The notes beneath the pieces were generated by a model that did not search any database, had not been told where the DNA came from, and saw only the letters and a program-made list of their open reading frames with translations. Of a stretch of DNA of 64,000 nucleotides, positions 1 to 64,000 are shown piece by piece. A program made the position numbers and the translations under genes. Where the stretch lies: contig JBEKPE010000001.1 in NCBI GenBank assembly GCA_049521055.1, positions 44,837 through 108,836 of the forward strand, given 5' to 3'. Numbering within the stretch: position 1 is the stretch's first letter; each line of letters opens with the position of its first letter. Origin of the DNA: Candidatus Bathyarchaeia archaeon (GTDB taxonomy: Archaea; Thermoproteota; Bathyarchaeia; 40CM-2-53-6).

Positions 1-139
1 CGTCACCAAGGCCAACGTAGCAACGGTGACGTAGAATCGAAGCGACGCCAACTCTGTTACGACACATCCCTTATCTGGGGCCCGAATAGGTTACAAATAT
101 TACTGTCTTTACTTGTGTTAGTCACTGAGTTGTTCTGGT

Positions 140-811
140 GTGAAGTGTCCGTCTTGCGGTAATGAGATAACGGGAAATAGCAAATTCTGTACTAGCTGTG
201 GGTACAAGCTGGAAGGTGCCCCCGCACAAACTCCAACCGCTAAACCCACTTCTCCTTTTTCGGGAAGAGAGTACATCATCGAGCAGAAGATTGCTGCCCT
301 ACGCGATACGTTTGGAATCAAAGACAGAAGCGGTAACCTGCTCGCATATGTGAAGAAGAAACTGGTCAGCTGGGGTCCACAATTCTATTTCGAGACGCCA
401 GATGGCGGCAGGTTAGGTGAGATGAGGGGGAAAGTCCTAACGGTCAGACCTACTTTTGAAATCTACGACCCGCGAGGACTCGTAGCAGTAGTCAAGAAGA
501 AGGTCCTGAAACTGCTAGGTTCCGAATGGTGGCTTGAAGACTCGACCGGGAAGGAGATCGCGAGAATTAAGGGAAACATAACCGCGCACGAATTTTCCAT
601 TCAAAACCCGTCGGGTAGCACAATAGCTCAGATTCACAAGAAATGGGTGAGCATTCGCGATTCCTACGGCGTCGAAATCTCAAGTCAAGAAATCGACCCG
701 TACGTAATTCTGGCCTACGCGATAGCCATGGACCACGCCCAATTCAAAGGTGTACAGAAGGGTCTCAGCATAGGGCTCGGAGGCTTAGGCGGCATACCAA
801 CCGACTTCTAA
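140..811 (+). CDS. N-terminal zinc-ribbon plus LURP-one-related (DUF567/tubby-like) domain protein
   Basis: N-terminal CPSCG...CTSCG zinc ribbon and a body resembling the LOR/DUF567 fold. GTG start. Confidence 0.45.
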   Translation: MKCPSCGNEITGNSKFCTSCGYKLEGAPAQTPTAKPTSPFSGREYIIEQKIAALRDTFGIKDRSGNLLAYVKKKLVSWGPQFYFETPDGGRLGEMRGKVLTVRPTFEIYDPRGLVAVVKKKVLKLLGSEWWLEDSTGKEIARIKGNITAHEFSIQNPSGSTIAQIHKKWVSIRDSYGVEISSQEIDPYVILAYAIAMDHAQFKGVQKGLSIGLGGLGGIPTDF

Positions 812-890
812 CTGAAATGGAATGTTAGTGCGAACCTGTCTTCGGAAAATTACGCTCTGCCAAACTGCCAAAAAATAGGCGGGGCTGGAA

Positions 891-1135
891 TCAAATTCTC
901 TTGAGTTGGGCCAGCGTCTTCTCGTTCTTCACGTCACCAGTGTTCAGGGTTGATTTCGGTTCTATCAAAACAACGTGAACCTCTTCATTGGCAACTGGCT
1001 TATGCTCAACTCCTTTCGGAATTATGATAAACTCCCCCTCATCTAACCAAATGTCTTTGTCCCTTAGTTTGATCAGCAGTTTTCCTTTCTTTACAAGGAA
1101 TAATTCGTCCTCAGCCGCGTGTTTGTGCCAGGTTC
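891..1135 (-). pseudogene. cupin-domain gene fragment, N-terminus removed by IS insertion
   Basis: Minus-strand frame reads ...RTWHKHAAEDELFLVKKGKLLIKL...IIIPKGVEHKPVANEEVHVVLIEP...*. There is no in-frame start; the frame runs into the IS right end at 1136 and hits a stop inside it. Confidence 0.45.
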
Positions 1136-2444
1136 TGTTAACTCTTCGACTCGTGGCTTCGAGTTAGCTTCGTTGGATCGACTCTTAGGATTACCTTCGG
1201 CCATGTTGGGCCTGCATCGGGTTCCTTTACCATCGCTTCAATTCCAACGCCTTCCGACCGGGCGAACCTCACCCGCCCCGCCTGCTAATGTTCAATACGG
1301 CGACTAGGTCGCGGTCGAACATTTCTCGGCATCGCTGGCACCAGAGTTTTCGGCGTAGTTGTTTGCTCGATTGGAGTCTCTCCCCGCATCTCGGGCAAAC
1401 CCTGCTCGTGCCTCTGGTCTCAGACTTACTAAGCGTGATCACGGGTACACCCACCCAAGCGGCTTTGTATTCGATTTGCCGCTTAACTTCGTGAAAAGGC
1501 CAACTGTTCATTCGCGCACGGTAGCCCCTACCCTGCGAACTTCCTCTCCGATACAGTTTTCGGATGTCGCGAATATCCTCGAAGACAATTCCATGTCGGT
1601 TCTGGAGAGCTGACTCAACGACTCGTCTTGACACTATGTGGAGTAGCTGACGTATTCGGTTCTTTCTTCGTTCGCCGTACTTGCCGGTAATGGCAGTACG
1701 AGTTCGGGCATCATTGCGCCTAAAAGATCGTGCAATTTCCCTCGTCGTCTTGGCGATCTCAGATGCCTTTCCCATTTCATAGTACAAGATTTCTTCCGAG
1801 TTGCCTACGGTCAGGTTGTTGAGGTTCCTATCCACGCCCACAACCCCGGCCAATTGCTTGATCGGATCCACGTCTTTGCTGATGCATAACGACAAGGATT
1901 CTCGGGTCAGAGTGAAGGAACGTGCTCTAATCTTAGGTTCAGCTAGGGTTCGAAGTGTGTGCGCGTTTAATGGAATAGCGTATGTCTCCCTCCGCCCGAC
2001 AGGGACAAGTAGTTTGCCGTCCACGATTTTGAATCCGTAGCAGGAAGTTAACAGCACTTTCTTCAAGAATGGGTTCTTCGTCATGTGGCCGCGTTTGATA
2101 GATTTCTTTCGTGCTGCAAGGATTCCGGCAGCCTTGGAGCTTGCGCAGAGTTTGTAATATGACGGAAGGCGGAAGCCTCGAAGCTCTCGGTAAGATAGTA
2201 AGGAGAGTCTTTTCAACGATGACGCATCATTCGCCAACCCGATTCCGATGCAGATGTTCGTCATCTGCCTGAAAGATTCCATCAACCCGAGAGTGCACTC
2301 ATCGGGATGGAAGCGTTGCTTCACCGACTTCCTCACAAGCAAAGCTAAGCAAGAGACAGCCATCTCCTGAGCAACTTAAAATGTAGAGAGGAAACCGAAA
2401 CTACTCACGCCAAAATACCAGAACGCATGAGCCGCCAAGTTAAC
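1136..2444 (-). mobile_element. IS200/IS605-family TnpB-only element, copy 1 (degenerate)
   Basis: Ends are GGTTCTGTTAAC at 1130-1141 and ATGAGCCGCCAAGTTAAC at 2427-2444. These are homologous to the ends of copies 2 and 3, but the right-end inverted repeat is degraded. Confidence 0.6.
1269..2363 (-). CDS. tnpB: TnpB/OrfB RNA-guided endonuclease-like transposase-associated protein (C-terminal frame disruption)
   Basis: RuvC-like GVDRNLNN and E-containing IVFEDI motifs, C-terminal CPRCG...CQRC zinc finger and DRDLVAVLNI RuvC-III. Sequence downstream of the stop still encodes VRFA...EAMV in another frame, like copies 2 and 3. Confidence 0.8.
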   Translation of the reverse strand: MAVSCLALLVRKSVKQRFHPDECTLGLMESFRQMTNICIGIGLANDASSLKRLSLLSYRELRGFRLPSYYKLCASSKAAGILAARKKSIKRGHMTKNPFLKKVLLTSCYGFKIVDGKLLVPVGRRETYAIPLNAHTLRTLAEPKIRARSFTLTRESLSLCISKDVDPIKQLAGVVGVDRNLNNLTVGNSEEILYYEMGKASEIAKTTREIARSFRRNDARTRTAITGKYGERRKNRIRQLLHIVSRRVVESALQNRHGIVFEDIRDIRKLYRRGSSQGRGYRARMNSWPFHEVKRQIEYKAAWVGVPVITLSKSETRGTSRVCPRCGERLQSSKQLRRKLWCQRCREMFDRDLVAVLNISRRGG

Positions 2445-2521
2445 AATATTGAATCAAGTAAATTTCTGAGCTATGTTTACTTTCTCAAGTTTTGAGTGCT
2501 CACTCAAGGGACAGACCTGGC

Positions 2522-3415
2522 TTACTGTTTCTTTTCTGGCCAGTCGTAGAAACCTTTCCCGGTCTTTCTTCCCAGTAGGTTTGCGCGCACCATTTGTTTG
2601 AGTAGGTTGCTCGGGCGGAATTTTGGATCTCCAGTCTCGTTCACCATCACGTCCGTGATGAAGAGGTGGGTGTCGGCGCCCACGTAGTCAATCAGTTTCA
2701 GTGGCCCCATTGGCCAATTCAATCCTAGGGTAATTGCTTTGTCAATATCCTCCGGATCTGCAACCCCTTCCGCAACAAGGAATACGGCCTCGTTGAGGGC
2801 GGGAACTAGGATCCGGTTTACAATGAATCCTGGTGTATCCTTCTTGACTAGGACTGACTCTTTCCCAAGCTTAGCAGAAACTTGCTTGATTGTCTCTACT
2901 GTCTCATCCGAGGTTTTCAGCCCGCGGACAATCTCGATGAGTCGCATGAGTTGTGGGGGGTTGAAGAAGTGCATCCCGCAAACCTTCTCAGCCCTTGTCG
3001 TGGCGGCCCCAATCTCGGTTATGCTGATCGAGGACGTGTTCGACGCGATTATTGCGTGTGGGGGAGCATACTTGTCCGCCTCCGCAAGGACGGCTTTCTT
3101 GAGCGGTGGATTCTCGGTGACGGCCTCGATAACTAAATCCGCGTTCTGAACAGCCTGTTTCAGGTCCAGGGTGGGGTGAATTCTGTTGAGAATTTCTTTC
3201 GACTCAGCTTCGGTTATGTTTCCTTTCTTGACGAATCGTTGGAGGCTGTCTTTGATCATCTTCATGCCGTTATCGACGAACCGTTGCTCGATATCCCGCA
3301 TGCTAACTTCGAATTTGCCAGTTTGAGCGCAGACTTGGGCAATGCCATGGCCCATCAAACCAGCGCCCAACACACATACTCGCTTCACTTCGGTTCTGTT
3401 AACTTGTTGGCTCAT
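2522..3415 (-). CDS. 3-hydroxyacyl-CoA / 3-hydroxybutyryl-CoA dehydrogenase
   Basis: Rossmann VCVLGAGLMGHGIAQV N-terminus and a typical HBD C-terminal domain. The first 8 codons (MSQQVNRT) are IS-end sequence; the native start is probably the GTG near 3389. Confidence 0.85.
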   Translation of the reverse strand: MSQQVNRTEVKRVCVLGAGLMGHGIAQVCAQTGKFEVSMRDIEQRFVDNGMKMIKDSLQRFVKKGNITEAESKEILNRIHPTLDLKQAVQNADLVIEAVTENPPLKKAVLAEADKYAPPHAIIASNTSSISITEIGAATTRAEKVCGMHFFNPPQLMRLIEIVRGLKTSDETVETIKQVSAKLGKESVLVKKDTPGFIVNRILVPALNEAVFLVAEGVADPEDIDKAITLGLNWPMGPLKLIDYVGADTHLFITDVMVNETGDPKFRPSNLLKQMVRANLLGRKTGKGFYDWPEKKQ

Positions 3416-4641
3416 GGGGCTTCAACTCGTTAGCTCGCTTCCATCGACTTTCAGGATTACCTACTAAGGATTCCTGTACCATCGCTTCAACTGGAAGCGC
3501 GATTGGCGCGAACCTCACGCCTCTTGCTAGGATATTCCTAGCAGCGTTTACGTCTCGGTCTACGGTGAATCCGCAGCTCGGGCACTTGAGTTGTCGGCTC
3601 TCTTCGGGTTTACGCGCCATGCGCGACCCACACATCGAACACTTCACCGAAGTGCCAGACGGATTCACGTAGATGACTGGGATGCCTTCCCACTGGGCCT
3701 TGTATTCGATCTGACGCTGCAATTCAAAGTAACTCCAACCGTTCATCACCCCACGATAACCTCTGCACTGCCAGTTACCGTGCCGGTAAAGTTTCCTTAT
3801 GCCTGTCAGCTTCTCCATGACGATGCCAAACTCCCTGCCCTTCGCATCCTCTACGATCTGTTTTGAGGCGTTGTGGAGAATCCGCTTCACCTTCTCTTGT
3901 TGCTTCCGACCGTACTTGCTGGTGATTTCGCGGAGGATGCGCACATCGTTCCGCCTGATGCGGGAGCGTACCAGTCGGTAGGTAGCCTTTACCCTTGTCG
4001 CCTCGGTTAGTTCATGCTTCGCGCTGGAACCGTCCGTGGACGCCAATGTGACATTGTTCAGGTTTCGGTCGATGCCGATAAAACCACTCGGTCGGACCTC
4101 CGCGACCTCCTTCGCATATGTCAACGACAACTTGTCCTGGGTCAACGTAACCGAACGAACCTTGTACTTTCGAATAGTTGCTTGAACATGCGGCGTAATA
4201 GGAATTCTGATCGATTCCCCAGGATGGTACGGCAGAAGAAGACAGCCGTCCTTAATCTTGAATCCATAGCAGGTGGTCAAACGCAAACGTCGAACATGAG
4301 GAGCTGTCGGATTCTCTCCATGTCGAACCGTTCTGCGATAATTCCGGAGTATTCCAGTTACGCCGCTGATGGCGCATAGCTTGTAGTAGCTCATAGCGTC
4401 GTAGGTTGCAAGTTGTTTGTACGCTTTCACGGACAAGGACTTGAGGCTCGTGGCGTTCTCAGTCAAGCCAATCTGTATGCAAGTGTTCATCATTCGGCGG
4501 AACTCGTCAAGCATCAGTAGAATCTCGGGGCTGGGCGTGTAGTGCTGCTGAACTGCTTTGATCGCCCGCATAACTTAGCGTCCGCTTTCAATCTCTTTTA
4601 GGCATGAGAGGTCGGTGAAACCAATGAGCCGACAAGTTAAC
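3398..4641 (-). mobile_element. IS200/IS605-family TnpB-only element, copy 2 (1244 bp) with about 20-bp terminal inverted repeats
   Basis: GTTAACTTGTTGGCTCAT at 3398-3415 is the reverse complement of ATGAGCCGACAAGTTAAC at 4624-4641. Confidence 0.75.
3399..4571 (-). CDS. tnpB: TnpB/OrfB family protein (390 aa)
   Basis: GIDRNLNN, IVMEKLTGI, CSMCG...CPSCG zinc finger and DRDVNAARNI. About 78% aa identity to copy 3. Confidence 0.9.
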   Translation of the reverse strand: MRAIKAVQQHYTPSPEILLMLDEFRRMMNTCIQIGLTENATSLKSLSVKAYKQLATYDAMSYYKLCAISGVTGILRNYRRTVRHGENPTAPHVRRLRLTTCYGFKIKDGCLLLPYHPGESIRIPITPHVQATIRKYKVRSVTLTQDKLSLTYAKEVAEVRPSGFIGIDRNLNNVTLASTDGSSAKHELTEATRVKATYRLVRSRIRRNDVRILREITSKYGRKQQEKVKRILHNASKQIVEDAKGREFGIVMEKLTGIRKLYRHGNWQCRGYRGVMNGWSYFELQRQIEYKAQWEGIPVIYVNPSGTSVKCSMCGSRMARKPEESRQLKCPSCGFTVDRDVNAARNILARGVRFAPIALPVEAMVQESLVGNPESRWKRANELKPHEPTS

Positions 4642-4768
4642 GGAGCTCCATAGTCCATTTTTCAATCGAAATATGCTTTCCCATACAGGAGGCGCTTGGT
4701 TGGGCGTCATGGAAAGGCTCTGCTCGCGGTCGAGCCATATAGAGAGCCGTTACCACGGACGGCTGAGT

Positions 4769-6118
4769 CTATCGAAGCTGAGCTGCTACTTCCTTTACGG
4801 CGCCTTCGAAGATTTCCAGTCCTTCATCGATGATGTCGCGGGTTATGATGAGGGGGGGTGCGAAGCGCATCGAGGATTTTCCGGCAGTTATGATTGCTAA
4901 TCCTCGTTTGAAGCATTTGTTGGTTATGTCCTCCACTTCCTGAGCGGCTGGTTCCTTGGTTTCCGGGTCTTTGACGAATTCCACTCCGACCATCAACCCT
5001 TTGCCGCGCACGTCGCCTATTATGGGGTATTGCTGTTGCATTTCTTTCAGTCGCTTCATTAGGTACGTCCCTTGATGGGTCGCGTTCTCCATGAGCTTTT
5101 CATCCTTTATGATGCCAATCACTTGTAATGCGGCGGCGCAGGCTACAGGATTACCCCCAAACGTATTGGCATGAGAACCCCCTTCCCAATCCATGAGTTC
5201 CTGTTTAGCTACGGCGGCGCCGATTGGGAGGCCGGATGCAAGAGCCTTGGCGGTGGTTAGAATGTCAGGCGTTACGCCCCAGTGCTCTAAAGCGAACCAT
5301 CTACCGGTCCGCCCCATCCCAGATTGTATCTCGTCGTCAGCCAGTAGAATGTCATATTTGTCAAGTATTTTCTTCAAACGCTGGAAATAATCGTCGGGAG
5401 GAACCACGTAGCCGCTCTCGCCTTGAATTGGCTCCACAAACATTGCAGCAGTGTCTTCAGGAGGATGATATTTCTTGAGTACCTCTTCTTCTATGAAGTC
5501 GACGCACCACATGTCGCACTCCGGATACTTCAGCCCGAAGGGACAGCGGTAGCAGTAGGGATAAGGAACGTGGGTTACTTCTGGAACGAGCGGGAAAAAG
5601 TGTCTTCTCTGAACCGGCTTACTCGCAGTAAGCGCCATAGTTCCGAAACTTCTTCCATGAAACGCGCCGGTGTACGCTAAGAATAACGGTTTGCGAGTGT
5701 GCCAACGGGCCATCTTCATCGCGGCCTCGTTTGCCTCCGCACCGCTATTACAGAAGAACACTTTCTTAGGAAATGAACCAGGCGTAATCTTAGTCAGTTG
5801 CTCCCCTAGGTCAACGATTGGCTTATAGTAGAAATCGGTCCATGAATAGTGAATTAGTTTCTCAGCTTGATCCTTGATCGCTTTGACGACGCGCGGATGC
5901 GAATGCCCCACGGCCAAAACGACTAATCCCGAATTAAAATCTATGAACTCGTTACCGTCAACATCCTTAACGACGCATCCTGAACCAGAGTCTGCAACGA
6001 GAGGATACCAACGTACAACCGATTGCGACAAGATGGTCGCATCTTTCTGAAGCAATTCTCTCGCCTTAGGCCCGGGCGGAGTGACGACGATCTTATGTCG
6101 TTGAACTTTGGTCACCAT
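4769..6118 (-). CDS. class III PLP-dependent aminotransferase (GabT/ArgD-like)
   Basis: Aminotransferase class III architecture throughout (about 450 aa) with conserved-looking PLP-lysine region. Confidence 0.8.
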   Translation of the reverse strand: MVTKVQRHKIVVTPPGPKARELLQKDATILSQSVVRWYPLVADSGSGCVVKDVDGNEFIDFNSGLVVLAVGHSHPRVVKAIKDQAEKLIHYSWTDFYYKPIVDLGEQLTKITPGSFPKKVFFCNSGAEANEAAMKMARWHTRKPLFLAYTGAFHGRSFGTMALTASKPVQRRHFFPLVPEVTHVPYPYCYRCPFGLKYPECDMWCVDFIEEEVLKKYHPPEDTAAMFVEPIQGESGYVVPPDDYFQRLKKILDKYDILLADDEIQSGMGRTGRWFALEHWGVTPDILTTAKALASGLPIGAAVAKQELMDWEGGSHANTFGGNPVACAAALQVIGIIKDEKLMENATHQGTYLMKRLKEMQQQYPIIGDVRGKGLMVGVEFVKDPETKEPAAQEVEDITNKCFKRGLAIITAGKSSMRFAPPLIITRDIIDEGLEIFEGAVKEVAAQLR

Positions 6119-6256
6119 TATGAGTCACCGACTTGTTCCAACGCGAGCGCTTAGTCCGTGAATTGTAAAAGGCTTCCGTTCATCTCTCGTGCATAACACT
6201 GATGCATTGAGAGACAGGTTTCGTAGCTTTATGACAGAGCCGATATGTGGCCTCTA

Positions 6257-8113
6257 TCAGTTTATGATTAGAGGCACGATCCTTTGGCTGTCAACGTCAA
6301 AGAGCCCTTTGTCTGTAATTCTTGCGTGTGATATTACTGGAAGTGCGAGCGTGGAGATTATCAGTATGGTTCCGTAATCGACGAGTCCGAGTTGCTCCTC
6401 CACCTTTCTGAATGCCAACAGTTTACCTGCGACGGTCTCAGCCTTTTCTTCCGACATGAGGCCTGCTACCGGCAGTTCAACTTCAGCCAAAACTTTTCCT
6501 CCGTTCACTGCAACCAGCCCACCTTGGCACTCGATTAGAGTGTTCGCTGCCACCGCCATATCTGACGGGGTATTCCCCACAACAGTAAGGTTGTGTGAAT
6601 CATGTGAAATTGTTGTAGCCAAGGCGCCTTCTTTCAGGCCGAATCTATCCAGGAAGCCAAGCGACTTGTTTCTAGTCTTTCCGTGCCTTTCAAAAACGGC
6701 AACCGTTGCGCCATCGTGCTGCACAATATGGTCCTTGACAGTCACATCTTTTTCTTCAAAGTTGGTTAGGAAGCCCTGCATGGTTATCGTTCGGACTCTG
6801 ATTGATCCACTCTCTTTTTCGACCCGCACCTGGAAATCATCCGGCGTCACTCTCTGAAGTTTCACTGTGCGTGTTGCTTCTTTCGGGAAATGGGTTGTTG
6901 CAAGTTTTGTTACGAGCGTGCCATTCTCCGCTACGATTCTCCCGTTCGCGACAACCAACTTCACCTTGAACTCATTCAAGTCTTTGACTAGTAGAATGTC
7001 AGCGATTTTTCCTGGGCTTATGGCGCCGCGGTCGAATAGGCGAAGGTGTTTGGCTGGGAAGAGGGTTGCTGAGCGAACTGCATCTATTGGATCGAACCCG
7101 TTCTGTATCGCTTTGCGCACAACGTCGTCCAAATGTCCATCTCGCATGAGATCGTCTGGCATTGTGTCGTCGGTAACAAGCAGCAGGCCTTGCTTGCTGG
7201 GAAGATTGGACAGCAACTTGACTAATCCGGGAACGAGGGAGAATTTCCTTAGTTTCGCGAACATTCCTAGGCGGATTTCGCGGAGGATTATATCAAAATC
7301 AGCTTTGTAACCATGGTCTGCATCTACGGGAAAGTATTCGTGGTTTGCTTCAATTCCTGAGGCTGCGTAAGCGTTTGTTCCCTTTTCATCTAGATTCATG
7401 CAGTGACCATCGATAACGACTCCTGCCTCTCTGCCAGCCTTGACTATCTCAGTCATTCGTTTGTCGAGGTTGATCACACCACTGTAATCCATTACTTCAG
7501 CGAGGCCGATAACCCTCTCCCAACCAAGCATCTCTCTAACATCTGACACTTGGATTTCAGCCCCAGCCGTGTCCGCATTCAATACCGCGGGTACGCAGGT
7601 AGGAACGAGAACAAGGACCTTCAAAGGCAGACCTGCGCTGGAATCAAGCATCATCCTTACCCCAGCCTTCCCCAACACGTTCCCAATCTCATGCGGATCA
7701 ATGGCTACAGTAGTTGTCCCATGCGGGAGAACGGCTTCAGCAAATCGCGGTGGGGTAACCATACTGCTCTCAATGTGGAGATGCGAATCGATCAGGCCTT
7801 GAATGGCATACATTCCTTTCGCATCGAAAACATCCTTCGACTTAATTTCCTCTAGCTCCCCAACATAGGAGATTTTGTCACCACAAATCCCTATACTCGT
7901 CTCGTATTGCTCGCGCGTGTAAACGTTCACGAGCCGCACGTTTCTTAACACGAGATCGAACGGGGCGTCTCCGCGTGCAGTCTGAACCAGCCTTTCATAT
8001 GTCATTATTGTAATCATCCCGAATCTGGCGCAACCTAGATTTGGCTTCTGTGGACCGATCCCGGTGATGGCGCAGGTGGGTTCTAGTACCTCTTCGTTGT
8101 GCATTACTTTCAT
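6257..8113 (-). CDS. ade: adenine deaminase
   Basis: Amidohydrolase with the DSHLHIESSMVTP...HGTT...DPHEIGNVLG signature typical of adenine deaminase. Confidence 0.8.
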   Translation of the reverse strand: MKVMHNEEVLEPTCAITGIGPQKPNLGCARFGMITIMTYERLVQTARGDAPFDLVLRNVRLVNVYTREQYETSIGICGDKISYVGELEEIKSKDVFDAKGMYAIQGLIDSHLHIESSMVTPPRFAEAVLPHGTTTVAIDPHEIGNVLGKAGVRMMLDSSAGLPLKVLVLVPTCVPAVLNADTAGAEIQVSDVREMLGWERVIGLAEVMDYSGVINLDKRMTEIVKAGREAGVVIDGHCMNLDEKGTNAYAASGIEANHEYFPVDADHGYKADFDIILREIRLGMFAKLRKFSLVPGLVKLLSNLPSKQGLLLVTDDTMPDDLMRDGHLDDVVRKAIQNGFDPIDAVRSATLFPAKHLRLFDRGAISPGKIADILLVKDLNEFKVKLVVANGRIVAENGTLVTKLATTHFPKEATRTVKLQRVTPDDFQVRVEKESGSIRVRTITMQGFLTNFEEKDVTVKDHIVQHDGATVAVFERHGKTRNKSLGFLDRFGLKEGALATTISHDSHNLTVVGNTPSDMAVAANTLIECQGGLVAVNGGKVLAEVELPVAGLMSEEKAETVAGKLLAFRKVEEQLGLVDYGTILIISTLALPVISHARITDKGLFDVDSQRIVPLIIN

Positions 8114-8211
8114 TCGCCCATGCGGTACGATTCGTAACGTTCATTCTGGACTCACGTATGCTTCTATTCGCAACCCGTAGACCCGGAGTTCAAGCTGTCT
8201 CAAAGACTGTC

Positions 8212-8320
8212 CATGTGTTGGAGGGGTGTCAAACACCCCCCTGTCGGCTGTCTTACACCCGTACCCTTCTTTTCAAGTGGGACCAAAATCCCACCCGTCC
8301 CCCCCAGTTTCGAACTTCCT
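8212..8320. repeat. conserved hairpin element copy A (GGGGTGT-caa-ACACCCC followed by CTGTCTTACACCCGTAC...GGGACC)
   Basis: About 60-100 nt similar to 55650-55735, and partially to 31663-31705. Confidence 0.6.
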
Positions 8321-8328
8321 GGTAGACC

Positions 8329-8718
8329 CTATATCATATGGGCTTCAGCCAACCCACGAAAGTGAGGGTCACCGGTAACGACCTTCCCCTGCCGGTCTCG
8401 CGCAGTCGAGAGAACAATTGAGTCAGCTAGGCCCCATCCCTGAACTTTTTTCTTCATCGCGACATCAGTCTTAGCCGCTTCAACGGCCAAATTCTCATCA
8501 AGTGGAATAAGCGCGCTTCTTGACTTGATGAATGCTCTTCTGAGTTCAGCTTTTTGTTCATCTTCCGTTTTCAGAATCTTCGCGTATGTCTCCGCCAGAC
8601 AAATTGAGGGTGTGAGTTTCTCATACGCTTCCGTGTCGATGATCTGTTTGACTTTTTGGCCGGCTTCGGTTCCCATGAAATATTCAAGCCATGCATAGGA
8701 ATCCATGATGTACCTCAT
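8329..8718 (-). CDS. vapC: PIN-domain toxin VapC
   Basis: PIN-domain-like sequence about 129 aa long. It overlaps the upstream small gene by 4 bp. Confidence 0.7.
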   Translation of the reverse strand: MRYIMDSYAWLEYFMGTEAGQKVKQIIDTEAYEKLTPSICLAETYAKILKTEDEQKAELRRAFIKSRSALIPLDENLAVEAAKTDVAMKKKVQGWGLADSIVLSTARDRQGKVVTGDPHFRGLAEAHMI

Positions 8719-8900
8719 AAGCGGTCCCTATGGTCTCGCATGTCTTTCAGTGACGTCCTTCTCATTGTCCCGAACATACCCTCTCCCTTCAGAAGAGCTT
8801 CTGCAAGAATTGCATTGATAGCTTCGGACATGCCTCTGGGCCCGAACTTCTCCTTCAGGATCTCGTAGAGGTCTTCTCTAAGCAATACCGTTGTCTTCAT
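8715..8900 (-). CDS. vapB: VapB-like antitoxin (RHH/AbrB-like small DNA-binding protein)
   Basis: 61-aa ORF overlapping vapC by 4 bp, in typical TA operon geometry. Confidence 0.5.
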   Translation of the reverse strand: MKTTVLLREDLYEILKEKFGPRGMSEAINAILAEALLKGEGMFGTMRRTSLKDMRDHRDRL

Positions 8901-9009
8901 TACGGATACGGTACCTTAACCCTAAACATAGATGTTTAAGCCTTACGGCAAGCGAGTCGAGAATAGGTTTGCGATTCCACTCCCGGAGCCTTACGGGATG
9001 CTGATGTGT

Positions 9010-9034
9010 TGCCAAACAATGAGGCAACACAATC
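9010..9034. terminator. 8-bp-stem hairpin GTGTTGCC-loop-GGCAACAC downstream of permease gene
   Basis: Perfect inverted repeat seen in sequence. Its terminator role is inferred. Confidence 0.3.
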
Positions 9035-9094
9035 GCTCAGATGGATTTGGTGAGCGAGGCGCCTAGGTGTAAGGATCGCCTTATTGTCTTGTGT

Positions 9095-10657
9095 TCATTC
9101 GGGGGGGATTTCTTTGTAGGCGAGTGTTATGTCGATTCCTCGTTTTCCGTGGTAGTACTTGGAAATTCCGTATAGGACCAGGCCTGTTAGAAATGAGGCT
9201 GCTACGTATGAGTAGGCGAATGTGTTTCCGCCCCAAACCGATGGAAACGCTAGGAACTGGTAAAGCAGGTATAGAAATACGAGTGAGGTGAAGGTTCCAC
9301 AGGATAACAGTAACCATTTCGCCTGTCCCTTCTCCTTCCTAACTCCATACACCGCTCCTGCTGCTCCGATGGAGGCGAAGTAAATCATCGAGGCGATGAC
9401 GCTTCCGTACAGGGATACCAAAGTTCCATAGAGGAAGGAGGCCCCGCCGATCAGGAATACAACTACGACGAGATCAATCAGGTGTGCCACTACGGGGGAA
9501 CCCCATTTGGGAGTGACGTACGCAATTTTTGATGGTAGGAAGCGGTCGAATGCTTCGGCGAAGAGATACCGAGAAACGAGAATTATCCCGTATGCAAGGA
9601 TAGCGACGTTCCAGAGAATCCATCCTAGCCCAATGAACCATGACAAGGCGAGGTTGTTGGATACTCCCATCGCTAGAGTCCAAAAGTTGAACGAGTACGT
9701 ATACACCAAAGTGGAGTTGGCCAAGGCGGCCGTAATGAATTCGAACCCTCCTACAAAGTACATCGTCGCGAACGAACCGGTAACGAGTAAGAAGATGATG
9801 AATGCTGCGATTGGGATGTTCCATTTGAGGGTTTTATTTCCGCCTTTGAGTTCAGATGCTACGGCTGGGCCTGCGAAGACCCATGGGTAAACGAAGATTG
9901 CGAAGAACGGAAGCATCATAATTGTGGCATTGAAATCGAACGTAGACCCTGTATAAGACGCAGCGACCTTTGCGTAGGTCGTATTCGCGCCGATGCTGTT
10001 GAGGAAGTCCATGTAACTCGACACTCCTGCCCTACCGGCAGAGAGGAGTGCGAGGTTACCGGCGATCATACTAATGACACCGACAGTAGTGCATACTGCT
10101 ACAAGTTTGTATCCGAACTTGGGTCTCCAGATATTCACGCCTATCATTACACCGAAGATGATGGCCCCAAGGATGAACTGGGACACAACGTCAGCCCCTT
10201 GAATGTTCCCAGGTAAAGCGAGACCAAGGCAACTTGTGATTCCGCAACTTGTGTAACCCAAAGAGGCTCCTACTGAACCGATTGCAAAGATTGTTGAAAG
10301 CGTAATCAGCGCAAGATATGCCATCGTCTCGAGGGCTGGACCCATAAACGCTAGGGATCCTCCCAACCATCCGCCGAATGTCCGTGAAAGCCAGACATAA
10401 TCTCCGCCCGTTCTGGGTATGCGTTGTGTCATCATCGTGTAGACGACAATTTGTGGGATAGAAAGCACGAACGCAATAATCGATCCATACACAAGGTTTA
10501 CGCCAGATATGGTTGGCAGCAAAACCATCGTGAAACCCACAACAGCAAGCGCCGCTCCGGCTGACATGTCAGCTATGTTGAGAGCGACCGCGTCAAAGAG
10601 AGAGACGTTCTTGATTAGTCCGGTAGCTTCACGAACGAAAACAGCACCTTTAGCCAA
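9095..10657 (-). CDS. APC-superfamily amino acid/polyamine permease
   Basis: About 12 predicted TM segments and APC-like glycine-rich helices. Confidence 0.8.
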   Translation of the reverse strand: MAKGAVFVREATGLIKNVSLFDAVALNIADMSAGAALAVVGFTMVLLPTISGVNLVYGSIIAFVLSIPQIVVYTMMTQRIPRTGGDYVWLSRTFGGWLGGSLAFMGPALETMAYLALITLSTIFAIGSVGASLGYTSCGITSCLGLALPGNIQGADVVSQFILGAIIFGVMIGVNIWRPKFGYKLVAVCTTVGVISMIAGNLALLSAGRAGVSSYMDFLNSIGANTTYAKVAASYTGSTFDFNATIMMLPFFAIFVYPWVFAGPAVASELKGGNKTLKWNIPIAAFIIFLLVTGSFATMYFVGGFEFITAALANSTLVYTYSFNFWTLAMGVSNNLALSWFIGLGWILWNVAILAYGIILVSRYLFAEAFDRFLPSKIAYVTPKWGSPVVAHLIDLVVVVFLIGGASFLYGTLVSLYGSVIASMIYFASIGAAGAVYGVRKEKGQAKWLLLSCGTFTSLVFLYLLYQFLAFPSVWGGNTFAYSYVAASFLTGLVLYGISKYYHGKRGIDITLAYKEIPPE

Positions 10658-10753
10658 TCAGTCTTCCCTAGAACGCCATTCGTAACGTCTGTTCGCATAA
10701 AAGACTTTGTTGACACTTTCAGATGACGGCGGACCTGATCGTTACAAAGATTT

Positions 10754-11797
10754 ATGAACGCACCCAAAAATAAAGCCCGAAGGCCAACTTTGTCAAGTAG
10801 AATTGACCAAATGATCTACGAATTTCCCAAGGCTGAGTTACACCTTCACATAGAGGGCACGTTTGAGCCGGAACTGATGTTTGAAATAGCGCAGCGAAAC
10901 AAAGTCAAACTTCCGTACAAAACCGTGGATGAGGTTCGAAACGCCTACAAGTTCACGGACCTCCAATCATTCTTGGACATATACTACAACGCGATGAGCG
11001 TTCTTCTTCACGAACAGGACTTTTACGAGCTGACCATGGCTTATCTGAAGCGTGCCTCATCCCAAGGGGTTCGCCACGCTGAAATCTTCTTCGACCCCCA
11101 AGCCCACACAGATCGCCATGTACCTTTCGACACCGTTGTCAACGGAATAAGTCACGCTCTCAGCGACGGCCAGAAGAGCATGGGAATGACATCCAAACTG
11201 ATAATGTGCTTCCTAAGAGACCTCTCAGCGGCTTCCGCGATGCAAATGCTGGACAACGCTTTCTCGTACAAAGACAAGATTTTCGCGGTGGGTTTGGACT
11301 CGAAAGAACTCGGGAATCCTCCCAGTAAGTTTCAGGAAGTGTTCACGAAAGCAAGGAAAGGAGGCTTCGTAGCAGTCGCACACGCAGGAGAAGAGGCTCC
11401 CCCCGAATATGTGTGGGAAGCTTTAGAATTATTGGGGGTGTCTCGGATCGATCATGGATACCACTCCCTCGAGGACCCAAAATTAGTTGAAAAACTTGTG
11501 AAGGATCAAATCCCCCTAACCGCCTGCCCATTGGCCAGCGTCGGGGTTCAGTACTTTGAGTCCATGGATAAGTTCCCGATCAAGAGAATGCTCGATCTAG
11601 GCTTGCTTGTGATGCTGAATTCTGACGATCCCGCGTATTTCGGGGGGTATGTGGCTGAGAATTACAAGGCAGTCGCTGACGCGCTGAGGCTCACCGAGCA
11701 GGATATCCTCAAACTTTTGAAGAACTCATTCAAGGCTTCATTCCTAGAAGAGAACTCCAAACAGCGTTATATCGCACAACTAGACGAAAAATTCTGA
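10754..11797 (+). CDS. add: adenosine/adenine deaminase family protein
   Basis: PKAELHLHIEGT metal-binding motif and ADA-family length. Confidence 0.85.
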   Translation: MNAPKNKARRPTLSSRIDQMIYEFPKAELHLHIEGTFEPELMFEIAQRNKVKLPYKTVDEVRNAYKFTDLQSFLDIYYNAMSVLLHEQDFYELTMAYLKRASSQGVRHAEIFFDPQAHTDRHVPFDTVVNGISHALSDGQKSMGMTSKLIMCFLRDLSAASAMQMLDNAFSYKDKIFAVGLDSKELGNPPSKFQEVFTKARKGGFVAVAHAGEEAPPEYVWEALELLGVSRIDHGYHSLEDPKLVEKLVKDQIPLTACPLASVGVQYFESMDKFPIKRMLDLGLLVMLNSDDPAYFGGYVAENYKAVADALRLTEQDILKLLKNSFKASFLEENSKQRYIAQLDEKF

Positions 11798-11871
11798 ACC
11801 GACCGCGATAATTCTCACCACGTCACTGCAAAGGTAACGGTATCGAGACGTCGACTATCTTGCTCTATAAC

Positions 11872-12219
11872 TCAGGGGGGTGTGGTTTGTTCAACTTCGA
11901 CGTTCTCGTCTTCCTCATATTCGTCTTCGTCTTCTCCTTGCGAGAGTGTGATTTCAATGGTTGAAATATTGCCTCGAGTGCCGTCGTAGCGGGTGACGTC
12001 TTCTGATCCGAGGTTTATGCTTTTGACGATAACGTCTCTGAGGAAACTATGCTTTAGCATTTGTACGGTGTCGATGGCTTTCTCTATTGCTTGGCCTCTT
12101 GCCCTGACCATGACTTTCCCGTTGCCCGAATTGAAGAGGGTTACGCAGGCCGTCACGTAGTTCATAATGGGTTTCTTGCCAATTCGAACAAGGTTCGGCT
12201 GACTCATCGAACACACCAT
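11872..12219 (-). CDS. albA: chromatin protein Alba with acidic C-terminal tail
   Basis: LVRIGKKPIMNYVTACVTLFN...KARGQAIEKAIDTVQML matches Alba. It carries an extra EDEDEYEEDENVEVE tail. Confidence 0.8.
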   Translation of the reverse strand: MVCSMSQPNLVRIGKKPIMNYVTACVTLFNSGNGKVMVRARGQAIEKAIDTVQMLKHSFLRDVIVKSINLGSEDVTRYDGTRGNISTIEITLSQGEDEDEYEEDENVEVEQTTPP

Positions 12220-12340
12220 AGCAAAATTGTTGGATTACTCGTGAAGAGCGTTGTCTTTCAGGGTTTTCTGGGAAAGAACCTCTCGCGTTCTATTAAGATT
12301 GTTCGACGAAAGAATTCATTATTAAAATAGCTTGTTCTCT

Positions 12341-13330
12341 CTATCCACCAATGGTATGCATCGGCCGAATGTGTTCGAGCGGTTCATACTTCTTGAGCAG
12401 TGTCTCAACACCGGGCGCCTTCCGCAGGATCGCGTCGCGCATGAAAGTGATGATGGTTTCATCGGTGGCTCCGCCTCTGAGTAGGGGCCTGAGATCGAAT
12501 CCTGTTCGATCAAATAGGCAGGGGACTATTTTGCCGTCGGCGGAGATGCGTATTCTGTCGCAATCGGAGCAGAATGGTTGGGTTATTGAAGTGATTATTC
12601 CGATCTCTCCTTTTCCGTCTTGGAACTTGTAGAGCTTTGCTGTGCTGCCGGCTTGTCGCGGGACTGAATCCAATTCGTAGTGTTCTCGAATTTTCTCCAC
12701 GATCTCATTTCCGCTGACTACTTTATCCATGCCCCAATGCCGCTCGCCGTCGAAAGGCATGTACTCAATGAACCTAACCGTCACGTCACCTGCCTTTGCA
12801 AGAGAAGCTAGGTCAACTACCTCGTCATCATTGCATCCTCGAATGATCACGGCGTTTATTTTGAGAGGCTTGAAGCCGCTTGATTTCGCCGCTTTTATTC
12901 CAGCGACGACGGTTTCGAGGACTCCGCCTCCCGTTATCTGGCTGAACCTTTCGGGCTTGAGGCTGTGAAGGCTTACAGTGATTCCCTTCAACCCTGCTCG
13001 CTTTAGGGCTGAGGCTTTCTCAGATAGGAGGAATCCGTTGGTTGTCATGCTGAGCTGGCGGAGGTTAGGAATGTTAGCTAAGAGCGCGACAAGCTGCTCG
13101 ATGTCGCGGCGCATTAGGGGTTCGCCGCCACTGAGACGTATGTTCTCTACACCCATACCCACGCATAGGGATGCGACACGCCGAATCTCCTCATAACTGA
13201 GAATCTCGCTGTGCGGTAACCAGACCGGGTGTGTGGGCATACAGAACTGACAGCGGAAGTTACAGCGGTCCGTAACCGAAATCCGAAGCTTACGCGCAAC
13301 GCGCCCAAAAGAATCGGTTAGAACCGACAC
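12341..13330 (-). CDS. moaA: GTP 3',8-cyclase MoaA (radical SAM)
   Basis: CNFRCQFC radical-SAM motif and C-terminal second cluster cysteines. Confidence 0.9.
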   Translation of the reverse strand: MSVLTDSFGRVARKLRISVTDRCNFRCQFCMPTHPVWLPHSEILSYEEIRRVASLCVGMGVENIRLSGGEPLMRRDIEQLVALLANIPNLRQLSMTTNGFLLSEKASALKRAGLKGITVSLHSLKPERFSQITGGGVLETVVAGIKAAKSSGFKPLKINAVIIRGCNDDEVVDLASLAKAGDVTVRFIEYMPFDGERHWGMDKVVSGNEIVEKIREHYELDSVPRQAGSTAKLYKFQDGKGEIGIITSITQPFCSDCDRIRISADGKIVPCLFDRTGFDLRPLLRGGATDETIITFMRDAILRKAPGVETLLKKYEPLEHIRPMHTIGG

Positions 13331-13543
13331 CAGACCTTAAACCGCCTGGGTAGCATGCTGAATTTCGACCATTTAAAGGCTGATTTCAATCAGTAAAGGT
13401 GTGGAGGCATGTATTCAAGGCAAAAAGCAGTCGCTAAGACCGATGCAAGAATTCTCCTAGCCGACGGCCTAGCCTCGTATGGCCCAGCCGCAGAAACCCT
13501 AAGCCGCCTAAGTAACATAGGCTAAAAATGCATCATTGGTTCT

Positions 13544-14787
13544 GTTAACTTGTTGGCTCATGAGGCCTTAACTCGTTAACTCGCTTCCATCGACTTTCAG
13601 GATTACCTTCCGAGGGTTCCTGTACCATCGCTTCAACTGGAAGCGCGATTGGCGCGAACCTCACGCCTCTCGCCAGAATGTTTCTGGCCGCGTTCACATC
13701 CCTATCTACGTTCACCCTGCACGATGGACATCTCAGCAGTCGTTTCTCTTCGGGTATTCTCGCCATGCGAGACCCACATATCGAACACTTCGCTGACGTC
13801 CCGTGCGGATAAACATAGATAACTGGCAAACCTTCCCAGCGAGCTTTATACTCGATCTGACGTTGTAACTCCGCATACGACCAAGAATTCATTCTCCCTC
13901 GATACCATCGACCTTGACCGTTTCCACGTTGATACAACTTCCGAACCCCAGTGAGTTGCTCCATGACGATGCCGAAATCGCGGGTCTTGGCTTGTTGCAC
14001 AATCATTTTGGATGCTTGATGGAGAATTCGCTTAACCTTCTCCTGTTGCTTCCGACCATACTTGCTGGTTATTTCGCGGCGGGTGCGCACATCGTTTCTC
14101 CTCATGTGAGATCGTATCTCGCGGTAAGTAGCCTTTACCCGTGTCGCGCCGGAGAGGTCATGTTTCATGATCGAACCGTTCGTGGAGGCTAATGTAACAT
14201 TGTTCAGGTTCCGATCAATGCCGATGAAGCCATCCGGCTTGATCGCCGCCACATGTTTCGCATATGCAAGCGACAGCTTGTCTTGTGTCAACGTGACCGA
14301 ACGAACTGTGTGTTTACGAATTGTTGCCTGAACATGGGGGGTTAGAGGGATTCTGATCCTTTCCTTGGGATGATGGGGTAGTAACAAGTAACCATTCTTG
14401 ATCTTGAAACCGTAGCATGTGGTCAACCGCAAACGTCGAACATGCGGGGTTGTTGGCTTCTTCCCATATCTTGTAGTTCTACGATAGTTCCGGAGGATAC
14501 CTGTTGCGCTGCTCATGGCGCATAGCTTGTAGTAGCTCATAGAATCGTACTCCGTAAGTTGTTTGTACGATTTCAGAGACAGAGCCTTGAGGCTCGTGAC
14601 ATTCTCCGCCAGACCAACCTCTATGCAGGTGTTCGTCATCTGGCGGAAATCGTTAAGCATCCGTAGAATCTCGGGCCTGGGTTCGTAGTATTGTTGAACG
14701 GTTTTGATCGCCCGCATAGCCTAACCTCAACTTTCAATGTCTATTAGCGATGAGAGGTCAGTGAAACCAATGAGCCGATAAGTTAAC
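13544..14787 (-). mobile_element. IS200/IS605-family TnpB-only element, copy 3 (1244 bp) with terminal inverted repeats
   Basis: GTTAACTTGTTGGCTCAT at 13544-13561 and ATGAGCCGATAAGTTAAC at 14770-14787. Confidence 0.75.
13545..14717 (-). CDS. tnpB: TnpB/OrfB family protein (390 aa)
   Basis: Same motifs as copy 2, with about 78% aa identity. Confidence 0.9.
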   Translation of the reverse strand: MRAIKTVQQYYEPRPEILRMLNDFRQMTNTCIEVGLAENVTSLKALSLKSYKQLTEYDSMSYYKLCAMSSATGILRNYRRTTRYGKKPTTPHVRRLRLTTCYGFKIKNGYLLLPHHPKERIRIPLTPHVQATIRKHTVRSVTLTQDKLSLAYAKHVAAIKPDGFIGIDRNLNNVTLASTNGSIMKHDLSGATRVKATYREIRSHMRRNDVRTRREITSKYGRKQQEKVKRILHQASKMIVQQAKTRDFGIVMEQLTGVRKLYQRGNGQGRWYRGRMNSWSYAELQRQIEYKARWEGLPVIYVYPHGTSAKCSICGSRMARIPEEKRLLRCPSCRVNVDRDVNAARNILARGVRFAPIALPVEAMVQEPSEGNPESRWKRVNELRPHEPTS

Positions 14788-14825
14788 AGAGCCCTAATTT
14801 TCATTACTACGGGCTAAGTGAAAGC

Positions 14826-15875
14826 ATGAAGGCATCCCGCAAGAAAAACGACAAATTGAGACCAGCAGAGTTTCGGTTCCCAATGGGACGGCAGAAACCC
14901 CGCACATTCCCGGGCGGCACGGCCAGGGAAGCCACCGCAATCCAATTTCCAACATCCAAGAGCATTGCGGGCGTCTTAATGACGCTTAAGCCGGGCGGTT
15001 TGCGAGAGTTACATTGGCATGCTAACGCCGCCGAATGGGGTTACGTGATAGGCGGCAAGGTACGTACGACAATTATTGATCCTCAAGGCCGCTCGGAGGC
15101 CAACGACTTCGGGCCGGGGGATGTCTGGTATTTTCCACGTGGTCACGGACATTCGATTCAAGGTATCGGGAATGAGACGACTAAGTTCCTGCTAGCGTTC
15201 GATAATGGATATTTTTCTGAGTTCGCCACATTTAGCCTGACCGACTGGTTGGGACACACACCGAAAGACATCGTAGCACAGAACCTACGTGTTAGCTCAG
15301 AAGACCTCAAGAGCCTCCCCCAGAAAGAAGTTTACATCGCGCTCGGGCCGACTCCTCCCGCATCGCCTGAAACGTCCGGGGACATTTTGCATTCTCCGCC
15401 GCTTACCCACAAGTACGAGCTTCTCAGCCAGGAACCAAAGCGTTACCGTGGTAGTTCGCTCTGGCTAGCTTCATCCCGCGAGTTTCCCATCTCCACTACT
15501 ATGACTGGGGCATTGCTTGAGCTCGAGCCCGGTGCTCTCCGCGAGCTTCACTGGCATCCTAATGCGGACGAATGGCAATTCGTCCTGTCCGGTAAGATGC
15601 GCACGACGGTATTCGCATCCTCTGGAAGAGCAAAAACTGTGGAGCTGAGCGAGAGCGATGTGGGTTTCGCCCCTATGGGTTACGGACACTCGCTTCAAAA
15701 CAATGGTAAAGAGACGAGTCGCATTCTACTCGTCTTTAACAACGGAGAATATCAAGAGATCAGTCTAAGCAGCTGGCTTTCTTCAAACCCTACACAGCTG
15801 TTAGAAACCAACCTCTCGCTACCCCGTGAAGTGATTGAAAAACTCCCCCGGAAGGAAGAATTCATTTTCGGATGA
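14826..15875 (+). CDS. bicupin protein, oxalate decarboxylase/oxidase family
   Basis: Two LRELHWH(A/P)NA(A/D)EW motifs (Mn-binding cupin) in tandem. Confidence 0.65.
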   Translation: MKASRKKNDKLRPAEFRFPMGRQKPRTFPGGTAREATAIQFPTSKSIAGVLMTLKPGGLRELHWHANAAEWGYVIGGKVRTTIIDPQGRSEANDFGPGDVWYFPRGHGHSIQGIGNETTKFLLAFDNGYFSEFATFSLTDWLGHTPKDIVAQNLRVSSEDLKSLPQKEVYIALGPTPPASPETSGDILHSPPLTHKYELLSQEPKRYRGSSLWLASSREFPISTTMTGALLELEPGALRELHWHPNADEWQFVLSGKMRTTVFASSGRAKTVELSESDVGFAPMGYGHSLQNNGKETSRILLVFNNGEYQEISLSSWLSSNPTQLLETNLSLPREVIEKLPRKEEFIFG

Positions 15876-15881
15876 TGTCTG

Positions 15882-16133
15882 ATGCCTAGAAAGCTTCCTT
15901 CTTCATACTTGCGGAAACTGAATGAAGAGCAAAAGAGATCCAAAGTTTTCGCGGAGAAAGCTGCGGCCAAGAAACTGGAGCCAAAGGACCCGGATTCGGG
16001 AAAGCTCAAAGGGTTTACTGGGATTTGTCAAGCGTGTGGTTCTCGCACGAAATTCACGGTGGATAAGTTTGGTTACGCGACGTGCGGCAACTGTAGGGCA
16101 ATTGCCAGTTACAAGTTCGGCCATGTAGCCTAA
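15882..16133 (+). CDS. small zinc-ribbon protein (hypothetical)
   Basis: Lysine-rich N-terminus, then CQACG...CGNC. Confidence 0.3.
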   Translation: MPRKLPSSYLRKLNEEQKRSKVFAEKAAAKKLEPKDPDSGKLKGFTGICQACGSRTKFTVDKFGYATCGNCRAIASYKFGHVA

Positions 16134-16152
16134 TCGGAGGTCAATAGGTGAG

Positions 16153-16818
16153 CTACGTAACTACAGCTTGCTCTAAGGTATCGGCCCTCGCCTCAACCAA
16201 TTCGAGATTGAAAGTGTCTTCAAACTTCTTTCGAACCTGCTCTTTTACGTCACGGAGGTTCAGGTCTGTGCCGAGCAAGGCTTTCATCGAGGTCATGGTT
16301 GAACCAGAGAACCCGCACGGGTTGATCTTGTAGAAGTAATTTAAGTCCGTGTTCGCGTTGAGCGCGAATCCGTGAAAGCTTACCCAGTTTCTAATCGCTG
16401 CACCGATTGAAGCAATCTTCTTGCTACCCACCCACACACCAGTTTGCTCTCCTCGCCCCCCAGCGATGCCGAACTCCCTAATCGTCAGGATGAGTGTTTG
16501 CTCGATGTTTCTTAGGAATCCATGAATGTCTCGCTTTCTCTCATTCAAGTCTAGAATTGGATAACCCACTATCTGTCCCAAGCCGTGGTACGTCCACTGG
16601 CCGCCCCGTTCTATTCGGAATACTGGGACGCCATCGATTTGGGGAGGGATGTCACCAGAGACTGCTTTGCCTACCGTGAATACGTGTGGATGTTCCACGA
16701 GGATTAAGCTGTCCGGAATAAGTTTCCTTGCCCGAAGATCAACGAGCTTGCGCTGGAGTTCCCATACTTGTGCGTATTCTCGTTGGCCGAGGTCGAGTAG
16801 GTTTCCTTTCGTTGTCAT
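16153..16818 (-). CDS. lipB: octanoyltransferase LipB
   Basis: BPL/LPL catalytic domain. LILVEHPHVFTVGK is LipB-like. Confidence 0.8.
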   Translation of the reverse strand: MTTKGNLLDLGQREYAQVWELQRKLVDLRARKLIPDSLILVEHPHVFTVGKAVSGDIPPQIDGVPVFRIERGGQWTYHGLGQIVGYPILDLNERKRDIHGFLRNIEQTLILTIREFGIAGGRGEQTGVWVGSKKIASIGAAIRNWVSFHGFALNANTDLNYFYKINPCGFSGSTMTSMKALLGTDLNLRDVKEQVRKKFEDTFNLELVEARADTLEQAVVT

Positions 16819-18218
16819 TTCTGTAGGATGTGAATCGCTTTTCCTTTTGCTGCTTCCGCTGCCTCCATCACACTTTCTGGCAAAGTGGGGTGTGGGTGAA
16901 CTGTGAGTCCAATGTCCTCTAATGTTGCTCCCATTTCTATGGCGAGAGCTGCTTCGCTAATTAGGTCTGAGGCTTCGGAGCCAACTATGTGGACACCGAG
17001 CACTAGATCGGAGCTTTTGTCGGCGACTATCTTGGCGAATCCCTCGGTTTCGCCTGCGAGGAGTGCGCGTCCCAAGGCTGTAAATGGAAACTTGCCGACG
17101 ATTGGGTCGTAGCCTTTTTCTTTTGCTTGCGATTCGGTGAGGCCGACGGTTGCGATTTCAGGGTCGGTGAATATGACTCCAGGGATCGCGTGAAAGTCAG
17201 CTTCACTGCTCATTCCCGCGATAACCTCCGCAGCGACGATTCCTTCCTTGGATGCTTTGTGTGCGAGCATGGGTGGGCCTACTACGTCCCCTATCGCGTA
17301 GACGCCCGGTAAGTTGGTTTGCATTTTCTTGTTGACTTGAATGAACCCGTGCGAATCAGTTTGGATCCCGACTTTTTCCAGGCCGATTTCGTCGCTGTTT
17401 GGGCGTCTGCCTACGGTGACTAAGACCTTGTCAGCGTCAAATGCGCCTTCCTTTCCGTCCTCTAGGGTTGCGTAGATCTTACCGTCGCGAAATTCCTTCG
17501 CCTTGGATTTGACATGGTATTCAATGCCAAGTTTTCGAAGTGACCGTTCGACGACCCTGACTAGGTCGATGTCGGTTCCGGGGAGAAGTTGGTCTAACAT
17601 TTCGATTATGGTTACTTTGGTTCCAAGCTGGGCGTACATAGTTCCCATCTCCAATCCGGTCACTCCTCCCCCGATTATGGCCAACCTCTTGGGGACCTGT
17701 TGTAGTGACAATGCTTCGGTGGAGCTGATTATGCTGGTTCCGTTGAACTTGAAGGTAGGAAGGTCGTAGTAACGCGAACCCGTGGCTATGATGATGTCCT
17801 TTGCTTCGATGATTTCCGTCCCAGTCGTGCTCTTGACTTCGAGCTGGTTAGCTGCTATGAATTTCCCGGTTCCTTTTACGAGCTTGACGTTGTTTCCTTT
17901 GAGTAAGTAATCAATACCGGATACTAGGCGATCGACCACACCCTGTTTCCAAGCTTGCACTTTAGCAAAATCTACGCTGACTCCAGTTACCTCTAGGCCA
18001 ATCTGTTTGGCTGCTTCGACTCGCTGTTTTAGTTTAGCGACGCGGATAAGTGCCTTCGAGGGTATGCACCCAATGTTTAGGCATACGCCACCCAGCTTTT
18101 CTTTCTCTATGAGGACTGTTTCCTTCCCGAGCTGCCCGAGTCGTATGGCCGCAACATAGCCACCCGGTCCACTCCCAAGCACAGCAGCCTCGATCTTCTG
18201 AGTCATTCTAACCACCAA
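16815..18218 (-). CDS. lpdA: dihydrolipoyl dehydrogenase (E3)
   Basis: GSGPGGYVAA FAD motif, redox-active GGVCLNIGCIPSK and dimerisation domain. Confidence 0.9.
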   Translation of the reverse strand: MVVRMTQKIEAAVLGSGPGGYVAAIRLGQLGKETVLIEKEKLGGVCLNIGCIPSKALIRVAKLKQRVEAAKQIGLEVTGVSVDFAKVQAWKQGVVDRLVSGIDYLLKGNNVKLVKGTGKFIAANQLEVKSTTGTEIIEAKDIIIATGSRYYDLPTFKFNGTSIISSTEALSLQQVPKRLAIIGGGVTGLEMGTMYAQLGTKVTIIEMLDQLLPGTDIDLVRVVERSLRKLGIEYHVKSKAKEFRDGKIYATLEDGKEGAFDADKVLVTVGRRPNSDEIGLEKVGIQTDSHGFIQVNKKMQTNLPGVYAIGDVVGPPMLAHKASKEGIVAAEVIAGMSSEADFHAIPGVIFTDPEIATVGLTESQAKEKGYDPIVGKFPFTALGRALLAGETEGFAKIVADKSSDLVLGVHIVGSEASDLISEAALAIEMGATLEDIGLTVHPHPTLPESVMEAAEAAKGKAIHILQK

Positions 18219-18411
18219 ATTCAGATTTATGAAGCGAAATCATGGATTAAAATTGATGTTCCTGAAGGTAGGAAACAGAGCCGTCCATTCTATTTGCTAA
18301 CCTCAACTACCCGATTGCATGCAGAAATCTGCGGCGTATGGCAAAGCTACGCTAACCTGGTCTAGCTAGCGTTTAATGGTAGTCTAAAAACTGAGTTCAA
18401 ATTCAGTCGCC

Positions 18412-18434
18412 CGCACCATTAGACCCACACACAC
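18412..18434. repeat. palindromic repeat family copy R1 (CGCACCATTAGACCCACACACAC)
   Basis: Matches the GCGyACCAyTAGmCCCACACACAC consensus. Confidence 0.6.
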
Positions 18435-18437
18435 CGT

Positions 18438-18656
18438 TTACTGGTGTGGCAGGTAGACTACCGCTCCGATAGCGAGCGTAACAATTAGAATCACGGCGAA
18501 GGCAGCAGCGAACCTGCCCGGTGTCCATCTGATGCCGTGCGAAACCCATGTGGTGCCGCCATACTTCCAAGACAGAAGCGCGTAACCGATAATTCCAGCA
18601 ACAATCACAGCGGTTCCAAGGAAAACTAAATGCAGAGGATAACTCATCAAATTCAA
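18438..18656 (-). CDS. small membrane protein (hypothetical)
   Basis: Two hydrophobic segments and no homology recognised. Confidence 0.3.
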   Translation of the reverse strand: MNLMSYPLHLVFLGTAVIVAGIIGYALLSWKYGGTTWVSHGIRWTPGRFAAAFAVILIVTLAIGAVVYLPHQ

Positions 18657-18728
18657 AACATTTCACCTACCATTAATATGTTACAACTTGCTCTTACTGG
18701 TTTTCCTAGTTTTCTCAAATCAAAATCA

Positions 18729-18764
18729 GGTGTGTGTGCGCACAAGTGATGCCACACACACTAG
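18729..18764. repeat. palindromic repeat family copy R2 (GGTGTGTGTGCGCACAAGTGATGCCACACACACTAG)
   Basis: GTGTGTG / CACACAC arms. Confidence 0.6.
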
Positions 18765-18852
18765 AACTATCCCCCTAACGATTACCTTGTCATTGACGGA
18801 ACGATTACGCTAGATCTCATGCCTGACTTGCACCACGTTTTTCCGTGTCCCT

Positions 18853-19764
18853 ATGACCATTCTCCTCAATTTGGTGTGGAGAATGACAAGCAAACGAACT
18901 GCGTATGTAATTGCTGTTCTCCTAATTCTTAGTGCTGCGGTAAACATCATGCAGTTCACCCAGAGCTCAAACCCCCTGTCATTGTCGTTTAATTCTGGCT
19001 CGAATCAGACCGTTTCATATGAGCTTCAAAGTAGCTACAATGAACTATACAACCAATACGGAACACTATATTCTGAATACCAAACGCTTTCTCAGGAATA
19101 CGCACAATTCAAACAGGTGGCGTTAACTCCTCCCTATGTCTCCATATCCAAAGGAACGATCACATGGGTGTTCACCGACGTCAAAGGCGACACGATCACA
19201 TGGCAGCTGCCAATGGACACCTACATACATTACGCCTCAATGCAAAAACCAGTACAAGTCTTGTCGTTACAGACGACCTCGGGTACGGTAACGACTGACG
19301 ATGTACGACCATACATTCAACCTTCATTTTTCGCGAACAGTATTTCAAGTCTCACCGAAGGGAGATCGGACAAGGAATTTGTGAAAGAGGTCGACAACAT
19401 AAAGAATGAACTTGTCATTTATGGAACGAGTCTGGGTGAGGCGCCGTATCAATTTCCCGCCGAGACACTAACTGAAGGGACAGGGAAATGCGCCGATACC
19501 ACGATACTGATGGCCAGTATGCTAATCGCGGGCGATCGCGAAGCAAATTACAATTTCAATGTCTATGTGGAGTACGTCCAATTGAATCCTGACGGCACGC
19601 TCGTTTCAAATAGCAACTTACTCACCGACCCGAACCATGCTATAATCAAAGTGGTATTTGCCGACGGAACAGTTTGGAGCATAGAAACAACGACCAATTA
19701 TTTCTACACTTATTCCCAAGCTTACATAGGATGGCAATTTGACGTCACGTCGGTCAATGCGTGA
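18853..19764 (+). CDS. membrane-anchored transglutaminase-like (Cys-His-Asp) domain protein
   Basis: N-terminal TM. GTGKCADTTILMASML matches the GxCxDxA Cys motif, and NHAIIKVVFADGTVWSIETT supplies His/Asp. Confidence 0.45.
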   Translation: MTILLNLVWRMTSKRTAYVIAVLLILSAAVNIMQFTQSSNPLSLSFNSGSNQTVSYELQSSYNELYNQYGTLYSEYQTLSQEYAQFKQVALTPPYVSISKGTITWVFTDVKGDTITWQLPMDTYIHYASMQKPVQVLSLQTTSGTVTTDDVRPYIQPSFFANSISSLTEGRSDKEFVKEVDNIKNELVIYGTSLGEAPYQFPAETLTEGTGKCADTTILMASMLIAGDREANYNFNVYVEYVQLNPDGTLVSNSNLLTDPNHAIIKVVFADGTVWSIETTTNYFYTYSQAYIGWQFDVTSVNA

Positions 19765-19786
19765 CAAGCCATGAACGGTCGTCGTC

Positions 19787-19810
19787 GCGCACCAAGTATA
19801 CCACACACAC
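19787..19810. repeat. palindromic repeat family copy R6 (GCGCACCAAGTATACCACACACAC)
   Basis: Right half of the consensus. Confidence 0.5.
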
Positions 19811-20085
19811 TTCACCCGACATCGGACGACGGTTGGAATGGGTTTTTTTACTCTAGAGCTTTTGACGCGTAGCTTCCTTCCTAGAGAAAAGCTACCGGAG
19901 TAGCTTTGTATTCTTTCCAGTTGGAGCTCCCCGTAGCTTTCATGGAGCTACGCGCTCATGAGAATGCAATTGGCCTACTCGCGCGTGACGAGTGACGCCG
20001 TGGATGCCTCATTCTCTATTGATTCTATTTATTCACGAGAAAGAGACATAGGCTAGAATCGCCGCAAGAAGGGAGTAGATGAATA

Positions 20086-20511
20086 ATGGTTATGCCTGAC
20101 AACAAACTCAATGCGATCAACACATATTACTCACATGTGTCGCGGCTTTTTGTATCCAATTATGCAACGTTCTTCGCGGTGTATCTTGCCTTCTTGGCTC
20201 TGTTGTACAACGTCTCTTTTAGGACCGAAGTTTCAACGAGTTTCAGGAATGGATTCTTCTATGTCAGCGTCTTGATTATGTTCTTTGAATTATTGTTGCT
20301 CTACCGAGGGCTGCAATTTGGCAGAGTCCTGGATTTGATCGATAAGGAGTGGGCAGACCTGGGGATCCTTCATGTTAGAGAACATTTCTGGCCCGAGAAA
20401 TCACGCATCGGACAATTGAACCGGCTTTATCGCACAGTGTCTGTTCCCTTGGCAATGATCCTCACGATTTGTATTCCCGTGCTGAGTTGGTTCTTTCTCT
20501 TGCGTAGCTAA
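20086..20511 (+). CDS. membrane protein (hypothetical, about 3 TM)
   Basis: Hydrophobic helices only. Confidence 0.4.
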   Translation: MVMPDNKLNAINTYYSHVSRLFVSNYATFFAVYLAFLALLYNVSFRTEVSTSFRNGFFYVSVLIMFFELLLLYRGLQFGRVLDLIDKEWADLGILHVREHFWPEKSRIGQLNRLYRTVSVPLAMILTICIPVLSWFFLLRS

Positions 20512-20530
20512 GATGAAGTTAGTGGCACAA

Positions 20531-20567
20531 TTAGTGTGTGTGCGTCGAGTGGTGGGCACAGACACAA
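20531..20567. repeat. palindromic repeat family copy R3 (TAGTGTGTGTGCGTCGAGTGGTGGGCACAGACACAAG)
   Basis: Diverged copy. Confidence 0.5.
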
Positions 20568-20587
20568 GATGATCCCAAGAAGGCGGA

Positions 20588-20950
20588 TTGGTAGCGAAAG
20601 ACTTACAGCCTTATCCACTGCGAAATCGGAATCATGGTGAGGAACGGATGCCAGCCACGAAGAGTAGGCACCGACGCAGTAAGCCAGCCAGAAAACGAGA
20701 GTCAAAGCTGAAGATACTAAACTTGACCCTCATGCAATGGTTGGGGTTTGTCTTCATGGGTTTTGGCGTCTATGTGATGTTGTATGGAATCGTGTTGATT
20801 CCGTCGAGTAGCGTTTCAATTGGACCAATCTCAATTACTGACATTCCTGGACGTTCTGCGGCGGCAATTGGCGTAGGCGCGTTCTTCGAACTAGTCGGAC
20901 TAGGGTTGGTTTCAGGAAAGATCCACATTGGTGAGCTTTCTTTCGATTGA
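20588..20950 (+). CDS. small membrane protein (hypothetical)
   Basis: Basic N-terminus and 2 TM. The start may be downstream. Confidence 0.35.
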   Translation: MVAKDLQPYPLRNRNHGEERMPATKSRHRRSKPARKRESKLKILNLTLMQWLGFVFMGFGVYVMLYGIVLIPSSSVSIGPISITDIPGRSAAAIGVGAFFELVGLGLVSGKIHIGELSFD

Positions 20951-20960
20951 CTAGATATTC

Positions 20961-22187
20961 TTGAAAACGGACCATGCGTGGAATGGGAAGCAGATGACTT
21001 CGCCCGACATATCTAAACGGACAATCGAAGAGAGCCCAGCAGGGAGAAAAGCCAATCTGCTATTGGAAGATTCACCTGAGCTCATTTACATTTGGTTTGG
21101 AGGATTACTGATACGGAGTTCGACGGCCGAACCTGACAATTTGGAGCAACTGAGAGAGAAACTTCGGTCAACGCTGACAAGCCACAAGGAAGTGAACGAA
21201 GTGTCGGACCTCAAACCAAAGAGTAGTTTGACCTGGTATAGCACAACGGCTATAGGAAGTACCTTTCCCCCATTAGTCGCAACTATTCGAGTGCCAACCA
21301 GCGACCAGCCGTTCGCCAGCGCGATTAAGGACAATTCATCCGCGGGAATCGCTCTCGCTGAAAATTTTGCTTTCGTTACCGACGGTCAGCTGCTATATGT
21401 CGGAGCAGAGTGCAATTCCCATGAGGAGTTTCGAGGCATTTTACTGGGAAGCCCTGATGTTCGTGAAAAAATCATAGGACTAATCAAAGAGGCAGTAGAG
21501 TGCGAAACCGTCGGACCGACACCTGCCCAGATTCCGTTTCTTGTTGGGCACTCGAATGCGCCAGACTGGGTCAAGAGCACTGAAGCGGTTTTCGTGAGAC
21601 TCGAAGAGATGGCAACCGTCAAAGGCGATATGGCTAGTGTTTACGATTTGACGAACGATCGCTTGAGCACATTCTATGACATAAGGTATGATGCCGATAT
21701 GACGTTGAAACAAGCGCGTGAACTTGGGGAGGATCAAACGCAGTTACTCGATCAGCTTCTGATTTTGCTAAATATGCGATGGCTTCATCCGATTCAACGC
21801 AGGCGGGTTACAAACGACATCAGAAGGAATATCGCGAACATACTAAGGCTCCTTTCTCTTCACGGCTCCACCTCCGGCCGAGTCTCTGAGGATGTTGCTG
21901 ATTTAGATGCTAAGATTGCACGAGAAAACATTCTATTTGACGCTCCTCAGAATAGCTCCTCAAACGAGGCCTTAACGAAGCTTGGGTGGAAAAAACACTC
22001 GGAGGCAGCAATTGTTGACAGAGACTCGGTTTTGAGTATTGTTGAGCATGTAAGAAGCGAAGTGCAGGTTAGCAGAAATTTGTCTGTCACAATTTGGGCT
22101 GCATTGATAGGAGCTGTCATTGGGTCGATATTGACCATCATTGGCACCTATTTCTTCTCGTTGACAAAGCTCTTTGCAGGATTGTAA
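20961..22187 (+). CDS. ORFan 408-aa protein with C-terminal tail-anchor TM helix
   Basis: Soluble body with no recognised motif, ending in LSVTIWAALIGAVIGSILTIIGTYFF. Confidence 0.5.
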   Translation: MKTDHAWNGKQMTSPDISKRTIEESPAGRKANLLLEDSPELIYIWFGGLLIRSSTAEPDNLEQLREKLRSTLTSHKEVNEVSDLKPKSSLTWYSTTAIGSTFPPLVATIRVPTSDQPFASAIKDNSSAGIALAENFAFVTDGQLLYVGAECNSHEEFRGILLGSPDVREKIIGLIKEAVECETVGPTPAQIPFLVGHSNAPDWVKSTEAVFVRLEEMATVKGDMASVYDLTNDRLSTFYDIRYDADMTLKQARELGEDQTQLLDQLLILLNMRWLHPIQRRRVTNDIRRNIANILRLLSLHGSTSGRVSEDVADLDAKIARENILFDAPQNSSSNEALTKLGWKKHSEAAIVDRDSVLSIVEHVRSEVQVSRNLSVTIWAALIGAVIGSILTIIGTYFFSLTKLFAGL

Positions 22188-22234
22188 CAAGCGGTTCTAG
22201 TGAAGCAAACCTCGGAAAAGAGCCCGACGAAATG

Positions 22235-23161
22235 CTAAGGCATCTTAATTGGGCGTCTTAGAAATCTCCAACATGCAATCCCGGCCGAAAACAGTGCCAC
22301 TATTCCAAAGATTAAACCTAGCAGGCCAGGCAGTAGGGTGGGAAGAGTGAGGACGAATGCGAGAATGTAGGCAGCTGCCCCCTTCTTATCGGACTTTGCA
22401 CCCAAAATCGCACATTCCATAGCTCCAGAAACCAAGTAAGTCATAGACGCGGCGAACCATGGCGCTGGCTTTTGGGAAGCCGTAGTGCTCTCTTGCGCAA
22501 GTCTATCTTTCAACACCCAATTCGTCGCCGTGACTTTTTGAATTACTCTTTCCAACAGGATAAAACCAGGTAGAAACCACATGAGCACCACCAAGCCCGC
22601 TAGATCCGGCGTTGGTCCTATCGCATTTTGCGGAGCCACTACGGCGTAGTAGAGATAGCTTTCGAGGATGAATGTGAAAAGACTAAGGGCAGTGGCGCAA
22701 GCAGCTGACGTCCCCAGAAGGAGCAAGTCGGATTCCGAGGCCTGATACTCGATCAGCGAAAGATACCATCGGACGATCCTACGGCCGGCAAAGGCACCAG
22801 CCGCTGTAAATATGAGTGCAATGAAGACAGTGGGAACGGGCAGCCGAGGGAAGAAATCTCGGACTAGTATGAGCGGCGCCAGTCCCATGTAAAAGAATAT
22901 TCCAATTGTGAAACACAACCAACCCCTGACTCTCTCTCGACCAGTTTCGTCGAATAGAATTGCTCCGCGTATGTAACCGACATAGAATGGGTACAGAAGT
23001 CCTGAGATTAGGAGAGGGATGAATACAAGAAATACGCCCACGCTGCCGATCATTGTCTGCAAAATCGCAAAAACTAGGTTCGTGATCCCTAGCATGAACA
23101 GAAAAGCGTCGTCAAGGGCTTTGAGTCGACCTTCAAGCCGCGGTCTAGTTAGAGAGGACAA
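22235..23161 (-). CDS. polytopic membrane protein (hypothetical)
   Basis: Roughly 8 hydrophobic segments. Confidence 0.5.
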   Translation of the reverse strand: MSSLTRPRLEGRLKALDDAFLFMLGITNLVFAILQTMIGSVGVFLVFIPLLISGLLYPFYVGYIRGAILFDETGRERVRGWLCFTIGIFFYMGLAPLILVRDFFPRLPVPTVFIALIFTAAGAFAGRRIVRWYLSLIEYQASESDLLLLGTSAACATALSLFTFILESYLYYAVVAPQNAIGPTPDLAGLVVLMWFLPGFILLERVIQKVTATNWVLKDRLAQESTTASQKPAPWFAASMTYLVSGAMECAILGAKSDKKGAAAYILAFVLTLPTLLPGLLGLIFGIVALFSAGIACWRFLRRPIKMP

Positions 23162-23349
23162 AATCCCACGAATACGATTGATTTAGGCTGGCGCATATTA
23201 ATAGACGGAGCTGTGAATTTTGAATCGCCGTCGAGTCTAGAGAGGTGCATCTTTGTCTGACGTGTGGCCCCTAATATCCACTAACGAAAACGTGTTTCCC
23301 CGCGGAAATCGCACCTAAAGGGGATGACAGATCTTCCGGTTGCGATCAC

Positions 23350-24186
23350 TCAATTTGGTTTGTTTTCGATCTCGGTTTCAACCCACTTCCCTTTGATCGA
23401 GAAACCGAGATTTCCGTATCTCTCGCTAATCCGGATCGCGCAGATTCGTATCATAAGAGGCAGGAAGTTCGTCACTTCAAGCGCGTCTTTGTTACTAAGC
23501 TGGGTTACGCCAGCCTGCCCCTTCCCCACTACGACGTGCGCGCAACGATCACGTAGTTCGTGAATGTAATTTCTCAAAAGTCTTGGGCTAAACCGCAGAT
23601 TGCGGAATTCTTCTTGAAAACGGTCCAAGAATTTGTTCAGTTCCGTGCCGAAGTCTCCCTCAGATTTGAACTCCGACTCTAAGAGCTTGTACAAAGAGAG
23701 ATACTGATATTGCAAGGGGATATGAGGATCTCTTGCATCAGTAAGAAGTCTTAGTTTATTGCGAATTGAATGAGTTGCTACGAATACGTTGCGAACGTTG
23801 TCGAAGTCCGGCTTACCTCCTATGAATTCCTTCACGGCAATGCCCGTGCGCCGTGGCTTGCCCTCTTCTATGAAAGTCCACCAATTAATCTCCCAAAGAG
23901 TAGCCCTGTTGTCGTATGTAATTCGAAGCACCGAGAGCATGTGTTCTTTGAGAGATTGCACGATGGATAAATCCTCTTCCGGAATCTTTTCCTCAGCGCA
24001 ATTTGGAACGGTGATTCTGAAGAACAGTATCCTACTATTGGCTTCATCAGCAAAAAGCGCAACCTCGTAGTCCTTCTCTCTCGTTTTAACTGTGATTCGC
24101 GCTGCGGGTGTTTTGTTCTCATCATCTTCGTATTGTTCGAGTATAGGTTCAAGCGGATAATAGATGAAGCAAGTCTTCATAATCAT
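23350..24186 (-). CDS. hypothetical protein with candidate HEPN-like Rx4H motif
   Basis: YIHELRDRCAHVV contains R-x4-H followed by a helical region. HEPN assignment is inferred from this alone; no other family recognised. Confidence 0.45.
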   Translation of the reverse strand: MIMKTCFIYYPLEPILEQYEDDENKTPAARITVKTREKDYEVALFADEANSRILFFRITVPNCAEEKIPEEDLSIVQSLKEHMLSVLRITYDNRATLWEINWWTFIEEGKPRRTGIAVKEFIGGKPDFDNVRNVFVATHSIRNKLRLLTDARDPHIPLQYQYLSLYKLLESEFKSEGDFGTELNKFLDRFQEEFRNLRFSPRLLRNYIHELRDRCAHVVVGKGQAGVTQLSNKDALEVTNFLPLMIRICAIRISERYGNLGFSIKGKWVETEIENKPN

Positions 24187-24433
24187 ACTCTAGCTTTCGC
24201 TGAACTAAACCTATTCGTGCGAACCATTGAATTGATATCGAGGGAACATTTCAGAGACAGAATGTTGATTCCTTAGCCTTAGGCAAAACTCTATGCCTGA
24301 TTCTTTTGCGTCTTTGGCAAATGCAATTCTCGCAGGAGATTGATCATTTCATTCCGTTCGCGGTACTTTACCCAGAAGTCGTTGCAAACCATTTTATTTC
24401 GAGTGATTTGTCATTTTCTTAGTAAAGAATACA

Positions 24434-25138
24434 TTGGCGACCCAAATGAGTTCCCCGACAAGTTTCCTTGTTCAAAATACGTTGTTCTACAGATGGGAGC
24501 ATACGCCGCGTAGTGGGCGAGCGGTAGTCATCTTGTACGGCGGAGCAATGCTTGATGCCCGCTGCTCTGGCACCTACAACGTCTACTCTGAGGCGTTTAG
24601 TATGAAACCTGTCAACGAGCAGGCATGGGTTAGTGAGCTTTTCGATTACGGATTAGATGTGGTGGCCCTCAGGACTGGTTCCACTTACTCAGGTTTCGAG
24701 TGTTATAGGGCGGGAGATACTTGGGTCAGGGATCTGATTGACCACCTGCAAGAGTTGCACGGAGGAGAGGTTTGTCTCTTCGGGCATAGTGCGGGGGGTT
24801 TGATTACCGCCTATGAGATTCAAGAACGGACAAGCATTACCGCAGCCGTTGTGGTGAGCGCCCCGATGCTAAGTGAACCCGATGCCCTATTCGAAACTCC
24901 GACCCATGCCTCGAATGTTAAGGCAAACCTACTTCTACAATGGGGGCAACAGGATCAACTTTGGACCAGGCGAATGCCTGAATACTACCAGAACGCGCAA
25001 GGCTGCGGCCACACCATTCAGAGAGACGACACCTACCCCGGCAATCTGCATGATACCTACTTCACCCAAGCCGCGCAAACACAAAGGAACAATGCGAAAG
25101 CCTTCCTAACCAACGCACAGGAGAACCTAGGTGACTAG
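24434..25138 (+). CDS. alpha/beta-hydrolase fold protein
   Basis: LFGHSAGG nucleophile elbow (GxSxG). Confidence 0.6.
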   Translation: MATQMSSPTSFLVQNTLFYRWEHTPRSGRAVVILYGGAMLDARCSGTYNVYSEAFSMKPVNEQAWVSELFDYGLDVVALRTGSTYSGFECYRAGDTWVRDLIDHLQELHGGEVCLFGHSAGGLITAYEIQERTSITAAVVVSAPMLSEPDALFETPTHASNVKANLLLQWGQQDQLWTRRMPEYYQNAQGCGHTIQRDDTYPGNLHDTYFTQAAQTQRNNAKAFLTNAQENLGD

Positions 25139-25178
25139 GTCCATCGTAAATCCGCCCGTCGTCGTTAACCGTTATTTT

Positions 25179-25210
25179 TAGTGTGTGTGCGCACCACTAG
25201 CCCACACACA
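25179..25210. repeat. palindromic repeat family copy R4 (TAGTGTGTGTGCGCACCACTAGCCCACACACAC)
   Basis: Best full-length copy. Followed by TTTT. Confidence 0.65.
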
Positions 25211-25278
25211 CTTTTACAAGCCACGCTAACGCTGGGAACGACGACAGTGGCAGACGACGATATGAACTGTGTTTGGAT

Positions 25279-26148
25279 TTATTCCCCCCAGGCAGCATAA
25301 CAGAAGCCAACCGTATCGCTAAGCCTCGCAAGAGGATGCTTCCAATGAATTCTGCCCACGGGACTCCGCCCATATGACCCTTCGGGATCGTAGTTTTCAG
25401 CAATCGCTGACAATTCAAGATGGGAAAGCCCTTTGAAGAATTTCCTCATAGAGTTTGCCTCTTCCTCGACCGCCTCTCTGATGTCATTATCCCGAGAGGA
25501 ATCTTGTGGGATTTCGTCTGGATCATAACCCTCTTGATAGCCATAGTACTCGTCGTAGAGTGCCTCCTCAAGACCGGAGAGTGAACCAACTTCATATGTG
25601 TACGATGCTATTTCATGACTATTATCACAATGTGGACAGTACTTCCATATTGCCTGTTCATCACTGATGTCAGCGATTTGGTAGTGTGTCGTTGAGCCGG
25701 GCACCAAATAGAGAATATAATATGCGAAGCGATTGCAGTTGTGACAAATCGGAAAACGCAACGGGAAGAGTTCGATCTCATTAGAGTCAATGTCCACGAG
25801 AGCAATTTCATATTTCTTCCCGCGCGTCTGTATGGAGTCAACATAATCGTCAATGTTCTTGTAATTGATATTGGTAGTTACATCAAAATTGGTCATAGTA
25901 CGACCGTTTGTCTTAAGTCCGGTAAAATCCGCCTTCGCTCCCGAGTCAAGCAGAGGTTCCAAATAGTACTGATCTTTGTAACGGTCGTAGAAGATTAATT
26001 CTCCTCGGGTCCCGACCACTATACGTTTATCGAGTGGTGACTTGTCAAGAATCCTCATGGCGGAGTCAAGTCCATAACGTTCGTAGGTTGCAAACACGTG
26101 AGCTCTCAAATCTCTTAACTGCGTAGCAGGATGAGATCTCAAAGTCAA
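25279..26148 (-). CDS. ORFan protein with CxxC...CxxC zinc ribbon
   Basis: CHNCN...CPHCDN and an acidic C-terminal region. Confidence 0.45.
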   Translation of the reverse strand: MTLRSHPATQLRDLRAHVFATYERYGLDSAMRILDKSPLDKRIVVGTRGELIFYDRYKDQYYLEPLLDSGAKADFTGLKTNGRTMTNFDVTTNINYKNIDDYVDSIQTRGKKYEIALVDIDSNEIELFPLRFPICHNCNRFAYYILYLVPGSTTHYQIADISDEQAIWKYCPHCDNSHEIASYTYEVGSLSGLEEALYDEYYGYQEGYDPDEIPQDSSRDNDIREAVEEEANSMRKFFKGLSHLELSAIAENYDPEGSYGRSPVGRIHWKHPLARLSDTVGFCYAAWGE

Positions 26149-26357
26149 GGCGAACCTCCTTACTTTCAGTCTTATTGCCCTATTATCTTCTTATTTGCGA
26201 CTCCTCACAGTTAAGCTCAAGATTCAATTCAATTGACTCCAGAAAACAAAGAGTCGATGACTACTTTCCTAAGGCAACTTCGTCATTCTCGGAAGTCTTG
26301 AGCCTGTTCCATCGAGAATCGAAGGCGACGCCTCTCATGCCCCTGATTTGGATTCTT

Positions 26358-26390
26358 GGTGGGTGTGCGTACCATTAGACCCACACACAC
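26358..26390. repeat. palindromic repeat family copy R5 (GGTGGGTGTGCGTACCATTAGACCCACACACAC)
   Basis: Near-identical to R1 over ACCATTAGACCCACACACAC. Confidence 0.65.
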
Positions 26391-26567
26391 AAAATTGCAT
26401 GAACACCGACGGTTCAGGAGTTGCCTACGCGTTCCTATATTCCATCCTTCCGTTCGTCGCTCGCTATTTCATTTAGAGGCCACACCTTTGGATGAGCGTG
26501 GCCGTGGAAGATTTGGGAAAGAATAGTTTGGTTACCTTGCCTTTCGGTTCACTAAGTCCGCGTTCAG

Positions 26568-27116
26568 TTGGACGCAATCGCGGGATCAATTTCTGTACCT
26601 AAATACCTAACGGCAAGCAGTCGGTCTGGCAGAGGCTTAATGCCATTTCATGTTAGGCACGCCATTGGCGAGGATCACGCTTCAATTCTTGAGATAGCGA
26701 GATCCCTGAGCCCCGAATGGTTTAGTGAACTGGGAATCAAGGATATCGCTAGAGACCTTCAGATCGAAAAGGGATTGATAGCCGAGGAAGATGGGAAGGC
26801 TGTCGGTTTTGTGATCTACTGTGCCAAAGACGACAGGACGGCGGAGTTGAGCTGGATTGGCGTTCGTCCAGAAATTCACAGAAAGGGCATCGGTCGAGCC
26901 CTTGTGAGCGCCCTTGAAGCCTCGCTAGCACAACGCGGGTTTCGGACCCTTGAAGTATCTACAGTCGCTGCAACGATCGAAGACGAATCCTACTCTAGAA
27001 CAAGAAGCTTCTATCGCGCCGTTGGGTTCTCGGATGTTCAAATTGATATGAAATGGTATCCGAGTGGGGCTGATAGGCTCCTGCTGAAGAAGCCTCTATC
27101 CAGTCAAGCGAAGTAA
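26568..27116 (+). CDS. GNAT family N-acetyltransferase
   Basis: IHRKGIGRALVSALE motif A. Confidence 0.75.
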   Translation: MDAIAGSISVPKYLTASSRSGRGLMPFHVRHAIGEDHASILEIARSLSPEWFSELGIKDIARDLQIEKGLIAEEDGKAVGFVIYCAKDDRTAELSWIGVRPEIHRKGIGRALVSALEASLAQRGFRTLEVSTVAATIEDESYSRTRSFYRAVGFSDVQIDMKWYPSGADRLLLKKPLSSQAK

Positions 27117-27174
27117 GTTCTCTCAGAATAACGGCAGGACTTCATAAGTCCATTCTGAGCGTTTAGAGCGTCAT

Positions 27175-28431
27175 TTAGTCCGTCTCGAGAAGAAGGAGCT
27201 TTGGATCTTCTAGGTATTGTTTGATTGCGTTTACGAAACGGGCTGCCATTGCGCCATCCAATACTCTGTGGTCGAAGGATAGGGAGAGGTAGGTCATGTC
27301 GCGGATTGTGATTTGGTTGTCTTTGACGACTGGCCGTTTGGTGATTTTATGTAGCCCAAGTATCGCGACTTCTGGGTAATTGATTATTGGGGTAGCGAAC
27401 ACTCCGCCGATTCCACCTACGTTGGTTATTGTAAAGGTGCTTCCCTGAACTTCATTCAACGCCAACTGACCTGCATGAGCTTTCTCGCTCAGGGTTGCAA
27501 TTTCTGTTGCGAGTTGAGTTATCGATTTGCGATCGGCATCTTTGACCACCGGAACTACTAACCCCGACTCAGTGTCAGTCGCTATTCCAATATTGTAGTA
27601 TTTCTTGAGCACTATCTCCTCTTTTTCGTCGTCCAAACTGGAGTTTAGGTACGGGTACTGTTTCAGTGCCGGAATTAGCGCCTTCATGACGAAGGGCAGG
27701 TAGGTCAACTTTACTCCACGCTTCTCAGCGGCAGCCTTCGCCGTCTCTCTCAGGTGGACGACTTCGGTCATGTCAACTTCGTCCACGTGGGTTACTTGTG
27801 CCGCCGCATTCTTGGATTTGAGCATATGTTCCGCAACTTTTCTTCGGATTCCGCGTAACGGAACCCGCTCCTCAACACCACGCGGCCCAGAAGTGGTCAC
27901 GGTTACAGCCGCGACCGCTCCCCCTAGCTGTTTGAACCGTTGCACGTCCTCGTCTGTAATTCGGCCTCCGCGGCCAGTTCCCTGGACAACAGATAGGTCT
28001 ACGCCAAGATCTCTCGCAAGCTTTCGAGTCGCAGGTGTCGCTAAGACTTCTTCGGGTTTCCGTGAAACTTGAGGGGGGGTTGTTAGTGGGATTTCTTGGG
28101 GCCTAGCAATCGTGGGTGTTTTCGCGGGTGTGGGAAGAGATGGTTTCGTGGCGACGGGGGTTCTTTCTGATCCCGGAACACTTGGTTGTCCACCTTTCTC
28201 TTCTATTGAGAGGAGAGCTTGTCCTACCTTGACGACTTCGCCCTCTTTGGCCATGAGTTTCTGGATTGTTCCTTGCTTGGGGGAAGGTATCTCTACGTTG
28301 ACCTTATCGGTCATGATCTCGACGAGGGGCTGGTTCTCCTTAATCGAGTCTCCTTCTTTCACAAGCCATTTGACAACCTCGCCTTCAGCCACGCCTTCAC
28401 CTATGTCCGGAAGGCGAAACTCGTAGACCAA
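27175..28431 (-). CDS. 2-oxoacid dehydrogenase E2 dihydrolipoamide acyltransferase
   Basis: N-terminal lipoyl domain (IMTDKVNVEIPSP), PSBD segment and C-terminal catalytic DHRVLDGA. Confidence 0.9.
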   Translation of the reverse strand: MVYEFRLPDIGEGVAEGEVVKWLVKEGDSIKENQPLVEIMTDKVNVEIPSPKQGTIQKLMAKEGEVVKVGQALLSIEEKGGQPSVPGSERTPVATKPSLPTPAKTPTIARPQEIPLTTPPQVSRKPEEVLATPATRKLARDLGVDLSVVQGTGRGGRITDEDVQRFKQLGGAVAAVTVTTSGPRGVEERVPLRGIRRKVAEHMLKSKNAAAQVTHVDEVDMTEVVHLRETAKAAAEKRGVKLTYLPFVMKALIPALKQYPYLNSSLDDEKEEIVLKKYYNIGIATDTESGLVVPVVKDADRKSITQLATEIATLSEKAHAGQLALNEVQGSTFTITNVGGIGGVFATPIINYPEVAILGLHKITKRPVVKDNQITIRDMTYLSLSFDHRVLDGAMAARFVNAIKQYLEDPKLLLLETD

Positions 28432-28451
28432 TTAGTATCACTTTGTCCTGG

Positions 28452-29426
28452 TTAGAAGTTGTGGACTTTTTCGATTGCTGTTAGGACCCGAGTGGCGTTG
28501 GGCATGTATTCGTCTTCGAGAACGTATGGGAACGGGACGTCGAAGCCTGCTACCCGTAGGATAGGCGCCTTCAAACTTAGAATGCAACGTTCCGCGATCT
28601 GTGCCGCTATTTCTGCGCCGAACCCGCAGGTCTTGCATGCTTCGTGTAGAATCACAACCCTTCCTGTTTTCTTAACTGAATTGATGATTGTTTCGATGTC
28701 GAAGGGTACGATGGTTCTGATGTCAACCACTTCCACATTGATGCCTTTGGCCGCCGCAAGTTCCGCCGCTTCCAATGCTACGTGGAGCATCGCCCCGTAA
28801 GCGAACACGACTACATCATTACCCTCGCGAGCGATGTTGGCCTTGCCTATGGGGACTGTGTATTCCTCGTCGGGTACCTCTCCGCGGACTGTTCGATAGA
28901 TTTTCTTCGGCTCAAGAAACATGACAGGATCGGGATCGCGCATTGCGGATGTGAGTAGGCCTTTGGCGTCGTAGGGTGTTGCTGGAATCACAACTTTGAG
29001 TCCCGGTGTGTGGGCGAAGAAGGCTTCAGTGCTTTGAGAATGGTAATGGCTGCCCCTGATACCGCCCCCGTAAGGGGTCCTGATCACGACTGGGGTTGTG
29101 TATTGGCCTCCGGATCGGTATCGGAACTTGGCAAGTTCGCTTTGGATTTGGTCGAACCCTGGGTAAATGAAATCCATGAACTGAATCTCCGGTACAGGCC
29201 TTAACCCATAGAGGGCCATTCCGATGGAGACCCCGATGATTCCTGATTCGGCGAGGGGTGTGTCGATGACGCGGTTTGGGCCAAATTCTTGGTATAATCC
29301 TTCAGTTGCTCGAAAAACGCCGCCGTTGATGCCTACATCTTCACCCAGTATTACCACCTTGTCGTTTCGCGTCATCTCTTCCCGTAACGCGTGGTTGACT
29401 GCTTGAACCACGTTCAGAACGGTCAA
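28452..29426 (-). CDS. 2-oxoacid dehydrogenase E1 beta subunit
   Basis: Transketolase-like pyrimidine-binding and C-terminal domains. Confidence 0.9.
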   Translation of the reverse strand: MTVLNVVQAVNHALREEMTRNDKVVILGEDVGINGGVFRATEGLYQEFGPNRVIDTPLAESGIIGVSIGMALYGLRPVPEIQFMDFIYPGFDQIQSELAKFRYRSGGQYTTPVVIRTPYGGGIRGSHYHSQSTEAFFAHTPGLKVVIPATPYDAKGLLTSAMRDPDPVMFLEPKKIYRTVRGEVPDEEYTVPIGKANIAREGNDVVVFAYGAMLHVALEAAELAAAKGINVEVVDIRTIVPFDIETIINSVKKTGRVVILHEACKTCGFGAEIAAQIAERCILSLKAPILRVAGFDVPFPYVLEDEYMPNATRVLTAIEKVHNF

Positions 29427-30511
29427 TTATGGTCCCCTTGCTGCTTCTCTTCGCGCAGCTCTCTCAACTGTTCTTCGAGATTCCACGGCATTTCGGCGTA
29501 CACATCTGTGAATAGGGTTTCGAGTGCGGGTTTCGGTAGTTTCTCAGCGTGCTGGACCGCTTCGTCTATTTCGCGGTTTGTTTCATCCTGTGTCTTCTTT
29601 TCTTCCGCTTCGCTCCACATTCCCTTCCATTCCAGGTACTTTCGGAATCGTACCAGTGGATCTCGTTTCTGCCATTCTTCTAGTTCTTGTTGTGAACTGT
29701 AGCGTTTTGGATCATCCGAAGACGAGTGTGCGCCCATGCGGTAGGTGACGGCTTCAATGAGAGTTGGGCCTCCACCCTTACGTGCTTTTTCGACGGCGTC
29801 TTTTGTGGTGCGATAGACAGCGAGAATATCGTTTCCGTCGACGCGAATACCTTCGAACCCGTAGGCCTGCGCCTTGATGGCTATAGTCTCAGAAGCGGTC
29901 TGTCGCTCGACCGGGACGGAAATGGCCCAATGGTTGTTTATGCAGAAGAATACGGTTGGAGTCTTGTATACGCCGGCGAAATTCATCCCCGTATGAAAAT
30001 CGTTTTCAGACGTGCCCCCGTCTCCGAAGTAAGTCAGCGTCACTATCGGGTCTCCTTTGATCTTCGCTGCGAGGGCCACGCCAACTGCCTGTGGGAGTTG
30101 CGTTGCTATGGGTGCGGATCCCGTAACGTAATTAGCGGTCTTGACGCCGAAGAGATTGGTCAGCTGTCGACCTTTCTGAACGTCTTCAGCATTAGCAAAG
30201 TATTGGTCGAGTAGTTGATTGAGTGTGATGCCGCGTAGAAGCATTGAACCTATTTCGCGGTATGCGGGGAAAACCCAGTCTTCCGGTTTCAAAGCATAGG
30301 CGCTTCCAATATGCGCAGCTTCCTGCCCCAAACATCCAATGTAGAAACCTATGCGTCCCTGTCGTTGCAATTGTAACCCGCGAGTATCCAGGTTTCTCGT
30401 CAGAACCATTACTCGGTAGAGCCGCTTCAACTCGTCTTTGGGGATGTCTGGCTCCATTTTCGCGACTGACTCACCGCTAGGCTTGATAACCTGCAGTAAC
30501 TCGAGAGTCAA
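29423..30511 (-). CDS. 2-oxoacid dehydrogenase E1 alpha subunit (TPP-dependent)
   Basis: TPP-binding GDGG...N motif region. The stop overlaps the E1beta start. Confidence 0.9.
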   Translation of the reverse strand: MTLELLQVIKPSGESVAKMEPDIPKDELKRLYRVMVLTRNLDTRGLQLQRQGRIGFYIGCLGQEAAHIGSAYALKPEDWVFPAYREIGSMLLRGITLNQLLDQYFANAEDVQKGRQLTNLFGVKTANYVTGSAPIATQLPQAVGVALAAKIKGDPIVTLTYFGDGGTSENDFHTGMNFAGVYKTPTVFFCINNHWAISVPVERQTASETIAIKAQAYGFEGIRVDGNDILAVYRTTKDAVEKARKGGGPTLIEAVTYRMGAHSSSDDPKRYSSQQELEEWQKRDPLVRFRKYLEWKGMWSEAEEKKTQDETNREIDEAVQHAEKLPKPALETLFTDVYAEMPWNLEEQLRELREEKQQGDHN

Positions 30512-30625
30512 ACCTTAACCCCTATTGAGGCTGCGTGAAACGAAGGCAAAGCCGAACTAGGGCTTGTAAAGCTTACTCTTACAACGGGTCGTCTGAGAAA
30601 CTGCTTGCTTCAATGCTGTTAAAGA

Positions 30626-31558
30626 TCAGTTAATGGCTACCATTTTCTTCTTACGAATTAGCGCTTCGAGGAAGAACTCTCCAGCCCTGTATGAGCTCCT
30701 AACAAACGGGCCCGACGCCACGTACAAAAATCCTAGGTCATCAGCAAGGCGCTTGTACCGTTCGAACGTTCCCGGGCTGACATATTCGGCTACTGGAATA
30801 TGGCCCTTCGATGGTCGAAGGTACTGGCCAAGGGTTAGAACGTCTACATCTGCTCGCCTCAAGTCTTCCATGGTCTTGACGATATCACTCTCGGTTTCGC
30901 CCAAGCCGAGCATAATAGATGATTTCGAGTATACTGAGGAGTCGACTTCCTTGATGTGCTTGAGAACTCGAAGCGATTGTTCGTAGGTTGCTCTTGGATC
31001 TCGCACTTTCGGTGTTAGCGTTTTGGTGGTTTCGATGTTATGCGCAACCACTTCGGATCCCGCGTCTACCACTTTCTTCACGTCGTCCAGATTTCCTTGA
31101 AAGTCGGGTATGAGGACTTCAGTGATTACGTTTGGATCTCGCTTCTTGATCGCTCGTATTGTGGATGCGAAGTGTCCCGCACCGCCATCGGGAAGGTCAT
31201 CTCGGTCGACGGATGTTATCACCACGTACCGTAATCCCAAGTCCGCGATGGCATCCGCAACCTTCACCGGCTCGAAAAGATCCAACGCGCCGTGCGGGTT
31301 TCCGCTATTAACCATGCAAAAGCGGCAACCACGAGTACATGTGTCACCCATCAGCATGAAAGTTGCCGTTCCGCCGCCCCAACATTCAGCCACGTTCGGA
31401 CAGTGCGCTTCCTCACAGACGGTGTGGAGGCTATGATTTCGCAGGAGACCTTTGATCTTCGCGTAATTGTCGCCCGACGGAGCCCTCACACGTAACCAAT
31501 CCGGCTTCCCCTTTGGCTCAACATCTTGAATCTGGATCACGTGCGAGTATCTGGGCAT
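30626..31558 (-). CDS. lipA: lipoyl synthase LipA
   Basis: CEEAHCPN auxiliary cluster and CTRGCRFC radical-SAM motif. Confidence 0.9.
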   Translation of the reverse strand: MPRYSHVIQIQDVEPKGKPDWLRVRAPSGDNYAKIKGLLRNHSLHTVCEEAHCPNVAECWGGGTATFMLMGDTCTRGCRFCMVNSGNPHGALDLFEPVKVADAIADLGLRYVVITSVDRDDLPDGGAGHFASTIRAIKKRDPNVITEVLIPDFQGNLDDVKKVVDAGSEVVAHNIETTKTLTPKVRDPRATYEQSLRVLKHIKEVDSSVYSKSSIMLGLGETESDIVKTMEDLRRADVDVLTLGQYLRPSKGHIPVAEYVSPGTFERYKRLADDLGFLYVASGPFVRSSYRAGEFFLEALIRKKKMVAIN

Positions 31559-31662
31559 GCGCGGCCGGACCTGACCAGATCAAATCCTCAATGCTCCGTA
31601 ATTGTACCTTTTGCTTAGGTGGTTCCGAAACCTCACTCCATGATTTGCTTTCAACCGTTGAA

Positions 31663-31705
31663 GGGTGGGATACACCCTTTGGGGGGGTGTGACCCACCCT
31701 CGGCG
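31663..31705. repeat. diverged copy C of GC-rich hairpin element (GGGTGGGATACACCC / GGGGGGGTGTGACCCACCCTCGG)
   Basis: Weaker similarity to copies A and B. Lies about 100 bp upstream of lipA. Confidence 0.35.
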
Positions 31706-31894
31706 TTCTGAACTTTCACAACCGGATGTAGTAGTCGGCTACTACATCCGACGAAGCATGGCCCACCGCTACCCGAATGGCAGAAGGGTCCGTGCCAAAG
31801 AAGATCCATGGTGCGGCACCTTCATCGTAATAGGGAAGGCGATTGCAAGGGAGGCTACAGTTGGTTAGGCGGACAAGTCGGGGTTTGTTTGTGA

Positions 31895-33187
31895 TTGGCT
31901 GAGAGCACGCCGCAGAATGCGGGTCAACAGGCTGGCCTACGAAAAGCGATTCGGTTGAGGCATGCTGTGGCGTTGTACGCGAGTTCAGTTCTAGGGTCTG
32001 GTATTCTAGTTCTCCCGGGACTGACGGCAAAAATCGCCGGCCCCGCCTCCCTCCTGGCCTGGGTGTTTCTTTCGTTGGCCAGCTATCCGTTCGCCTACAC
32101 TTTTGCGTCCCTGTCTGCGCGCCGTCCTGAGTCTGGGGGGATCTACGCGTTCGCGAGGGAATGTTTCGGGTTTCGGGTTGGGGCAGTGGTTGGGTGGTTG
32201 TTTGCGTTCTGTGTGATTACGGGTGCGCCTGCGGTTACGCTGATCGCTGCGTCGTATATCGGCTACGCGTTCCCCCTCAGCACGGCTGAGACGTACCTGA
32301 TAGCATTCGGAATTGTTGCTTCAGCTTTCGCGATAAATTATAGGGGAATTGTGATCAGCACTAGAATTCAGTTGGCGATCGTCGTCTCTATAGTTGCGTT
32401 ACTCGTCGCGACAATCGCCTCGTCCGCCTTCTTTGTCAAGCCACAAAATTTTGAACCGTTTTTTACTGCCGGCCCGTTGGCGGTGGGAACGGCCGCCGCC
32501 TTGATTTTCTGGTCGTACATAGGATATGAGAACACTTCAAACGTGGCTGAGGAGTTTGAGAATCCGAAGAAGGATTTTCATCGCAGCATAGTACTCAGCG
32601 TATTGTTGATCAGTTTTCTGCAAATAGCAGTCGCCTTTGTCACCATTGGGACCCACGCGTATGAGGCGGGAGGGAGCGTGGCGCCGTTCGCGGTGATTTT
32701 GTCAAACGTGATGGGCAGATATGCTGGGGAGGGGACGGCGTTGGTTGCAGTTTTCATAATATTCGGGACGGTGAACGCTTACACGACTGGCGTGTCGAGG
32801 CTGTTGTATGCGGTGGCAAGGGATGGTGGGCTCCCACGGGCGTTAGCTCACATTAACCCCAAGACCGGAGCCCCGGACAGTATTCTGATTGCACTCGTCG
32901 GCACATTTGTGGTGGTACTTGTCGTGTACTATTTTTCGCAGATGGATTTAGCAACGGCACTCTTGGTCCCAAGCGGGTCGTTCATTCTGCTTTACGTGGT
33001 GGGCTCAGCTGCGGGAGTGAAGCTGCTTGGCCGACCCAAGCGAGCCGGATTGAACTTCTATCTTCCGTTAACGTCTTTGGCTATTTCGCTCATCGTTCTT
33101 CCATTCATCGGCCTGCTACTTGTCCCGAGCCTCGTAGTTGTCGGCGTGGCAGCAGTCTACATTTACTTGACCAAGCGAACTGTTTAG
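31895..33187 (+). CDS. APC-superfamily amino acid permease
   Basis: 12-TM pattern typical of APC transporters. Confidence 0.8.
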   Translation: MAESTPQNAGQQAGLRKAIRLRHAVALYASSVLGSGILVLPGLTAKIAGPASLLAWVFLSLASYPFAYTFASLSARRPESGGIYAFARECFGFRVGAVVGWLFAFCVITGAPAVTLIAASYIGYAFPLSTAETYLIAFGIVASAFAINYRGIVISTRIQLAIVVSIVALLVATIASSAFFVKPQNFEPFFTAGPLAVGTAAALIFWSYIGYENTSNVAEEFENPKKDFHRSIVLSVLLISFLQIAVAFVTIGTHAYEAGGSVAPFAVILSNVMGRYAGEGTALVAVFIIFGTVNAYTTGVSRLLYAVARDGGLPRALAHINPKTGAPDSILIALVGTFVVVLVVYYFSQMDLATALLVPSGSFILLYVVGSAAGVKLLGRPKRAGLNFYLPLTSLAISLIVLPFIGLLLVPSLVVVGVAAVYIYLTKRTV

Positions 33188-33495
33188 ATTTTGAACCCGA
33201 ATGCAGAAGCGAACGATTCGACTCTTCTAAAATTGTTGAGGAACTCGATGCCTTTCTGTGTTAAGCTGTAGACCTTATCGTCTGTTCCAGTCTCTTGTAT
33301 GACTCCTAAGGTCTTTAGTTCTTCGAGATATTTGATGAGTCGATCATGGGATAAGTTAGCTCCGTAGAGGATTCTAGTAGGCTTCGCTTGGTTGCTCTCA
33401 CGCTGAATGACGTACATCACGTCCACATAGATTCGAAGTTGTGAGCGATACTTTGCAGTAGGCTTTACAGCTTGGCCCTGCGCGCCGGGGATCAT
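33184..33495 (-). CDS. winged-helix DNA-binding protein
   Basis: LSHDRLIKYLEELKTLGVIQE...YSLTQKGIEFL resembles a wHTH fold. Overlaps the upstream membrane gene by 4 bp. Confidence 0.5.
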   Translation of the reverse strand: MIPGAQGQAVKPTAKYRSQLRIYVDVMYVIQRESNQAKPTRILYGANLSHDRLIKYLEELKTLGVIQETGTDDKVYSLTQKGIEFLNNFRRVESFASAFGFKI

Positions 33496-34115
33496 ACGGG
33501 TTGATTCACCCTAAGCAGCATAGCCAACAAAAGAAGGAAACCAAACAATTGCGCGATCTGGGCAAACGGAAAGAAGAGAGGAGCTACGGTGAAAATTAGA
33601 AAGAATACGTGGGCCACTGAAAGCGAGGCAAATGCGCCGAAAACTAGCATTGAATTCGTATTCTTGTTCATGCTATAGTTGATCGCGGTTTGAGTAGCAA
33701 TGTAGACGAGGAGAAAGATCAGGATAAGTTCCGTTACGGCGTTGCGTTCGAAGAACAATATCGGAACAGCTGCCAGCACCGCGGTCGAAGTGGTTACATT
33801 CCGAGCCTGGTGAACATACGCGTATACTAGTAATCCGTAGGCAACTAGTTGCGCGAGGAAGTTGATCGAGTAGCCGACACCAAAAAGGTACAGAGACCCT
33901 CCGCGAAGACGAGCGAGAAGAACGATTAGGCTAGAGAGCCCGTCGATCAGCAAGCCAGCGCCGATTAGAACGAAGCTCAGGTTAAGGTAGAGAAGAGTCT
34001 TCTCCTTCGATAGCTTGTAGCCCTTCAAGGCTTGATATGCGACAGCGATCGCGATCACGAACGCTATGAACTCCATCAAGGAGTCGAAACCAAAGAACCA
34101 GGAAGGACCAACCAA
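33492..34115 (-). CDS. membrane protein (hypothetical, about 6 TM)
   Basis: Hydrophobic helices. Co-operonic with the wHTH gene. Confidence 0.5.
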   Translation of the reverse strand: MVGPSWFFGFDSLMEFIAFVIAIAVAYQALKGYKLSKEKTLLYLNLSFVLIGAGLLIDGLSSLIVLLARLRGGSLYLFGVGYSINFLAQLVAYGLLVYAYVHQARNVTTSTAVLAAVPILFFERNAVTELILIFLLVYIATQTAINYSMNKNTNSMLVFGAFASLSVAHVFFLIFTVAPLFFPFAQIAQLFGFLLLLAMLLRVNQPV

Positions 34116-34233
34116 TAGGGCTCAGATCCCGCTGAGCTTTACCAAACCTAGCGTACTTTTCAGCATTGCGTACTATTCGTTCATCGAAAAAATCCTCTCT
34201 GAAGGAGAGGTTTCATGTGAGGAATTCGATGTT

Positions 34234-34395
34234 CTACATTGTTGCGAGCTGCACAAGTTTACCGTTCGTGAAGAAGCCTTTGAGCCCACATTCCTCGCAA
34301 TGGGCTCCCAGCTGAAGGTCGGAACCCTCCTCGTAGTATACGTCTAATGCCTTTTGTCCGCATCTTGGGCAGACATCGCCTTCGACCTTATCCAT
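34234..34395 (-). CDS. small zinc-ribbon protein (53 aa; below ORF-track size cutoff)
   Basis: Hand translation gives MDKVEGDVCPRCGQKALDVYYEEGSDLQLGAHCEECGLKGFFTNGKLVQLATM*. Confidence 0.35.
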   Translation of the reverse strand: MDKVEGDVCPRCGQKALDVYYEEGSDLQLGAHCEECGLKGFFTNGKLVQLATM

Positions 34396-34557
34396 CAGTA
34401 ACCAAGAGATTTACACATACACGTCCATATAGGCATGAGAGATGACTGAAAATAACAATAATCAGCCAAAAACCGGTGCTTTTCTCCCTTCCGCAGGGTG
34501 AAAACGAATGAGCGGAGGATGGGCGAAGCGGTGGCGGCACCTCCCGCGTATAGAATC

Positions 34558-35799
34558 TTAGGCCAGTAGCGGGAGGAGGAGGGGAGTTTCTTCTTTCTTC
34601 ACTTCATTCCATTGAAATCCGAGTTCGGTAAAGGCCTTCATGATTGGGCTGGGGGCTAGTGCTTCTGGTGGGAATACTCCTTTTTCCTTAATCTCCCCGC
34701 GGGCCAGTAGGGTTGCTGCGGTGGCTGGTGGGAGTGCGGTCTGCAAGGCCGTCGCGGTAACGCCGTACAGTGCGTAGGCTTCGGCATGGCTCATTATGTT
34801 GTAGATGTAGTGGCCGTATCTCTTCCCCGCCTTTTCGCCGATGACCATGCTGCCTATGCAGGTATAGCCGTTGGTTCCGCTTTGAAGTCGATGATCATTT
34901 GGGGATGGCATACAGGCGGTTACGACGTCGCGGGGTGCGACTTCGATCCCCTTAACGTTGATTGGGGAGGGGTTGACGAGGCCTAGTTTCTTGAGTACTC
35001 GCATGGTTTCCACTGTTTCGGTGCTAAGGGATATCATGAAGTTGCATTCGTTGCATTTTATGTAGCGGCCTAATGTTTGTGGTTCTTCGTGATCCACTGC
35101 CCAAACGCGTAACTTTCCAATTGGCTGTGGGAAGTCCCATACCTCGCTTCTTGTGAGTGAAGGCACTCTCTCGTAATGGCCGTTGGTCCAGACGAGGGCA
35201 TCGGCGTAGGCGACTTCTTCAATGAATGTGTCGGGAGACCATAGGGACACTAGTCCGTCGAAGCCTCCGGTGCTGGCGTTGTCTCCGTCTCTGATTAGGA
35301 TGCGGTCTACCGAATCTAGTTGGTCAGCGGCGTACCTGGCGAATACGTTTACTGCTCCTGGGTCGGCGCCCCAGCAAACCATCGCGGATAGTCCAGCGCT
35401 TTTCCACGCGGCGTCCTGTTCAAGCTGGTAATCGATAGGTACTTTGTGGATTCTGTCTCCAGCCCTTGAATTCGCTACGCATATGTCGGTTGCCATGTCC
35501 ATGTAGTTCGCGCCGCTCTCGAGGGTTGCTCTCATGATTTTGAGGAAGAAGCGTGGGAGTGTGGCGTTGATTACGAGATCAGCGTGAACATCCTTCATAC
35601 CTTTCTTCATATCGGCAATGTTGTTAGCATTCAAGGCGATGGCGGTCATCTTAACTGGGCCGCTTAGATTTCCAATCATGCGTTGTGCTGTTTCCTGTTT
35701 CAGGTCGGCGAGAATGATTTCGTCGAACTCTGGGCGCGACTGCAGGATCTTTCCGATGACGGAACCGATCGCGCCTGCACCAATTATGAGAACTCGCAT
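34558..35799 (-). CDS. saccharopine dehydrogenase family NAD(P)-binding protein
   Basis: MRVLIIGAGAIGSVIG Rossmann N-terminus and Sacchrp_dh-like length. Confidence 0.75.
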   Translation of the reverse strand: MRVLIIGAGAIGSVIGKILQSRPEFDEIILADLKQETAQRMIGNLSGPVKMTAIALNANNIADMKKGMKDVHADLVINATLPRFFLKIMRATLESGANYMDMATDICVANSRAGDRIHKVPIDYQLEQDAAWKSAGLSAMVCWGADPGAVNVFARYAADQLDSVDRILIRDGDNASTGGFDGLVSLWSPDTFIEEVAYADALVWTNGHYERVPSLTRSEVWDFPQPIGKLRVWAVDHEEPQTLGRYIKCNECNFMISLSTETVETMRVLKKLGLVNPSPINVKGIEVAPRDVVTACMPSPNDHRLQSGTNGYTCIGSMVIGEKAGKRYGHYIYNIMSHAEAYALYGVTATALQTALPPATAATLLARGEIKEKGVFPPEALAPSPIMKAFTELGFQWNEVKKEETPLLLPLLA

Positions 35800-36462
35800 G
35801 ACTCATTTTCCTCCAAATACTTCCTCTACCATTCTCTACCTTATTCCACCATATAAGTCAGTATCGCGGTATTCTTGTTCGTTTTCTGGGTTTTCTTGAC
35901 GAAAAACTGCGATTTTCGAGGCAAAACCGGGCCTGAAAACAGCGATTACTGAAAATCAACCATTTCTTGAAGCATTAAACGCGTTCTTTAACCTAATTTC
36001 AACAAATCGGCAAAGGTGTTCACGGCTGGCCACCCTTCGGAAAAAGGTGTTCACCGGCGGCCACTTGGCGCTAGGAAACCAGGGTGTCTGACACAGTGAC
36101 TGACACCGTGATTTGTTCCGTCAAACGACTGGATCTCTTCCTTTCCTGCAACTGTCAGACGGTTACGCCGTAACTGTAGGACAGTTGTTCACGAAGTAAC
36201 CAACCATCACCTACAAGCCGAGTCCAAGCTGGACCCACCCCCCCTAGGGGGGGGGTATCGGAGCCCACGCGCTGTGAAACACATAGTTGGCGTGGATGGG
36301 GTTGATGTTTGAACTGGGCTACAGTTCAATTCAACTGGGCCACAGATGGAGGCTAAGAAGGTTGATTCAACAGTTACACTCTCGCATTCGATCCTGATTT
36401 TGGGGTCTAACTATGTTTGCTGATTTTTCGGATGCAATATTAGTATCAGCATTCAACCCTTT

Positions 36463-37479
36463 GTGGGGTTGAGGCATTCGGGTGCGGCTGCCGATCCTGA
36501 TCTTCTGAAGGTTAGCGATCTCACTCTCGACTATGCAACCGTCGACCGAAGAGTACGCGTACTTCAGAACGTCTCATTGCGTGTGAAGAAAGGGGAGATA
36601 CTAGGCGTTGTGGGCGAAAGCGGATCAGGGAAAACAACGCTTGGGTTGTCGATAATCGGCCTCTTAGACTCGCCACCCGCGGATATCATCGGTGGTTCCA
36701 TAGCCTTCGAAAACAAAGACTTGCTCAAGCTCAACGATACCGAACTCACACAATTTAGAGGGCCCGGAATAGGAATGGTGTTCCAAGAATCCCTGGCAGC
36801 CCTAAATCCGGTCTACAGAACTGATACACAGCTTAAGGAATCGATTGAAGTTCTTCGACGAGCTCAGAGGTTGAATCTTTCAGCGAAAGAAGAATGGAAA
36901 ATGATGGTGGAGATCCTCAACGATTTGCGCCTCGACAAACCTGAGTGGGTCCTGAAGAAATATCCTCACGAACTTTCCGGCGGGATGAGGCAAAGGGTCT
37001 CGATAGCAATGGCCATCGTGGAGAAGCCGAAGCTTCTGATATTGGATGAAGTAACTACCGGGCTTGATGTGTACGTCCAGAATAGGATACTGAACATTCT
37101 GAAGGATTTGAATCGGCGAACAGGAACCGCTATGATGTTCATCACCCACGACTTGATGGTCGCTTCACAGATTTGTGATAGATTGTACGTGATGTACGCA
37201 GGGAGGGTAATGGAGCAGGGCAGTACGGAGCGAATACTGAATGCACCCGCGCATCCCTACACTCAGAAACTCTTCGCTGCAATACCGCACGGGTTCGTTG
37301 ATGCTCCCCCGCTGCCCGCTCCCATTGGCGAAGCCCCCGACCTCAGGAAGCTGCCCACAGGCTGCAAATTCCATCCCAGATGCCCACAAGTGATGCAGAA
37401 ATGCAGAGAGACTGAGCCGCCCGTTTTTGAGACCGACGACGGTCGCGGCGTCTTATGCTGGTTGCTAGAGAAGAAATGA
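36463..37479 (+). CDS. dppD: peptide ABC transporter ATP-binding protein (DppD/OppD-like)
   Basis: Walker A GESGSGKTT, LSGGMRQR signature and C-terminal oligopeptide extension. Confidence 0.85.
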   Translation: MGLRHSGAAADPDLLKVSDLTLDYATVDRRVRVLQNVSLRVKKGEILGVVGESGSGKTTLGLSIIGLLDSPPADIIGGSIAFENKDLLKLNDTELTQFRGPGIGMVFQESLAALNPVYRTDTQLKESIEVLRRAQRLNLSAKEEWKMMVEILNDLRLDKPEWVLKKYPHELSGGMRQRVSIAMAIVEKPKLLILDEVTTGLDVYVQNRILNILKDLNRRTGTAMMFITHDLMVASQICDRLYVMYAGRVMEQGSTERILNAPAHPYTQKLFAAIPHGFVDAPPLPAPIGEAPDLRKLPTGCKFHPRCPQVMQKCRETEPPVFETDDGRGVLCWLLEKK

Positions 37480-38444
37480 GCAACATCGTCGAAGTAAACA
37501 ACCTCACAGTCTCCTTCATCGTTAGGGGAGGGAACCTATTGTTGTTCGAGAGAGGATCCGGGATGATGAACGTAGTTAACGACGTCACTTTCAATGTAAG
37601 AGAAGGTGAAACTTTTGGCTTGGCCGGTGAGACCGGTTCCGGGAAATCAATAATAGCTTGGGTTCTTGTCGGCCTGTTCAAGCCGAGGGCTGGGTCCGTA
37701 AAGTTACTGGGTAAGGAGATAAACTTCCGAAAGAAGACGGATGTGACTTACCTTAGGCGAAATGTCGGAATCGTCTTTCAAGATCCCGTCGGGTCGCTGA
37801 ACCCGCGTTTACGTGTCAAGGACATCATCAAGGAGGGGTTGGTGGCCGCGAAAACCTTCGACCGACGGGATTATGATAGCAGAATCGAAGAGACCATCGA
37901 TTTGGTAGGTTTGAGAAAGAGCTGCCTCGACGCATACCCGAAGGAGCTTAGCGGAGGTGAGAAGCAGAGAGTAAGTCTTGCTAGAGCTATTGCCGTGCCA
38001 AGAAAAATGTTGGTGCTCGACGAACCCACGAGTTCATTGGACGTATCGGTCCAGGCCCAAGTCTTGAACACATTGAAAGAATTGAAGTCAAAGTTACATC
38101 TCTCCTACTTCTTCATAACTCATGACATCAACGTCATGAAGTACATGAGCGACTCGCTTGGAATTCTCTACTATGGGAAACTCCTGGAAGTCGGACCGAC
38201 GTATGATGTTGTAACAAATCCTAAGCATCCCTTCACAGTGAGGCTGATGTCAAACGTCCCCGGAGTCACGCGAGCCGGACTTCCGCAGGTAGAAGATGGA
38301 GGGGAGCGTGGATCATCAGCGACCGGGTGCGTGTACAGTAAGGTTTGCCCACACGTCTTCGAAAGATGCAGTAATTCTCCACCAAGTTTCGCTTCAGGCC
38401 CTGAACATTTTGCCTCATGCTTCCTTCTCGATAAGAATAGTTAA
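37455..38444 (+). CDS. dppF: peptide ABC transporter ATP-binding protein (DppF/OppF-like)
   Basis: Walker A GETGSGKS and LSGGEKQR signature. Confidence 0.85.
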   Translation: MLVAREEMSNIVEVNNLTVSFIVRGGNLLLFERGSGMMNVVNDVTFNVREGETFGLAGETGSGKSIIAWVLVGLFKPRAGSVKLLGKEINFRKKTDVTYLRRNVGIVFQDPVGSLNPRLRVKDIIKEGLVAAKTFDRRDYDSRIEETIDLVGLRKSCLDAYPKELSGGEKQRVSLARAIAVPRKMLVLDEPTSSLDVSVQAQVLNTLKELKSKLHLSYFFITHDINVMKYMSDSLGILYYGKLLEVGPTYDVVTNPKHPFTVRLMSNVPGVTRAGLPQVEDGGERGSSATGCVYSKVCPHVFERCSNSPPSFASGPEHFASCFLLDKNS

Positions 38445-38462
38445 CGCTCTACGACTGTGGAA

Positions 38463-39440
38463 TTATCCTGAGGCTTGCTGTTGGGGTGTTCGTTGCTTTG
38501 CTAGTTCCTGTTTGAGAATTTCAGGCGCCTTCCCGAATACTCTTCCTTCGAAGAGGATGTAGGGTCTGACTTTCACGTCGGAAGCCTCCCTCGCGCCCTC
38601 GCCCAGGAAGCTGAAGCCAACAACGAGAAGCATTGTCACGAAGGCTGGGAAGAGGGCCTGCCACGGGTAACTGTAAAGGCCGTAACTGATGGAGCCGACC
38701 ATTATCCCAAGCTCAGGAGTATTTGGTGGAATTCCAATCCCCAAGAAGCCTAGTATGGATACTTCAAGCAGGGCGGTTCCGATATCGAGGGTTGCGTAAG
38801 TTAGGACGGAGGGCAATATGTTTGGGAGAATACCTTTCGCGATTATGTTGATGAACGATGAGTTCAATGCTTTCGAGATTGAGATGTAATCTTCCGCAAC
38901 AACCTCCAGTACGCCCCCCCTCACTAGCCTCACATAAGGCGGCCACCAAACGAACACGAACGCCAGCATCGCGTTGACCAAGCCCGCTCCTAACGTAGCG
39001 GCGACCGCTAACACCATTATGATCGTTGGAAAGGCCAGGAAGAGGTCGGTTATTCTCATGATGACCTCGTCCACAACGCCTCCAAGGTAGCCCGCGGCCA
39101 TACCGAGAAAGATTCCCAGCACCGACGAGAGCAGAACTATCGCGATCGGCAAGCCCAAGTCGATGGGCAAGGCAGCGATGACTCGAGAGAATATGTCTCT
39201 ACCCTGAAAATCCGTGCCAAAGAAATGGGCAAAGCTCGGCGGCAGGTTGGATTCCTGAAGATTCAGCGCGTATGGGCTGTAAGGAGTGATTCGCCCACCA
39301 AAGACCGCGAAAGCTACGGCTAAGGTCACGGATATGATTACGATAGCCAATCCAAAGGTTGAGAGCCGGTTGGACAGAACCAGTTGCCTGAACTTAAGTG
39401 ACTGCGCCGTTGCTACCACCGATTCCAATTCTAGGATCAA
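38463..39440 (-). CDS. dppC: peptide ABC transporter permease (DppC/OppC-like)
   Basis: BPD transport-system inner-membrane component. Confidence 0.8.
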   Translation of the reverse strand: MILELESVVATAQSLKFRQLVLSNRLSTFGLAIVIISVTLAVAFAVFGGRITPYSPYALNLQESNLPPSFAHFFGTDFQGRDIFSRVIAALPIDLGLPIAIVLLSSVLGIFLGMAAGYLGGVVDEVIMRITDLFLAFPTIIMVLAVAATLGAGLVNAMLAFVFVWWPPYVRLVRGGVLEVVAEDYISISKALNSSFINIIAKGILPNILPSVLTYATLDIGTALLEVSILGFLGIGIPPNTPELGIMVGSISYGLYSYPWQALFPAFVTMLLVVGFSFLGEGAREASDVKVRPYILFEGRVFGKAPEILKQELAKQRTPQQQASG

Positions 39441-40450
39441 GAAGCGAATAGGCTACATCCGCAACGAAGTTAGCCACAATCACACCGAGAGTGAATACCA
39501 CCACGATGGGAATCAGAACAGGATAATCGCTGCTGAAAATTGCCTGGTAAGCAAACTGACCTAAACCAGGCCACGCGAACAACTCCTCAACCACCAGAGT
39601 GCTGGTTAGAACCCAACCGAAAATTACAGCGCTGAGACTTGTCGCGTCGATCAATGCATTTCGCAGAATATGCTTACGCCTAACTTCGCTTTCACTCAAC
39701 CCCTTGGCCCGCGCGGTCTTCACGTGCGTTGACCACCGCACATTTAGAATCGAGGATCGAACCGCTCTCGAAATTAAACCAAAATTCACGAAGGCAAGAG
39801 CCGCGGCTGGAAGAATCAAATGTTGAAGTCCCGATAAGAACGCGGACACGTTGAGACCAAGAAGTGCGTCAATTAGGAAGATGCCCGTCACGGGTTGAGG
39901 CGGCGTGATAGATAACGAGTACATACCGCCTGACGGAAGTAGTGGAAGGTAATTTGCGAAGACCAGAATGGCAACGATTGCTGCCAGGTACATTGGCGTC
40001 GACCAAGAAACTAGGTAGATCACCCTGGCGACCGAGTCCCCAAGAGTGCTGAAGTGCATTCCCGCGAAGTACCCTAAGAGTATCCCTACTATGAGGAGGA
40101 GGACGAATGAGGAGAGCACTAGCTCAAGAGTATTTGGCAGGTAGAATCGAATTTCTGAGAGAATTGTTTGGCCAGTTAACGGGTCGATGCCGAAGTTTCC
40201 GGTGAAGAGGTCTCGCATGAAGTAGTAATATTGCGAGTAGAGGGGCTCATTCAAATGGTATCTTACAGCTACGGCCAGAATCGTGGACTCACGGGCCCTC
40301 GGCCCCGCCCACAGCCGTGCCGGGTCAGGGTTGAGGATGTGCGAGATGAAGAAAATTATAGTAACGGTTCCTATGGATACGAGTAGGGAGCCTACTATTC
40401 TTCTTCCAAGAACGGGAAGAAAATCTTTGAAGTAGACCAGAACCAGTCAT
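39394..40450 (-). CDS. dppB: peptide ABC transporter permease (DppB/OppB-like), apparent +1 frameshift just after ATG
   Basis: The ORF-track gene (TTG start at 40254) lacks the N-terminus. The in-frame upstream extension reads LVLVYFKDFLPVLGRRIVGSLL..., typical of DppB. ATG at 40448-40450 is out of frame by one base. Confidence 0.7.
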
Positions 40451-42301
40451 CTATGAAGAGTAATGCACCGTATTATAGAACATGAAGTATCCCATACCCG
40501 ACCCGGCTGGGTTAGGAACCATCCCGACTACATTGCTTCTATTTGCCGCCATGAAGTAGGGCACGTATAGCCAAATGTCCGTGTAGTCATAATACATGGC
40601 TTGGGTAATTTGTCGAAAGTTCTGAATTATTGTACCTTGATCAAGTGCAGTTGCCGCTGACGCCGTCCAACCCGCAACGGTCGAGTTAGAATATCCGGAG
40701 AATCCGACTTGGCCGGTTGTAGTTAAAGCGGACACGTAATCTATGCTCGCGGTGTAGTCTTCACTATAGTAGCTAATCCCGAAGGGGTAAGCGGTACTGT
40801 TAACGTTTCCAGTCGAGGTTACCACATTGGCGTACTGTTTGAACGTAAGTGGGCTGAGAGTAATTGAGACCCCGACCGCCTGGAGCTCGGATGATATGAT
40901 TTGCGCCGTTTGACTCTCAGGCGAATTGTCAGCGTCATAAAGAAAGTTCACTGAAGGGAAAGATTTCCCGCTGGGGTTGAGAGTTGTTCCGTTTGGTAGG
41001 GTGGACTTGTAACCGACTTGAGCAAGTAACGAGGCCGCCATGACTGGATCATACTGATAGGGCTGAAGGCCCGCGATGGATTCATTGTAGTCGGGGAAGC
41101 CGGGTGGAACCGGACCGATCCATTGAGTTGCCAAATCATCGTACACTGAATGAATTATGGACTTGTAATCAATCGCGTAAGAGACGGCTTCTCTAACTCG
41201 ACGGTCCTGAAAAGGCGGGAATGCGTATGGATCCATGTAAACGAAGATTATACTTGCCGATGAGCCGAAAGCCGTAGGCAAGATAGTCGTGGTAATACCC
41301 GAAGCCTGTTTCAAAACGTTGTATTGAGTCGAAGGCGCAATTATCATTTGAGCCGTGTTGGATTGTAAATCAGCGATCATCGCGGACGAGGCTTTGTAGT
41401 AGAAGCTAATGCTGTTAAGAATCGCCGGCTGAATCGCGTAATTGCTTTCAGATGTTGAAAGATTTGTTCCCCAATAATTCTGATTCTTGATTAGCGTTAC
41501 GCTCTGTCCCTGAACCCAAGACTGCAATTCGTAGAAACTGGTTCCTAAGGCGTTGGTTTCCATGTAATTGTTCGGTTGCCCCGCAACTACGCCGCCGTTC
41601 GCTTCCACAACTTTCGGATCCACAGCCATGGCCATTGGCGTAATGAGGGTCGCCGCAAACGCGGAATACGGTGCATTACCGTTGTAACCGTATCCGAGGT
41701 GTAGGATCAGTTGATCGGGTGAAACGGCTTGAACCGATTGGTTTGCAAAAGTCAAGTAACTAAGATCCTTCGGTGAAGGGTTCGTGTAGTTGATGGAATT
41801 TAGTATGCTGTCGGTTATGTTGAATCCTGCGCCGTTTGTTGTACCCAGATTTTGGCCAAGAATCCAAGCAGGTGCTTGATTCATGACAAGCGTCCTGTAT
41901 ATCGAGAACCACATTACGTACGCATTGAATGGATCCCCATTGCTGAACGTCACTCCCGGCCTGAGCGAGAATGTGTAGGTCATTCCGTCGGAAGAAACAG
42001 TCCAATTCTGAGCGAGGACACCGATGTATGTGCTGTAGCTCGTGCCGTCCGGCGCTAATAGTCCTTGGTAGAGTTGCTCGATGATTTCCCACCCAGGAGT
42101 CGTATACCCAACCGCCGGATCCAACGAATCAGGCTGACTCTCCTCCTCCACTACTATTGACGTGGGGAGTTGACTAGTTGTAGTGCTTGGCGTCTTGATC
42201 ATGGAATAAAAGTAGACTGCGCCCACGACTGCGACTATCAAGACCACAATTATTGCGACGGCTTGTATCTTTCCAATGCCCAACTTCTGCAAAAGATTCA
42301 C
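40451..42301 (-). CDS. dppA: peptide ABC transporter substrate-binding protein (family 5) with N-terminal membrane anchor
   Basis: N-terminal TM, Thr/Ser-rich linker and large SBP_bac_5-like body. Confidence 0.8.
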   Translation of the reverse strand: MNLLQKLGIGKIQAVAIIVVLIVAVVGAVYFYSMIKTPSTTTSQLPTSIVVEEESQPDSLDPAVGYTTPGWEIIEQLYQGLLAPDGTSYSTYIGVLAQNWTVSSDGMTYTFSLRPGVTFSNGDPFNAYVMWFSIYRTLVMNQAPAWILGQNLGTTNGAGFNITDSILNSINYTNPSPKDLSYLTFANQSVQAVSPDQLILHLGYGYNGNAPYSAFAATLITPMAMAVDPKVVEANGGVVAGQPNNYMETNALGTSFYELQSWVQGQSVTLIKNQNYWGTNLSTSESNYAIQPAILNSISFYYKASSAMIADLQSNTAQMIIAPSTQYNVLKQASGITTTILPTAFGSSASIIFVYMDPYAFPPFQDRRVREAVSYAIDYKSIIHSVYDDLATQWIGPVPPGFPDYNESIAGLQPYQYDPVMAASLLAQVGYKSTLPNGTTLNPSGKSFPSVNFLYDADNSPESQTAQIISSELQAVGVSITLSPLTFKQYANVVTSTGNVNSTAYPFGISYYSEDYTASIDYVSALTTTGQVGFSGYSNSTVAGWTASAATALDQGTIIQNFRQITQAMYYDYTDIWLYVPYFMAANRSNVVGMVPNPAGSGMGYFMFYNTVHYSS

Positions 42302-42330
42302 CCAATGAGAAATCGACTAGTTACGTGTAG

Positions 42331-43050
42331 ATGATAGCCCAAGAACCCAATTTTAACATTTGGCATTTGACATCTGAATCGCTCTCCTTGAATCTACTCA
42401 CATGGGTTCGAATTCCTTCAAGCTTCATATGGAGCGAATATGTACCTCGATTGGCTTCGTTAATGGATGCGAACTATGCGCAGCAATGTCCCAGCTGCGA
42501 CAATAACTCTGTACTTACTAGCCAAACAGAATATGAGGTGGAGCACTTCGGGGCTGTTTTGCTAAGCGTAGCAAGATGCCAAATATGCGGCTACAGGCAC
42601 TCAGATGTAATCATGCTGGCTAATCATGAAGCCATTGCCTTAACTGCCAAGATAAGTTCCCTCGACGATCTGAACATGCGAGTGATCAAATCCGGAACCG
42701 CAACGATCAGCATCCCGGAATTTGGAGCGGCCATTACCCCAGGCCCATATAGCGAGGGTTACATCTCAAACGTAGAAGGCCTCCTCGAGAAAGTAGAAGA
42801 TGCCCTAACATTCATGCTCAGTACCGCGAAAGGAAAACGCCTGAAAAAGGGAGAGACAATGTTGAAGAAAATGCGGATTGCACGCGATTCGAAGCCCCGA
42901 TTCACCCTTATTATCAAAGACCCCCTCGGAAATAGCACGATCGTGTCGCCAAAACCCGGAAAAATAAGAAAACGCAAGTTGACAAATCGAGAACTACGGA
43001 CCATCAAGTTTGGCCAGTATGCGGTTTTGGAAGAGGTAACTCAGCACTGA
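42331..43050 (+). CDS. ZPR1-type zinc-finger protein
   Basis: CPSCDN...CQICGY zinc ribbon and DPLGNS motif. The real start is probably the Met near 42463. Confidence 0.6.
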   Translation: MIAQEPNFNIWHLTSESLSLNLLTWVRIPSSFIWSEYVPRLASLMDANYAQQCPSCDNNSVLTSQTEYEVEHFGAVLLSVARCQICGYRHSDVIMLANHEAIALTAKISSLDDLNMRVIKSGTATISIPEFGAAITPGPYSEGYISNVEGLLEKVEDALTFMLSTAKGKRLKKGETMLKKMRIARDSKPRFTLIIKDPLGNSTIVSPKPGKIRKRKLTNRELRTIKFGQYAVLEEVTQH

Positions 43051-43083
43051 AACTTTGGGTACAAAACTGATGGGGTAACAGCT

Positions 43084-44109
43084 TTGCAGGAACAGCCGAT
43101 CGGGTGGAGCAATGGGATACTTGTGAATACCGGCTCGTCCCGCCTGCTTTTCGATCCGACCCTGGGTAGGCGTTTAGGTGAGGATTGGAACGTTTTCATC
43201 ACTCACGCTCATTCAGACCATACCTATGGCTTTGGAACTTCCGCGAGAAAACATTCCACTCCAGAGACCCTGCGTATCTACGAATCACTTTCAAAGCGTA
43301 CAGTCAAGAACGATCAGACCATAAGGATCGGGGAGAAAATGCGATTTGATGACACTGAAATCAGGGTCCTCGATGCAGGCCACATGCTTGGTTCCTGCCA
43401 GTTTCAATTGATCACTCCTGAATTTACGGCATTGTATACGGGCGACATCAACTGTGTCGACACACTGACGACTAAGGCAGCCAAAGCTGAGCGCTGCGAT
43501 TTTCTAATTATAGAAGCGACGTATGGGCATCCGTCATACGTATTCCCCCAAAGAGACACCATATACGCCGACATCATACGATGGACAATGACGGAGATTA
43601 ATGATGGCAAGTTACCAACTTTCCAAGTTTACTCATCAGGAAAACCGCAAGACATCGTCCGCCTCTTCAACGTCTACACCAAAATCCCAGTCGTATGCGC
43701 GCCGGGCATAGCCGCGGCAAACCTTGTCCACAATGAAAACGGCGTTCAACTTGACTATCTAGATTCTTCGACCGATGAGGGAAAGCACGTGTTGAAATCG
43801 AGTGGATGCGTCTACGTTACGACCAGTCGTGGAAATCAAGTGCCGCAAAATGCTTCAAGAGCAGTTGCGACTGGTTGGGCTCTTCGAGAGGCTTTTCGCA
43901 GTTTCACTGCATTCCCCTTGAGTAGCCATGCGGACTATAATCAGCTCATGCAATTTATCGCGGCCGTCAACCCGAAAGCAGTATTCATCTTCACAGGATA
44001 CATAGATCTGTTATCGGCTCAGATAGAAAGAAAGCTAGGCATCAAAGCTGGGCCACTGCCTGTACTCGCGCAGACGAATTTAGCTGATTTTACTCGAAAG
44101 GCTACTTGA
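43084..44109 (+). CDS. metallo-beta-lactamase fold / beta-CASP-like nuclease
   Basis: HAHSDH metal motif, DAGHMLGS and IIEATYG. Confidence 0.7.
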   Translation: MQEQPIGWSNGILVNTGSSRLLFDPTLGRRLGEDWNVFITHAHSDHTYGFGTSARKHSTPETLRIYESLSKRTVKNDQTIRIGEKMRFDDTEIRVLDAGHMLGSCQFQLITPEFTALYTGDINCVDTLTTKAAKAERCDFLIIEATYGHPSYVFPQRDTIYADIIRWTMTEINDGKLPTFQVYSSGKPQDIVRLFNVYTKIPVVCAPGIAAANLVHNENGVQLDYLDSSTDEGKHVLKSSGCVYVTTSRGNQVPQNASRAVATGWALREAFRSFTAFPLSSHADYNQLMQFIAAVNPKAVFIFTGYIDLLSAQIERKLGIKAGPLPVLAQTNLADFTRKAT

Positions 44110-44281
44110 AAGTCAGATACATGAAGAGGCTTACGGCGACAAGGCCGATTGCTCCCATGACTACGACCTCGGGCCTTACCTTTACCCCCGGGGTTTCCTC
44201 CTCAAAGAACCGAAGTAAGCCAGCGCTGGCGGCGGGCATTGGTGATTCTCGTTTGCGCCTTTTCTCACGTGCGGTTGACAT
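44102..44281 (-). CDS. preprotein translocase subunit Sec61-beta/SecG (59 aa; below ORF-track cutoff)
   Basis: Hand translation gives MSTAREKRRKRESPMPAASAGLLRFFEEETPGVKVRPEVVVMGAIGLVAVSLFMYLTFK*. AGLLRFFEEE...PGVKV.P plus a single TM is the archaeal Sec61-beta signature. Confidence 0.55.
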   Translation of the reverse strand: MSTAREKRRKRESPMPAASAGLLRFFEEETPGVKVRPEVVVMGAIGLVAVSLFMYLTFK

Positions 44282-44525
44282 TGCTTACTAGATACCTACT
44301 TCCTGGTTTCGGACGGCATCCAATTAAACTTTCATTCTCATTGGGCCATGAAAGGGGGGTTTACCGGATTTCGATGTATTCGTGGGCGCTCTTGACGCTT
44401 TCGAAGCAGTAATGACCCAAGAAAGGCAAATACAAAAAACACCGCTGCGAGCAACCGTTATTCAATTCATCAATAGCGATAAGATTTTCTATCGATAACG
44501 GCAAGTTCGTCTAGAGTGTGATGAA

Positions 44526-45869
44526 ATGAGTTTTTACACTGAATTAAATATTTTGAGTAAGCTGGATCCTGAGCTTGCGGCTATTGTCAAAAAAGAAGTG
44601 GAGAGACAAGAAAACGGACTTGAAATGATCCCTTCAGAAAATTATGTTCATCCCGCACTTTTCGAGGCAATGGGATCAATTTTAACTAACAAATATTCAG
44701 AAGGTTATCCCGGCAAGAGATACTATGGTGGAAATGAGATTGTTGACATTATCGAGAGATTGGCTATAGAGAGAGCAAAGAGAGCTTTTGGTGTTGTCCA
44801 TGTGAATGTTCAACCATATTCAGGAAGCCCAGCCAATTTTGCAGTGTATGTTGCAATTTGCAAGATAGGTGATACTGTTATGGGATTGAATCTTCCAGAT
44901 GGTGGCCATCTAACACATGGATGGAAAGCAAGCGTAACTGGACAATTCTTTAACAGCATTCCTTATCATGTCAAACCAGACGGCTACATAGATTTAGATG
45001 AGGTGAGAAGACTAGCCAAAGAAAATAATCCAAAAATCATCTGGGTTGGGGCAACTGCTTACGTTCGAGAATTTCCATTCCAAGAACTTGGAGAAATTGC
45101 AGACGACGTTGGAAGTTATTTAGTTGCTGACATAGCACACATAGCAGGTTTGATTGTAGCAGGCGCTCACAAATCCCCCGTGCCATATGCGCACATCATA
45201 ACAACAACCACCCACAAAACTCTGAGAGGCCCCAGAGGAGCAATGATAATGGTTACAGAAAAAGGATTAAAAAAAGATCCTGAGCTCCCTGCTAAAATTG
45301 ACCGAGCCATTTTCCCAGGTCTTCAAGGTGGCCCTCATGATCATACAACAGCCGCAATAGCTGCTGCTTTAGGATTTGCCTTGAGACCAGAATTCAAAGA
45401 ATATGGGAAACAAATCGTGAAGAATGCAAAAGCATTAGCTCAATCTTTGATGGATAATAAAATAAAATTAGTTACCAATGGAACTGATAACCACATGGTT
45501 CTCATAGATTTAACCGCGTTTGGAAAAGGAAAAGGAATTTTTGTGCAAGAGGCGCTTGATGCTGCAGGTATAACTGTAAACAAAAACACAATACCAGGTG
45601 AACCATCTTCTCCGTTCTATCCGAGTGGAATAAGACTAGGAACTCCCGCACTAACATCAAGAGGGATGAAGGAAAATGAGATGGCGTTGATTGGCAGCTG
45701 GATGGCTAAAATAATTTTTGCAGTCAAAAATTACGAACTGCCTGAAGATAAAAACCAGAGAAATGCAGTATTGAAACAATTCAGAGAGGATACAAAACAG
45801 AATGATACAATCAAGAAGACGAGACAGAGTGTTATAGATCTCTGCAAAGAGTTTCCACTCTACAGATAA
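44526..45869 (+). CDS. glyA: serine hydroxymethyltransferase
   Basis: Full-length SHMT with PLP-lysine region TTTTHKTLRGPRG. The gene is markedly AT-rich relative to its neighbours. Confidence 0.9.
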   Translation: MSFYTELNILSKLDPELAAIVKKEVERQENGLEMIPSENYVHPALFEAMGSILTNKYSEGYPGKRYYGGNEIVDIIERLAIERAKRAFGVVHVNVQPYSGSPANFAVYVAICKIGDTVMGLNLPDGGHLTHGWKASVTGQFFNSIPYHVKPDGYIDLDEVRRLAKENNPKIIWVGATAYVREFPFQELGEIADDVGSYLVADIAHIAGLIVAGAHKSPVPYAHIITTTTHKTLRGPRGAMIMVTEKGLKKDPELPAKIDRAIFPGLQGGPHDHTTAAIAAALGFALRPEFKEYGKQIVKNAKALAQSLMDNKIKLVTNGTDNHMVLIDLTAFGKGKGIFVQEALDAAGITVNKNTIPGEPSSPFYPSGIRLGTPALTSRGMKENEMALIGSWMAKIIFAVKNYELPEDKNQRNAVLKQFREDTKQNDTIKKTRQSVIDLCKEFPLYR

Positions 45870-46155
45870 GATTTTGTAGTTGTCATGTTAGTTTCAGAGG
45901 TTATTCTTGATTTAATCAAAATAGATTTATTCGCATACCAGAATTGGGCTTTCTTTTTTTGGTCCATGGTTTGCTGGTGTGGTGGTGTCATCACTGGTGT
46001 GACCGTCGTAATCCGGACCGTAACAACCTTTCCAAGGTGGCAACTTTGAATGTGACAGGGCTTTCTTCAGTGACGTGACGCGCTTACCTTCAACAAAGGT
46101 CAACTCGCCGCCTGGCTTGCGGGGTCATGAAGTAGCATAGGTCTTGTACTGGGCG

Positions 46156-46176
46156 TTTCGTGTGTGTGCCACACGG
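46156..46176. repeat. partial copy R7 of palindromic repeat (TTTCGTGTGTGTGCCACACGG)
   Basis: GTGTGTGTGCC/CACAC arms at the edge of the AT-rich glyA segment. Confidence 0.4.
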
Positions 46177-46254
46177 AGTGTTCCCTAGGCTCTAAATTCC
46201 TTTGCCCTGAATATCTTACCGTAACGCCGAAGTCTATCTGGTTTCTTGGTTTCA

Positions 46255-46617
46255 TTAGCCTATACTTAGGTTCCAGAAGTAACCCAAAATGAGGCTGACA
46301 ATCAGAATCAGCATCACCGAACCTGTAACGATGACGAACTTCCGGTCATGATTCGCTGCAAAAACCAGGACTGACAGGAAAACTCGCGTAATGGGAGTCG
46401 CAATTAACACGATTGTCCCAACCATTAGAATTGCAGAGGCACGCAACGCGGTCAGTTGTTGAACAAAATCATTCATGCTCGTGTATCTTACCAACGTAGC
46501 CTGCATTGGGTTGGGGTTCTGTAAGAAGAACAGGATTATCCCGAATATGTAAACGACGGAGCTTGAAATCATACCTACGACCAAAACGGCGTACATTGCC
46601 CTATTCAAATCCACCAT
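46255..46617 (-). CDS. DUF1634-like small membrane protein (partner of TauE/SafE)
   Basis: 120 aa, 3-4 TM, immediately downstream of the TauE-like gene. Confidence 0.5.
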   Translation of the reverse strand: MVDLNRAMYAVLVVGMISSSVVYIFGIILFFLQNPNPMQATLVRYTSMNDFVQQLTALRASAILMVGTIVLIATPITRVFLSVLVFAANHDRKFVIVTGSVMLILIVSLILGYFWNLSIG

Positions 46618-46623
46618 TGTGAT

Positions 46624-47529
46624 TCACCCCAACATCGGTATCATGATTCCAAACGACGCGAGTGCTTGCACGAACATGGTATATGCCAAATATGTGACTA
46701 AGAAACCGAACGCGACCTTCAAAGCGTAACTATGAAGCCTGTTCATAATCGAGGTGCCAAGCGTGGCGCCTAGCGTTGTCCCAAGCGCGATCGGTGCAAG
46801 GACGTACACGTTCACCAATCCGGTAACAAAGAAGATGAGTGCGCCAACAGCCGCTGTAACGCCTATCATGAACTTGCTTGTTGCGACGGCTCCTTTCAGG
46901 GGAACGTTCATGAAGAGATTCATGGCTGCGACCTTGATGATTCCCCCTCCAACTCCAAGCAAACCGGCAGTAACTCCTGCGAAGCTGGAAATTACCGCCC
47001 CCTTGGCGGCTCCATTGACTTGGTAATCCACTTGCTTCCTTTGTGCAGCGTCGAAGTAGGATCCTTTGAGTCCCAAGTACTTCGAGATGCGGTCTTGTTT
47101 TGCGTTAGCGAATTCATTCTTGGCGATTCGCCTTTCATCCATTGATCTTGACTTGAAATTCGCGATTGCAACGTATGATAGTAATAGTCCGAAGATCGTG
47201 AATAGTACCCAGCTTCGGAGAAGTAGCGCCACAACGCTACCTACGAGAGCCCCAGCGGTCGTAGCCACTTCAAGATACATAGCGAGCTTGATGTTTGTGA
47301 TTTTCTGCTCTAGATATGATGATCCACCGGCATTCGAGGTCGCGATCACTGAAACGAGGCTGATCGCTATGGCCTGATGAATTGGCACGCCCATAAACAC
47401 CGTTAGAAATGGAACGATGATAGCTCCGCCTCCTATACCGAAGAGACCGCCGAAGAAACCCGCAAACACCGCGGTCAAGAAACAGATCGCCAAAAAACTG
47501 AGAGTTATTTCAATCAAAGCATGCATCAC
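46624..47529 (-). CDS. TauE/SafE (DUF81) family anion exporter
   Basis: Internal duplication with FGIGGG / LLGVGGG motifs. Confidence 0.75.
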   Translation of the reverse strand: MMHALIEITLSFLAICFLTAVFAGFFGGLFGIGGGAIIVPFLTVFMGVPIHQAIAISLVSVIATSNAGGSSYLEQKITNIKLAMYLEVATTAGALVGSVVALLLRSWVLFTIFGLLLSYVAIANFKSRSMDERRIAKNEFANAKQDRISKYLGLKGSYFDAAQRKQVDYQVNGAAKGAVISSFAGVTAGLLGVGGGIIKVAAMNLFMNVPLKGAVATSKFMIGVTAAVGALIFFVTGLVNVYVLAPIALGTTLGATLGTSIMNRLHSYALKVAFGFLVTYLAYTMFVQALASFGIMIPMLG

Positions 47530-47583
47530 CGGTGATTGCGAGTTGGGCCCTGTATGTGTAGGGGCTATGTGCCTTTCTACCAG

Positions 47584-48252
47584 TTATTGGGACCGACGCC
47601 TCATCTCTATTAGAAAACGACCCGTCTCATTACGTAGGTAGTGGTGCATGAGCCGCCTGAAGTCTTTCGGTTCGTCCACATCAAAACCGATACCGCTTGT
47701 TCTTATCACTCGTCGCGAAACCCCCTGCTGATCCGCAAGGGCCAGATGCTTCTGGAAACTGTCTCTTCCGAACACTGGTCGAATTACTCCAGGCGGATGC
47801 ATCAGCAGAGCATTTGTCCCGGCTCCATCTTTCGAAGGTGCAAGCGCCACGGAATAACCTGAGGCACGGCTGAGAAAGTCGAGGATTTCACGGGGAGTGA
47901 CCAACGGAATGTCGGCGGGCATTATTACTGTGGCTGATGCACCTTTGAGTTTCGAATCTCGTATGGCCATTCGAACTGCTTTATTCAAGCCACGCCTCCT
48001 ACCCTCCCAAAGCCAACTAGCGCCATGGGATCGTGCGATTTGTCTAACAGAACGATCGGTGCTCACGACCGTTACCCTATGAAGCCTCTTGACCTTTCTC
48101 AAGGCTTCGAGAACATCTACCAACATTGCAACCGAAAATCGGGCTCTTTCCGCAGGGTTCAGTACAGGTGCTAGCCTAGCTTTTGCCAGCGTCAGCGTCT
48201 TCATGGGCACTATTGCATGGACTTCAGCCAGTCCTCCCCGATATTTTCTCAA
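47584..48252 (-). CDS. cofC: 2-phospho-L-lactate guanylyltransferase CofC
   Basis: IVPMKTLTLAKARLAPVL N-terminus is CofC-like. Overlaps cofD by 4 bp. Confidence 0.7.
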   Translation of the reverse strand: MRKYRGGLAEVHAIVPMKTLTLAKARLAPVLNPAERARFSVAMLVDVLEALRKVKRLHRVTVVSTDRSVRQIARSHGASWLWEGRRRGLNKAVRMAIRDSKLKGASATVIMPADIPLVTPREILDFLSRASGYSVALAPSKDGAGTNALLMHPPGVIRPVFGRDSFQKHLALADQQGVSRRVIRTSGIGFDVDEPKDFRRLMHHYLRNETGRFLIEMRRRSQ

Positions 48253-49175
48253 CGCCTGAATTCACTTATCGCTCTACGTGCTAGGTGAACTTTGTCCGCC
48301 ATGGTTTTCATGAGAGTCTGAGTCACGATCGGTTTGATGCCGAGAGATCTTATTTCTGGCACAAGCTGCGCGTCAACCTTGTCAATGATTAAGGCATCTA
48401 AGAAGTCCTTGTAGCAACTCGCCACGCCAATCGCGCTTGCCTCCATACCCGAGGACTTCATCAATTTGTCAGCCGGGCCTTTTACAGTCTTACCGCCCAC
48501 AATTGGACTGACGCCTACGATTGGCGCCTTTGTTTTTCTAAGTGCTGCGCGGATACCCTTTACGGCCAAAATGGCTCCTATGCTCACGATGGGGTTGCTC
48601 GGACAAATTACGATCCCACTTGCCTCACGTATTGATTGAATTACATGAGGCCCTGGCCTCGCGGACTCGGAACCTTTGAAGAGAACACTCCTAACCTTAG
48701 GCCTGGTCTGTAACCTGACCATGTATTCTTGAAAGTGCATACGACTTCGGCCGGACAAAACGTAGGTCTGAAACAAATCGTCAGTTGAAGGAAGAAGCGT
48801 CACATCAAGTCCCAAACGCGAAACTATACTCGCCGTAACGGCTGACAGTTTCTTTCCTCCATGCATTTGTTCTGTGCGGTAGAGGTGAGTTGCTAGATCG
48901 CGATCACCGATATTGAACCAGGTTTTGTAACCGTACTCTTGGAGCAGTTTTTGGCAGTGGAAGGTGTCTCCTTTGATTCCCCAACCTCTTACTGGATCGA
49001 CCAAACCGGCGAGAGTGTAAGTGACAATGTCCAAGTCTGGAGAAACATGAAGGCCGTAGAATTCTATGTCGTCCCCAACATTGCCGATTATAGTGATACG
49101 TTTCTGTGGCACGACACGAATGAGTCCTTCAAGGAATCTCGCAGCTCCAACTCCTCCGGCTAAAGCGACGATCAA
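48249..49175 (-). CDS. cofD: 2-phospho-L-lactate transferase CofD
   Basis: MIVALAGGVGAARFLEGL...ITIIGNVGDD CofD/UPF0052 signature. Confidence 0.85.
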   Translation of the reverse strand: MIVALAGGVGAARFLEGLIRVVPQKRITIIGNVGDDIEFYGLHVSPDLDIVTYTLAGLVDPVRGWGIKGDTFHCQKLLQEYGYKTWFNIGDRDLATHLYRTEQMHGGKKLSAVTASIVSRLGLDVTLLPSTDDLFQTYVLSGRSRMHFQEYMVRLQTRPKVRSVLFKGSESARPGPHVIQSIREASGIVICPSNPIVSIGAILAVKGIRAALRKTKAPIVGVSPIVGGKTVKGPADKLMKSSGMEASAIGVASCYKDFLDALIIDKVDAQLVPEIRSLGIKPIVTQTLMKTMADKVHLARRAISEFRR

Positions 49176-49198
49176 TGGCCGAACCAGTCGGGATAGCT

Positions 49199-49888
49199 CT
49201 AAGCCTTGCTAAATCTGCTTATCCAAGGATGACCTGAAGCGATTTGGGGAACCTTCGAGTAAAGTGAGGTGAAAACTGCGTAGGGGACCGCGACCGAGAA
49301 GACCGCGTGTAGAGCATTGAAGATGCTCGTAAAGAGCAACATGGTCGTAAGAACCTGCCACGGTCCTGCGAATTGCATGTGTAGCGTACCCTGAAGGGTT
49401 TGCTGACTAAAACCCAGATAATCTATGCCGAAAATTACTGGGCCAACATATGTGAAGACAAAGTAGTTGATTACTAGCAATATCAAGACTCGAGTTAGGA
49501 TTGCAAACGCAAGCATTGTTCCAAGAGCGAAAGATATGCGATTATAGTTCACCACTAACCGTCGATAGGTTATGCTTCCTAACCACAAGCCGAAGAGCGT
49601 TGAGAGTACCGAAGCGAACTTTACGGCAGGACCCAAGGGGGTATCAACTCCGGTAGCAGTGAGAAATATCCAATGAACAGTAGCAGTTACAAGCGCGGGG
49701 ATCGGGCCGAAGATAAGGAAAGCTAAGACAGAGAATAGCTCGGCCGGATCAAATTTGAGGAATGGCAATATCGGAAATGACGGTTGAATCCGAGCCGGGA
49801 GTATGACCGTAATCAGGGCCGCGAGCGCACCCATCACCGCCGCGCCCGTTAAACTCACACTTCGCCTCGCAAACAGGCTTTCCGCCAT
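49199..49888 (-). CDS. membrane protein, possible ECF-transporter S-component
   Basis: Six hydrophobic segments. FDPAELFSVLAFLIFGP resembles S-component helix 1-2. Confidence 0.4.
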   Translation of the reverse strand: MAESLFARRSVSLTGAAVMGALAALITVILPARIQPSFPILPFLKFDPAELFSVLAFLIFGPIPALVTATVHWIFLTATGVDTPLGPAVKFASVLSTLFGLWLGSITYRRLVVNYNRISFALGTMLAFAILTRVLILLVINYFVFTYVGPVIFGIDYLGFSQQTLQGTLHMQFAGPWQVLTTMLLFTSIFNALHAVFSVAVPYAVFTSLYSKVPQIASGHPWISRFSKA

Positions 49889-49990
49889 TCAAACCATCAA
49901 CGCTGCGCACAGAAAGTCACAACTACTTAACTGTTATTTTATGACAATCTCACTAAAAGAACATATTATTATGATGAATTAGTCCAATTA

Positions 49991-50296
49991 TTATCTTCGT
50001 TTGCTGAACTCTTTAGCTTTTGTTATGAAATCGCGTATTTGCTCAATGTTTAGCGGCGAGAGAACTCTGGATCTGCCGACCTCGTAAACTTGAAGGAGGC
50101 CTGCCCTTCTGAGTATTTCGACGTGCCTATACACTCCTCCGTAATCCATTTTCAAGTTACTAGCTACGGCAGTAATGTGTAGAGGTTTCTTGCTGTCCAT
50201 GAGCATTAGCAGAATGCGGAGCCGGACGCTATTTCCTAATGCCGAGAACGTTGCGGAGGCTGATCGAAGTTCTTCGGCAGCAGACATTGAGATCAA
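49991..50296 (-). CDS. ArsR/SmtB family HTH regulator
   Basis: LGNSVRLRILLML...YRHVEILRRAGLL wHTH. Confidence 0.7.
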   Translation of the reverse strand: MISMSAAEELRSASATFSALGNSVRLRILLMLMDSKKPLHITAVASNLKMDYGGVYRHVEILRRAGLLQVYEVGRSRVLSPLNIEQIRDFITKAKEFSKRR

Positions 50297-50334
50297 GCCT
50301 TCCTGTGGCAGATAGCTATGGTCGTGGCTGAGAG

Positions 50335-50496
50335 TTAATGCTTGTCAAGTGCGATTCCTTTCCTGCGCGCAAACTGAGACAGGTGCTCCTCAGAGCAGAA
50401 ATGGTACGTATTCATCTCCCCCTCTTCACCAATCGCCAAGGACGTTGAAGCCATGAGGTCGGATACCTTCCCACACTGGTTGCACATGACTTTCAT
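50335..50496 (-). CDS. small TRASH/YHS-like metal-binding protein (53 aa; below ORF-track cutoff)
   Basis: Hand translation gives MKVMCNQCGKVSDLMASTSLAIGEEGEMNTYHFCSEEHLSQFARRKGIALDKH*. The CxxC...HFCSEEH pattern resembles TRASH, and the gene sits beside an ArsR regulator. Confidence 0.35.
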   Translation of the reverse strand: MKVMCNQCGKVSDLMASTSLAIGEEGEMNTYHFCSEEHLSQFARRKGIALDKH

Positions 50497-50515
50497 TTTC
50501 TGAACCTAGAATCTT

Positions 50516-51343
50516 CTAGCTAACATAGGGTAACTCCCTTTCGCCGCCCTTACGGCCTTCGCGGGGAAAGGAATGCGAGAGATCCTTCGCCTTTTGCACA
50601 ACCTCCGCGTTCTCTTTGGCCTGTTTCTCAAGCGCTGTCAGATCTATCGAAACGTTCAACATTCTTGACGCAAGCTGCAAAGCTGCTTTCGCTGCGTTAG
50701 CATCTAATGATAAGTAACCTGGGGTTTCGGCTAGGAGGCAGATGGCTGGAATGTTCTTTGGTTTGGCAAGCCCGAATATGAGACCGTTAGTTCCCGTTAT
50801 TGCACCTCCGGCTAGTTTCACTGCGCCCAAGGATTCCAGTTCCTTCACCAATTCGACATCTGTTGCACCAGCATATACCCTCGGCTCCTCTGCAAACCTG
50901 TCAGTAGCCATTCCACCCATCGTGATCACTTTTTTCGTACCGAACTTCGCTGCCAAGTCTAAGACCACCTCCGCGAGCTCGTATTGCCCTTCTGGTGAAT
51001 AGGGCTGCTCGTTAGCCGTGAAGAGAAGTAGATCGGATCCTCCGTCCTTGTTCTTCCAGTAGTGAAATTCGCCCTTCATCATGCCAACCACTCCATCCTC
51101 ACTTAACCAAACTTTTGGGGAGAACATCGGAGAGAAGACCTCCGCGAACAGTTGAGCTTTCAGCTCTTTCTGGAGATGGTTAACCGCTAACCATGCGACT
51201 GAACCGATGCCTGGAAGGCCGCACACCATTACGGCGTCTCGGAGTTCGGGTTGTTGCGAGTAACGCACTTCTGTTTGCATCGAGATTCCCGAGGGATCGT
51301 GAGTATTGGTATGGAATCTATGTGAATAGCCGGTAATTAGCAT
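50516..51343 (-). CDS. PAC2 (proteasome assembly chaperone)-family protein
   Basis: VMVCGLPGIGSVAWLAVNHL glycine-rich N-terminal motif and about 250 aa length. Confidence 0.55.
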   Translation of the reverse strand: MLITGYSHRFHTNTHDPSGISMQTEVRYSQQPELRDAVMVCGLPGIGSVAWLAVNHLQKELKAQLFAEVFSPMFSPKVWLSEDGVVGMMKGEFHYWKNKDGGSDLLLFTANEQPYSPEGQYELAEVVLDLAAKFGTKKVITMGGMATDRFAEEPRVYAGATDVELVKELESLGAVKLAGGAITGTNGLIFGLAKPKNIPAICLLAETPGYLSLDANAAKAALQLASRMLNVSIDLTALEKQAKENAEVVQKAKDLSHSFPREGRKGGERELPYVS

Positions 51344-51379
51344 GCTTGTGAATAAGGCCGTATTAGCGATCGTTGGCGG

Positions 51380-51655
51380 CTATTGAGAGGGCAGTTTCTG
51401 TTGGCCAAATGGGGTTAGCCCCCATGCGAACGGTTTCGTATTGCTCAGTCGGTCCACCAAACGGTCCTTTCTGAGTGCCTTGAGGTGATAAGTGACGCAT
51501 GCATAAGACAGTCCGGCCTCTTTCACTATCTGTGGTGCACTCCTTCGGTCTCTCTCAAGAACTATGAGGATCCTAGTTCGCGCGACTAATCCTGCCTTGA
51601 CATTACGTTTTGAGGTAAGGTAGGCTTTGGGATGAAGCGCTCCGCGCTTTGCCAT
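51380..51655 (-). CDS. winged-helix (ArsR-like) transcriptional regulator
   Basis: RTRILIVLE...VTYHLKALRKDRLV. Confidence 0.55.
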   Translation of the reverse strand: MAKRGALHPKAYLTSKRNVKAGLVARTRILIVLERDRRSAPQIVKEAGLSYACVTYHLKALRKDRLVDRLSNTKPFAWGLTPFGQQKLPSQ

Positions 51656-51664
51656 GTTATCATC

Positions 51665-54600
51665 TCAAACGAATTGCGCTAGGGTTGGCTGTTTCTTTTT
51701 CTCTTCATGTTCGTTAAAGAGAGAGTTGATCTCTTCGCGGAGAAGTAACAATCGCTGTTCGTGGTATTGACCTAGGTCGTAGCGCTTAACCAAATCCTGC
51801 GCTACGGTCAAGTACTTTTCCACACCCCCCTTGTACACGGTTAACGAGAGCTTGCCTCCGCACCTTGGACAAGCTCCTTTCAACGGGAGACGCCGGAATT
51901 TCGAATTGCATTTCGTGCACCGGAACCTCTGTCCGGCAAAAGCCTTTAGGTTTCCAGTAAGGTCCCGCATGAAATGAGTCGATAACACTCTTTTCGCGAC
52001 TTCTCCTGCTTCCACCGCTTTAATCGACTCGGCCAATTTCAGTTGCAAGGTCACCTTTTCGACCATCGATCCTAGTTTCTTGTAAACGCTCTCCAAGTTT
52101 CCCGCGTCTACATCATCAGTACTTTGAGTGAAACCTAGAGACTCCAATACTGCCTGCGAACCAAGCCTGTCCTGAACTGTTTCAATGATGTTGGCTTGGG
52201 ATTTGGGGTCAGAGTGCTTTTGCGTTGCATCGTAGAACTGTAAGGGAAGACGGTTAACTGATTCGATGTTGAACGCTTGGCGGGCAACCTCCCGCGGCTT
52301 AATTCCAATTGTTAACAATATCGGGGCATCCATTATCCCCCCAATCCTTGACGGAAGAAACTGTTTCGAAAAATTCAGAAGAATGTCCAAAGCAAGGCTG
52401 ACGGAGTCTTCGTCGCCATCACAATCTCTCCGTTTTGCAGCGTGCCAGAATGGGTGTGCCAAGGTAACGCTGGCTTTTGTAAAACCGATAATACGCCCAA
52501 TGACTCCCACTGAGGTGTGTGGTGAGAGGCCGATAACCAATTGACCAACGAGATCTTGCTTATTCTTCGCGTTATAGAATGGGGGCAAGCCGTAAAGGCG
52601 TTGTAGGAGATCGTCGATGAATTTTGCGACCCTGACGAAATAGTCTCCGCATGCTTCCGGGACGATGATGTCGTGTACTCTGAGGCTACAACACTGATTC
52701 GATGTAAGCGGATTGCCCGCTACGTCGACATCGTACCCCAACTCAATTAGTTTGTCGACCCCTACGCCGATCTCGGCAGGTTTGAAGTGTGTAAGCGGCG
52801 CATTCGTCGCATCGAATCGTACGGTACCATCTTTGAATACGGATACGTCATACTTCGCCCTTAGCAGCCCTTTCTCAAGAGGTTCCGGCGTCTTCGTCTG
52901 ATTGGTCAGCCCGCGGACGCCTTTTACGCTCTCGGGGGTGACGGTAAGCGAGAGCCTTCTTTGCGCCGAATTGAACAGGTCGCGTATGGGCACGTTCCTT
53001 CGGGTAAACGCTTGAGCATCGCCTTTGCATGAGGGGCAGATTTTACCGGGAGTATCGATACCGCACCTTTGGCAGGTAAACGCGGCGACCGTATCAGCGC
53101 CACATTTCTCACATTTGCCAAAGTGGGTCGTGTTGCCGCAGTTCCCGCATTTTCGGTATGCCAATTCAACTGAGATTATGGTATGTTCCGCCATAGTCTC
53201 AACAATATTCCGCCTAGATCCCCCTGCTAACCCAATAGGAAAGAGGCAATGGACCAAGGGCCGCATTTCGCGGCGCGCCGCCTTTTCCGGCCGACCCATT
53301 CGGGCGCCAACATAGACCGGCGCCTTTTTCATCAGTCGCATTCCCGAAGCGTGAAAGAGTTTCTCGAACACGTCTTTCCCCTCCACGGCACTGCCCTGAG
53401 AAGCCAACCCAAGGCATTCGTACAAGATCGTCGCGTCCTCGTCTACTATCAGGGAATCTTGGTCGACTCTGTGGAGGGCGCAGAGGTTCTCCAGAATGGT
53501 TTTGGTCATTGGGTCATTCTTAGTCGATATTCTATTGGGGGATGAGGTTGTTTGGTTGCTATCCAATAGCTTCGAGCGTAAGTAGTCGAAGTCTTGTGGG
53601 GCGATGTTCTCCCAGAACCATGTGTACTTCGGGTGCAGAGGGACGTTGGATCGTTTTGCAATGCGAATCGCCTCCTCAGCCGTTGGGCATTCTCCACTTG
53701 AGTCGTTCAGATAGGCGACAAGGCGAGGCTCATCTATACCAATGTGATCCGCGAATCCGTGGATTCCAGAGTGCTTTGTAGCTTCGAGTTCCATTAGCTG
53801 CCTCCACCATTCCTCAACAAAACCTGACGGGAGAAGCGGGCGGTTGTTCTCTAGAAATTCCCCGAACCCTATCAGTATGTCCCCTAGGAACAGGATCTCG
53901 TCCACCGAATCGAGGAGCGTTTCCGTTCGCTTTGGGTCCGATAGCCTGACAACGGAACCATCCTTCAATCGGACAATGGGTGGTTCGATTGAATCAACGG
54001 TAGCCGCGATGCCCGCCTTGCCAGGCTTCTCTAACCTCAGCTGTGTTCCAACGGCGATGAACTTGCCGAGCGCTATCATTGTAGACGGATGAAGCCCAAT
54101 TGCAGCCAAGCCGGTGTTTCTAGCTCTACCATATCTCAGCCTGAAGCCTCCCGTGAACTGAGGGAAGGCGAAGATTGGCCGTCCTGCCAGAACATCCTCC
54201 ATGAACATGAACTCGCGCGCCTCTTCAGCCTCAGCCACGGGGGGCTTGATTTCCTTCAGCCAGCTCCATCCCTCTATGCCCAAGCTGTCAATTATTTTCA
54301 GGACCTTGTGGCTTCTACCAATCAGTCCATCGTGAACAACTCTTAGCGCCCCACCTCTCACTCGGTTCGTGTCCACCCGCGGCACGTTCCTGTACGCTGA
54401 AACTTCGACGGGATCCGTTTCGACGCCGTTGACTTCGACTGGCAGTCGCATGACGGCGTTGAACAGCTCTTCATCTGAGACCTTAAACTGAAATCGGGCC
54501 ACCTCCCTCTCGTACAAGCGTAGTTCTTCCACGAACCTTTTCGCTTCAAGTTCCGTGGCCTTGTATCGGCCCAATCCCACCTGGTGTCTCACATAATCGG

Positions 54601-55078
54601 CGATGACAAGAATCAATGCCATATCGGTGCCCCCAGCGGACCTAATGGGGCCTGCAAAGTAGACAGCCAGATACTTCGATCCATCTTGATTTGATCTTAT
54701 CCTGACGCTTGAGATTCCCTCAATCGGCGCGGCAGTAACGCCTTCATCTAGAATGGCCGATGCAGTTCGGACCGCCTGTTCTGCTGCACGCTCACCGTCC
54801 ACTCCATACTTTGAAAGCGAGATCTCTTCAGCTATCTTGAGCGCTACAAGCTCGCGTGGCATCAGAAGCGAAAGTTCGCGGATTCTTGAAGCCACCGCAG
54901 GAGGGCCGACAGCTTTCTCGACTCGTTCCGCAACATCCTGGGTGACAACAGACTCTGGATCCCGTGATGGATCCAACCCTTTTGCTCGTGCCTGTCTAGC
55001 TAGATCATAGATCTTGTCGACCTGATCCTTTAGGCCCTGAAAATACAGGTCGTGTCGGCTTAGAGCTGTTGCATCCAA
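51665..55078 (-). CDS. DNA polymerase II (PolD) large subunit DP2
   Basis: 1137 aa. Has DP2 N-terminal region, cysteine clusters CGNCGN...CEKCG and CPRCGGK, and a conserved catalytic core. Confidence 0.9.
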   Translation of the reverse strand: MDATALSRHDLYFQGLKDQVDKIYDLARQARAKGLDPSRDPESVVTQDVAERVEKAVGPPAVASRIRELSLLMPRELVALKIAEEISLSKYGVDGERAAEQAVRTASAILDEGVTAAPIEGISSVRIRSNQDGSKYLAVYFAGPIRSAGGTDMALILVIADYVRHQVGLGRYKATELEAKRFVEELRLYEREVARFQFKVSDEELFNAVMRLPVEVNGVETDPVEVSAYRNVPRVDTNRVRGGALRVVHDGLIGRSHKVLKIIDSLGIEGWSWLKEIKPPVAEAEEAREFMFMEDVLAGRPIFAFPQFTGGFRLRYGRARNTGLAAIGLHPSTMIALGKFIAVGTQLRLEKPGKAGIAATVDSIEPPIVRLKDGSVVRLSDPKRTETLLDSVDEILFLGDILIGFGEFLENNRPLLPSGFVEEWWRQLMELEATKHSGIHGFADHIGIDEPRLVAYLNDSSGECPTAEEAIRIAKRSNVPLHPKYTWFWENIAPQDFDYLRSKLLDSNQTTSSPNRISTKNDPMTKTILENLCALHRVDQDSLIVDEDATILYECLGLASQGSAVEGKDVFEKLFHASGMRLMKKAPVYVGARMGRPEKAARREMRPLVHCLFPIGLAGGSRRNIVETMAEHTIISVELAYRKCGNCGNTTHFGKCEKCGADTVAAFTCQRCGIDTPGKICPSCKGDAQAFTRRNVPIRDLFNSAQRRLSLTVTPESVKGVRGLTNQTKTPEPLEKGLLRAKYDVSVFKDGTVRFDATNAPLTHFKPAEIGVGVDKLIELGYDVDVAGNPLTSNQCCSLRVHDIIVPEACGDYFVRVAKFIDDLLQRLYGLPPFYNAKNKQDLVGQLVIGLSPHTSVGVIGRIIGFTKASVTLAHPFWHAAKRRDCDGDEDSVSLALDILLNFSKQFLPSRIGGIMDAPILLTIGIKPREVARQAFNIESVNRLPLQFYDATQKHSDPKSQANIIETVQDRLGSQAVLESLGFTQSTDDVDAGNLESVYKKLGSMVEKVTLQLKLAESIKAVEAGEVAKRVLSTHFMRDLTGNLKAFAGQRFRCTKCNSKFRRLPLKGACPRCGGKLSLTVYKGGVEKYLTVAQDLVKRYDLGQYHEQRLLLLREEINSLFNEHEEKKKQPTLAQFV

Positions 55079-55132
55079 CGTTGCAGGCCTAGATTACAGA
55101 CTGGCCTGCCTCTTCTTTAAGACTAGGAAAGC

Positions 55133-55432
55133 TTACTGCCCACTTGGAGTTGAAACCGAGGCAGATTCAGCAGATTGCTGAGGCTGCTGAGTTTGGGCCT
55201 TGTCTTTCACGTAGAAGCTGTCCATGAACATGCAGTATATGTCGACGATTTGACTTGACGGAGTCGCCTCGAATTCGCGTTTGAGTCCGCACGAACCGCA
55301 TTGGACACTCGCGGGACCAGCCCCTTGTGGAAGTTTTACGCGTATTGCCTCCTCGCCACAGACAGGGCAGGTGAAGACTGAGGGTAGTTTTTTCTTTACA
55401 ACTTTGATTACTCGTCTTCTACGTCTACCCAA
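55133..55432 (-). CDS. transcription elongation factor Elf1-like zinc-ribbon protein
   Basis: MGRRRRRVIKVVKKKLPSVFTCPVCG...CGSCG. Confidence 0.55.
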   Translation of the reverse strand: MGRRRRRVIKVVKKKLPSVFTCPVCGEEAIRVKLPQGAGPASVQCGSCGLKREFEATPSSQIVDIYCMFMDSFYVKDKAQTQQPQQSAESASVSTPSGQ

Positions 55433-55649
55433 CCTGACTCCCCTCTAATTCAGATGCAGAGATCAGCCCCGAGTTATTTCAACGTTCCATCAAGTCTAAC
55501 ATCACATTCAAACCGGGAAATTCAAGCTCGAATTTGACCAATTACTTCCGAACGACATTGATGGAGTGCGAATTACGCTCCTTCGCTTGAGGGCTTGATG
55601 GGGTATGGATCGAATGGCGAATTATGGTTCGTAACCCGATCCTAGGAAA

Positions 55650-55735
55650 CATGTGCGGGGGTGTCGAACACCCCCGTTGACTGTCTTACAACCGTACAAT
55701 GGGACCGAGCACTCTCGAGATCCTCGAACTCAATT
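55650..55735. repeat. conserved hairpin element copy B (GGGGGTGT-cga-ACACCCCC followed by CTGTCTTACAACCGTAC...GGGACC)
   Basis: Aligns with 8212-8320, including a compensatory extra G:C pair in the stem. Confidence 0.6.
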
Positions 55736-55800
55736 TGGCGCAAGCCCGGATTTGTCACCACTGCAAGCTCGTTCTGCAAGAATATTCTCAAAGAGTTTAA

Positions 55801-56301
55801 GTGAATACGAAAGCGTATCCACACGGGTGTCCCTTGGCAGAACAACCCGACACGTCAGATGCGCGTCACTCAATCCATGGCACCGTAAGCGATCCAGTCA
55901 CAAAGCTTCTCCTGGATAGCAGTCACCTAACCTTGCCACAACTGGAAACGCTACTCGCTGATTCCGTTTCACAAGAGAAAACCATGAAAAAAGGTTACAG
56001 GCGCCTTTTCAGGCCCTCAACGAAGAGGATTAGCCGCGGATCATATAATCGAAGCCTAATCCAAGCCCAAAATAACATTATTCGATCAATTTACACGATC
56101 TTGCTGTTAGGATATGTGGGGTTGTTCGATACTTCAGCGTTGCAACCCTTCATTGAACTCTCGGACACACTTCAGGGCTACATCCAAGAAAACCAGTCCT
56201 CCTCACCCGGCGACTTGGAAGCGATTCGAGACTTGAAGCGAAGACTCTCGGAGGCTATCTCCGCATTGGCCTACCGTCAAAGCTTCAAAGATACTCTATG
56301 A
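55801..56301 (+). CDS. hypothetical protein
   Basis: ORF only. The start is uncertain (an internal Met near 55984 is possible). Confidence 0.3.
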   Translation: MNTKAYPHGCPLAEQPDTSDARHSIHGTVSDPVTKLLLDSSHLTLPQLETLLADSVSQEKTMKKGYRRLFRPSTKRISRGSYNRSLIQAQNNIIRSIYTILLLGYVGLFDTSALQPFIELSDTLQGYIQENQSSSPGDLEAIRDLKRRLSEAISALAYRQSFKDTL

Positions 56302-56307
56302 CCGATC

Positions 56308-56516
56308 ATGTGATGTCACGTGACATGGCAAGAATACGCTGTGCGTTATTCAAACAGAGTGCGTATTTGACGAAATGAAAAGGGGAACAAATTAAGCGAA
56401 TTACCCCAGACGGCCAGAATATAGGCCGATTGTGTGATGTCACCGTGAGCTAGGTGGATGTCACGTCAGCGTCACGTTCAAATCATCGTGACATCATAAG
56501 GCGACTGTGACATCAC
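56308..56516. promoter_or_regulatory. array of five GTGATGTCAC/GTGACATCAC sites including perfect 14-bp palindrome ATGTCACGTGACAT
   Basis: Sites at 56313-56326, 56434-56443, 56455-56464, 56488-56497 and 56507-56516, immediately upstream of a wHTH gene. Confidence 0.55.
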
Positions 56517-56539
56517 AGGGTAGAAGAGGTTAAAGCACC

Positions 56540-57262
56540 TTGAATCTCCCCTTTCCCATGACCATGGACGCCTTTGCGTTAGCAGTCGATTTGGTTTCCC
56601 TGCTCTGCTTGGTATTGGTGGGCATCGTAGGGAGCAAGACGATCCACGCTTTTCAGCAAAGCAAACAAGCGGTAGTCGAATCCTCGTCGCTGATCAGCGT
56701 CATCGTGGACGCTCTTTCATCACGCATTCAACGCTCTGAATCGGTAATGATTCAGCTACGCTCAAGCATGGAGGCAACGACACAACGCAGCGACGCTCTA
56801 GCAGGAGAACAGGTGAACTTACGCACATCCCATCAGGAGACGTTGCGTCACCTGCAAGAGATCTTAGCTAACGACAAGAAGCTCGTCCTGGAATTCGAGC
56901 AATTAAAGTCAAAACTCAACACCATTCAACAAAGGAATCCAAGTATCGATGCCCTACCGAAACGTGAGAATTTGGCTGCCCTAGTCTCTGATGGAGACTT
57001 CTTAGCATCCCTCACGCCGACTGAACGTCTGACGCTGGAAATTTTAAGGGATGAAGGTGCGAAAGCGGCTCCAGAAATTGGAAAACGCCTGAACAAATCT
57101 AGAGAACACACGTCGCGATTGATGAAAAAGTTGTATATGGAAGGGTATGTCGACCGTGAATCGAACCATGCTCCGTTCAGATACAAATTGAACGAGGCGT
57201 TGCGTGCAACATTCGAAAGTCCCAATGACCAGGTCAGGGCGAAACCGTCGGAGACGTTTTGA
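56540..57262 (+). CDS. membrane-anchored coiled-coil protein with C-terminal winged-helix DNA-binding domain
   Basis: N-terminal TM (AFALAVDLVSLLCLVLVGIVG), a heptad-rich middle region, and a C-terminal LTPTERLTLEILRDEGAKAAPEIGKRLNKSREHTSRLMKKLYMEGYV wHTH. Confidence 0.55.
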   Translation: MNLPFPMTMDAFALAVDLVSLLCLVLVGIVGSKTIHAFQQSKQAVVESSSLISVIVDALSSRIQRSESVMIQLRSSMEATTQRSDALAGEQVNLRTSHQETLRHLQEILANDKKLVLEFEQLKSKLNTIQQRNPSIDALPKRENLAALVSDGDFLASLTPTERLTLEILRDEGAKAAPEIGKRLNKSREHTSRLMKKLYMEGYVDRESNHAPFRYKLNEALRATFESPNDQVRAKPSETF

Positions 57263-57632
57263 GTCGATAAAACCAGTGAGCAGCCGACCCTGTTCTCTCC
57301 AACATACCGCGGTCCGCAAGTCGCGATAAATACGTCGAAACGGCACCAAGGGTGAAGCCCTCCCCCCAGATTTCGCGGTAAGATTGGTAGATCTCGCGAG
57401 AATCGAAACTACGATCAGCTAACTGCGTGTTGATTACATCCGTCAACCGACTCATTTTGCTCTCCCCACCCTCAAGAGAAGAGACATGCTGATTGGGGCC
57501 GGCCACGATTTCCGCGTATTCTAACAATCGATTAACTTTCTCGACCGTAAAGTCCCCCTCAATGGCTAGGCTATGTTTTGCACCAGATCGATCGAAGAAC
57601 TCGAGCTTGATGCGTCTTTTCATGAGGAGCAC
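57234..57632 (-). CDS. hypothetical protein (possible wHTH), adjacent to oriC
   Basis: ORF only. Contains VSTYLSRLADRGMLER. Confidence 0.35.
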   Translation of the reverse strand: MLLMKRRIKLEFFDRSGAKHSLAIEGDFTVEKVNRLLEYAEIVAGPNQHVSSLEGGESKMSRLTDVINTQLADRSFDSREIYQSYREIWGEGFTLGAVSTYLSRLADRGMLERTGSAAHWFYRLKTSPTVSP

Positions 57633-58194
57633 GTTCCACTGGTCAACAAATTATAAGTTGATTGGCATTGTTGAGCACGCTGCTGATATAGTTTCACCGG
57701 AAAAATTAGGCGTGCAGTGGAAACAGAGGGGTTATTGGAACAGTCCACAGACGACAACACGTGAACTGCAACGAACCTATTCTGCCTAAGCGCCCCTAAC
57801 CCCTTGATTTCGACTGGACAAATACATTTGACCAAACACTGAATAGAACAAATTCAAGTTTTGCTGACTGATGAAAATTAGAGGCGTAGGTACAATCTCG
57901 TAAATGCTATCTCATTTATTGTCAAAAAGTAATAGTACAATGACTTCTTCTTAACAGCAGAAGAAAACACGAACCGACTTCACCATACTTGGAGTGGAAT
58001 CGAAGGGGTGAGGGGGTCCACAACGCATTTTCCAACATGGTTTACAACATTTTTCCAGAGTCTTATGTGATAACTGTGCATACCGGTTCCAGTGGCGATA
58101 GTTGATTTTCTTGTACAACAACCATTAGCTACTTTTCAAGATGTAAGACCGGTGTGACCAGTGGAGGTATGTTCCCTTACCAGCCGTAGACGTT
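57630..58194. other. replication origin oriC with ORB/mini-ORB elements and AT-rich unwinding region
   Basis: Plus-orientation CAGTGGAAACAGAGGGG at 57715-57731, GAGTGGAATCGAAGGGGTGAGGGGG at 57993-58017, TTCCAGTGGCGA at 58087-58098 and ACCAGTGGAGG at 58157-58167. Inverted GTTCCACTGGTC at 57632-57643. AT-rich stretch at 57840-57960. Lies directly upstream of cdc6. Confidence 0.7.
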
Positions 58195-59424
58195 ATGGAA
58201 ACCTTATTCGACAAATATTTGTCCACCGCCAAAATATTCGCAGAGCGTGACGTTTTACGGCACGACTACATGCCAACTCACTTACCGCACCGAGATGAGC
58301 ATATTCAGCGTTTGGCAGGGATTCTTGCTCCCGCGCTTCATCAATCGAAGATATCAAATGTATTCGTTTACGGGAAAACAGGTACAGGCAAGACCATAGT
58401 AACGAAATTTGTGCTCGACAAACTGCAGAAGAAGGCCACCGAGATCGGGGCCCCAGTAAAGATGGCTTACATCAATTGCCGTCTCGCGGGAACTAACTAC
58501 CGGGTGCTGGCGGAGATATGTAGAGCCGTCGGAGTGGAGGTACCTTTCACGGGAATTGCCGTCGGAGAGCTTTTGGATCGATTTTCAAATGGGATAAGTG
58601 CCGACAGGACTGCCCTACTTGTCACTCTGGACGAGATTGATGCTCTGATAAAGCATAACGCGGATGATTCCCTGCTGTATGAGCTCACGAGAATCAATGA
58701 AACGCTCAACTCTTCTTGGATTAGCCTCGTAGGGATCTCAAACGATCTTCATTTCAAGGAGTTCCTGGATCCACGCGTCCTAAGTTCGCTTAGCGAAGAG
58801 GAGGTTGTTTTTCGGCCCTATCTCGCAGATGAGCTCTTTGACATTCTATTCGACAGGACACGATTGGCTTTCCTCAAAGGGGCGCTCGACGAAAATGCTC
58901 TGAGACTGTGCGCTGCCTTGGCCGCCGGCGAGCATGGTGATGCAAGACGGGCACTCGATCTGCTTCGCGTCGCAGGGGAACTGGCGGAGCGCGAAGACTC
59001 GGGACGAGTGATCGAACAGCACGTGCGCCAAGCGCAGCAGAAGATCGAACACGATCGCGTGTCTGAGGTGTTGAAGTCGCTTCCTGCTCACTCCAAAATC
59101 CTGCTTGTCGGAGCGTACTTGTTGAGCAATCATCTCTCTAGCGGAGCCATAACTGGCGATGTGTACGAGGTGTACCACGAGCTATGCGGAGCCAGCGATT
59201 TGGAACCATTGACACAGCGTAGAGTTAGCGGCCTCATCAACGAGCTGGACGTCATGGGAATATTGAACGCCAGAGTCGTGAGTTTCGGAAGGTACGGGAG
59301 AACCAAGAAAATAAGACTCGGAGTATCTCCTCGAGTTATCGCAGATACCTACTTTGAGGACAATATTGCGGGCAGGCTCTTCGGATACGTCCCGAAATCT
59401 CTCCAGAAGCATCAGGCAGCCTAG
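58195..59424 (+). CDS. cdc6: Orc1/Cdc6 replication initiator
   Basis: AAA+ Walker A GKTGTGKT, Walker B LVTLDEID and C-terminal winged helix. Confidence 0.95.
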   Translation: METLFDKYLSTAKIFAERDVLRHDYMPTHLPHRDEHIQRLAGILAPALHQSKISNVFVYGKTGTGKTIVTKFVLDKLQKKATEIGAPVKMAYINCRLAGTNYRVLAEICRAVGVEVPFTGIAVGELLDRFSNGISADRTALLVTLDEIDALIKHNADDSLLYELTRINETLNSSWISLVGISNDLHFKEFLDPRVLSSLSEEEVVFRPYLADELFDILFDRTRLAFLKGALDENALRLCAALAAGEHGDARRALDLLRVAGELAEREDSGRVIEQHVRQAQQKIEHDRVSEVLKSLPAHSKILLVGAYLLSNHLSSGAITGDVYEVYHELCGASDLEPLTQRRVSGLINELDVMGILNARVVSFGRYGRTKKIRLGVSPRVIADTYFEDNIAGRLFGYVPKSLQKHQAA

Positions 59425-59980
59425 CTTTAGAATCGTAGGAGTAGATGACGGGCCTCTTCCGACCAGGAGAGAGACTGGCGGATACGCGGTCATAGTGACG
59501 GTTCTACTTCAGGGCTTCTTGATTTCCAAAGTCAGACTTGGAAGAATAGAGGTTGATGGAACTGGCGCTAATTCCATACTCAGAGACTTACTCAGGAATA
59601 TGGCATACGATGTCGCAATGCTTAGCGGGATTTCCTTCGGTGGCTTCAATCTCATCGACATCGATCAACTTTCCCGTGGGACAGGTAAACCGGTAATCGC
59701 AGTCATTGGTGAAAGGCCGGACAACGTATCCGTGCGGAAAGCGTTGCGGAGGCATTTCGATGATTGGGAGCGTCGGTGGCGAATCGTGAAGAATGCTGGC
59801 CCCTTGTATTCATTCAAACCACTTCCGAATGAACCCAAGTTATACTACGAAGTAAAGGGAGGTTCGCCAGCTTACGCTAGGAGAGTTATTGCCTCATCGG
59901 CCATCATCTCGCGTCTACCAGAACCCGTTCGCGTGGCTGGCCTCGTGGCCAAGAACCTAGGATCATTCCTGGCTATGTGA
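59354..59980 (+). CDS. DUF99/UPF0215-like protein (endonuclease V-like fold)
   Basis: FRIVGVDDGPL N-terminal motif. The ORF overlaps the cdc6 3' end in another frame. The true start is probably nearer 59420 with a non-canonical or unrecognised start codon. Confidence 0.5.
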   Translation: MRTILRAGSSDTSRNLSRSIRQPSFRIVGVDDGPLPTRRETGGYAVIVTVLLQGFLISKVRLGRIEVDGTGANSILRDLLRNMAYDVAMLSGISFGGFNLIDIDQLSRGTGKPVIAVIGERPDNVSVRKALRRHFDDWERRWRIVKNAGPLYSFKPLPNEPKLYYEVKGGSPAYARRVIASSAIISRLPEPVRVAGLVAKNLGSFLAM

Positions 59981-60101
59981 CCAGTTCATGAGATGTGGTT
60001 GTTTCAAGAAACGGCAAAGAGTTTCGCGTAGAGAAATGGTAACTGCCTCGCGATCATACAGAGTTCGGCGACAAGCTGGAGTTGGCAAAATTAGCGGATC
60101 C

Positions 60102-61646
60102 CTAAGCTGGGATCTGTTGGCCTAATTCTTGCGGCTTGCCAGAGTCGGGTTCGATGAAATTGATCAAGCGAACCTGCAATGTGCGCAGGTTTAAGGCGGT
60201 CAATATTCCTGGTGTTGGAACCAAGCCGACCCTTCGTTGGTAGTCAGTCTGTGCTTGCCAAGCTCCAGAGTTGATTATCTGAGTGCCGCGATAGTTCTCG
60301 TACTTCACTACGTGTATGTGGCCGGATTGGAAAACGTCGGGAACTCTCTCAATCACTAAATGATCAACTTTCTCAGGAGAAATGGAGCTCCTGTTCCCGT
60401 ACTCTGACGCTAAGTGCCTACACTGGAGTTGAAGCCTCATCGCCTTTTCTGGTTGGGTGAAGTCTACGTTTGGAGCGCTTGAGATCACGTCATCTAGGCT
60501 TCTGCCGTGGTGCAGAAGGAACCTAACGCCGTGAAAGGAAACCTCGGCTGGGTTTCCGAGAGAGACTAGTTCACGTGACTCATACAGGGGTTCCCCAAAA
60601 CTCTTTGGTATCGGCGGTTGAGGAAGAGCCTGCCTGACGGGGTCGTGGTTCCCAGGTATCACGACGGTTTCAATATAGTCAGGTATCCTGCCAACATATT
60701 TGGCCGCCTCCTGGTACTGCTGATACAGGTCAACGATCGCTAATTCATGTTCCTGCCGCGGATAAATTCCGATGCCATCGACAATGTCGCCGCAGATTAC
60801 CAAATACTTCGTCCGTTCGGCGATAGCCCGTTGGTTCGGGTCTCCGATTTTCAGGTTTAACCAGTCGAAAACTCTGCTTAACTCTCGACTCAAGAATTTC
60901 TTGCTTCCCACATGAAGGTCCGAGAGCAGGATTGCCCACACGTCTTCCTCAGCTAAGTGTGGTTTGTGATCTGGAATGTCAGGGAGTAGAACTTCCTTCG
61001 CTACGAACAAATCTCCCTTCGCCCGGACTCCGCCTACGCATATTACCTGATCTAGAGGAATTTTTTGGGCTGTTTCATATGCCGCCCTTTCCTCCGGCGA
61101 AACCAATACAGTCGCCGTATCTTCCAAATCGTCAAGCTGCACAAACAGTTTTCGCTGCCTTTCTCGCTTCTCCATAACCATTGCGATGAACTTCACCTTC
61201 TTGTTCTGCTCTTGGGCGAGAGCAACTGCTAAGCTGGTGGCATCTCTTGAATCTGGTCGCTCGCGGAAAGCCCGGCTGAGTTTCTGAAATCTATCTCTGA
61301 AATAATGAGAAAAGTCATCTATGGTGCCCCCCGTCCCGATTTCCTTGGACGGATCTCTGAGAACTTCTAGTCGCGCTGAGATTTGCTTCGCGGGGATCGT
61401 ACGCGCCACCGAGGCTTGAACCTGCGGGGGCTCCAAGAGGGGATGTGTGGAGATCTCGAGCAGTTCTTGTCGAGATAGTATATGAGATGTGCTGGCTTTG
61501 TCGCCAATTGAAAGGAGGACGTTTTTTGCGAATGTTGATGCCTCGGGTTCATCCATGGTCTTGAGGTAATCGTATGCCGATCGGTCGATTTGGTACCCTG
61601 CCAGTGCGAGTTCCTGAACCAGTCGTCGGAGTTGCTCCATGGGCAA
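60102..61646 (-). CDS. DNA polymerase II (PolD) small subunit DP1
   Basis: Calcineurin-like phosphoesterase motifs (GDIVD, GNHD) and an OB-fold region. Confidence 0.9.
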   Translation of the reverse strand: MPMEQLRRLVQELALAGYQIDRSAYDYLKTMDEPEASTFAKNVLLSIGDKASTSHILSRQELLEISTHPLLEPPQVQASVARTIPAKQISARLEVLRDPSKEIGTGGTIDDFSHYFRDRFQKLSRAFRERPDSRDATSLAVALAQEQNKKVKFIAMVMEKRERQRKLFVQLDDLEDTATVLVSPEERAAYETAQKIPLDQVICVGGVRAKGDLFVAKEVLLPDIPDHKPHLAEEDVWAILLSDLHVGSKKFLSRELSRVFDWLNLKIGDPNQRAIAERTKYLVICGDIVDGIGIYPRQEHELAIVDLYQQYQEAAKYVGRIPDYIETVVIPGNHDPVRQALPQPPIPKSFGEPLYESRELVSLGNPAEVSFHGVRFLLHHGRSLDDVISSAPNVDFTQPEKAMRLQLQCRHLASEYGNRSSISPEKVDHLVIERVPDVFQSGHIHVVKYENYRGTQIINSGAWQAQTDYQRRVGLVPTPGILTALNLRTLQVRLINFIEPDSGKPQELGQQIPA

Positions 61647-61774
61647 GGCCTTTGCGGATGGAATGCGACATAGTGTGGAACCTGCCTATAGTATCTTTTA
61701 TTGGGTAGCGAGCAGTCTAACGAACTTGAAAATGGAAGATCGCCACGGCTACGCTTTGGCTTTCATATTGGATA

Positions 61775-62554
61775 GTGTTCGCGTTGAGTGAAAGTGATAG
61801 GGTAAAGACAGGGATCAAGGGTCTCGATGAACTAATCGAAGGCGGTTTGCCTAGAGGTTTCAGTTTTCTTTTGCTTGGTGGGCCGGGCACTGGAAAGACT
61901 ACGTTCGGAGTTCAATATTTGTACAAGGGCGCCACCGAATATGGTGAGGGCGGGATGTACGTCACATTCGATGAACCACCATATTCTATTTCGGATAATA
62001 GTCAACGGTACGGTTGGAACCTTGCTGAGCAGGAGAAGGTCGGAAAGATATCTTTCGTCGACGCTTCGCCAATAAAGCGCGAACCCAGGGCCTCGACGTT
62101 CGTCCCACCTTCGCTAGGGCAGAGTTTCTTGGGGGGAGCCAAATTCAACATTGAAAGTGTAGTTTCCGCGATTAGAGAGGTAAAGCAGAAGGTCAATGCG
62201 AAACGATGTGTGATAGATTCGATTTCGGCTCTTACGCTACAGTATAGGGACGATTTTGAAATCAGGCAGCAGACGCTGAAACTCATCAAAGATCTAACGG
62301 AGATGAACCTCACTACGATCATGTTGGCCGAAAACCCCGAGGACAGGCAGGATATGACTCGTTTCGGCGCTGAAGCGTTTCTCGCGCAGGGTGTGATCGT
62401 GCTTCACATGTATCGAGTTGAAGAGTCTAACGTCAAAGCGCTTGAAGTTCGAAAAATGCGCGGCGCGAAACATACGGATAGATTGTGTCCGTACAGGATT
62501 ACGTCTGAGGGCATTGAGGTCTACCCTGAAGAGACTGTCTTCCGTTCAGTTTAG
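61775..62554 (+). CDS. KaiC/RadA-like RecA-superfamily ATPase
   Basis: Walker A GGPGTGKTT and KaiC-like single domain. Confidence 0.8.
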   Translation: MFALSESDRVKTGIKGLDELIEGGLPRGFSFLLLGGPGTGKTTFGVQYLYKGATEYGEGGMYVTFDEPPYSISDNSQRYGWNLAEQEKVGKISFVDASPIKREPRASTFVPPSLGQSFLGGAKFNIESVVSAIREVKQKVNAKRCVIDSISALTLQYRDDFEIRQQTLKLIKDLTEMNLTTIMLAENPEDRQDMTRFGAEAFLAQGVIVLHMYRVEESNVKALEVRKMRGAKHTDRLCPYRITSEGIEVYPEETVFRSV

Positions 62555-62577
62555 TCGGCTAAGATGATTGCAGAAGT

Positions 62578-62856
62578 TTGTCCGAATTCAACCTAACCGA
62601 CGAGGAAGAAGAGAGGCTCATCAGCAACATTGCTAAGGCCGTTGTAGGTAAGGGACTTGAAGCACCAGCAATTATGTTTCTTGAGGTTACGAAACCCCTT
62701 TCCTTCATTGCTTCGCAGCTCGCAATAGTCGTCCTCGGCCCTTTGCAATGGCTCTTTGAACTTGAAGGCCCTAAGTATACTGGACTATTCATGAAGAAGG
62801 AGAACGTAGGCAGAATCATCGATCGGATTGAGGAGTTGTCTAAATCTAAGCCTTAG
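62578..62856 (+). CDS. hypothetical small protein
   Basis: ORF only, downstream of the KaiC-like gene. Confidence 0.3.
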   Translation: MSEFNLTDEEEERLISNIAKAVVGKGLEAPAIMFLEVTKPLSFIASQLAIVVLGPLQWLFELEGPKYTGLFMKKENVGRIIDRIEELSKSKP

Positions 62857-63610
62857 TTAGTTTCGATTTCGTTTCCGAATTGGGTTGCTTGTTTTTCTCT
62901 CGGTATAAGTAGTAGCCGAAAATTACCAAGAATGCGACCACCCCGATTGGAGCATAAGCGCCTTCAGTAGCGGTTCCCATTCCTAATGCGCGCCAAGGGA
63001 ATGACGCGTTGCCTAGAAGAAATTGTACCCTCTGAATTATTATTGCCATTCGTCCTAAAACCGTGCTTCCGAAGACAGCTCCAAGGGTGGCTAGGATGAA
63101 GTACTTGCCGATTTTTGTGAATCCTCCCCAGACCCCTTTCTGTTCCCGGTGTAGAATAAAGTAGGAGAGGGATAGAATCGTTCCTGCAACTAAGACTACA
63201 TTGTCGAGAGTTGTAAGCACGTTCCCCGTAAAGAGAGGAATCATGGTTGCGGTCAGTTGTTTAACAAAAAACGTTGCAAATACGCTCCAAATAGTGACCC
63301 CTAAACCATAACCAATCGCTAGACTCAAGGGCAGCCGGTATAGTGATGAGTATTTCTTCGTGAACTGGGCGTAGAATAGCGAGCCTAGGATAACTGGCAC
63401 TATGAACGTTAGGTTTCCGTCTACGAAGATTGGGTTCAGGGCTTGGTTTACGAATAGGCGTAGGGAAGCGGCGAGGGCGTAGCCAGCGGCGAGGCCGATG
63501 AAGGCGTATTCGGTTAGGCGGAAGAATGGGTTTTCCTTGTACAGGAAACTAAGCACCATAAGGGTGATGAATACACCGACAAAAACTCCAATCAGGTCAA
63601 TTGGGTTCAC
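62846..63610 (-). CDS. polytopic membrane protein (hypothetical)
   Basis: Roughly 7 hydrophobic helices. Confidence 0.5.
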   Translation of the reverse strand: MNPIDLIGVFVGVFITLMVLSFLYKENPFFRLTEYAFIGLAAGYALAASLRLFVNQALNPIFVDGNLTFIVPVILGSLFYAQFTKKYSSLYRLPLSLAIGYGLGVTIWSVFATFFVKQLTATMIPLFTGNVLTTLDNVVLVAGTILSLSYFILHREQKGVWGGFTKIGKYFILATLGAVFGSTVLGRMAIIIQRVQFLLGNASFPWRALGMGTATEGAYAPIGVVAFLVIFGYYLYREKNKQPNSETKSKLTKA

Positions 63611-63613
63611 TGT

Positions 63614-64000
63614 TCACTTCTCCCTCTTCGAAGTTCGCCTACTGATGAAATAGGCCGCATTCCCGAATACGACCATCGCGATTATCAGCATGTGGGACGC
63701 GGATAGTGCAACCATGGCGGAGGATGCGCCGCTGATCCCCAGGCAGCAATTATACTGTTGGGTAAGGAGCGACTCGTACTCTGCGGCGCCGCGTATGCTA
63801 ATCAGGACTCCCACAAGCTGCCCTGAATTGTAGAACGGCATGAAGCCGGGAGCTATTGTGGCTGTAGCTCCGACTGCAACTGAAATGTTGAAATTCCCTT
63901 GCCAATATTGAAGATAAGAATAGAGGGCGCTGCTGTCATCGTCGAAGGTGATTACGAATGCAGCGTCCTTGGCCGCGGGAAACTCTTTGATGATCGGAAG
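63614..64000 (-). CDS. membrane protein, 5'-partial at window edge
   Basis: The hydrophobic ORF continues past the end of the window. Confidence 0.35.
   Translation of the reverse strand, partial: LPIIKEFPAAKDAAFVITFDDDSSALYSYLQYWQGNFNISVAVGATATIAPGFMPFYNSGQLVGVLISIRGAAEYESLLTQQYNCCLGISGASSAMVALSASHMLIIAMVVFGNAAYFISRRTSKREK

Follow-up and report, generated by a model that had tools for sequence, protein, structure and literature searches.

The minus strand of the 64-kb window, by which is meant the whole stretch of Bathyarchaeia DNA that was analysed, contains three elements (W1, W2 and W3), each carrying tnpB alone between terminal inverted repeats of approximately 18-24 bp (Table 1). The initial annotation had proposed three such elements, and the pattern GTTAACTTGTYGGCTCAT, allowing at most one mismatch, occurs at exactly the ends it had assigned: 2427-2444, 3398-3415, 4624-4641, 13544-13561 and 14770-14787, five occurrences where 0.09 would be expected by chance. 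The repeats also recur in most of 80 genome loci encoding TnpBs of 39-80% identity in Bathyarchaeia, Nitrososphaeria and Asgard archaea, such recurrence in other genomic copies being the point on which the proposal had been made to depend. They are real features of a family, not products of chance. A scan of the 64 kb found no tnpB beyond the three, and no IS6 transposase. Each element is a single open reading frame, with no Y1 gene inside it, and no second ORF that might encode the serine-recombinase TnpA of IS607 elements.

Table 1. Coordinates of the three tnpB elements, their component parts and their flanks in the 64-kb window
Feature	Position	Strand	Description
W2 element	3392-4647	-	1256 bp; IS6-type ends around tnpB and omegaRNA scaffold
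W2 right-end repeat	3392-3415	-	plus strand GGTTCTGTTAACTTGTTGGCTCAT; also 3' hairpin arm and tip of omegaRNA scaffold
W2 left-end repeat	4624-4647	-	outer 6 nt degenerate: AGCTCC vs GGTTCT
W2 tnpB	3399-4571	-	390 aa; RuvC D168/E253/D340 and CxxC...CxxC intact
W2 omegaRNA scaffold	3392-3524	-	profile match E 6e-30; overlaps tnpB 3' end
W2 putative guide	3372-3391	-	GAAGTGAAGCGAGTATGTGT; contains hbd GTG start codon (3388-3386), 3 nt from element tip
W2 left flank	4648-4658	-	8-mer GACTATGG (4648-4655), ATG before it (4656-4658); TAM-like position
W3 element	13538-14793	-	1256 bp; W2-like architecture
W3 right-end repeat	13538-13561	-	within omegaRNA scaffold
W3 left-end repeat	14770-14793	-	tip GGCTCT
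W3 tnpB	13545-14717	-	390 aa
W3 omegaRNA scaffold	13538-13670	-	profile E 3.7e-31
W3 putative guide	13518-13537	-	AATGATGCATTTTTAGCCTA; intergenic, moaA upstream
W3 left flank	14794-14804	-	8-mer AAAATTAG (14794-14801), ATG before it (14802-14804)
W1 element	1131-2450	-	1320 bp; other subfamily than W2
W1 right-end repeat	element end 1131	-	reads GGTTCTGTTAACTCTTCGACTCGT
W1 left-end repeat	2427-2450	-	tip AATATT
W1 tnpB	1269-2363	-	364 aa; D/E/D and zinc finger present
W1 omegaRNA scaffold	1131-1278	-	profile E 3.6e-23; compensatory changes keep helices
W1 putative guide	1111-1130	-	TGGCACAAACACGCGGCTGA; inside 5'-truncated cupin ORF (891-1130)

W2 and W3 are 77% identical over their whole lengths. 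The segments by which they had first been delimited (3398-4641 and 13544-14787) are indeed each 1244 bp, but the repeats reach 6 nt further (GGTTCT/AGAGCC-like), making the elements 1256 bp. W1 had been described as an older copy with a decayed right end, bounded at 1136. Its right end does differ from its left, matching at 13 of 18 positions, but GTTAAC starts at 1137 and the element extends to 1131. Nor is it an old copy of W2, as its TnpB is only 41% identical to that of W2 and nearest to another subfamily (L047, 53%), with catalytic residues, zinc finger and omegaRNA all intact; the shifted C-terminus that had been read as decay is a differently framed tail frequent across the family. The 390-aa TnpBs of W2 and W3 are 77.7% identical, in line with the original estimate of about 78%, and that of W3 is identical to an NCBI protein (P0008) from a Candidatus Bathyarchaeia MAG. 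All three proteins match PF07282 (E 6e-25 to 3e-14) and the NCBIfam guided_TnpB model (153, 132 and 104 bits; cut-off 100), with PDB matches to Cas12f and ISDra2 TnpB. In a 17-sequence alignment, neither the D-E-D catalytic residues nor the zinc finger varies, and W1 has equivalent residues. The intact ORFs, catalytic residues and omegaRNAs of W1-W3 argue for nuclease function over a dead regulator.

The final ~130 nt of each element correspond to a structured RNA with strong covariation, which extends across the whole right-end repeat to the element's terminal base. Its 28 pairs, arranged in five helices, are paired in 88% of cells, versus 30-41% when the partners are slid, with a covariation score of 0.51 versus 0.06-0.13 in the slid controls, and double changes in 24 of the 28 pairs. 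Four helices are well supported, and the fifth, within the tnpB coding sequence, is 66% paired. Homologues differ in the protein frame used over the same nucleotides, and in W2 the tnpB stop codon, TAA, sits within the GTTAAC of the right-end repeat. The presumption that an omegaRNA region was conserved between copies was borne out, with 90% identity between W2 and W3 over 3398-3540. A single DNA segment appears to be both a transposase site and a guide-RNA scaffold. As the scaffold ends at the element tip, the guide would be flanking DNA, in agreement with the earlier suggestion that guides derive from beyond the right ends, at the hbd start and upstream of moaA; W1 adds a cupin fragment as a third candidate. 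The 5'-truncated cupin ORF adjoins the right end of W1 directly.

All three right ends in the window contain GGTTCTGTTAAC, and the ends at 200 related archaeal loci likewise read GGTTCTGTTAAC..., most often with an 8-bp target-site duplication; the left ends in the window read GGCTCT, AGCTCC or AATATT, then GTTAAC. In a set of 34 elements, the tip GGTTCT is present at the right end of 30 but the left end of only eight. The left tips of W2 and W1 have three and four mismatches, respectively, across their six positions. The inner repeat positions, 13-24, match more often within elements (0.69) than between them (0.49), a value attained in none of 5000 permutations. The IS6 family is defined by 8-bp repeats, GG tips and a cTGTt motif (PMC7986276), and the window elements have the short inverted repeats, GG tips and cTGTt motif. 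Judged by sequence, their ends are of the IS6/IS26 family type, not IS200/IS605. When metagenomes were scanned for the repeat pattern, these ends were also seen to bound genes for DDE_Tnp_IS240 (IS6-family) transposases with a SWIM zinc finger, homologues of which carry the annotation IS6 family transposase in Candidatus Bathyarchaeia. At L155 and L185, the transposase genes lie beside ends that match the window type exactly over 19-20 nt, and further transposase-carrying elements with the same ends have exact 8-bp duplications. No IS6 transposase was found within 3 kb of the 80 genome loci or in the window, and among the loci examined tnpB and a transposase gene never shared one element. Hence, lacking an IS240-type DDE transposase, the window elements qualify solely as non-autonomous IS6 derivatives. 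The best explanation, which we hold with fairly high confidence, is that each copy represents a non-autonomous IS6-family (IS26/IS257/IS240-type) element with a tnpB gene and omegaRNA as its sole cargo, probably mobilised by an IS6 transposase made elsewhere.

The flanks of relatives contain two further features, new relative to the initial annotation. An exact 8-bp direct repeat abuts both ends at 27 of 65 loci, where 0.4% per locus would be expected by chance, and one with a single mismatch does so at eight more. The duplications are perfect in the close relatives L001, L003, L004 and L005, and the duplication-bounded elements found from TnpB seeds are all 1.2-1.34 kb with tnpB as their only cargo. 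Comparing the flanks of W1, W2 and W3 found no 8-bp target-site duplication in any, the left-flank 8-mer of W2 differing from its right flank. With the left tips also degenerate, the window copies may have lost mobility. Secondly, TTG, or ATG/TTA, stands immediately 5' of the left-side duplication: over the three positions preceding it in 34 elements, T, T and G were counted 25, 32 and 25 times (P ~1e-17), and no motif follows the right-side duplication. Hence the conserved TTG lies 8 bp off the left end, outside the duplication, rather than abutting the element as an IS200/IS605 target would. The empty site, TTG-N8-flank, would have the geometry expected of a TAM followed by its target. The scaffold also occurs by itself in five miniatures of 236-358 bp (L093, L122, L169, L171 and L192), which have the same IS6-type ends and 8-bp duplications, with a left-oriented TTG in three and CTG in a fourth.

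These features suggest a mechanism in which an IS6 transposase, supplied from another locus in the cell, would bind both repeats and insert the element by cuts staggered by 8 bp. The element would be transcribed from its left end into the tnpB mRNA and an omegaRNA, the 3' guide of which would be the 8-bp duplication plus the flank past the right end. RNA-loaded TnpB would read TTG as its TAM and cut the unoccupied allele, with recombinational repair after the cut copying the element in. The occupied site would be spared, as its right flank is preceded by ...AGAACC and its left flank offers a match of only 8 nt. The duplications missing from the window may have been lost through adjacent deletion, in the IS6 style, or recombination; the truncated gene beside W1 and the lack of window duplications are consistent with such IS6-style rearrangement. 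The role usually assigned to TnpB is to restore an IS200/IS605 or IS607 element once it has been scarlessly excised. Transposition of IS6 elements is considered replicative, with no excision step, and therefore this rationale is not directly applicable to them. A further reading, which we advance as a distinctly unlikely conjecture, is that the function of TnpB and omegaRNA is tied to that of a replicative DDE (IS6) transposon, such that an insertion would be made, or persist, only where TTG lies precisely 8 bp beyond the left end, and each new copy would be born with a guide and TAM against its own empty allele. This would represent an RNA-guided gene-drive module for a non-excising transposon, with TAM reading by TnpB possibly contributing to target choice, and the IS6 right-end repeat also providing the guide RNA with its 3' stem and pseudoknot arm.

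Almost no credence can be given to the original IS200/IS605 (IS1341/ISC1316-like) framing, by which these would be IS1341-group elements with fortuitous inverted ends, moved by a Y1 TnpA acting in trans through peel-and-paste. Only tnpB is carried, there are partial matches, far under the cut-offs, to NCBIfam IS200- and IS607-type TnpB models, and subterminal hairpins can be drawn at both ends. However, IS200/IS605 elements have neither terminal inverted repeats nor duplications (PMC13565253), whereas this family has repeats of ~24 bp that fit the IS6 consensus and also flank IS240-type DDE transposases, 8-bp duplications in 35 of 65 relatives, TTG 8 bp from the left end, and no Y1 gene in any element. 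An IS607 identity was likewise rejected on the repeats, the duplications of relatives and an IS607_TnpB score of 54 bits against a cut-off of 350. Chance nesting, in which a conventional TnpB element would at some point have landed in an IS6 miniature, with no functional connection between the two parts, would be in keeping with the IS6-type miniatures that hold other cargo (L127, L197, L101 and L010), yet is very improbable: across three archaeal phyla and 40-80% protein identity, the omegaRNA profile and terminal helix extend in every member to the terminal base of the IS6 right end, a junction retained by the omegaRNA-only derivatives. The right tip is also far better conserved than the left, and the alignments showed no IS605-like ends inside the elements.

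The remaining alternatives concern function. The window copies might be immobile relics, their TnpB and omegaRNA kept for a host role, or a purely selfish one other than transposition, such as control or read-through expression of the adjacent hbd. The hbd gene starts so close to the W2 tip that its transcription must come from or through the element; the absent duplications, degenerate left tips and lack of a transposase in 64 kb also fit this view, as does a related element (P0016) found at one fixed site in eight samples. We nevertheless consider it unlikely, given that none of the three copies has a damaged ORF, catalytic site or omegaRNA, that the guide-matching DNA at the locus is without the TTG position, and that close relatives have perfect duplications. 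Also unlikely, though somewhat less so, is the idea that TTG reflects the target preference of the IS6 transposase alone, unrelated to any TnpB TAM. TTG flanks one side or the other in seven of 15 duplication-bounded elements without detectable omegaRNA, including the autonomous L102, L119 and L230, where ~5% would be expected by chance, and hence it may be a transposase preference instead of, or besides, a TAM. Yet in omegaRNA-bearing elements TTG is nearly always on the left (T at -2 in 32/34) and seldom on the right (2/22), an orientation shared by most omegaRNA-only miniatures, and such a bias to one side would not be expected of a symmetric transposase whose substrates are symmetric repeats. 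The two readings of TTG need not be mutually exclusive, since in IS605 one sequence is both transposase target and TAM.

The non-autonomous IS6 interpretation places these elements between several known systems. As in the tnpB-only elements of the IS1341 group, there is a single tnpB, an omegaRNA running over the gene's 3' end to the right end, a flank-derived guide and a transposase presumed to act in trans; unlike them, the window family has IS6-type repeats and, in relatives, an 8-bp duplication between TTG and the left end, instead of asymmetric hairpin ends without inverted repeats or duplications, a Y1 HUH transposase and a TAM abutting the left end. Classical IS6/IS26 elements and their miniatures share the 8-bp duplications that relatives of the window elements carry, repeats of 15-25 bp, GG tips, cTGTt motif and, in autonomous relatives, an IS240-type DDE transposase (Varani et al. 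2021, PMC7986276), and IS6 copies frequently lack duplications owing to replicative intramolecular events (PMC7986276). However, classical members are ~0.8 kb and contain only a transposase, with one passenger-gene member and two miniature elements known (PMC7986276), whereas the window elements carry an RNA-guided nuclease, and one of their repeats is continuous with its guide scaffold; the archaeal transposases here, of ~385 aa with a SWIM zinc finger, also differ from classical IS6.

TnpBs linked to DDE transposases have been published as branches DDE-1 to DDE-6 (Altae-Tran et al. 2023, PMC10691335), which similarly comprise TnpBs within elements bounded by inverted repeats, solo TnpBs with the same ends presumed mobilised in trans, and tnpB 3' ends near the transposon end. 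The DDE types named in the text of that article are IS630, ISL2 and IS1031, rather than IS6/IS240, although one of those branches may overlap with this family; in the texts consulted, we found no earlier report of an IS6-TnpB link. The omegaRNA-only miniatures resemble standalone omegaRNAs (Altae-Tran et al. 2021, cited in PMC10691335) in holding the scaffold only, but are bounded by IS6-type repeats and 8-bp duplications. Fanzor, the eukaryotic TnpB, is also an RNA-guided nuclease of transposons with inverted repeats and duplications, but is eukaryotic or viral, has a rearranged catalytic glutamate and is found in other transposon superfamilies.

Hence a large clade of archaeal TnpBs, from Bathyarchaeia, Nitrososphaeria and Asgard archaea, resides within the ends of IS6, a DDE family, which offers a possible route of movement for many 'orphan' archaeal tnpB genes. 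The prediction is that TTG is the TAM, and the duplication plus flank the guide, of compact ~390-aa nucleases that are editor candidates, and for which exact element and guide boundaries are now set. The tnpB genes here should correspondingly not be annotated as IS200/IS605 transposases. The hbd annotation is also affected, as the ATG called by ORF finders (3415-3413) falls within the right-end repeat of W2.

Profile searches matched all three minus-strand tnpB-only elements of the window (W1, W2 and W3) to PF07282 and, above its cut-off, to NCBIfam guided_TnpB; among solved structures, Cas12f proteins and ISDra2 TnpB are the closest. The 18-mer GTTAACTTGTYGGCTCAT occurs five times in the window at one mismatch or fewer, compared with 0.09 occurrences expected by chance, and each occurrence falls exactly at an inverted-repeat end named by the initial annotation. 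An extra match to GGTACTGTTAAC at 40793, with one mismatch and without a partner, was taken as chance. As GGTTCT lies directly outside GTTAAC on the low-coordinate side of W1, W2 and W3 alike, the repeats were extended to include it, giving the element boundaries tabulated below. The W2 and W3 TnpBs are 77.7% identical, and the right end (the 3' side of tnpB), which had been described as near-identical between these copies, indeed retains 90% DNA identity over 3398-3540, compared with 77% for the whole element. W1 had been regarded as an older copy of the same element, a view that does not hold: its TnpB is 41% identical to that of W2, with its nearest relative in another subfamily (archaeal locus L047, 53%), and its catalytic residues, zinc finger and RNA scaffold are all intact. 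The W3 TnpB is identical to one NCBI protein, from a Candidatus Bathyarchaeia MAG. Neither a further tnpB nor an IS6 transposase was found within the 64-kb window, and an Rfam scan of the whole window at gathering thresholds returned no match.

Coordinates of the window elements, their tnpB genes and putative guides
Feature	Position	Strand	Remark
W1 element	1131-2450	minus	repeats extended by outer GGTTCT
W1 tnpB	1269-2363	minus	ORF, 364 aa
W1 putative guide TGGCACAAACACGCGGCTGA	1130-1111	minus	cupin fragment
W2 element	3392-4647	minus	repeats extended by outer GGTTCT
W2 tnpB	3399-4571	minus	ORF, 390 aa
W2 putative guide GAAGTGAAGCGAGTATGTGT	3391-3372	minus	holds hbd GTG start
W3 element	13538-14793	minus	repeats extended by outer GGTTCT
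W3 tnpB	13545-14717	minus	ORF, 390 aa
W3 putative guide AATGATGCATTTTTAGCCTA	13537-13518	minus	moaA upstream

The comparison set comprised 80 genome loci, taken from MAGs of Bathyarchaeia, Nitrososphaeria (Thaumarchaeota) and Asgard archaea (Atabeyarchaeia), with TnpBs of 39-80% identity. The initial annotation had expected its repeats to recur in other genomic copies, and most of these loci do carry them, with GGTTCTGTTAAC... 55-100 nt before the tnpB ATG at the left end, and ...GTTAACAGAACC downstream of the gene at the right. The inner half of the repeat is more similar within one element (identity 0.69) than between elements (0.49), a value equalled in none of 5000 permutations. An exact 8-bp direct repeat abuts both ends in 27 of 65 loci, and one with a single mismatch in eight more, the chance of an exact 8-bp repeat anywhere in the 293 positions being 0.4% per locus. 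The duplication-bounded elements among these TnpB-seeded loci are all 1.2-1.34 kb long, with tnpB as their only cargo. Inverted repeats and target-site duplications are both absent from the IS200/IS605 and IS607 families (PMC13565253, PMC6188088), hence the ends of the relatives are incompatible with membership of either. Duplication of a tyrosine-integrase core was rejected because the 8-mers differ among closely related elements, and a casposase or Cas1 because the duplication has the wrong length and no such gene was found. A staggered cut by TnpB itself was also rejected, as the insertion lies at the TAM-proximal edge of the target and the known TnpB cut sites are TAM-distal. In eight records of separate samples, metagenomes or MAGs (L081-L088), the element encoding protein P0016 sits at one and the same site, flanked by a TP_methylase gene and a 530-aa ORF, and this copy is fixed in its population. 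P0016 (23 contigs) was discarded as a source of multiple insertion sites, since the eight places listed for it after similar ones were collapsed are one locus in different samples.

The ends of the TnpB elements are IS6-family ends. This family is defined by 8-bp duplications, repeats of 15-20 bp, GG tips and a cTGTt motif (PMC7986276). Most of the 120 stretches returned by a metagenome scan with GGTTCTGTTAACTNNTNG lack tnpB. The GTTAAC-type repeats, often accompanied by exact 8-bp duplications, enclose elements of several types. These include tnpB-only elements; transposase elements of 2.2-5.2 kb encoding a protein of ~385 aa with a SWIM zinc finger and DDE_Tnp_IS240 (L102, L119, L123, L134, L156, L211, L223, L230); elements of 236-358 bp carrying the RNA scaffold only (L093, L122, L169, L171, L192); and elements with a ParE/PIN toxin pair (L101), membrane proteins (L127) or a DNA methyltransferase-like gene (L155). 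In L155 and L185, transposase genes adjoin ends identical to the window type across 19-20 nt, and the L155 transposase has more than 1000 homologues, some labelled IS6 family transposase from Candidatus Bathyarchaeia. End pairing could not be established at the transposase-bearing metagenome loci L118, L185, L092 and L216/L218, either because the contig was too short or because it lacked a partner end. One end in L092 (14491-14514) reads GGTTCTGTTGCAAACC..., a match to the classical bacterial IS257/IS26-type repeat; it shares its contig with GTTAAC-type ends and ties the archaeal GTTAAC variant to the canonical IS6 consensus.

The autonomous archaeal relatives are much larger than classical IS6 elements, at 4-5 kb versus 0.8 kb, being composites of the SWIM + IS240 transposase and several more genes (L155 100-~7000, L211 1163-6404, L230 2607-7006), among them a 770-aa ORF that reads as an N6 DNA methyltransferase-like protein, MJECL32/33-family proteins and an NfeD-type protease. 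The toxin-bearing element of L101 (5199-6924), with its ParE-family and PIN-domain ORFs, lacks tnpB but ends on one side in a complete omegaRNA scaffold. Locus L010 contains a 271-bp miniature element (5059-5329) with perfect IS6-type repeats and the flanking direct repeat TGCCAAAA, in which a ~50-aa CxxC...CxxC zinc-ribbon ORF takes the place of tnpB or omegaRNA. The same locus has a solo right-end/omegaRNA fragment (772-900, minus strand; profile positions 32-132) without a tnpB of its own, adjoining an unrelated tnpB-like gene that begins near 960.

The right-end scaffold was defined from an alignment of the last 200 nt of 42 elements, in which RNAalifold identified two helices rich in compensatory changes. 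A five-helix model has 88% of cells paired, compared with 30-41% when partners are slid, and a covariation score of 0.51, compared with 0.06-0.13 in the control; none of 500 shuffles reached the observed values. Four of the helices are well supported, and the fifth, which forms a hairpin within tnpB coding sequence, is only 66% paired. In the last helix, an upstream GTTRAC pairs with the GTTAAC of the right-end repeat, and the scaffold profile runs to a terminal AGAACC in all members. The same scaffold nucleotides are translated in different frames among homologues (GNPESRWK versus KVILKVDGSEL), hence conservation is at the RNA level. Across the C-terminal 45 residues of the TnpB alignment (window 3399-3530), the tail past ...NILARG is frame-shifted or short in P0016, P0053, P0079 and P0118. 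Given that the DNA is conserved while these homologues' tails differ in frame or end early, the 'HEPTS*' tail of TnpB is probably a by-product of the scaffold and repeat. The tip GGTTCT is found at the right end of 30 of 34 duplication-bounded elements, and at the left end of eight, which suggests that the right tip is under additional constraint. An invariant hairpin loop, GGUUC, could form a pseudoknot with the invariant 3' GAACC, a suggestion beyond the reach of the covariation test because both sides hardly vary; comparable pseudoknots are known in TnpB guide RNAs.

The guide would comprise the 16-20 nt past the right tip. In the 34 tnpB elements bounded by duplications, T, T and G occupy the successive positions immediately 5' of the left-side duplication in 25, 32 and 25 cases, with TTG (16), ATG (6) and TTA (5) as triplets, whereas no conserved motif follows the right-side duplication (P ~1e-17). 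Given this position of TTG, the empty site would read TTG-N8-flank and the guide N8-flank, as expected were TTG the TAM. An occupied site would then be spared, as the right flank is preceded by ...ACC and the left flank matches the guide over 8 nt only. The window copies fit this pattern at their left flanks, which read ATG plus 8 nt (W2, W3) or TTA plus 8 nt (W1). Among duplication-bounded omegaRNA-only miniature elements, TTG lies opposite the RNA side in three of five, and CTG in a fourth. TTG is also enriched in elements without detectable omegaRNA, autonomous ones included (on either side in 7/15), hence part of the signal may reflect transposase preference. If so, coupling or selection would account for the strict placement of TTG on the left in elements that bear the RNA; the present data fit both transposase preference and a TnpB TAM as the source of TTG, and cannot separate them.

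The general principle, that TnpB rides on inverted-repeat DDE transposons, is already published. Altae-Tran et al. 2023 (PMC10691335) describe six TnpB branches that are associated with DDE transposases and have inverted terminal repeats, together with solo TnpBs whose ends match and which presumably move in trans; a 2026 review gives the DDE types as ISL2, IS630 and IS1031. The 2021 IS6 review lists one passenger-gene member and two miniature elements, with TnpB unmentioned (PMC7986276). Full-text literature searches returned nothing relevant on TnpB together with IS6. As far as we found, the IS6 partnership, the 8-bp duplication with its adjacent TTG, the repeat overlapping the RNA scaffold and the omegaRNA-only IS6 miniature elements are unpublished.

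W1, W2 and W3 themselves lack target-site duplications, and left and right flank 8-mers compared by eye among these copies for exchanged flanks, reverse complements included, did not match. A search for an empty site via the gene flanking W3 recovered the occupied locus and one contig broken at the element, and nothing else. A cupin ORF (891-1130, minus strand) is 5'-truncated exactly at the right tip of W1, its Cupin_2 match starting from profile position 13 of 70, and the missing part is absent from the other flank. This junction suggests an adjacent deletion, such as would result from replicative intramolecular transposition or from recombination between copies, both processes being typical of IS6 (PMC7986276). 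Beside W2, hbd is intact, with a 3HCDH_N match from residue 4; the ATG chosen by the ORF finder (3415-3413, minus strand) falls inside the W2 right-end repeat. The in-frame GTG start of hbd (3388-3386, minus strand), from which the Pfam match shows the protein to be complete, lies 3 nt past the W2 tip, leaving no upstream region of its own, hence hbd is probably expressed from or through W2. W2 and W1 have degenerate left tips and therefore may no longer be mobile. The three elements share an orientation within 14 kb (1131-14793), in metabolic surroundings that comprise hbd, a class-III aminotransferase, adenine deaminase, moaA and a bicupin.

Follow-up and report, generated by a model that had tools for sequence, protein, structure and literature searches.

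The window analysed here, a 64,000-nt stretch of DNA from a Candidatus Bathyarchaeia archaeon, contains two copies of a short hairpin-containing element, which we interpret, with a probability of about 0.62, as a low-copy, lineage-restricted, non-coding interspersed repeat of REP/MITE-like character, moved or recombined at the DNA level, often marking the borders of acquired cassettes, and present as a passenger at ade and Elf1. Comparison of loci shows that this repeat has been placed at many unrelated chromosomal sites, that relatives only slightly more distant lack it at the corresponding positions, and that it recurs at the edges of lineage-specific inserted cassettes, especially those carrying toxin-antitoxin genes. 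The two repeat cores are located as follows:

8213-8265, plus strand: repeat core of copy A (exact pattern matches; covariance model, 58.6 bits; nhmmer, 49.5 bits)
55649-55698, plus strand: repeat core of copy B (exact pattern matches; covariance model, 49.4 bits)

The sequences quoted in a first-pass annotation of this DNA for 8212-8265 and 55650-55706 are present, and its description of a conserved hairpin-containing element is upheld by pattern and covariance-model evidence far beyond chance. The hairpin half GGGGTGTCRAACACCCCC matches exactly only at 8223-8240 and 55658-55675 in the window, and allowing up to three mismatches adds a single match, the minus-strand palindromic echo of copy B (0.04 expected per window). 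The tail half CTGTCTTACAMCCGTAC matches only at 8248-8264 and 55681-55697 (0.09 expected per window); the expectations for all element patterns searched were 0.02-0.09 per window. The covariance model, built from 26 distinct family members and used on the window with filters off, gives E-values of about 3e-15 for copy A and 1e-12 for copy B, within a range of 1e-12 to 1e-19 across copies. Further copies, whose absence the annotation took as the sign of a chance similarity, occur at more than 20 additional loci. A near-identical orthologue of copy A is present in a metagenome locus (L011), copy B is found in identical form in L003, and diverged orthologues of copy B lie upstream of Elf1 in L024-L029. 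Similarity between copies A and B is confined to about 42-55 nt. An adapter or assembly artefact, considered since CTGTCTTACA partly resembles the Tn5 mosaic end, was rejected in view of the diverged orthologous copies in independent assemblies.

Organization of the repeat

The family core has the form (A)GGGTGT-CAA-ACACCCCCC-N6-7-(C/G)TGTCTTACA-(GCCGCC), with a minimal unit of about 42 nt. It is composed of two half-units of about 22 nt, GTGTCAAACAC-CCCCC and CTGTCTTACAG-CCGCC, each comprising a TGTC-NN-ACA mini-palindrome followed by a C-rich tail, spaced by approximately two helical turns. The first mini-palindrome is extended into a GC hairpin with a stem of 6-9 bp and a 3-nt loop (CAA, CGA, AAG or AGG). 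The bases 5' of the stem read NNAG (GGAG, TTAG, TGAG, CGAG, CTAG and others), and its 3' side is followed by a run of C.

The hairpin of copy A (8223-8229, loop 8230-8232, 8233-8239) has a stem of 7 bp and is followed by the C-run, a spacer of 6-8 nt and the second half-site CTGTCTTACA at 8248-8257. In copy B the hairpin occupies 55656-55664 and 55668-55676 around the loop 55665-55667, with CTGTCTTACA at 55681-55690. The annotation had given stems of 7 and 8 bp; the former is correct for copy A, while in copy B the 8 bp are extended by a C-G pair to 9 bp in all.

Distribution and genomic context

Among 185,579 representative genomes, the two-part pattern was strictly matched at one locus, in a Bathyarchaeota MAG (L001), and 22 loci were recovered from metagenomes of peat and bog with a looser pattern. 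Profile and covariance-model matches to the family score 38-73 bits. Second copies were recognized in L002 by the profile and, in diverged form, in L009 by the covariance model; the window, L002 and L009 thus hold two copies each, always in direct orientation. The left flanks of the loci are unrelated, and the right flanks are related within subfamilies only. The canonical copy is absent from IMG/VR, where the number of matches to a loose 17-base pattern (23) does not exceed chance and one weak model match (L044, 25.9 bits) falls within an ORF of a phage and has 35 nt inserted in its loop; the element is likewise absent from the phage and plasmid collections searched. A literature search for the motif returned primers only. 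Judged from these searches, the repeat appears restricted to a narrow group of peat-dwelling Bathyarchaeia.

Most copies are located just past the 3' ends of genes, many of them 24-190 nt after the stop codon and often between convergent genes. Four copies (A, B and those in L001 and L015) precede the start of a gene, by 30-220 nt. The neighbouring genes are unrelated in function, encoding an HtrA-like protease, NcsA/TtcA-like and UbiX-like proteins, enolase, thymidylate kinase, aminotransferases, PckA, luciferase-like oxidoreductases, and PIN, RHH, VOC and SnoaL-like proteins; these names come mostly from reading the translations, with Pfam support for PIN, RHH and the aminotransferases. The orientation of the element relative to its neighbours varies. 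The same upstream gene ends next to the element in L020 and in L009 (about 85% identity over its 3' end), and some 45 nt past the stop codon the element points one way in the former and the other way in the latter. The gene-upstream position emphasized in the annotation holds in part: copy A precedes the likely start of ade by about 200 nt and copy B lies in a divergent spacer, but copy A is also located 64 nt past the vapC stop codon, and the copies at other loci are mostly downstream of genes.

A third, weaker copy had been proposed upstream of lipA. In this region (about 31663-31709) neither half of the element is matched at up to three mismatches, and the scores are 2.9 bits with the nhmmer profile and 10.4 bits (minus strand, E of about 0.2) and 7.6 bits (plus strand) with the covariance model, comparable to what the palindrome of copy A yields on its reverse strand. 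By these scores the region does not belong to the family. The stretch 31663-31760 upstream of lipA contains G-rich hairpins of its own, GGGTGGGATACACCC and GGGTGTGACCCACCC, and a perfect 11-bp hairpin GGATGTAGTAG-tcgg-CTACTACATCC (about 31724-31749) that is not a family member.

Copy A and the insert upstream of adenine deaminase

Copy A lies within DNA that separates an amino-acid permease gene from ade in the window:

8070-9030 (boundaries approximate), minus strand: lineage-specific insert of about 960 nt between the permease and adenine deaminase (comparison with L032-L034; Pfam PIN)

The insert comprises a palindromic putative operator (about 9003-9029), an antitoxin-like ORF (8715-8900), a PIN/VapC gene (8329-8718, minus strand) and copy A; the permease gene occupies 9095-10657. 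In L032, L033 and L034, whose adenine deaminases are 81-88% identical to that of the window, the distance between the upstream gene (an amino-acid permease in L033 and L034) and ade is about 130-140 nt, as compared with about 1.1 kb in the window, and this interval contains neither a PIN gene nor the element. By this comparison copy A arrived with the vapBC insert of about 960 nt. It is located about 140 nt inside the insert, not at its edge, and on the far side of vapBC there is no second copy, only the different palindrome TGTGTTGCC-N9-GGCAACACA at 9003-9029. This palindrome lies about 100 nt upstream of the antitoxin-like ORF and is probably the toxin-antitoxin operator. An imperfect inverted pair of 13-15 nt (8185-8197 and 8305-8319) surrounds copy A alone and is not common to other copies. 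At both copies A and B the intergenic DNA of the relatives is too diverged to yield clean empty-site boundaries.

The longest ORF of adenine deaminase starts at 8113 and codes for 618 aa, while nearly all homologues, covering 94% of it, have 582-583 aa. The real start is therefore probably near 8008, the longest ORF being about 35 codons too long, which places copy A about 200 nt, rather than 99 nt, upstream of ade. A 19-nt similarity between TGGCGCAACCTAGATTTGG (8027-8045) and TGGCGCAAGCCCGGATTTG (55737-55755), both on the plus strand and agreeing at 15 of 19 bases, is found about 170 nt to the left of copy A and about 40 nt to the right of copy B. At locus A it falls partly within a block conserved upstream of ade in element-free relatives, and it may be due to chance.

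Copy B and its orthologues

Elf1 (55133-55432, minus strand) and an ORF of 166 aa diverge from the spacer that contains copy B, and the copy lies within the following segment:

55494-55802, plus strand: lineage-specific intergenic segment around copy B (alignment with syntenic loci; bounded by the conserved GTTATTTCAACGTTCCAT and TGAATACGAAAGCGTATCC)

Relatives of this locus were retrieved through Elf1 homologues, independently of the element sequence, and retain the gene order DP1 / Endo_dU / Cdc6 / MarR-like / ORF / Elf1 / DP2. The close group L024-L029 carries the segment with the element at the orthologous place. In the more distant syntenic loci L030 and L031 the covariance model gives no match, and the spacers upstream of Elf1 are 160 and 213 nt long, respectively, against 368 nt in the window.

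Between copy B and L024 or L027 the core is 76% identical and the flanks 66-79%; among L024, L025 and L027 the corresponding values are 89-92% and 88-98%. The changes include the replacement of the CGA loop by AAG or AGG, a stem break in L025 and a TTACA to TCACA change in L027. Three pattern-selected pairs of loci (L006/L008, L017/L018 and L014/L019) have cores better conserved than their flanks, a comparison biased by the manner in which these pairs were found; the orthologues of copy B are the sole unbiased ones, and they evolve no slower than their flanks. Near-identical cores across loci, combined with neutral decay at each of them, form the pattern left by repeated insertion from active sources.

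Among the proteins encoded in the window are PolD DP2, Elf1, Orc1/Cdc6 and Alba, and the nearest protein homologues carry the label Candidatus Bathyarchaeia. The replication cluster of the window (51665-61646) comprises PolD DP2, Elf1, a MarR-like protein, Orc1/Cdc6 (58195-59424), Endo_dU and PolD DP1, with synteny conserved in relatives. The spacer preceding orc1/cdc6 (57633-58194), together with an inverted repeat (57805-57831 and 58354-58380), is a candidate replication origin. Copy B, at a distance of 2.5 kb, does not appear to be part of it. An origin-recognition box, considered for the 2.5-kb distance of copy B from orc1/cdc6, was rejected, as copies of the repeat lie far from origins and the order of dyad and G-string differs.

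Cassettes bordered by the repeat

Two loci contain cassettes bracketed by direct copies. In L002, an insert of 3.3 kb with genes for a class I/II aminotransferase and PckA has a copy on either side, each as part of a 148-nt unit (94% identity between the two). Outside these units lie the genes of a class III aminotransferase and a 3-hydroxyacyl-CoA dehydrogenase, which are direct neighbours in L032 and L034. The 148-nt duplication exceeds the family-level homology on both sides, and the empty site of L032 contains roughly the last 38 nt of it; this extent fits homologous recombination through the repeat better than cutting specific to the ends of the element. In L009, two direct copies flank a vapBC operon. 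The PIN proteins of copy A and L009 are only 27% identical, so the two cassettes are independent. In L012, L014, L016, L017, L018 and L019 a homologous RHH gene, or what remains of it, abuts the element with its 3' end, and this arrangement recurs in at least four contexts. Altogether, the 3' end of a small accessory gene faces the TGTCTTACA side of the element in at least eight independent cases, the genes being two different PIN genes and those for RHH, VOC, SnoaL-like and LLM proteins, a 161-aa ORF and PckA.

The L019 locus (451-7647) is rich in toxin-antitoxin genes (PIN, MazE-like, UPF0175, RHH), and a gene for a T4-type terminase large subunit adjoins the RHH gene that abuts the element, which suggests that this locus is a provirus or integrated element.

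One copy is intragenic. In L013 the element is located in frame within a cyclase/kynurenine-formamidase-like gene, where 42 nt (GGGGTGTCAAACACCCCCCTACAAGCTGTCTTACAGCCGCCC) stand in place of 33 nt of a variable loop, as judged from two homologues, with conserved codons on both sides. This replacement bounds the minimal unit at 42 nt. Target-site duplication is absent from the junctions, and the unit substitutes for sequence rather than being simply added. A protein from the ENA collection (P0219) is 99% identical to that of L013, which argues against an assembly artefact. An RNA gene or an operator would hardly account for such an intragenic copy.

A coding function of the element itself was considered and rejected: several frames read through it, the ten substitutions between the L002 copies show synonymous bias in no frame, and the RHH ORFs enter it in different frames.

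Comparison with known elements

In the way it works, the repeat would be most like the bacterial REPs, though it lacks their defining tag. REPs are elements of about 20-40 bp with a GC stem of 5-13 bp and a very short loop, in many cases CMA; they lie for the most part 3' of coding regions, now and then in frame inside one, their families are sometimes small, and the survey describing them covers bacterial phyla only (PMC3733652). The repeat agrees with them in its stem of 6-9 bp, its 3-nt loop, CAA or CGA and comparable to the CMA type, and its unit of about 42 nt including the tail. It is likewise found downstream of ORFs and includes one in-frame copy, as do REPs when the intragenic RPE-type units of Rickettsia are counted. 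It differs in lacking the GTAG/CGTC tag (no GTAG in 26 copies, the flank being NNAG), in having a conserved 3' tail of 25 nt with the second mini-palindrome, in its archaeal host, and in its arrangement: REPs often form inverted dimers (REPINs/BIMEs), whereas the copies described here stand alone or in direct pairs and never head to head. No RAYT gene (Y1/HUH) was found among the ORFs scanned, which were about 49 of the roughly 60 long ORFs of the window, a few neighbours of other copies and the gene tables of L024-L035.

The repeat also shares features with MITEs, being short, non-coding, interspersed and intergenic, with presence/absence differences between relatives and a common flank of 100-150 nt in some subfamilies. 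MITEs are known in archaea too, in Sulfolobus and haloarchaea. The repeat departs from them in having neither consistent terminal inverted repeats nor target-site duplication and in a minimal unit of 42 nt, below the typical length of a MITE, and no parent IS was identified.

The ends of IS200/IS605 elements carry a sub-terminal hairpin and a tetranucleotide cleavage site, such as TTAC in IS608. The repeat is similarly strand-asymmetric, with a hairpin, a linker of 13-16 nt and a TTAC-containing motif at which cleavage would be putative; its paired copies are likewise direct and not inverted, and TnpB-type elements are present in the same genome. Y1 TnpA was not seen, and the ends of the resident TnpB elements are unrelated and of inverted-repeat type.

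Integron attC sites, including those of archaeal integrons (PMC9668308), provide the fourth comparison. The likenesses are the ability to form a hairpin, location downstream of small accessory ORFs in fixed orientation, toxin-antitoxin cargo and direct brackets. The unit of 42 nt is shorter than the 55-140 nt of attC and lacks separated R''/R' cores; GTCAAAC fits RYYYAAC at six of seven positions and lies inside the hairpin. There are no arrays beside intI, the repeat being dispersed among housekeeping genes.

How the repeat may move

Our preferred reading is that the repeat acts as a DNA-level substrate of a transposase or recombinase supplied in trans, or else as portable homology for recombination, in which case the palindromic half-sites or the hairpin would be the feature recognized. 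After insertion each copy would decay neutrally, and the copies at ade and Elf1 would be passengers and not regulators. The hairpin followed by a conserved TTAC-containing motif resembles REP or IS200/IS605 substrates, and the two palindromic half-sites resemble binding sites of recombinases or transposases; on these grounds our preferred guess for the enzyme is either an HUH-type protein acting on a hairpin plus cleavage motif, as for REP and IS200-like elements, or a serine or tyrosine recombinase.

Several observations stand against a mobile repeat. No transposase or recombinase gene was found beside any copy, and the ends of the three TnpB elements of the window are unrelated to the repeat. 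Neither terminal inverted repeats nor target-site duplications accompany the copies, whose number is apparently low. The three pattern-selected pairs have cores conserved above their flanks, within the bias noted for them, and the L002 duplication overruns the family homology. A DNA-binding or RNA role may apply to some copies.

Alternative explanations

An att- or attC-like cassette-capture site, at which accessory cassettes carry or target the element, a dedicated recombinase acts and solo copies represent empty sites, overlaps with our preferred reading and is possible, if unlikely, as a separate explanation. The orientation of at least eight accessory genes with their 3' ends towards the TGTCTTACA side and the direct copies bracketing the inserts of L002 and L009 speak for it, and the spacing of the half-sites would be appropriate for a recombinase that binds DNA as a multimer. 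Integrons, those of archaea included, typically carry toxin-antitoxin and similar cassettes (PMC9668308). Against this stand the lack of an adjacent recombinase gene, with no integrase detected among the window ORFs scanned, and the dispersal of the copies outside integrase-side arrays. The unit is far shorter than attC and has no separated RYYYAAC/GTTRRRY cores, the boundaries of the L002 duplication differ from the element ends, copy B and the L013 copy are free of cassettes, and copy A is about 140 nt inside its insert. The bolder proposal of an archaeal cassette capture that is integron-like in its logic and not in its parts, with vapBC, RHH and metabolic cassettes exchanged at a dispersed 42-nt element by a recombinase or HUH enzyme encoded elsewhere, we regard as doubtful.

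A role at the RNA level, as a small structured RNA or as a 3'-UTR, terminator or stabilizer hairpin cotranscribed with neighbouring genes, is improbable. The position of a stable GC triloop hairpin mostly 24-190 nt after stop codons is in its favour, as are two stem variants, a U.G pair that preserves pairing on the plus strand in the second copy of L002 (L002b) and a double change of G-C to A-U in L018, and the T-rich tracts 3' of the element in L006, L008 and copy A. The termination of transcription in archaea depends on U-tracts, and most copies lack one. The compensatory stem change reported in the annotation proved to be one-sided, with the extra 5' G (an A-to-G change) of the longer stem facing an invariant C-run. 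Four of seven stem pairs are invariant among the 26 distinct copies, a figure of little weight either way since the search pattern itself fixed most stem bases, and in 20 of the 26 the bases of the outer pair (columns 10 and 26 of the alignment) do not pair. The single-base variants in L002b and in L025, where a C.A mismatch breaks the stem, favour opposite strands, that of L025 being compatible with the opposite strand only. The unpaired positions (the AG before the stem, the C-run and TGTCTTACA) are as well conserved as the stem, and covariation among the 26 copies is essentially nil.

Other analyses point in the same direction. Rfam 15 gave nothing in the window at gathering thresholds and nothing at the element in seven loci at E-values up to 10. 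In folds of 150 nt on both strands the small hairpin alone recurs, with z-scores from -2.3 to +0.9 and ordinary energies, so that the copies have no extended fold in common. A scan for tRNA and tmRNA genes found none, and derivation from a tRNA fragment or from an att site within a tRNA gene was rejected, a tRNA-like arm being absent by inspection. No conserved promoter element precedes the repeat, and none can, because the left flanks are unrelated, with a stop codon at a distance of 24 nt in L017 and a coding flank in L013. The element occurs in both orientations downstream of genes and once in frame within a gene. With little covariation, no Rfam match, varied orientation, an in-frame copy and no excess of conservation, the original proposal of a small structured RNA or regulator-binding hairpin under structural selection is unsupported.

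We consider it very improbable that the element is a transcription-factor operator, that is, a regulon motif for ade, Elf1/PolD and other genes. Its two TGTC-NN-ACA palindromes about 22 bp apart look like dimer-binding operators, and the four copies that precede gene starts (A, B, L001 and L015) do so at distances of 30-220 nt. However, most copies are downstream of genes or between convergent ones, the neighbouring genes have unrelated functions, the same promoters lack the element in close relatives, the unbiased orthologues show no excess conservation, and one copy is intragenic. Finally, a chance similarity or the relic of a single duplication in this genome, which might be read into two copies per 64 kb with similarity limited to about 42-55 nt, can practically be dismissed in view of more than 20 loci in independent assemblies, expectations of 0.02-0.09 per window and E-values of 1e-12 to 1e-19.

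Other elements in the window

Two further groups of elements are present in the window:

18412-18434, 18729-18761, 19778-19810, 20533-20565, 25181-25211 and 26358-26390, plus strand: second hairpin repeat
1269-2363, 3399-4571 and 13545-14717, minus strand: TnpB-like ORFs (Cas12f1-like TNB domain)

The second hairpin repeat, GGTGTGTGTGCGCAC-N7-9-CCACACACAC, has a stem of about 9 bp and is unrelated to the first; all its six copies are on the plus strand. They are located in an island of lower GC content (about 47%) at approximately 18.3-26.5 kb, and several of them lie 14-43 nt after the stop codon of a plus-strand ORF. Of the eight island ORFs tested, seven gave no match in Pfam. The island interrupts a 2-oxoacid dehydrogenase cluster between E3 (16815-18218) and E2 (27175-28431). 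It looks like a cassette array; an integrase was not detected.

Two complete TnpB units of about 1.25 kb (about 3392-4644 and 13538-14793) end in inverted repeats of 24-27 nt, GGTTCTGTTAACTTGTTGGCTCATGGG, and one TnpB copy splits an aminotransferase/3HCDH gene pair that is adjacent in relatives. TnpA is absent from the TnpB elements of the window. A link between these three elements and the hairpin repeat of copies A and B, as omega-RNA or transposon-end remnants, was rejected, their ends being unrelated.

Implications

The Bathyarchaeia are abundant, mostly uncultured archaea of sediments and peat, whose mobile DNA is poorly described. The repeat would mark the points at which toxin-antitoxin and metabolic cassettes enter otherwise syntenic regions, and could serve both as a marker of recent gene gain and loss and as a lead to the enzyme responsible for its movement. 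It also calls for caution in annotation, as conserved hairpins of this kind should not be assigned to riboswitches, small RNAs or operators. If the cassette-site reading is true, the element would represent a new route of gene capture in archaea, and the island of the second hairpin repeat would suggest that cassette exchange at hairpin sites is general in these genomes.

Follow-up and report, generated by a model that had tools for sequence, protein, structure and literature searches.

The genes of a 2-oxoacid dehydrogenase operon are split into two groups in the 64,000-nt stretch of Candidatus Bathyarchaeia archaeon DNA analyzed here (the window), which raises the question of how ten other genes came to lie between them and whether these form one system. 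The proximal half is intact on the minus strand at 31558..27175 and comprises lipA (30626-31558), E1alpha (29423-30511), E1beta (28452-29426), and E2 (27175-28431). The reading frames of lpd/E3 (16815-18206, minus) and lipB (16153-16818, minus) are also intact at 18206..16153, and their products share 87-90% amino acid identity with those of the relatives L001 and L012. The E2 stop and the lpd start lie approximately 8.96 kb apart, and the DNA between them holds ten ORFs in both orientations, at the positions given in a sequence-only reading of this DNA. That reading started lpd at 18218; translation almost certainly begins with the ATG at 18206 (463 aa), in agreement with the start in relatives and with the JGI gene call. 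Therefore, the inserted DNA spans approximately 18208-27169.

The adjacency of E2 and lpd was checked in other genomes. In seven relatives (L012, L003, L004, L010, L011, L013, and L071), lipA-E1alpha-E1beta-E2-lpd-lipB were contiguous, with an E2-to-lpd gap of ~10-150 nt. The junction in L012 reads TAAATGAC, and the E2 stop and lpd start codons abut. Compared with this ancestral junction, the window carries the 6-nt direct repeat AATGAC on the lpd side (18202..18207) and on the E2 side (27170..27175, where the first A also ends the E2 stop codon), and (A)ATGAC is duplicated at both insert ends in L001 as well. Furthermore, the same island was present in a JGI assembly (L209; 99.99% identity over 15279-27090) and a Logan assembly (L210; 100% over 14532-22516), so that the island is seen in three assemblies, each from a different sample, at 99.99-100% identity. 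The separation of E2 and lpd is an insertion event in this lineage, not an assembly artefact. In L002 (66% E2 identity), lpd is likewise not downstream of E2, which would fit an ancestral separation or a chimera and indicates that the operon can be broken elsewhere too; the seven contiguous relatives, the agreeing assemblies, and the duplication as a mark of insertion make such an origin exceedingly improbable. The GC content of the island (47.6% vs 50.0% in the remainder) lies inside the range of other 8.7-kb intervals (47.3-51.8%).

The closest relative, L001 (~87% nucleotide identity), has an insert of its own, 6.7 kb long, at this E2/lpd junction, with none of the ten island genes. A blastn comparison aligned positions 18434..16001 of the window with L001 17982..20452 at 87%; homology ends at a repeat copy, c1, which L001 retains at 17982-18024, and resumes on the E2 side at 27170..27175. 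The new upstream region of lpd (18208..18390, minus), derived from the insertion, is partly common to L001 by blastn and is not present in L012 or L003. It contains a putative promoter element read by eye, the TATA-like CATAAATC, ~20 nt ahead of the lpd ATG. The L001 island contains a C-terminal casposase relic (15805-16135), a KaiC-like gene, and two HNH genes, and its segment 14907-17981 is bordered by two identical 23-nt repeat copies. As a different insert occupies the same junction in L001, the E2/lpd site is a turnover hotspot, and the island is lineage-specific and fast-turning-over.

A hydropathy scan was consistent with the membrane-protein descriptions given earlier, and six of the ten island products are membrane proteins. 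No family match was obtained for i1 (18438..18656, minus; 72 aa, two TM segments), i3 (20086..20511, plus; 141 aa, three TM segments), or i6 (22235..23161, minus; 308 aa, ~7 TM segments); i4 (20588..20950, plus) is an ORF of 120 aa, called as 100 aa in the Logan assembly, with two TM segments by hydropathy. The membrane part of the description of i2 (18853..19764, plus; 303 aa) as a transglutaminase-like membrane protein holds, with one N-terminal TM segment, but the transglutaminase part amounts to a weak core-like C..H..E pattern with a sub-threshold Pfam Transglut_core score (14.6 bits vs a cutoff of 23). A profile search placed i5 (20961..22187, plus; 408 aa, C-terminal TM anchor) in an uncharacterised family of ~350-400-aa proteins, whose profile had no match in Pfam or PDB; the AF2 model of i5 was too low in confidence to use (pLDDT 37). 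Both calls of generic enzymes were confirmed by Pfam: i8 (24434..25138, plus; 196-234 aa by start choice) is an alpha/beta hydrolase (Hydrolase_4, 33.8 bits, cutoff 27), and i10 (26568..27116, plus) is a GNAT N-acetyltransferase (Acetyltransf_1, 54.6 bits), with an NCBIfam RimI-like score under the cutoff. i9 (25279..26148, minus; 289 aa) is Cys-rich (zinc-ribbon-like) and belongs to a small family by homologue search.

i7 (23350..24186, minus; 278 aa) had been read as an Rx4H HEPN-like protein, and its C-terminal domain indeed has a helical HEPN fold with an invariant Rx4H motif (LRDRCAH). In these features it resembles HEPN toxins, AbiV, and the MauJ-like family, to which we assign it; it differs in an extra N-terminal beta-rich domain of ~120 aa without any match, in a Pfam MauJ score under its cutoff, and in having no adjacent MNT-type antitoxin. 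Besides the ten genes, a small KaiC-like gene has left its final 28-30 codons at 26270..26353 (minus; tblastn E 4.6e-5). This relic matches the C-termini of eight KaiC-like ORFs, whose family is Pfam KaiC (PF06745), and is cut off precisely at repeat c6. The label "ORFan" was too strong, with at least 60 homologue clusters for i7, 97 cluster representatives for i5 in the profile search, and 12 for i9.

The ten genes had been proposed to be a horizontally acquired cassette encoding one undescribed conflict or defence system. When the co-occurrence of island ORFs was checked, no two island genes were found together in any other contig examined. Homologues of i7 (74-82% identity) occur in six other contexts, each without other island genes, and the nucleotide homology of i7 to other contigs ends at the CDS; the neighbours of i5 and i9 homologues are unrelated to island genes. 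Moreover, none of the ten island proteins matched any PADLOC family. The homologues of i5, i7, and i9 adjoin casposase genes or relics, the closest relative of i5 (47% identity) being encoded immediately downstream of a casposase gene, and their surroundings include genes of defence type (DndB, TIR, AbiV, KAP NTPase, and Nmad). Such company, the intact Rx4H of the HEPN protein, and the six membrane proteins are what one new multi-gene system gained as a unit might show. We regard that as highly unlikely, given the lack of any co-occurring pair, the negative PADLOC search, the mixed gene orientation, the repeats that separate most of the genes, the unrelated gene content of this site in L001, and the generic nature of i8 and i10. 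Acquisition by insertion is upheld by the contiguous relatives and the flanking duplication, but a single functional unit is not. A better description is a mosaic, in which single accessory genes come from a pool found in casposase-associated, defence-island-like regions of these archaea.

Six copies of a repeat with the 15-nt core CGCACCAYTAGACCC lie in the island, all of them intergenic, within 18.4-26.4 kb, and several just past stop codons; no copy was found in the remaining 55 kb or in the conserved flanks of L001 and L012. The long form (form A) consists of GGTTCAAATT-N5-GCC, CGCACCAYTAGACCC, and ACACACAC and mimics a tRNA 3' end, with the same spacing (TTCAAAT-5-7-A-CCA). Copy c1 (18391..18434, plus; nhmmer 48.7 bits) is of form A, with the tRNA-3'-end-like GAGTTCAAATT-CAGTC-GCC, the core CGCACCATTAGACCC, and then ACACACAC; c3 (19778..19810, plus) reads GTCGTCGTCG, CGCACCAAGTATACC, ACACACAC. 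These two are non-palindromic and have the right half only in common with the others. Some core copies form hairpins because they are flanked by GTGTGTGTG/CACACACAC (form B): c2 (18729..18761, plus; diverged core, ambiguous orientation; DNA hairpin -11.5 kcal/mol, z -3.3), c4 (20533..20565, minus; inverted and degenerate), c5 (25181..25211, plus; GTGTGTGTG, CGCACCACTAGCCC, ACACACAC; 35.6 bits; hairpin -10.7 kcal/mol, z -4.0), and c6 (26358..26390, plus; 38.2 bits). Thus, the earlier count of six copies was right, but hairpin-forming palindromes are limited to the four at 18729, 20533, 25181, and 26358. Over the 23 nt CGTACCATTAGACCCACACACAC, c6 and c1 are identical at 22 positions. GTGTGTG was observed 24 times, against 5.4 expected.

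A complete casposon-like element on contig L211 (196-6850) bears on the nature of this core. It has perfect 182-bp inverted ends, a casposase gene (Pfam Cas1, 179 bits), and a 15-bp target-site duplication, CGCACCAAGGGTCCC, at 181-195 and 6851-6865, with AAGTTCAAATTATGATGCC just before it. The duplication and the window core agree in length, in position, in the upstream motif, and in the first seven bases, and differ at four of the last eight positions. c1 is a full casposase-target-like site whose architecture equals the left junction of this element, and the left flank of c3 resembles the GC-rich inverted-repeat end abutting the L211 duplication. Beyond the right target duplication, at a distance of 136 nt, is an i9 homologue (48% identical). 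The casposase homologue of L205 aligned over its full length with the Methanosarcina mazei casposase 6OPM (E 1.8e-74; best CRISPR Cas1 1.5e-22), and the catalytic E, H, and D/E are conserved in the alignment.

The core was found in >120 metagenome contigs. Casposase genes or relics occurred in 10 of the 120 repeat-bearing contigs fetched (0.61 Mb) and in 1 of 80 loci chosen by E2 (1.29 Mb), a comparison between these two sets and not a genome-wide one; the single positive E2-chosen locus is the L001 island itself. Small KaiC-like genes were present in 16 contigs. No casposase, PolB, or any recombinase gene was found in the island, no casposase or L212-type tyrosine integrase within the 64-kb window, and no PolB in the L211 element or in any element or contig examined.

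Taken together, we consider the island to be a decayed casposon-attachment-site island and not one functional system, with a probability of about one half. The common ancestor with L001 gained DNA at the abutting TAA|ATGAC, with duplication of (A)ATGAC. The inserted DNA carried the form A target site now seen as c1, and may also have supplied the new promoter region that keeps lpd-lipB expressed. Family-2 casposons of M. mazei are flanked by 14-bp duplications with an invariant 5' CGCA and target tRNA 3' ends; they also insert in tandem with one duplication in common and leave solo ends behind, and their cargo is of the HEPN/Abi type (Krupovic et al., 2016; PMC4779613). Given these data and the L211 element, the 15-nt core, which starts with CGCA, is the type of segment that family-2-like casposases cut in a staggered manner and duplicate upon integration. 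Serial insertion at or beside the site, followed by deletion, truncation, and replacement, could then have produced a mosaic of single-gene segments and one five-gene segment with core copies between them; we infer delivery of these segments by casposases. The enzymes are now absent from the island: the KaiC-like relic is all that remains here, and L001 retains the casposase relic, KaiC-like gene, and two HNH genes. The cargo consists of independent accessory genes, which encode the HEPN protein i7, the tail-anchored i5 of a casposase-neighbour family, the Cys-rich i9, membrane proteins, the hydrolase i8, and the GNAT i10.

Several observations count against a casposon origin. These include the lack of casposase, PolB, and recombinase genes in the island, the four mismatches between the L211 duplication and the window core, and the restriction of the casposase comparison to two sets of contigs. 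The inverted ends of the segments between repeats are limited to ~9-10 nt of CACACACAC/GTGTGTGTG, one copy is inverted and one ambiguous, the direct array lacks statistical support, and no copy lies at the E2-side end of the island. The primary duplication is 5-6 bp, not 14-15 bp, and thus points to a different mechanism for the first insertion. In other contigs, the repeats form tight tandem clusters in which copies lie 8-60 nt apart and in either orientation, always in intergenic DNA; these clusters are REP/BIME- or MITE-like, and simple insertion scars are insufficient to account for them. The repeats could accordingly be selfish or structural hairpins colonising non-essential intergenic DNA, possibly at transcript ends, with the island arising by illegitimate or homologous recombination and casposons merely favouring an abundant sequence, as some bacterial insertion sequences target REPs. 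The stable hairpins of four window copies, the position of several past stop codons, the segments without long inverted ends, and the end of i7 homology at the CDS all fit this tentative alternative, to which we give perhaps one chance in four. It fits less well with the absence of repeats from the other 55 kb and the conserved flanks, unlike genome-wide REPs, with the two non-palindromic window copies and many elsewhere that have the tRNA-like upstream motif instead, with the KaiC-like gene truncated precisely at c6, and with the lack of any RAYT-type or other dedicated transposase. Bacterial REPs/BIMEs are likewise intergenic, imperfect palindromes of 30-45 nt, high in copy number, and clustered in both orientations; here the repeats are confined to variable regions in the sequences examined, and in one form the left arm is replaced by a tRNA-like motif.

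The core overlaps a tRNA-like acceptor end plus CCA, a classic archaeal att site, and M. mazei casposons and integrase-bearing elements use a common tRNA site (PMC4779613). The island might accordingly derive from tyrosine-recombinase integrative elements, the repeats being att cores (attL, attR, and hybrids) that remained after successive integrations and decay. The 23-nt direct repeats formed by c1/c6 and by the two L001 copies exceed the 15-bp duplication, and in L212 the distance between an i9 homologue and a Phage_integrase gene is 1.3 kb. Against this, a tblastn search with the L212 integrase found no homologue in the 120 repeat-bearing contigs or the window, 10 of those contigs carry casposase genes or relics, and the sole intact core-flanked element has inverted ends and a casposase but no integrase. 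We consider this origin unlikely.

A casposon-related attachment site accords with the M. mazei family 2 elements in the full-length casposase homology of the associated Cas1, including its C-terminal HTH, in a CGCA-initial duplication (15 bp here, 14 bp there), and in the tRNA-3'-end-like target; tandem or serial site occupation, solo remnants, and HEPN/Abi-type cargo are reported there. It differs in that defined casposons are self-synthesizing, whereas PolB was absent from the elements and contigs here, in that the window island has neither a casposase nor long inverted ends, and in the multiplication of the target-like sequence to very many copies of two forms, one palindromic and often tandem-clustered. 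The host also differs, and casposons in Bathyarchaeia were not reported in the literature searched. Tn7-type attachment-site islands and hotspot defence islands similarly gather unrelated accessory and defence-type genes at a fixed site, with contents varying among close relatives and conserved flanks; here, however, the site lies within an operon between a stop and the next start, not downstream of a conserved gene, Tn7-like genes are absent, and the repeat is casposase-target-like. Integron cassette arrays and pdif modules also consist mostly of single ORFs between short imperfect palindromes, with a recombinase not necessarily adjacent. In contrast, no IntI or Xer gene was found here, the repeat is just 31-33 nt and lacks R''/R' (RYYYAAC/GTTRRRY) cores, ORF orientation is mixed, and two copies are non-palindromic; the paper on archaeal integrons makes no mention of Bathyarchaeia. 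In repeat-bearing contigs, real tRNA genes were found with form A copies 40-230 nt downstream.

In the window, lipA, E1alpha, E1beta and E2 (31558 down to 27175, minus strand) are separated from lpd and lipB (18206 down to 16153, minus strand) by an island of ten mixed-orientation ORFs (i1–i10), confirming the split operon described in the sequence-only reading. The lpd start given there, 18218, is a TTG codon picked by mechanical ORF calling; the ATG at 18206 is the start in relatives and in the JGI gene call. An assembly chimera was considered as the source of the split and rejected, because two independent assemblies, L209 (JGI sample 3300037843) and L210 (Logan SRR12951267), reproduced the same island at 99.99–100% identity.

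The synteny comparison suggested by that reading was carried out by mapping the operon proteins with tblastn onto 80 loci retrieved with E2. In seven of these, namely L012 (76% E2 identity), L003, L004, L010, L011, L013 and L071, lpd–lipB directly follows E2 and the island is missing at the syntenic site; the junction in L012 reads TAAATGAC, with the stop codon abutting the start codon. The closest relative, the Ca. Bathyarchaeota MAG L001 (E2 92% identical), carries a 6.7-kb insert at the identical junction (L001 11264–17981), and the flanks are about 87% identical in nucleotide sequence on both sides (window 31558–27170 corresponds to L001 6872–11263, and window 18434–16001 to L001 17982–20452). 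None of the island proteins matched the L001 insert, and no gene is common to both islands. Gene content at this junction has thus turned over completely between sister lineages, and it is nearly certain that the island is a variable one at an insertion hotspot. In both the window and L001, (A)ATGAC follows the E2 stop and occurs again at the lpd start, a 5–6-bp duplication that marks one primary insertion event. The two genomes also have in common an lpd-proximal stretch of about 216 nt, absent in L012 and L003, which is now the lpd upstream region and includes a putative TATA-like element, CATAAATC, read by eye. A swap-prone island can therefore be accommodated within an essential, tightly packed operon, at the very point where one stop codon meets the following start codon, and the genes downstream receive a new upstream region from the inserted DNA. 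The GC content of the island (47.6%, against 50.0% in the rest of the window) lies inside the spread of other 8.7-kb windows and was not significant as evidence of transfer.

Two of the comparison loci have peculiarities of their own. In the more distant L002 (DATKOK010000032.1), dCTP-deaminase-like, Lrp-like and GlmM genes take the place of lpd after E2, and this succession of other housekeeping genes indicates that the operon is not immutable. L002 is labelled Ca. Methylomirabilota, yet its operon is of archaeal type at 66–84% amino acid identity to the window, and for this reason it may be mis-binned. L001, a Microflora Danica MAG, has frameshift-split E2 (10001–11258) and lipA (6872–7802) genes, which are probably due to homopolymer errors in long reads, not to pseudogene formation; the same errors may have fragmented small ORFs in the L001 island.

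The island had been proposed as a single undescribed defence or conflict system. Among its ten ORFs, only i8 (alpha/beta hydrolase) and i10 (GNAT) passed Pfam thresholds, and NCBIfam, PHROGs and PADLOC added no family to these two assignments. The hydropathy scan agreed with the earlier descriptions of membrane proteins, giving two transmembrane segments each for i1 and i4, one N-terminal segment for i2, three for i3, a C-terminal anchor for i5 and about seven for i6. The label of ORFan did not hold for i7, listed in NCBI as a hypothetical protein of a Ca. Bathyarchaeia MAG, which has at least 60 homologue clusters in archaea and bacteria. Residues E170, R212, C215 and H217 are invariant among 48 aligned sequences, giving the motif LRDRCAH (Rx4H), which conforms to the Rx4-6H motif of HEPN proteins; the predicted fold is alpha-helical as in that family, and we conclude that i7 is a HEPN protein. 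Its AF2 model was confident (pLDDT 86.9), and a Foldseek search returned no match. For i5, a word-indexed search found one relative only, and a profile search of 1.84 billion representatives found 97, with 68 below 1e-10 and most 345–400 aa in length. A 49-sequence profile of the i5 family had no relative in PDB or Pfam, and the AF2 model from a two-sequence alignment was unusable (pLDDT 37). Twelve homologue clusters were found for i9.

Searching PADLOC-DB 2.0 with the ten proteins gave no meaningful match, the sole one being JetA at 11.7 bits, and homologues of i5, i7 and i9 were found apart from the other island genes. The expected co-occurrence was absent from all six i7-homologue contexts (74–82% identity), none of which holds a second island gene. 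Nucleotide similarity at the i7 loci ends at the coding sequence, and the neighbours are DndB and HinfI-type genes, a TIR-domain protein, HEPN_AbiV, Nmad2/Nmad3 or genes of no known family. Conserved gene pairs around i7 in L201 and L202 (an upstream 105–118-aa and a downstream 358–369-aa protein) proved not to be homologous to i6 and i8 and are not kept across i7 contexts. Relatives of i5 lie after a gene for a casposase, the Cas1-type transposon integrase (L205–L208), or beside a KAP NTPase in L216, and others have neighbours of no known family. As for i9, its relative in L211 lies next to a casposon-like element, and that in L212 is near a methyltransferase, a DUF87 ATPase, an integrase and Cas4. 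Because its genes occur in unrelated contexts elsewhere, the island is a mosaic of independent accessory genes and not a conserved system. The content of the L001 island, with two HNH nucleases, a trypsin-like protease, an AbrB-like gene and a KaiC-like gene, supports the mosaic reading; PADLOC gave only domain-level HNH and protease matches there. It is very likely, overall, that the island is not one system.

What recurs across the island is a repeat. Its six copies (c1–c6) are all intergenic, all lie within 18.4–26.4 kb and are confined to the island in the 64-kb window. Four are hairpin palindromes, GTGTGTGTG-CGCACCAYTAGACC-CACACACAC (form B, with DNA hairpin energies of −6.3 to −11.5 kcal/mol), and the other two have only the right half in common with form B. 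In c1 (18391–18434), the left arm is replaced by GAGTTCAAATT-CAGTC-GCC (form A). Homology with L001, where this copy is also present, stops precisely here, and c1 matches c6 (26358–26390) at 22 of 23 positions. One of the six copies is inverted and c2 is ambiguous, too few copies for orientation statistics. A short isolated hairpin at 46160–46176, GTGTGTGTGCCACACGG, lies outside the island; it does not contain the 15-nt repeat centre beginning CGCA (the core) and was not counted as a copy.

The exact pattern CACCAYTAGACCCACACACAC was found in more than 120 JGI metagenome contigs among the matches listed and in no IMG/VR contig; a viral origin was rejected on this absence and on PHROGs matches limited to the GNAT. 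Among 128 repeat instances, about half are form A, with the consensus cgGTTCAAaTT-N5-GCcCG-CACCAcTAGACC-CACACACAC, and about a third are form B. Clustering is common, both orientations occur, and every instance lies between ORFs. The spacing of form A is exactly that of a tRNA 3' end (T-loop, 5 nt, 7 nt, A, CCA), which raised the possibility of a real tRNA gene at c1. ARAGORN and Rfam found no tRNA at 18150–18800, and at 18300–18420 none appeared with introns allowed and relaxed thresholds in ARAGORN or at E<=10 in Rfam. The T-arm-like stem showed no covariation in 58 copies, its positions pairing at chance except the first, and Rfam over the window gave no known RNA family. Form A is accordingly tRNA-3'-end-like and not a tRNA. 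Genuine intron-containing tRNA genes do occur in the repeat contigs, with form A copies 40–230 nt downstream; those in L155 (2552–2687), L170 (1236–1369), L093 (2771–2893) and L200 (160–298) have long introns and a genome-encoded CCA. The 3' end and trailer of a tRNA-Ala (…GGTTCAAATCCCGGCGGCCGCACCA followed by TCTAGAC) also resemble the repeat.

When the ORFs of 120 repeat contigs were clustered, two families ranked at the top: a small KaiC-like protein, present in 16 of the 120 contigs (Pfam KaiC), and a Cas1 protein of 407–425 aa (Pfam Cas1, 170 bits). The latter matched the Methanosarcina mazei casposase 6OPM from end to end, C-terminal HTH included (E 1.8e-74, against only E 1.5e-22 for the best CRISPR Cas1), and the alignment shows the catalytic E, H and D/E motifs to be conserved; by these sequence comparisons we assign it as a casposase. 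Casposase genes or C-terminal relics occurred in 10 of the 120 repeat contigs (0.61 Mb) and in 1 of the 80 E2-selected loci (1.29 Mb), which are not a proper control, and that single locus is the L001 island itself. The gene 3' of the casposase, followed by the repeat, is variable: i5-like, AIPR-like, TIR-like, a 1561-aa STAND NTPase, or HEPN-like plus YaaC. It seems that casposase genes stand at the head of variable defence-type cargo, and island gene families recur beside them. An operon of a wHTH regulator, casposase and variable gene, then a repeat, was seen at L205 6173–9221 (the same in L206–L208) and also in L162, L168, L085, L124 and L189. Members of the KaiC/RecA-like family are 233–298 aa long (for example L168 4425–5126, L192 10174–11070 and L001 14110–14856), have the motif region ...LLPDGVEFGSNLLVEFEPDS in those examined, and typically lie between repeat copies on both sides. 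No tyrosine integrase was found in the repeat contigs by tblastn, and no ORF of at least 350 aa containing the PolB motif YxDTDS was found in the fetched contigs.

A complete element was reached through an i9 homologue (L211 196–6850; ENA ERZ25039515 contig_13514). It has perfect 182-nt inverted ends and encodes a casposase of about 409–476 aa and six ORFs with no Pfam matches; no polymerase was matched among its proteins. The target duplication, CGCACCAAGGGTCCC, is a 15-bp sequence of the CGCA type at 181–195 and 6851–6865. The left flank, AAGTTCAAATTATGATGCC followed by CGCACC…, has form A architecture, and the right junction (…GGCGGCGGGCGCGG followed by CGCACC…) resembles c3 at 19778–19810 (GTCGTCGTCG followed by CGCACC…) and the internal L001 copy (GGCGGGGGCGG followed by CGCACC…). 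In this one intact element, the duplication is the counterpart of the repeat core: the two agree in length and position, share their first seven bases and have the same upstream motif. L211 is apparently an active, PolB-less casposon-like element, and it is the only place where long inverted ends were found when window segments and other casposase genes were searched for them.

Both islands retain relics of these genes. In L001, a frameshifted casposase C-terminus lies at 15805–16135 and the KaiC-like gene ends 27 nt before the internal repeat; in the window, the last 28–30 residues of a KaiC-like protein (26270–26353) are truncated exactly at c6. Within the 64-kb window there is no casposase gene, the relic being confined to the sister island. 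L204 has a casposase HTH relic directly upstream of an i7 homologue. Three separate casposase fragments (449–955, 2580–2837 and 7168–7394) lie in this 9.8-kb contig together with the i7 homologue and an HEPN_AbiV gene, which suggests repeated insertion and decay.

We put the probability that the repeats derive from casposase targets at about 0.65. Whether a casposase also delivered the segments between cores is more doubtful. These measure 0.3, 1.0, 0.7, 4.6, 1.1 and 0.8 kb, with a single ORF in five of six, and they could have been brought by casposase-type integration at or beside a form A site and later eroded. Against such delivery stand the lack of a casposase in the window, segment inverted ends of only about 9–10 nt (CACACACAC/GTGTGTGTG), one inverted and one ambiguous copy with no element-by-element duplication provable in the window, an E2 end with no repeat copy, a 5–6-bp outer duplication that needs another mechanism, and tandem, bidirectional clusters elsewhere that look REP/MITE-like. 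We consider delivery by casposase a tentative proposal. A bolder and unlikely version would make the segments products of casposase-catalysed, leader-directed insertion, that is, PolB-less casposase gene-cassette arrays in Bathyarchaeia. The form A site would then do the work of a CRISPR leader together with the first repeat, the 15-nt CGCA core would be duplicated at each insertion, and gene-sized DNA would stand in for spacers. If true, such arrays would be a living analogue of the proposed casposon-to-CRISPR-array intermediate and a new route for defence-island assembly.

The closest known counterparts are family-2 casposons and the site-specific islands formed by them. In M. mazei, these have 14-bp duplications with an invariant 5' CGCA and target tRNA 3' ends; they form tandem insertions with one common duplication and solo ends, carry cargo such as HEPN and AbiF, and co-habit with integrase elements (PMC4779613). 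Unlike them, the fetched contigs yielded no PolB, copies of the target-like sequence have built up into an abundant repeat family of two forms, and the island has no recombinase of its own, no casposase within it and no long terminal inverted repeats. The casposases found here keep their catalytic residues, in contrast to the published Cas1-solo group 1, which lacks them (PMC4046053). No report of Bathyarchaeia casposons or Cas1-solo genes was found in the searched literature.

Other repeat-bearing systems fit less well. Integrons and CALINs are recognised by attC sites with R''-L''...L'-R' cores, an IntI integrase and co-oriented cassettes; in the island, the repeat has no AAC/GTT cores, ORF orientation is mixed and no integrase was found. 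A CRISPR array was likewise rejected, there being no core motifs and no regular spacing. In contrast to REP/BIME–RAYT systems, the repeats are island-confined within the 64-kb window and no Y1 transposase lies near them. The island does not have the features that define integrons, CRISPR arrays, known defence systems or REP/RAYT systems, and we classify it as probably a variant form of casposon-site genomic island. In Bathyarchaeia, casposase genes without the usual polymerase are associated with an abundant family of tRNA-3'-end-like repeats. If casposases use these repeats, a widespread group of sediment archaea would allow tests of how Cas1-type integrases select and duplicate their targets, and of whether target duplications made by transposons can give rise to repeat arrays with DNA in between. 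Each question is relevant to how CRISPR originated.

Two further genes lie on the lipB side of the operon. A 390-aa ORF at 13545–14717 (minus strand), 1.4 kb beyond lipB, appears TnpB-like (IS200/IS605-type) and has no island-repeat copy at its ends. Adjoining lipB, an 83-aa Cys-rich, zinc-ribbon-like protein at 15882–16133 (plus strand) is 89–95% identical in L001 and L012 and is more conserved than the neighbouring enzymes.
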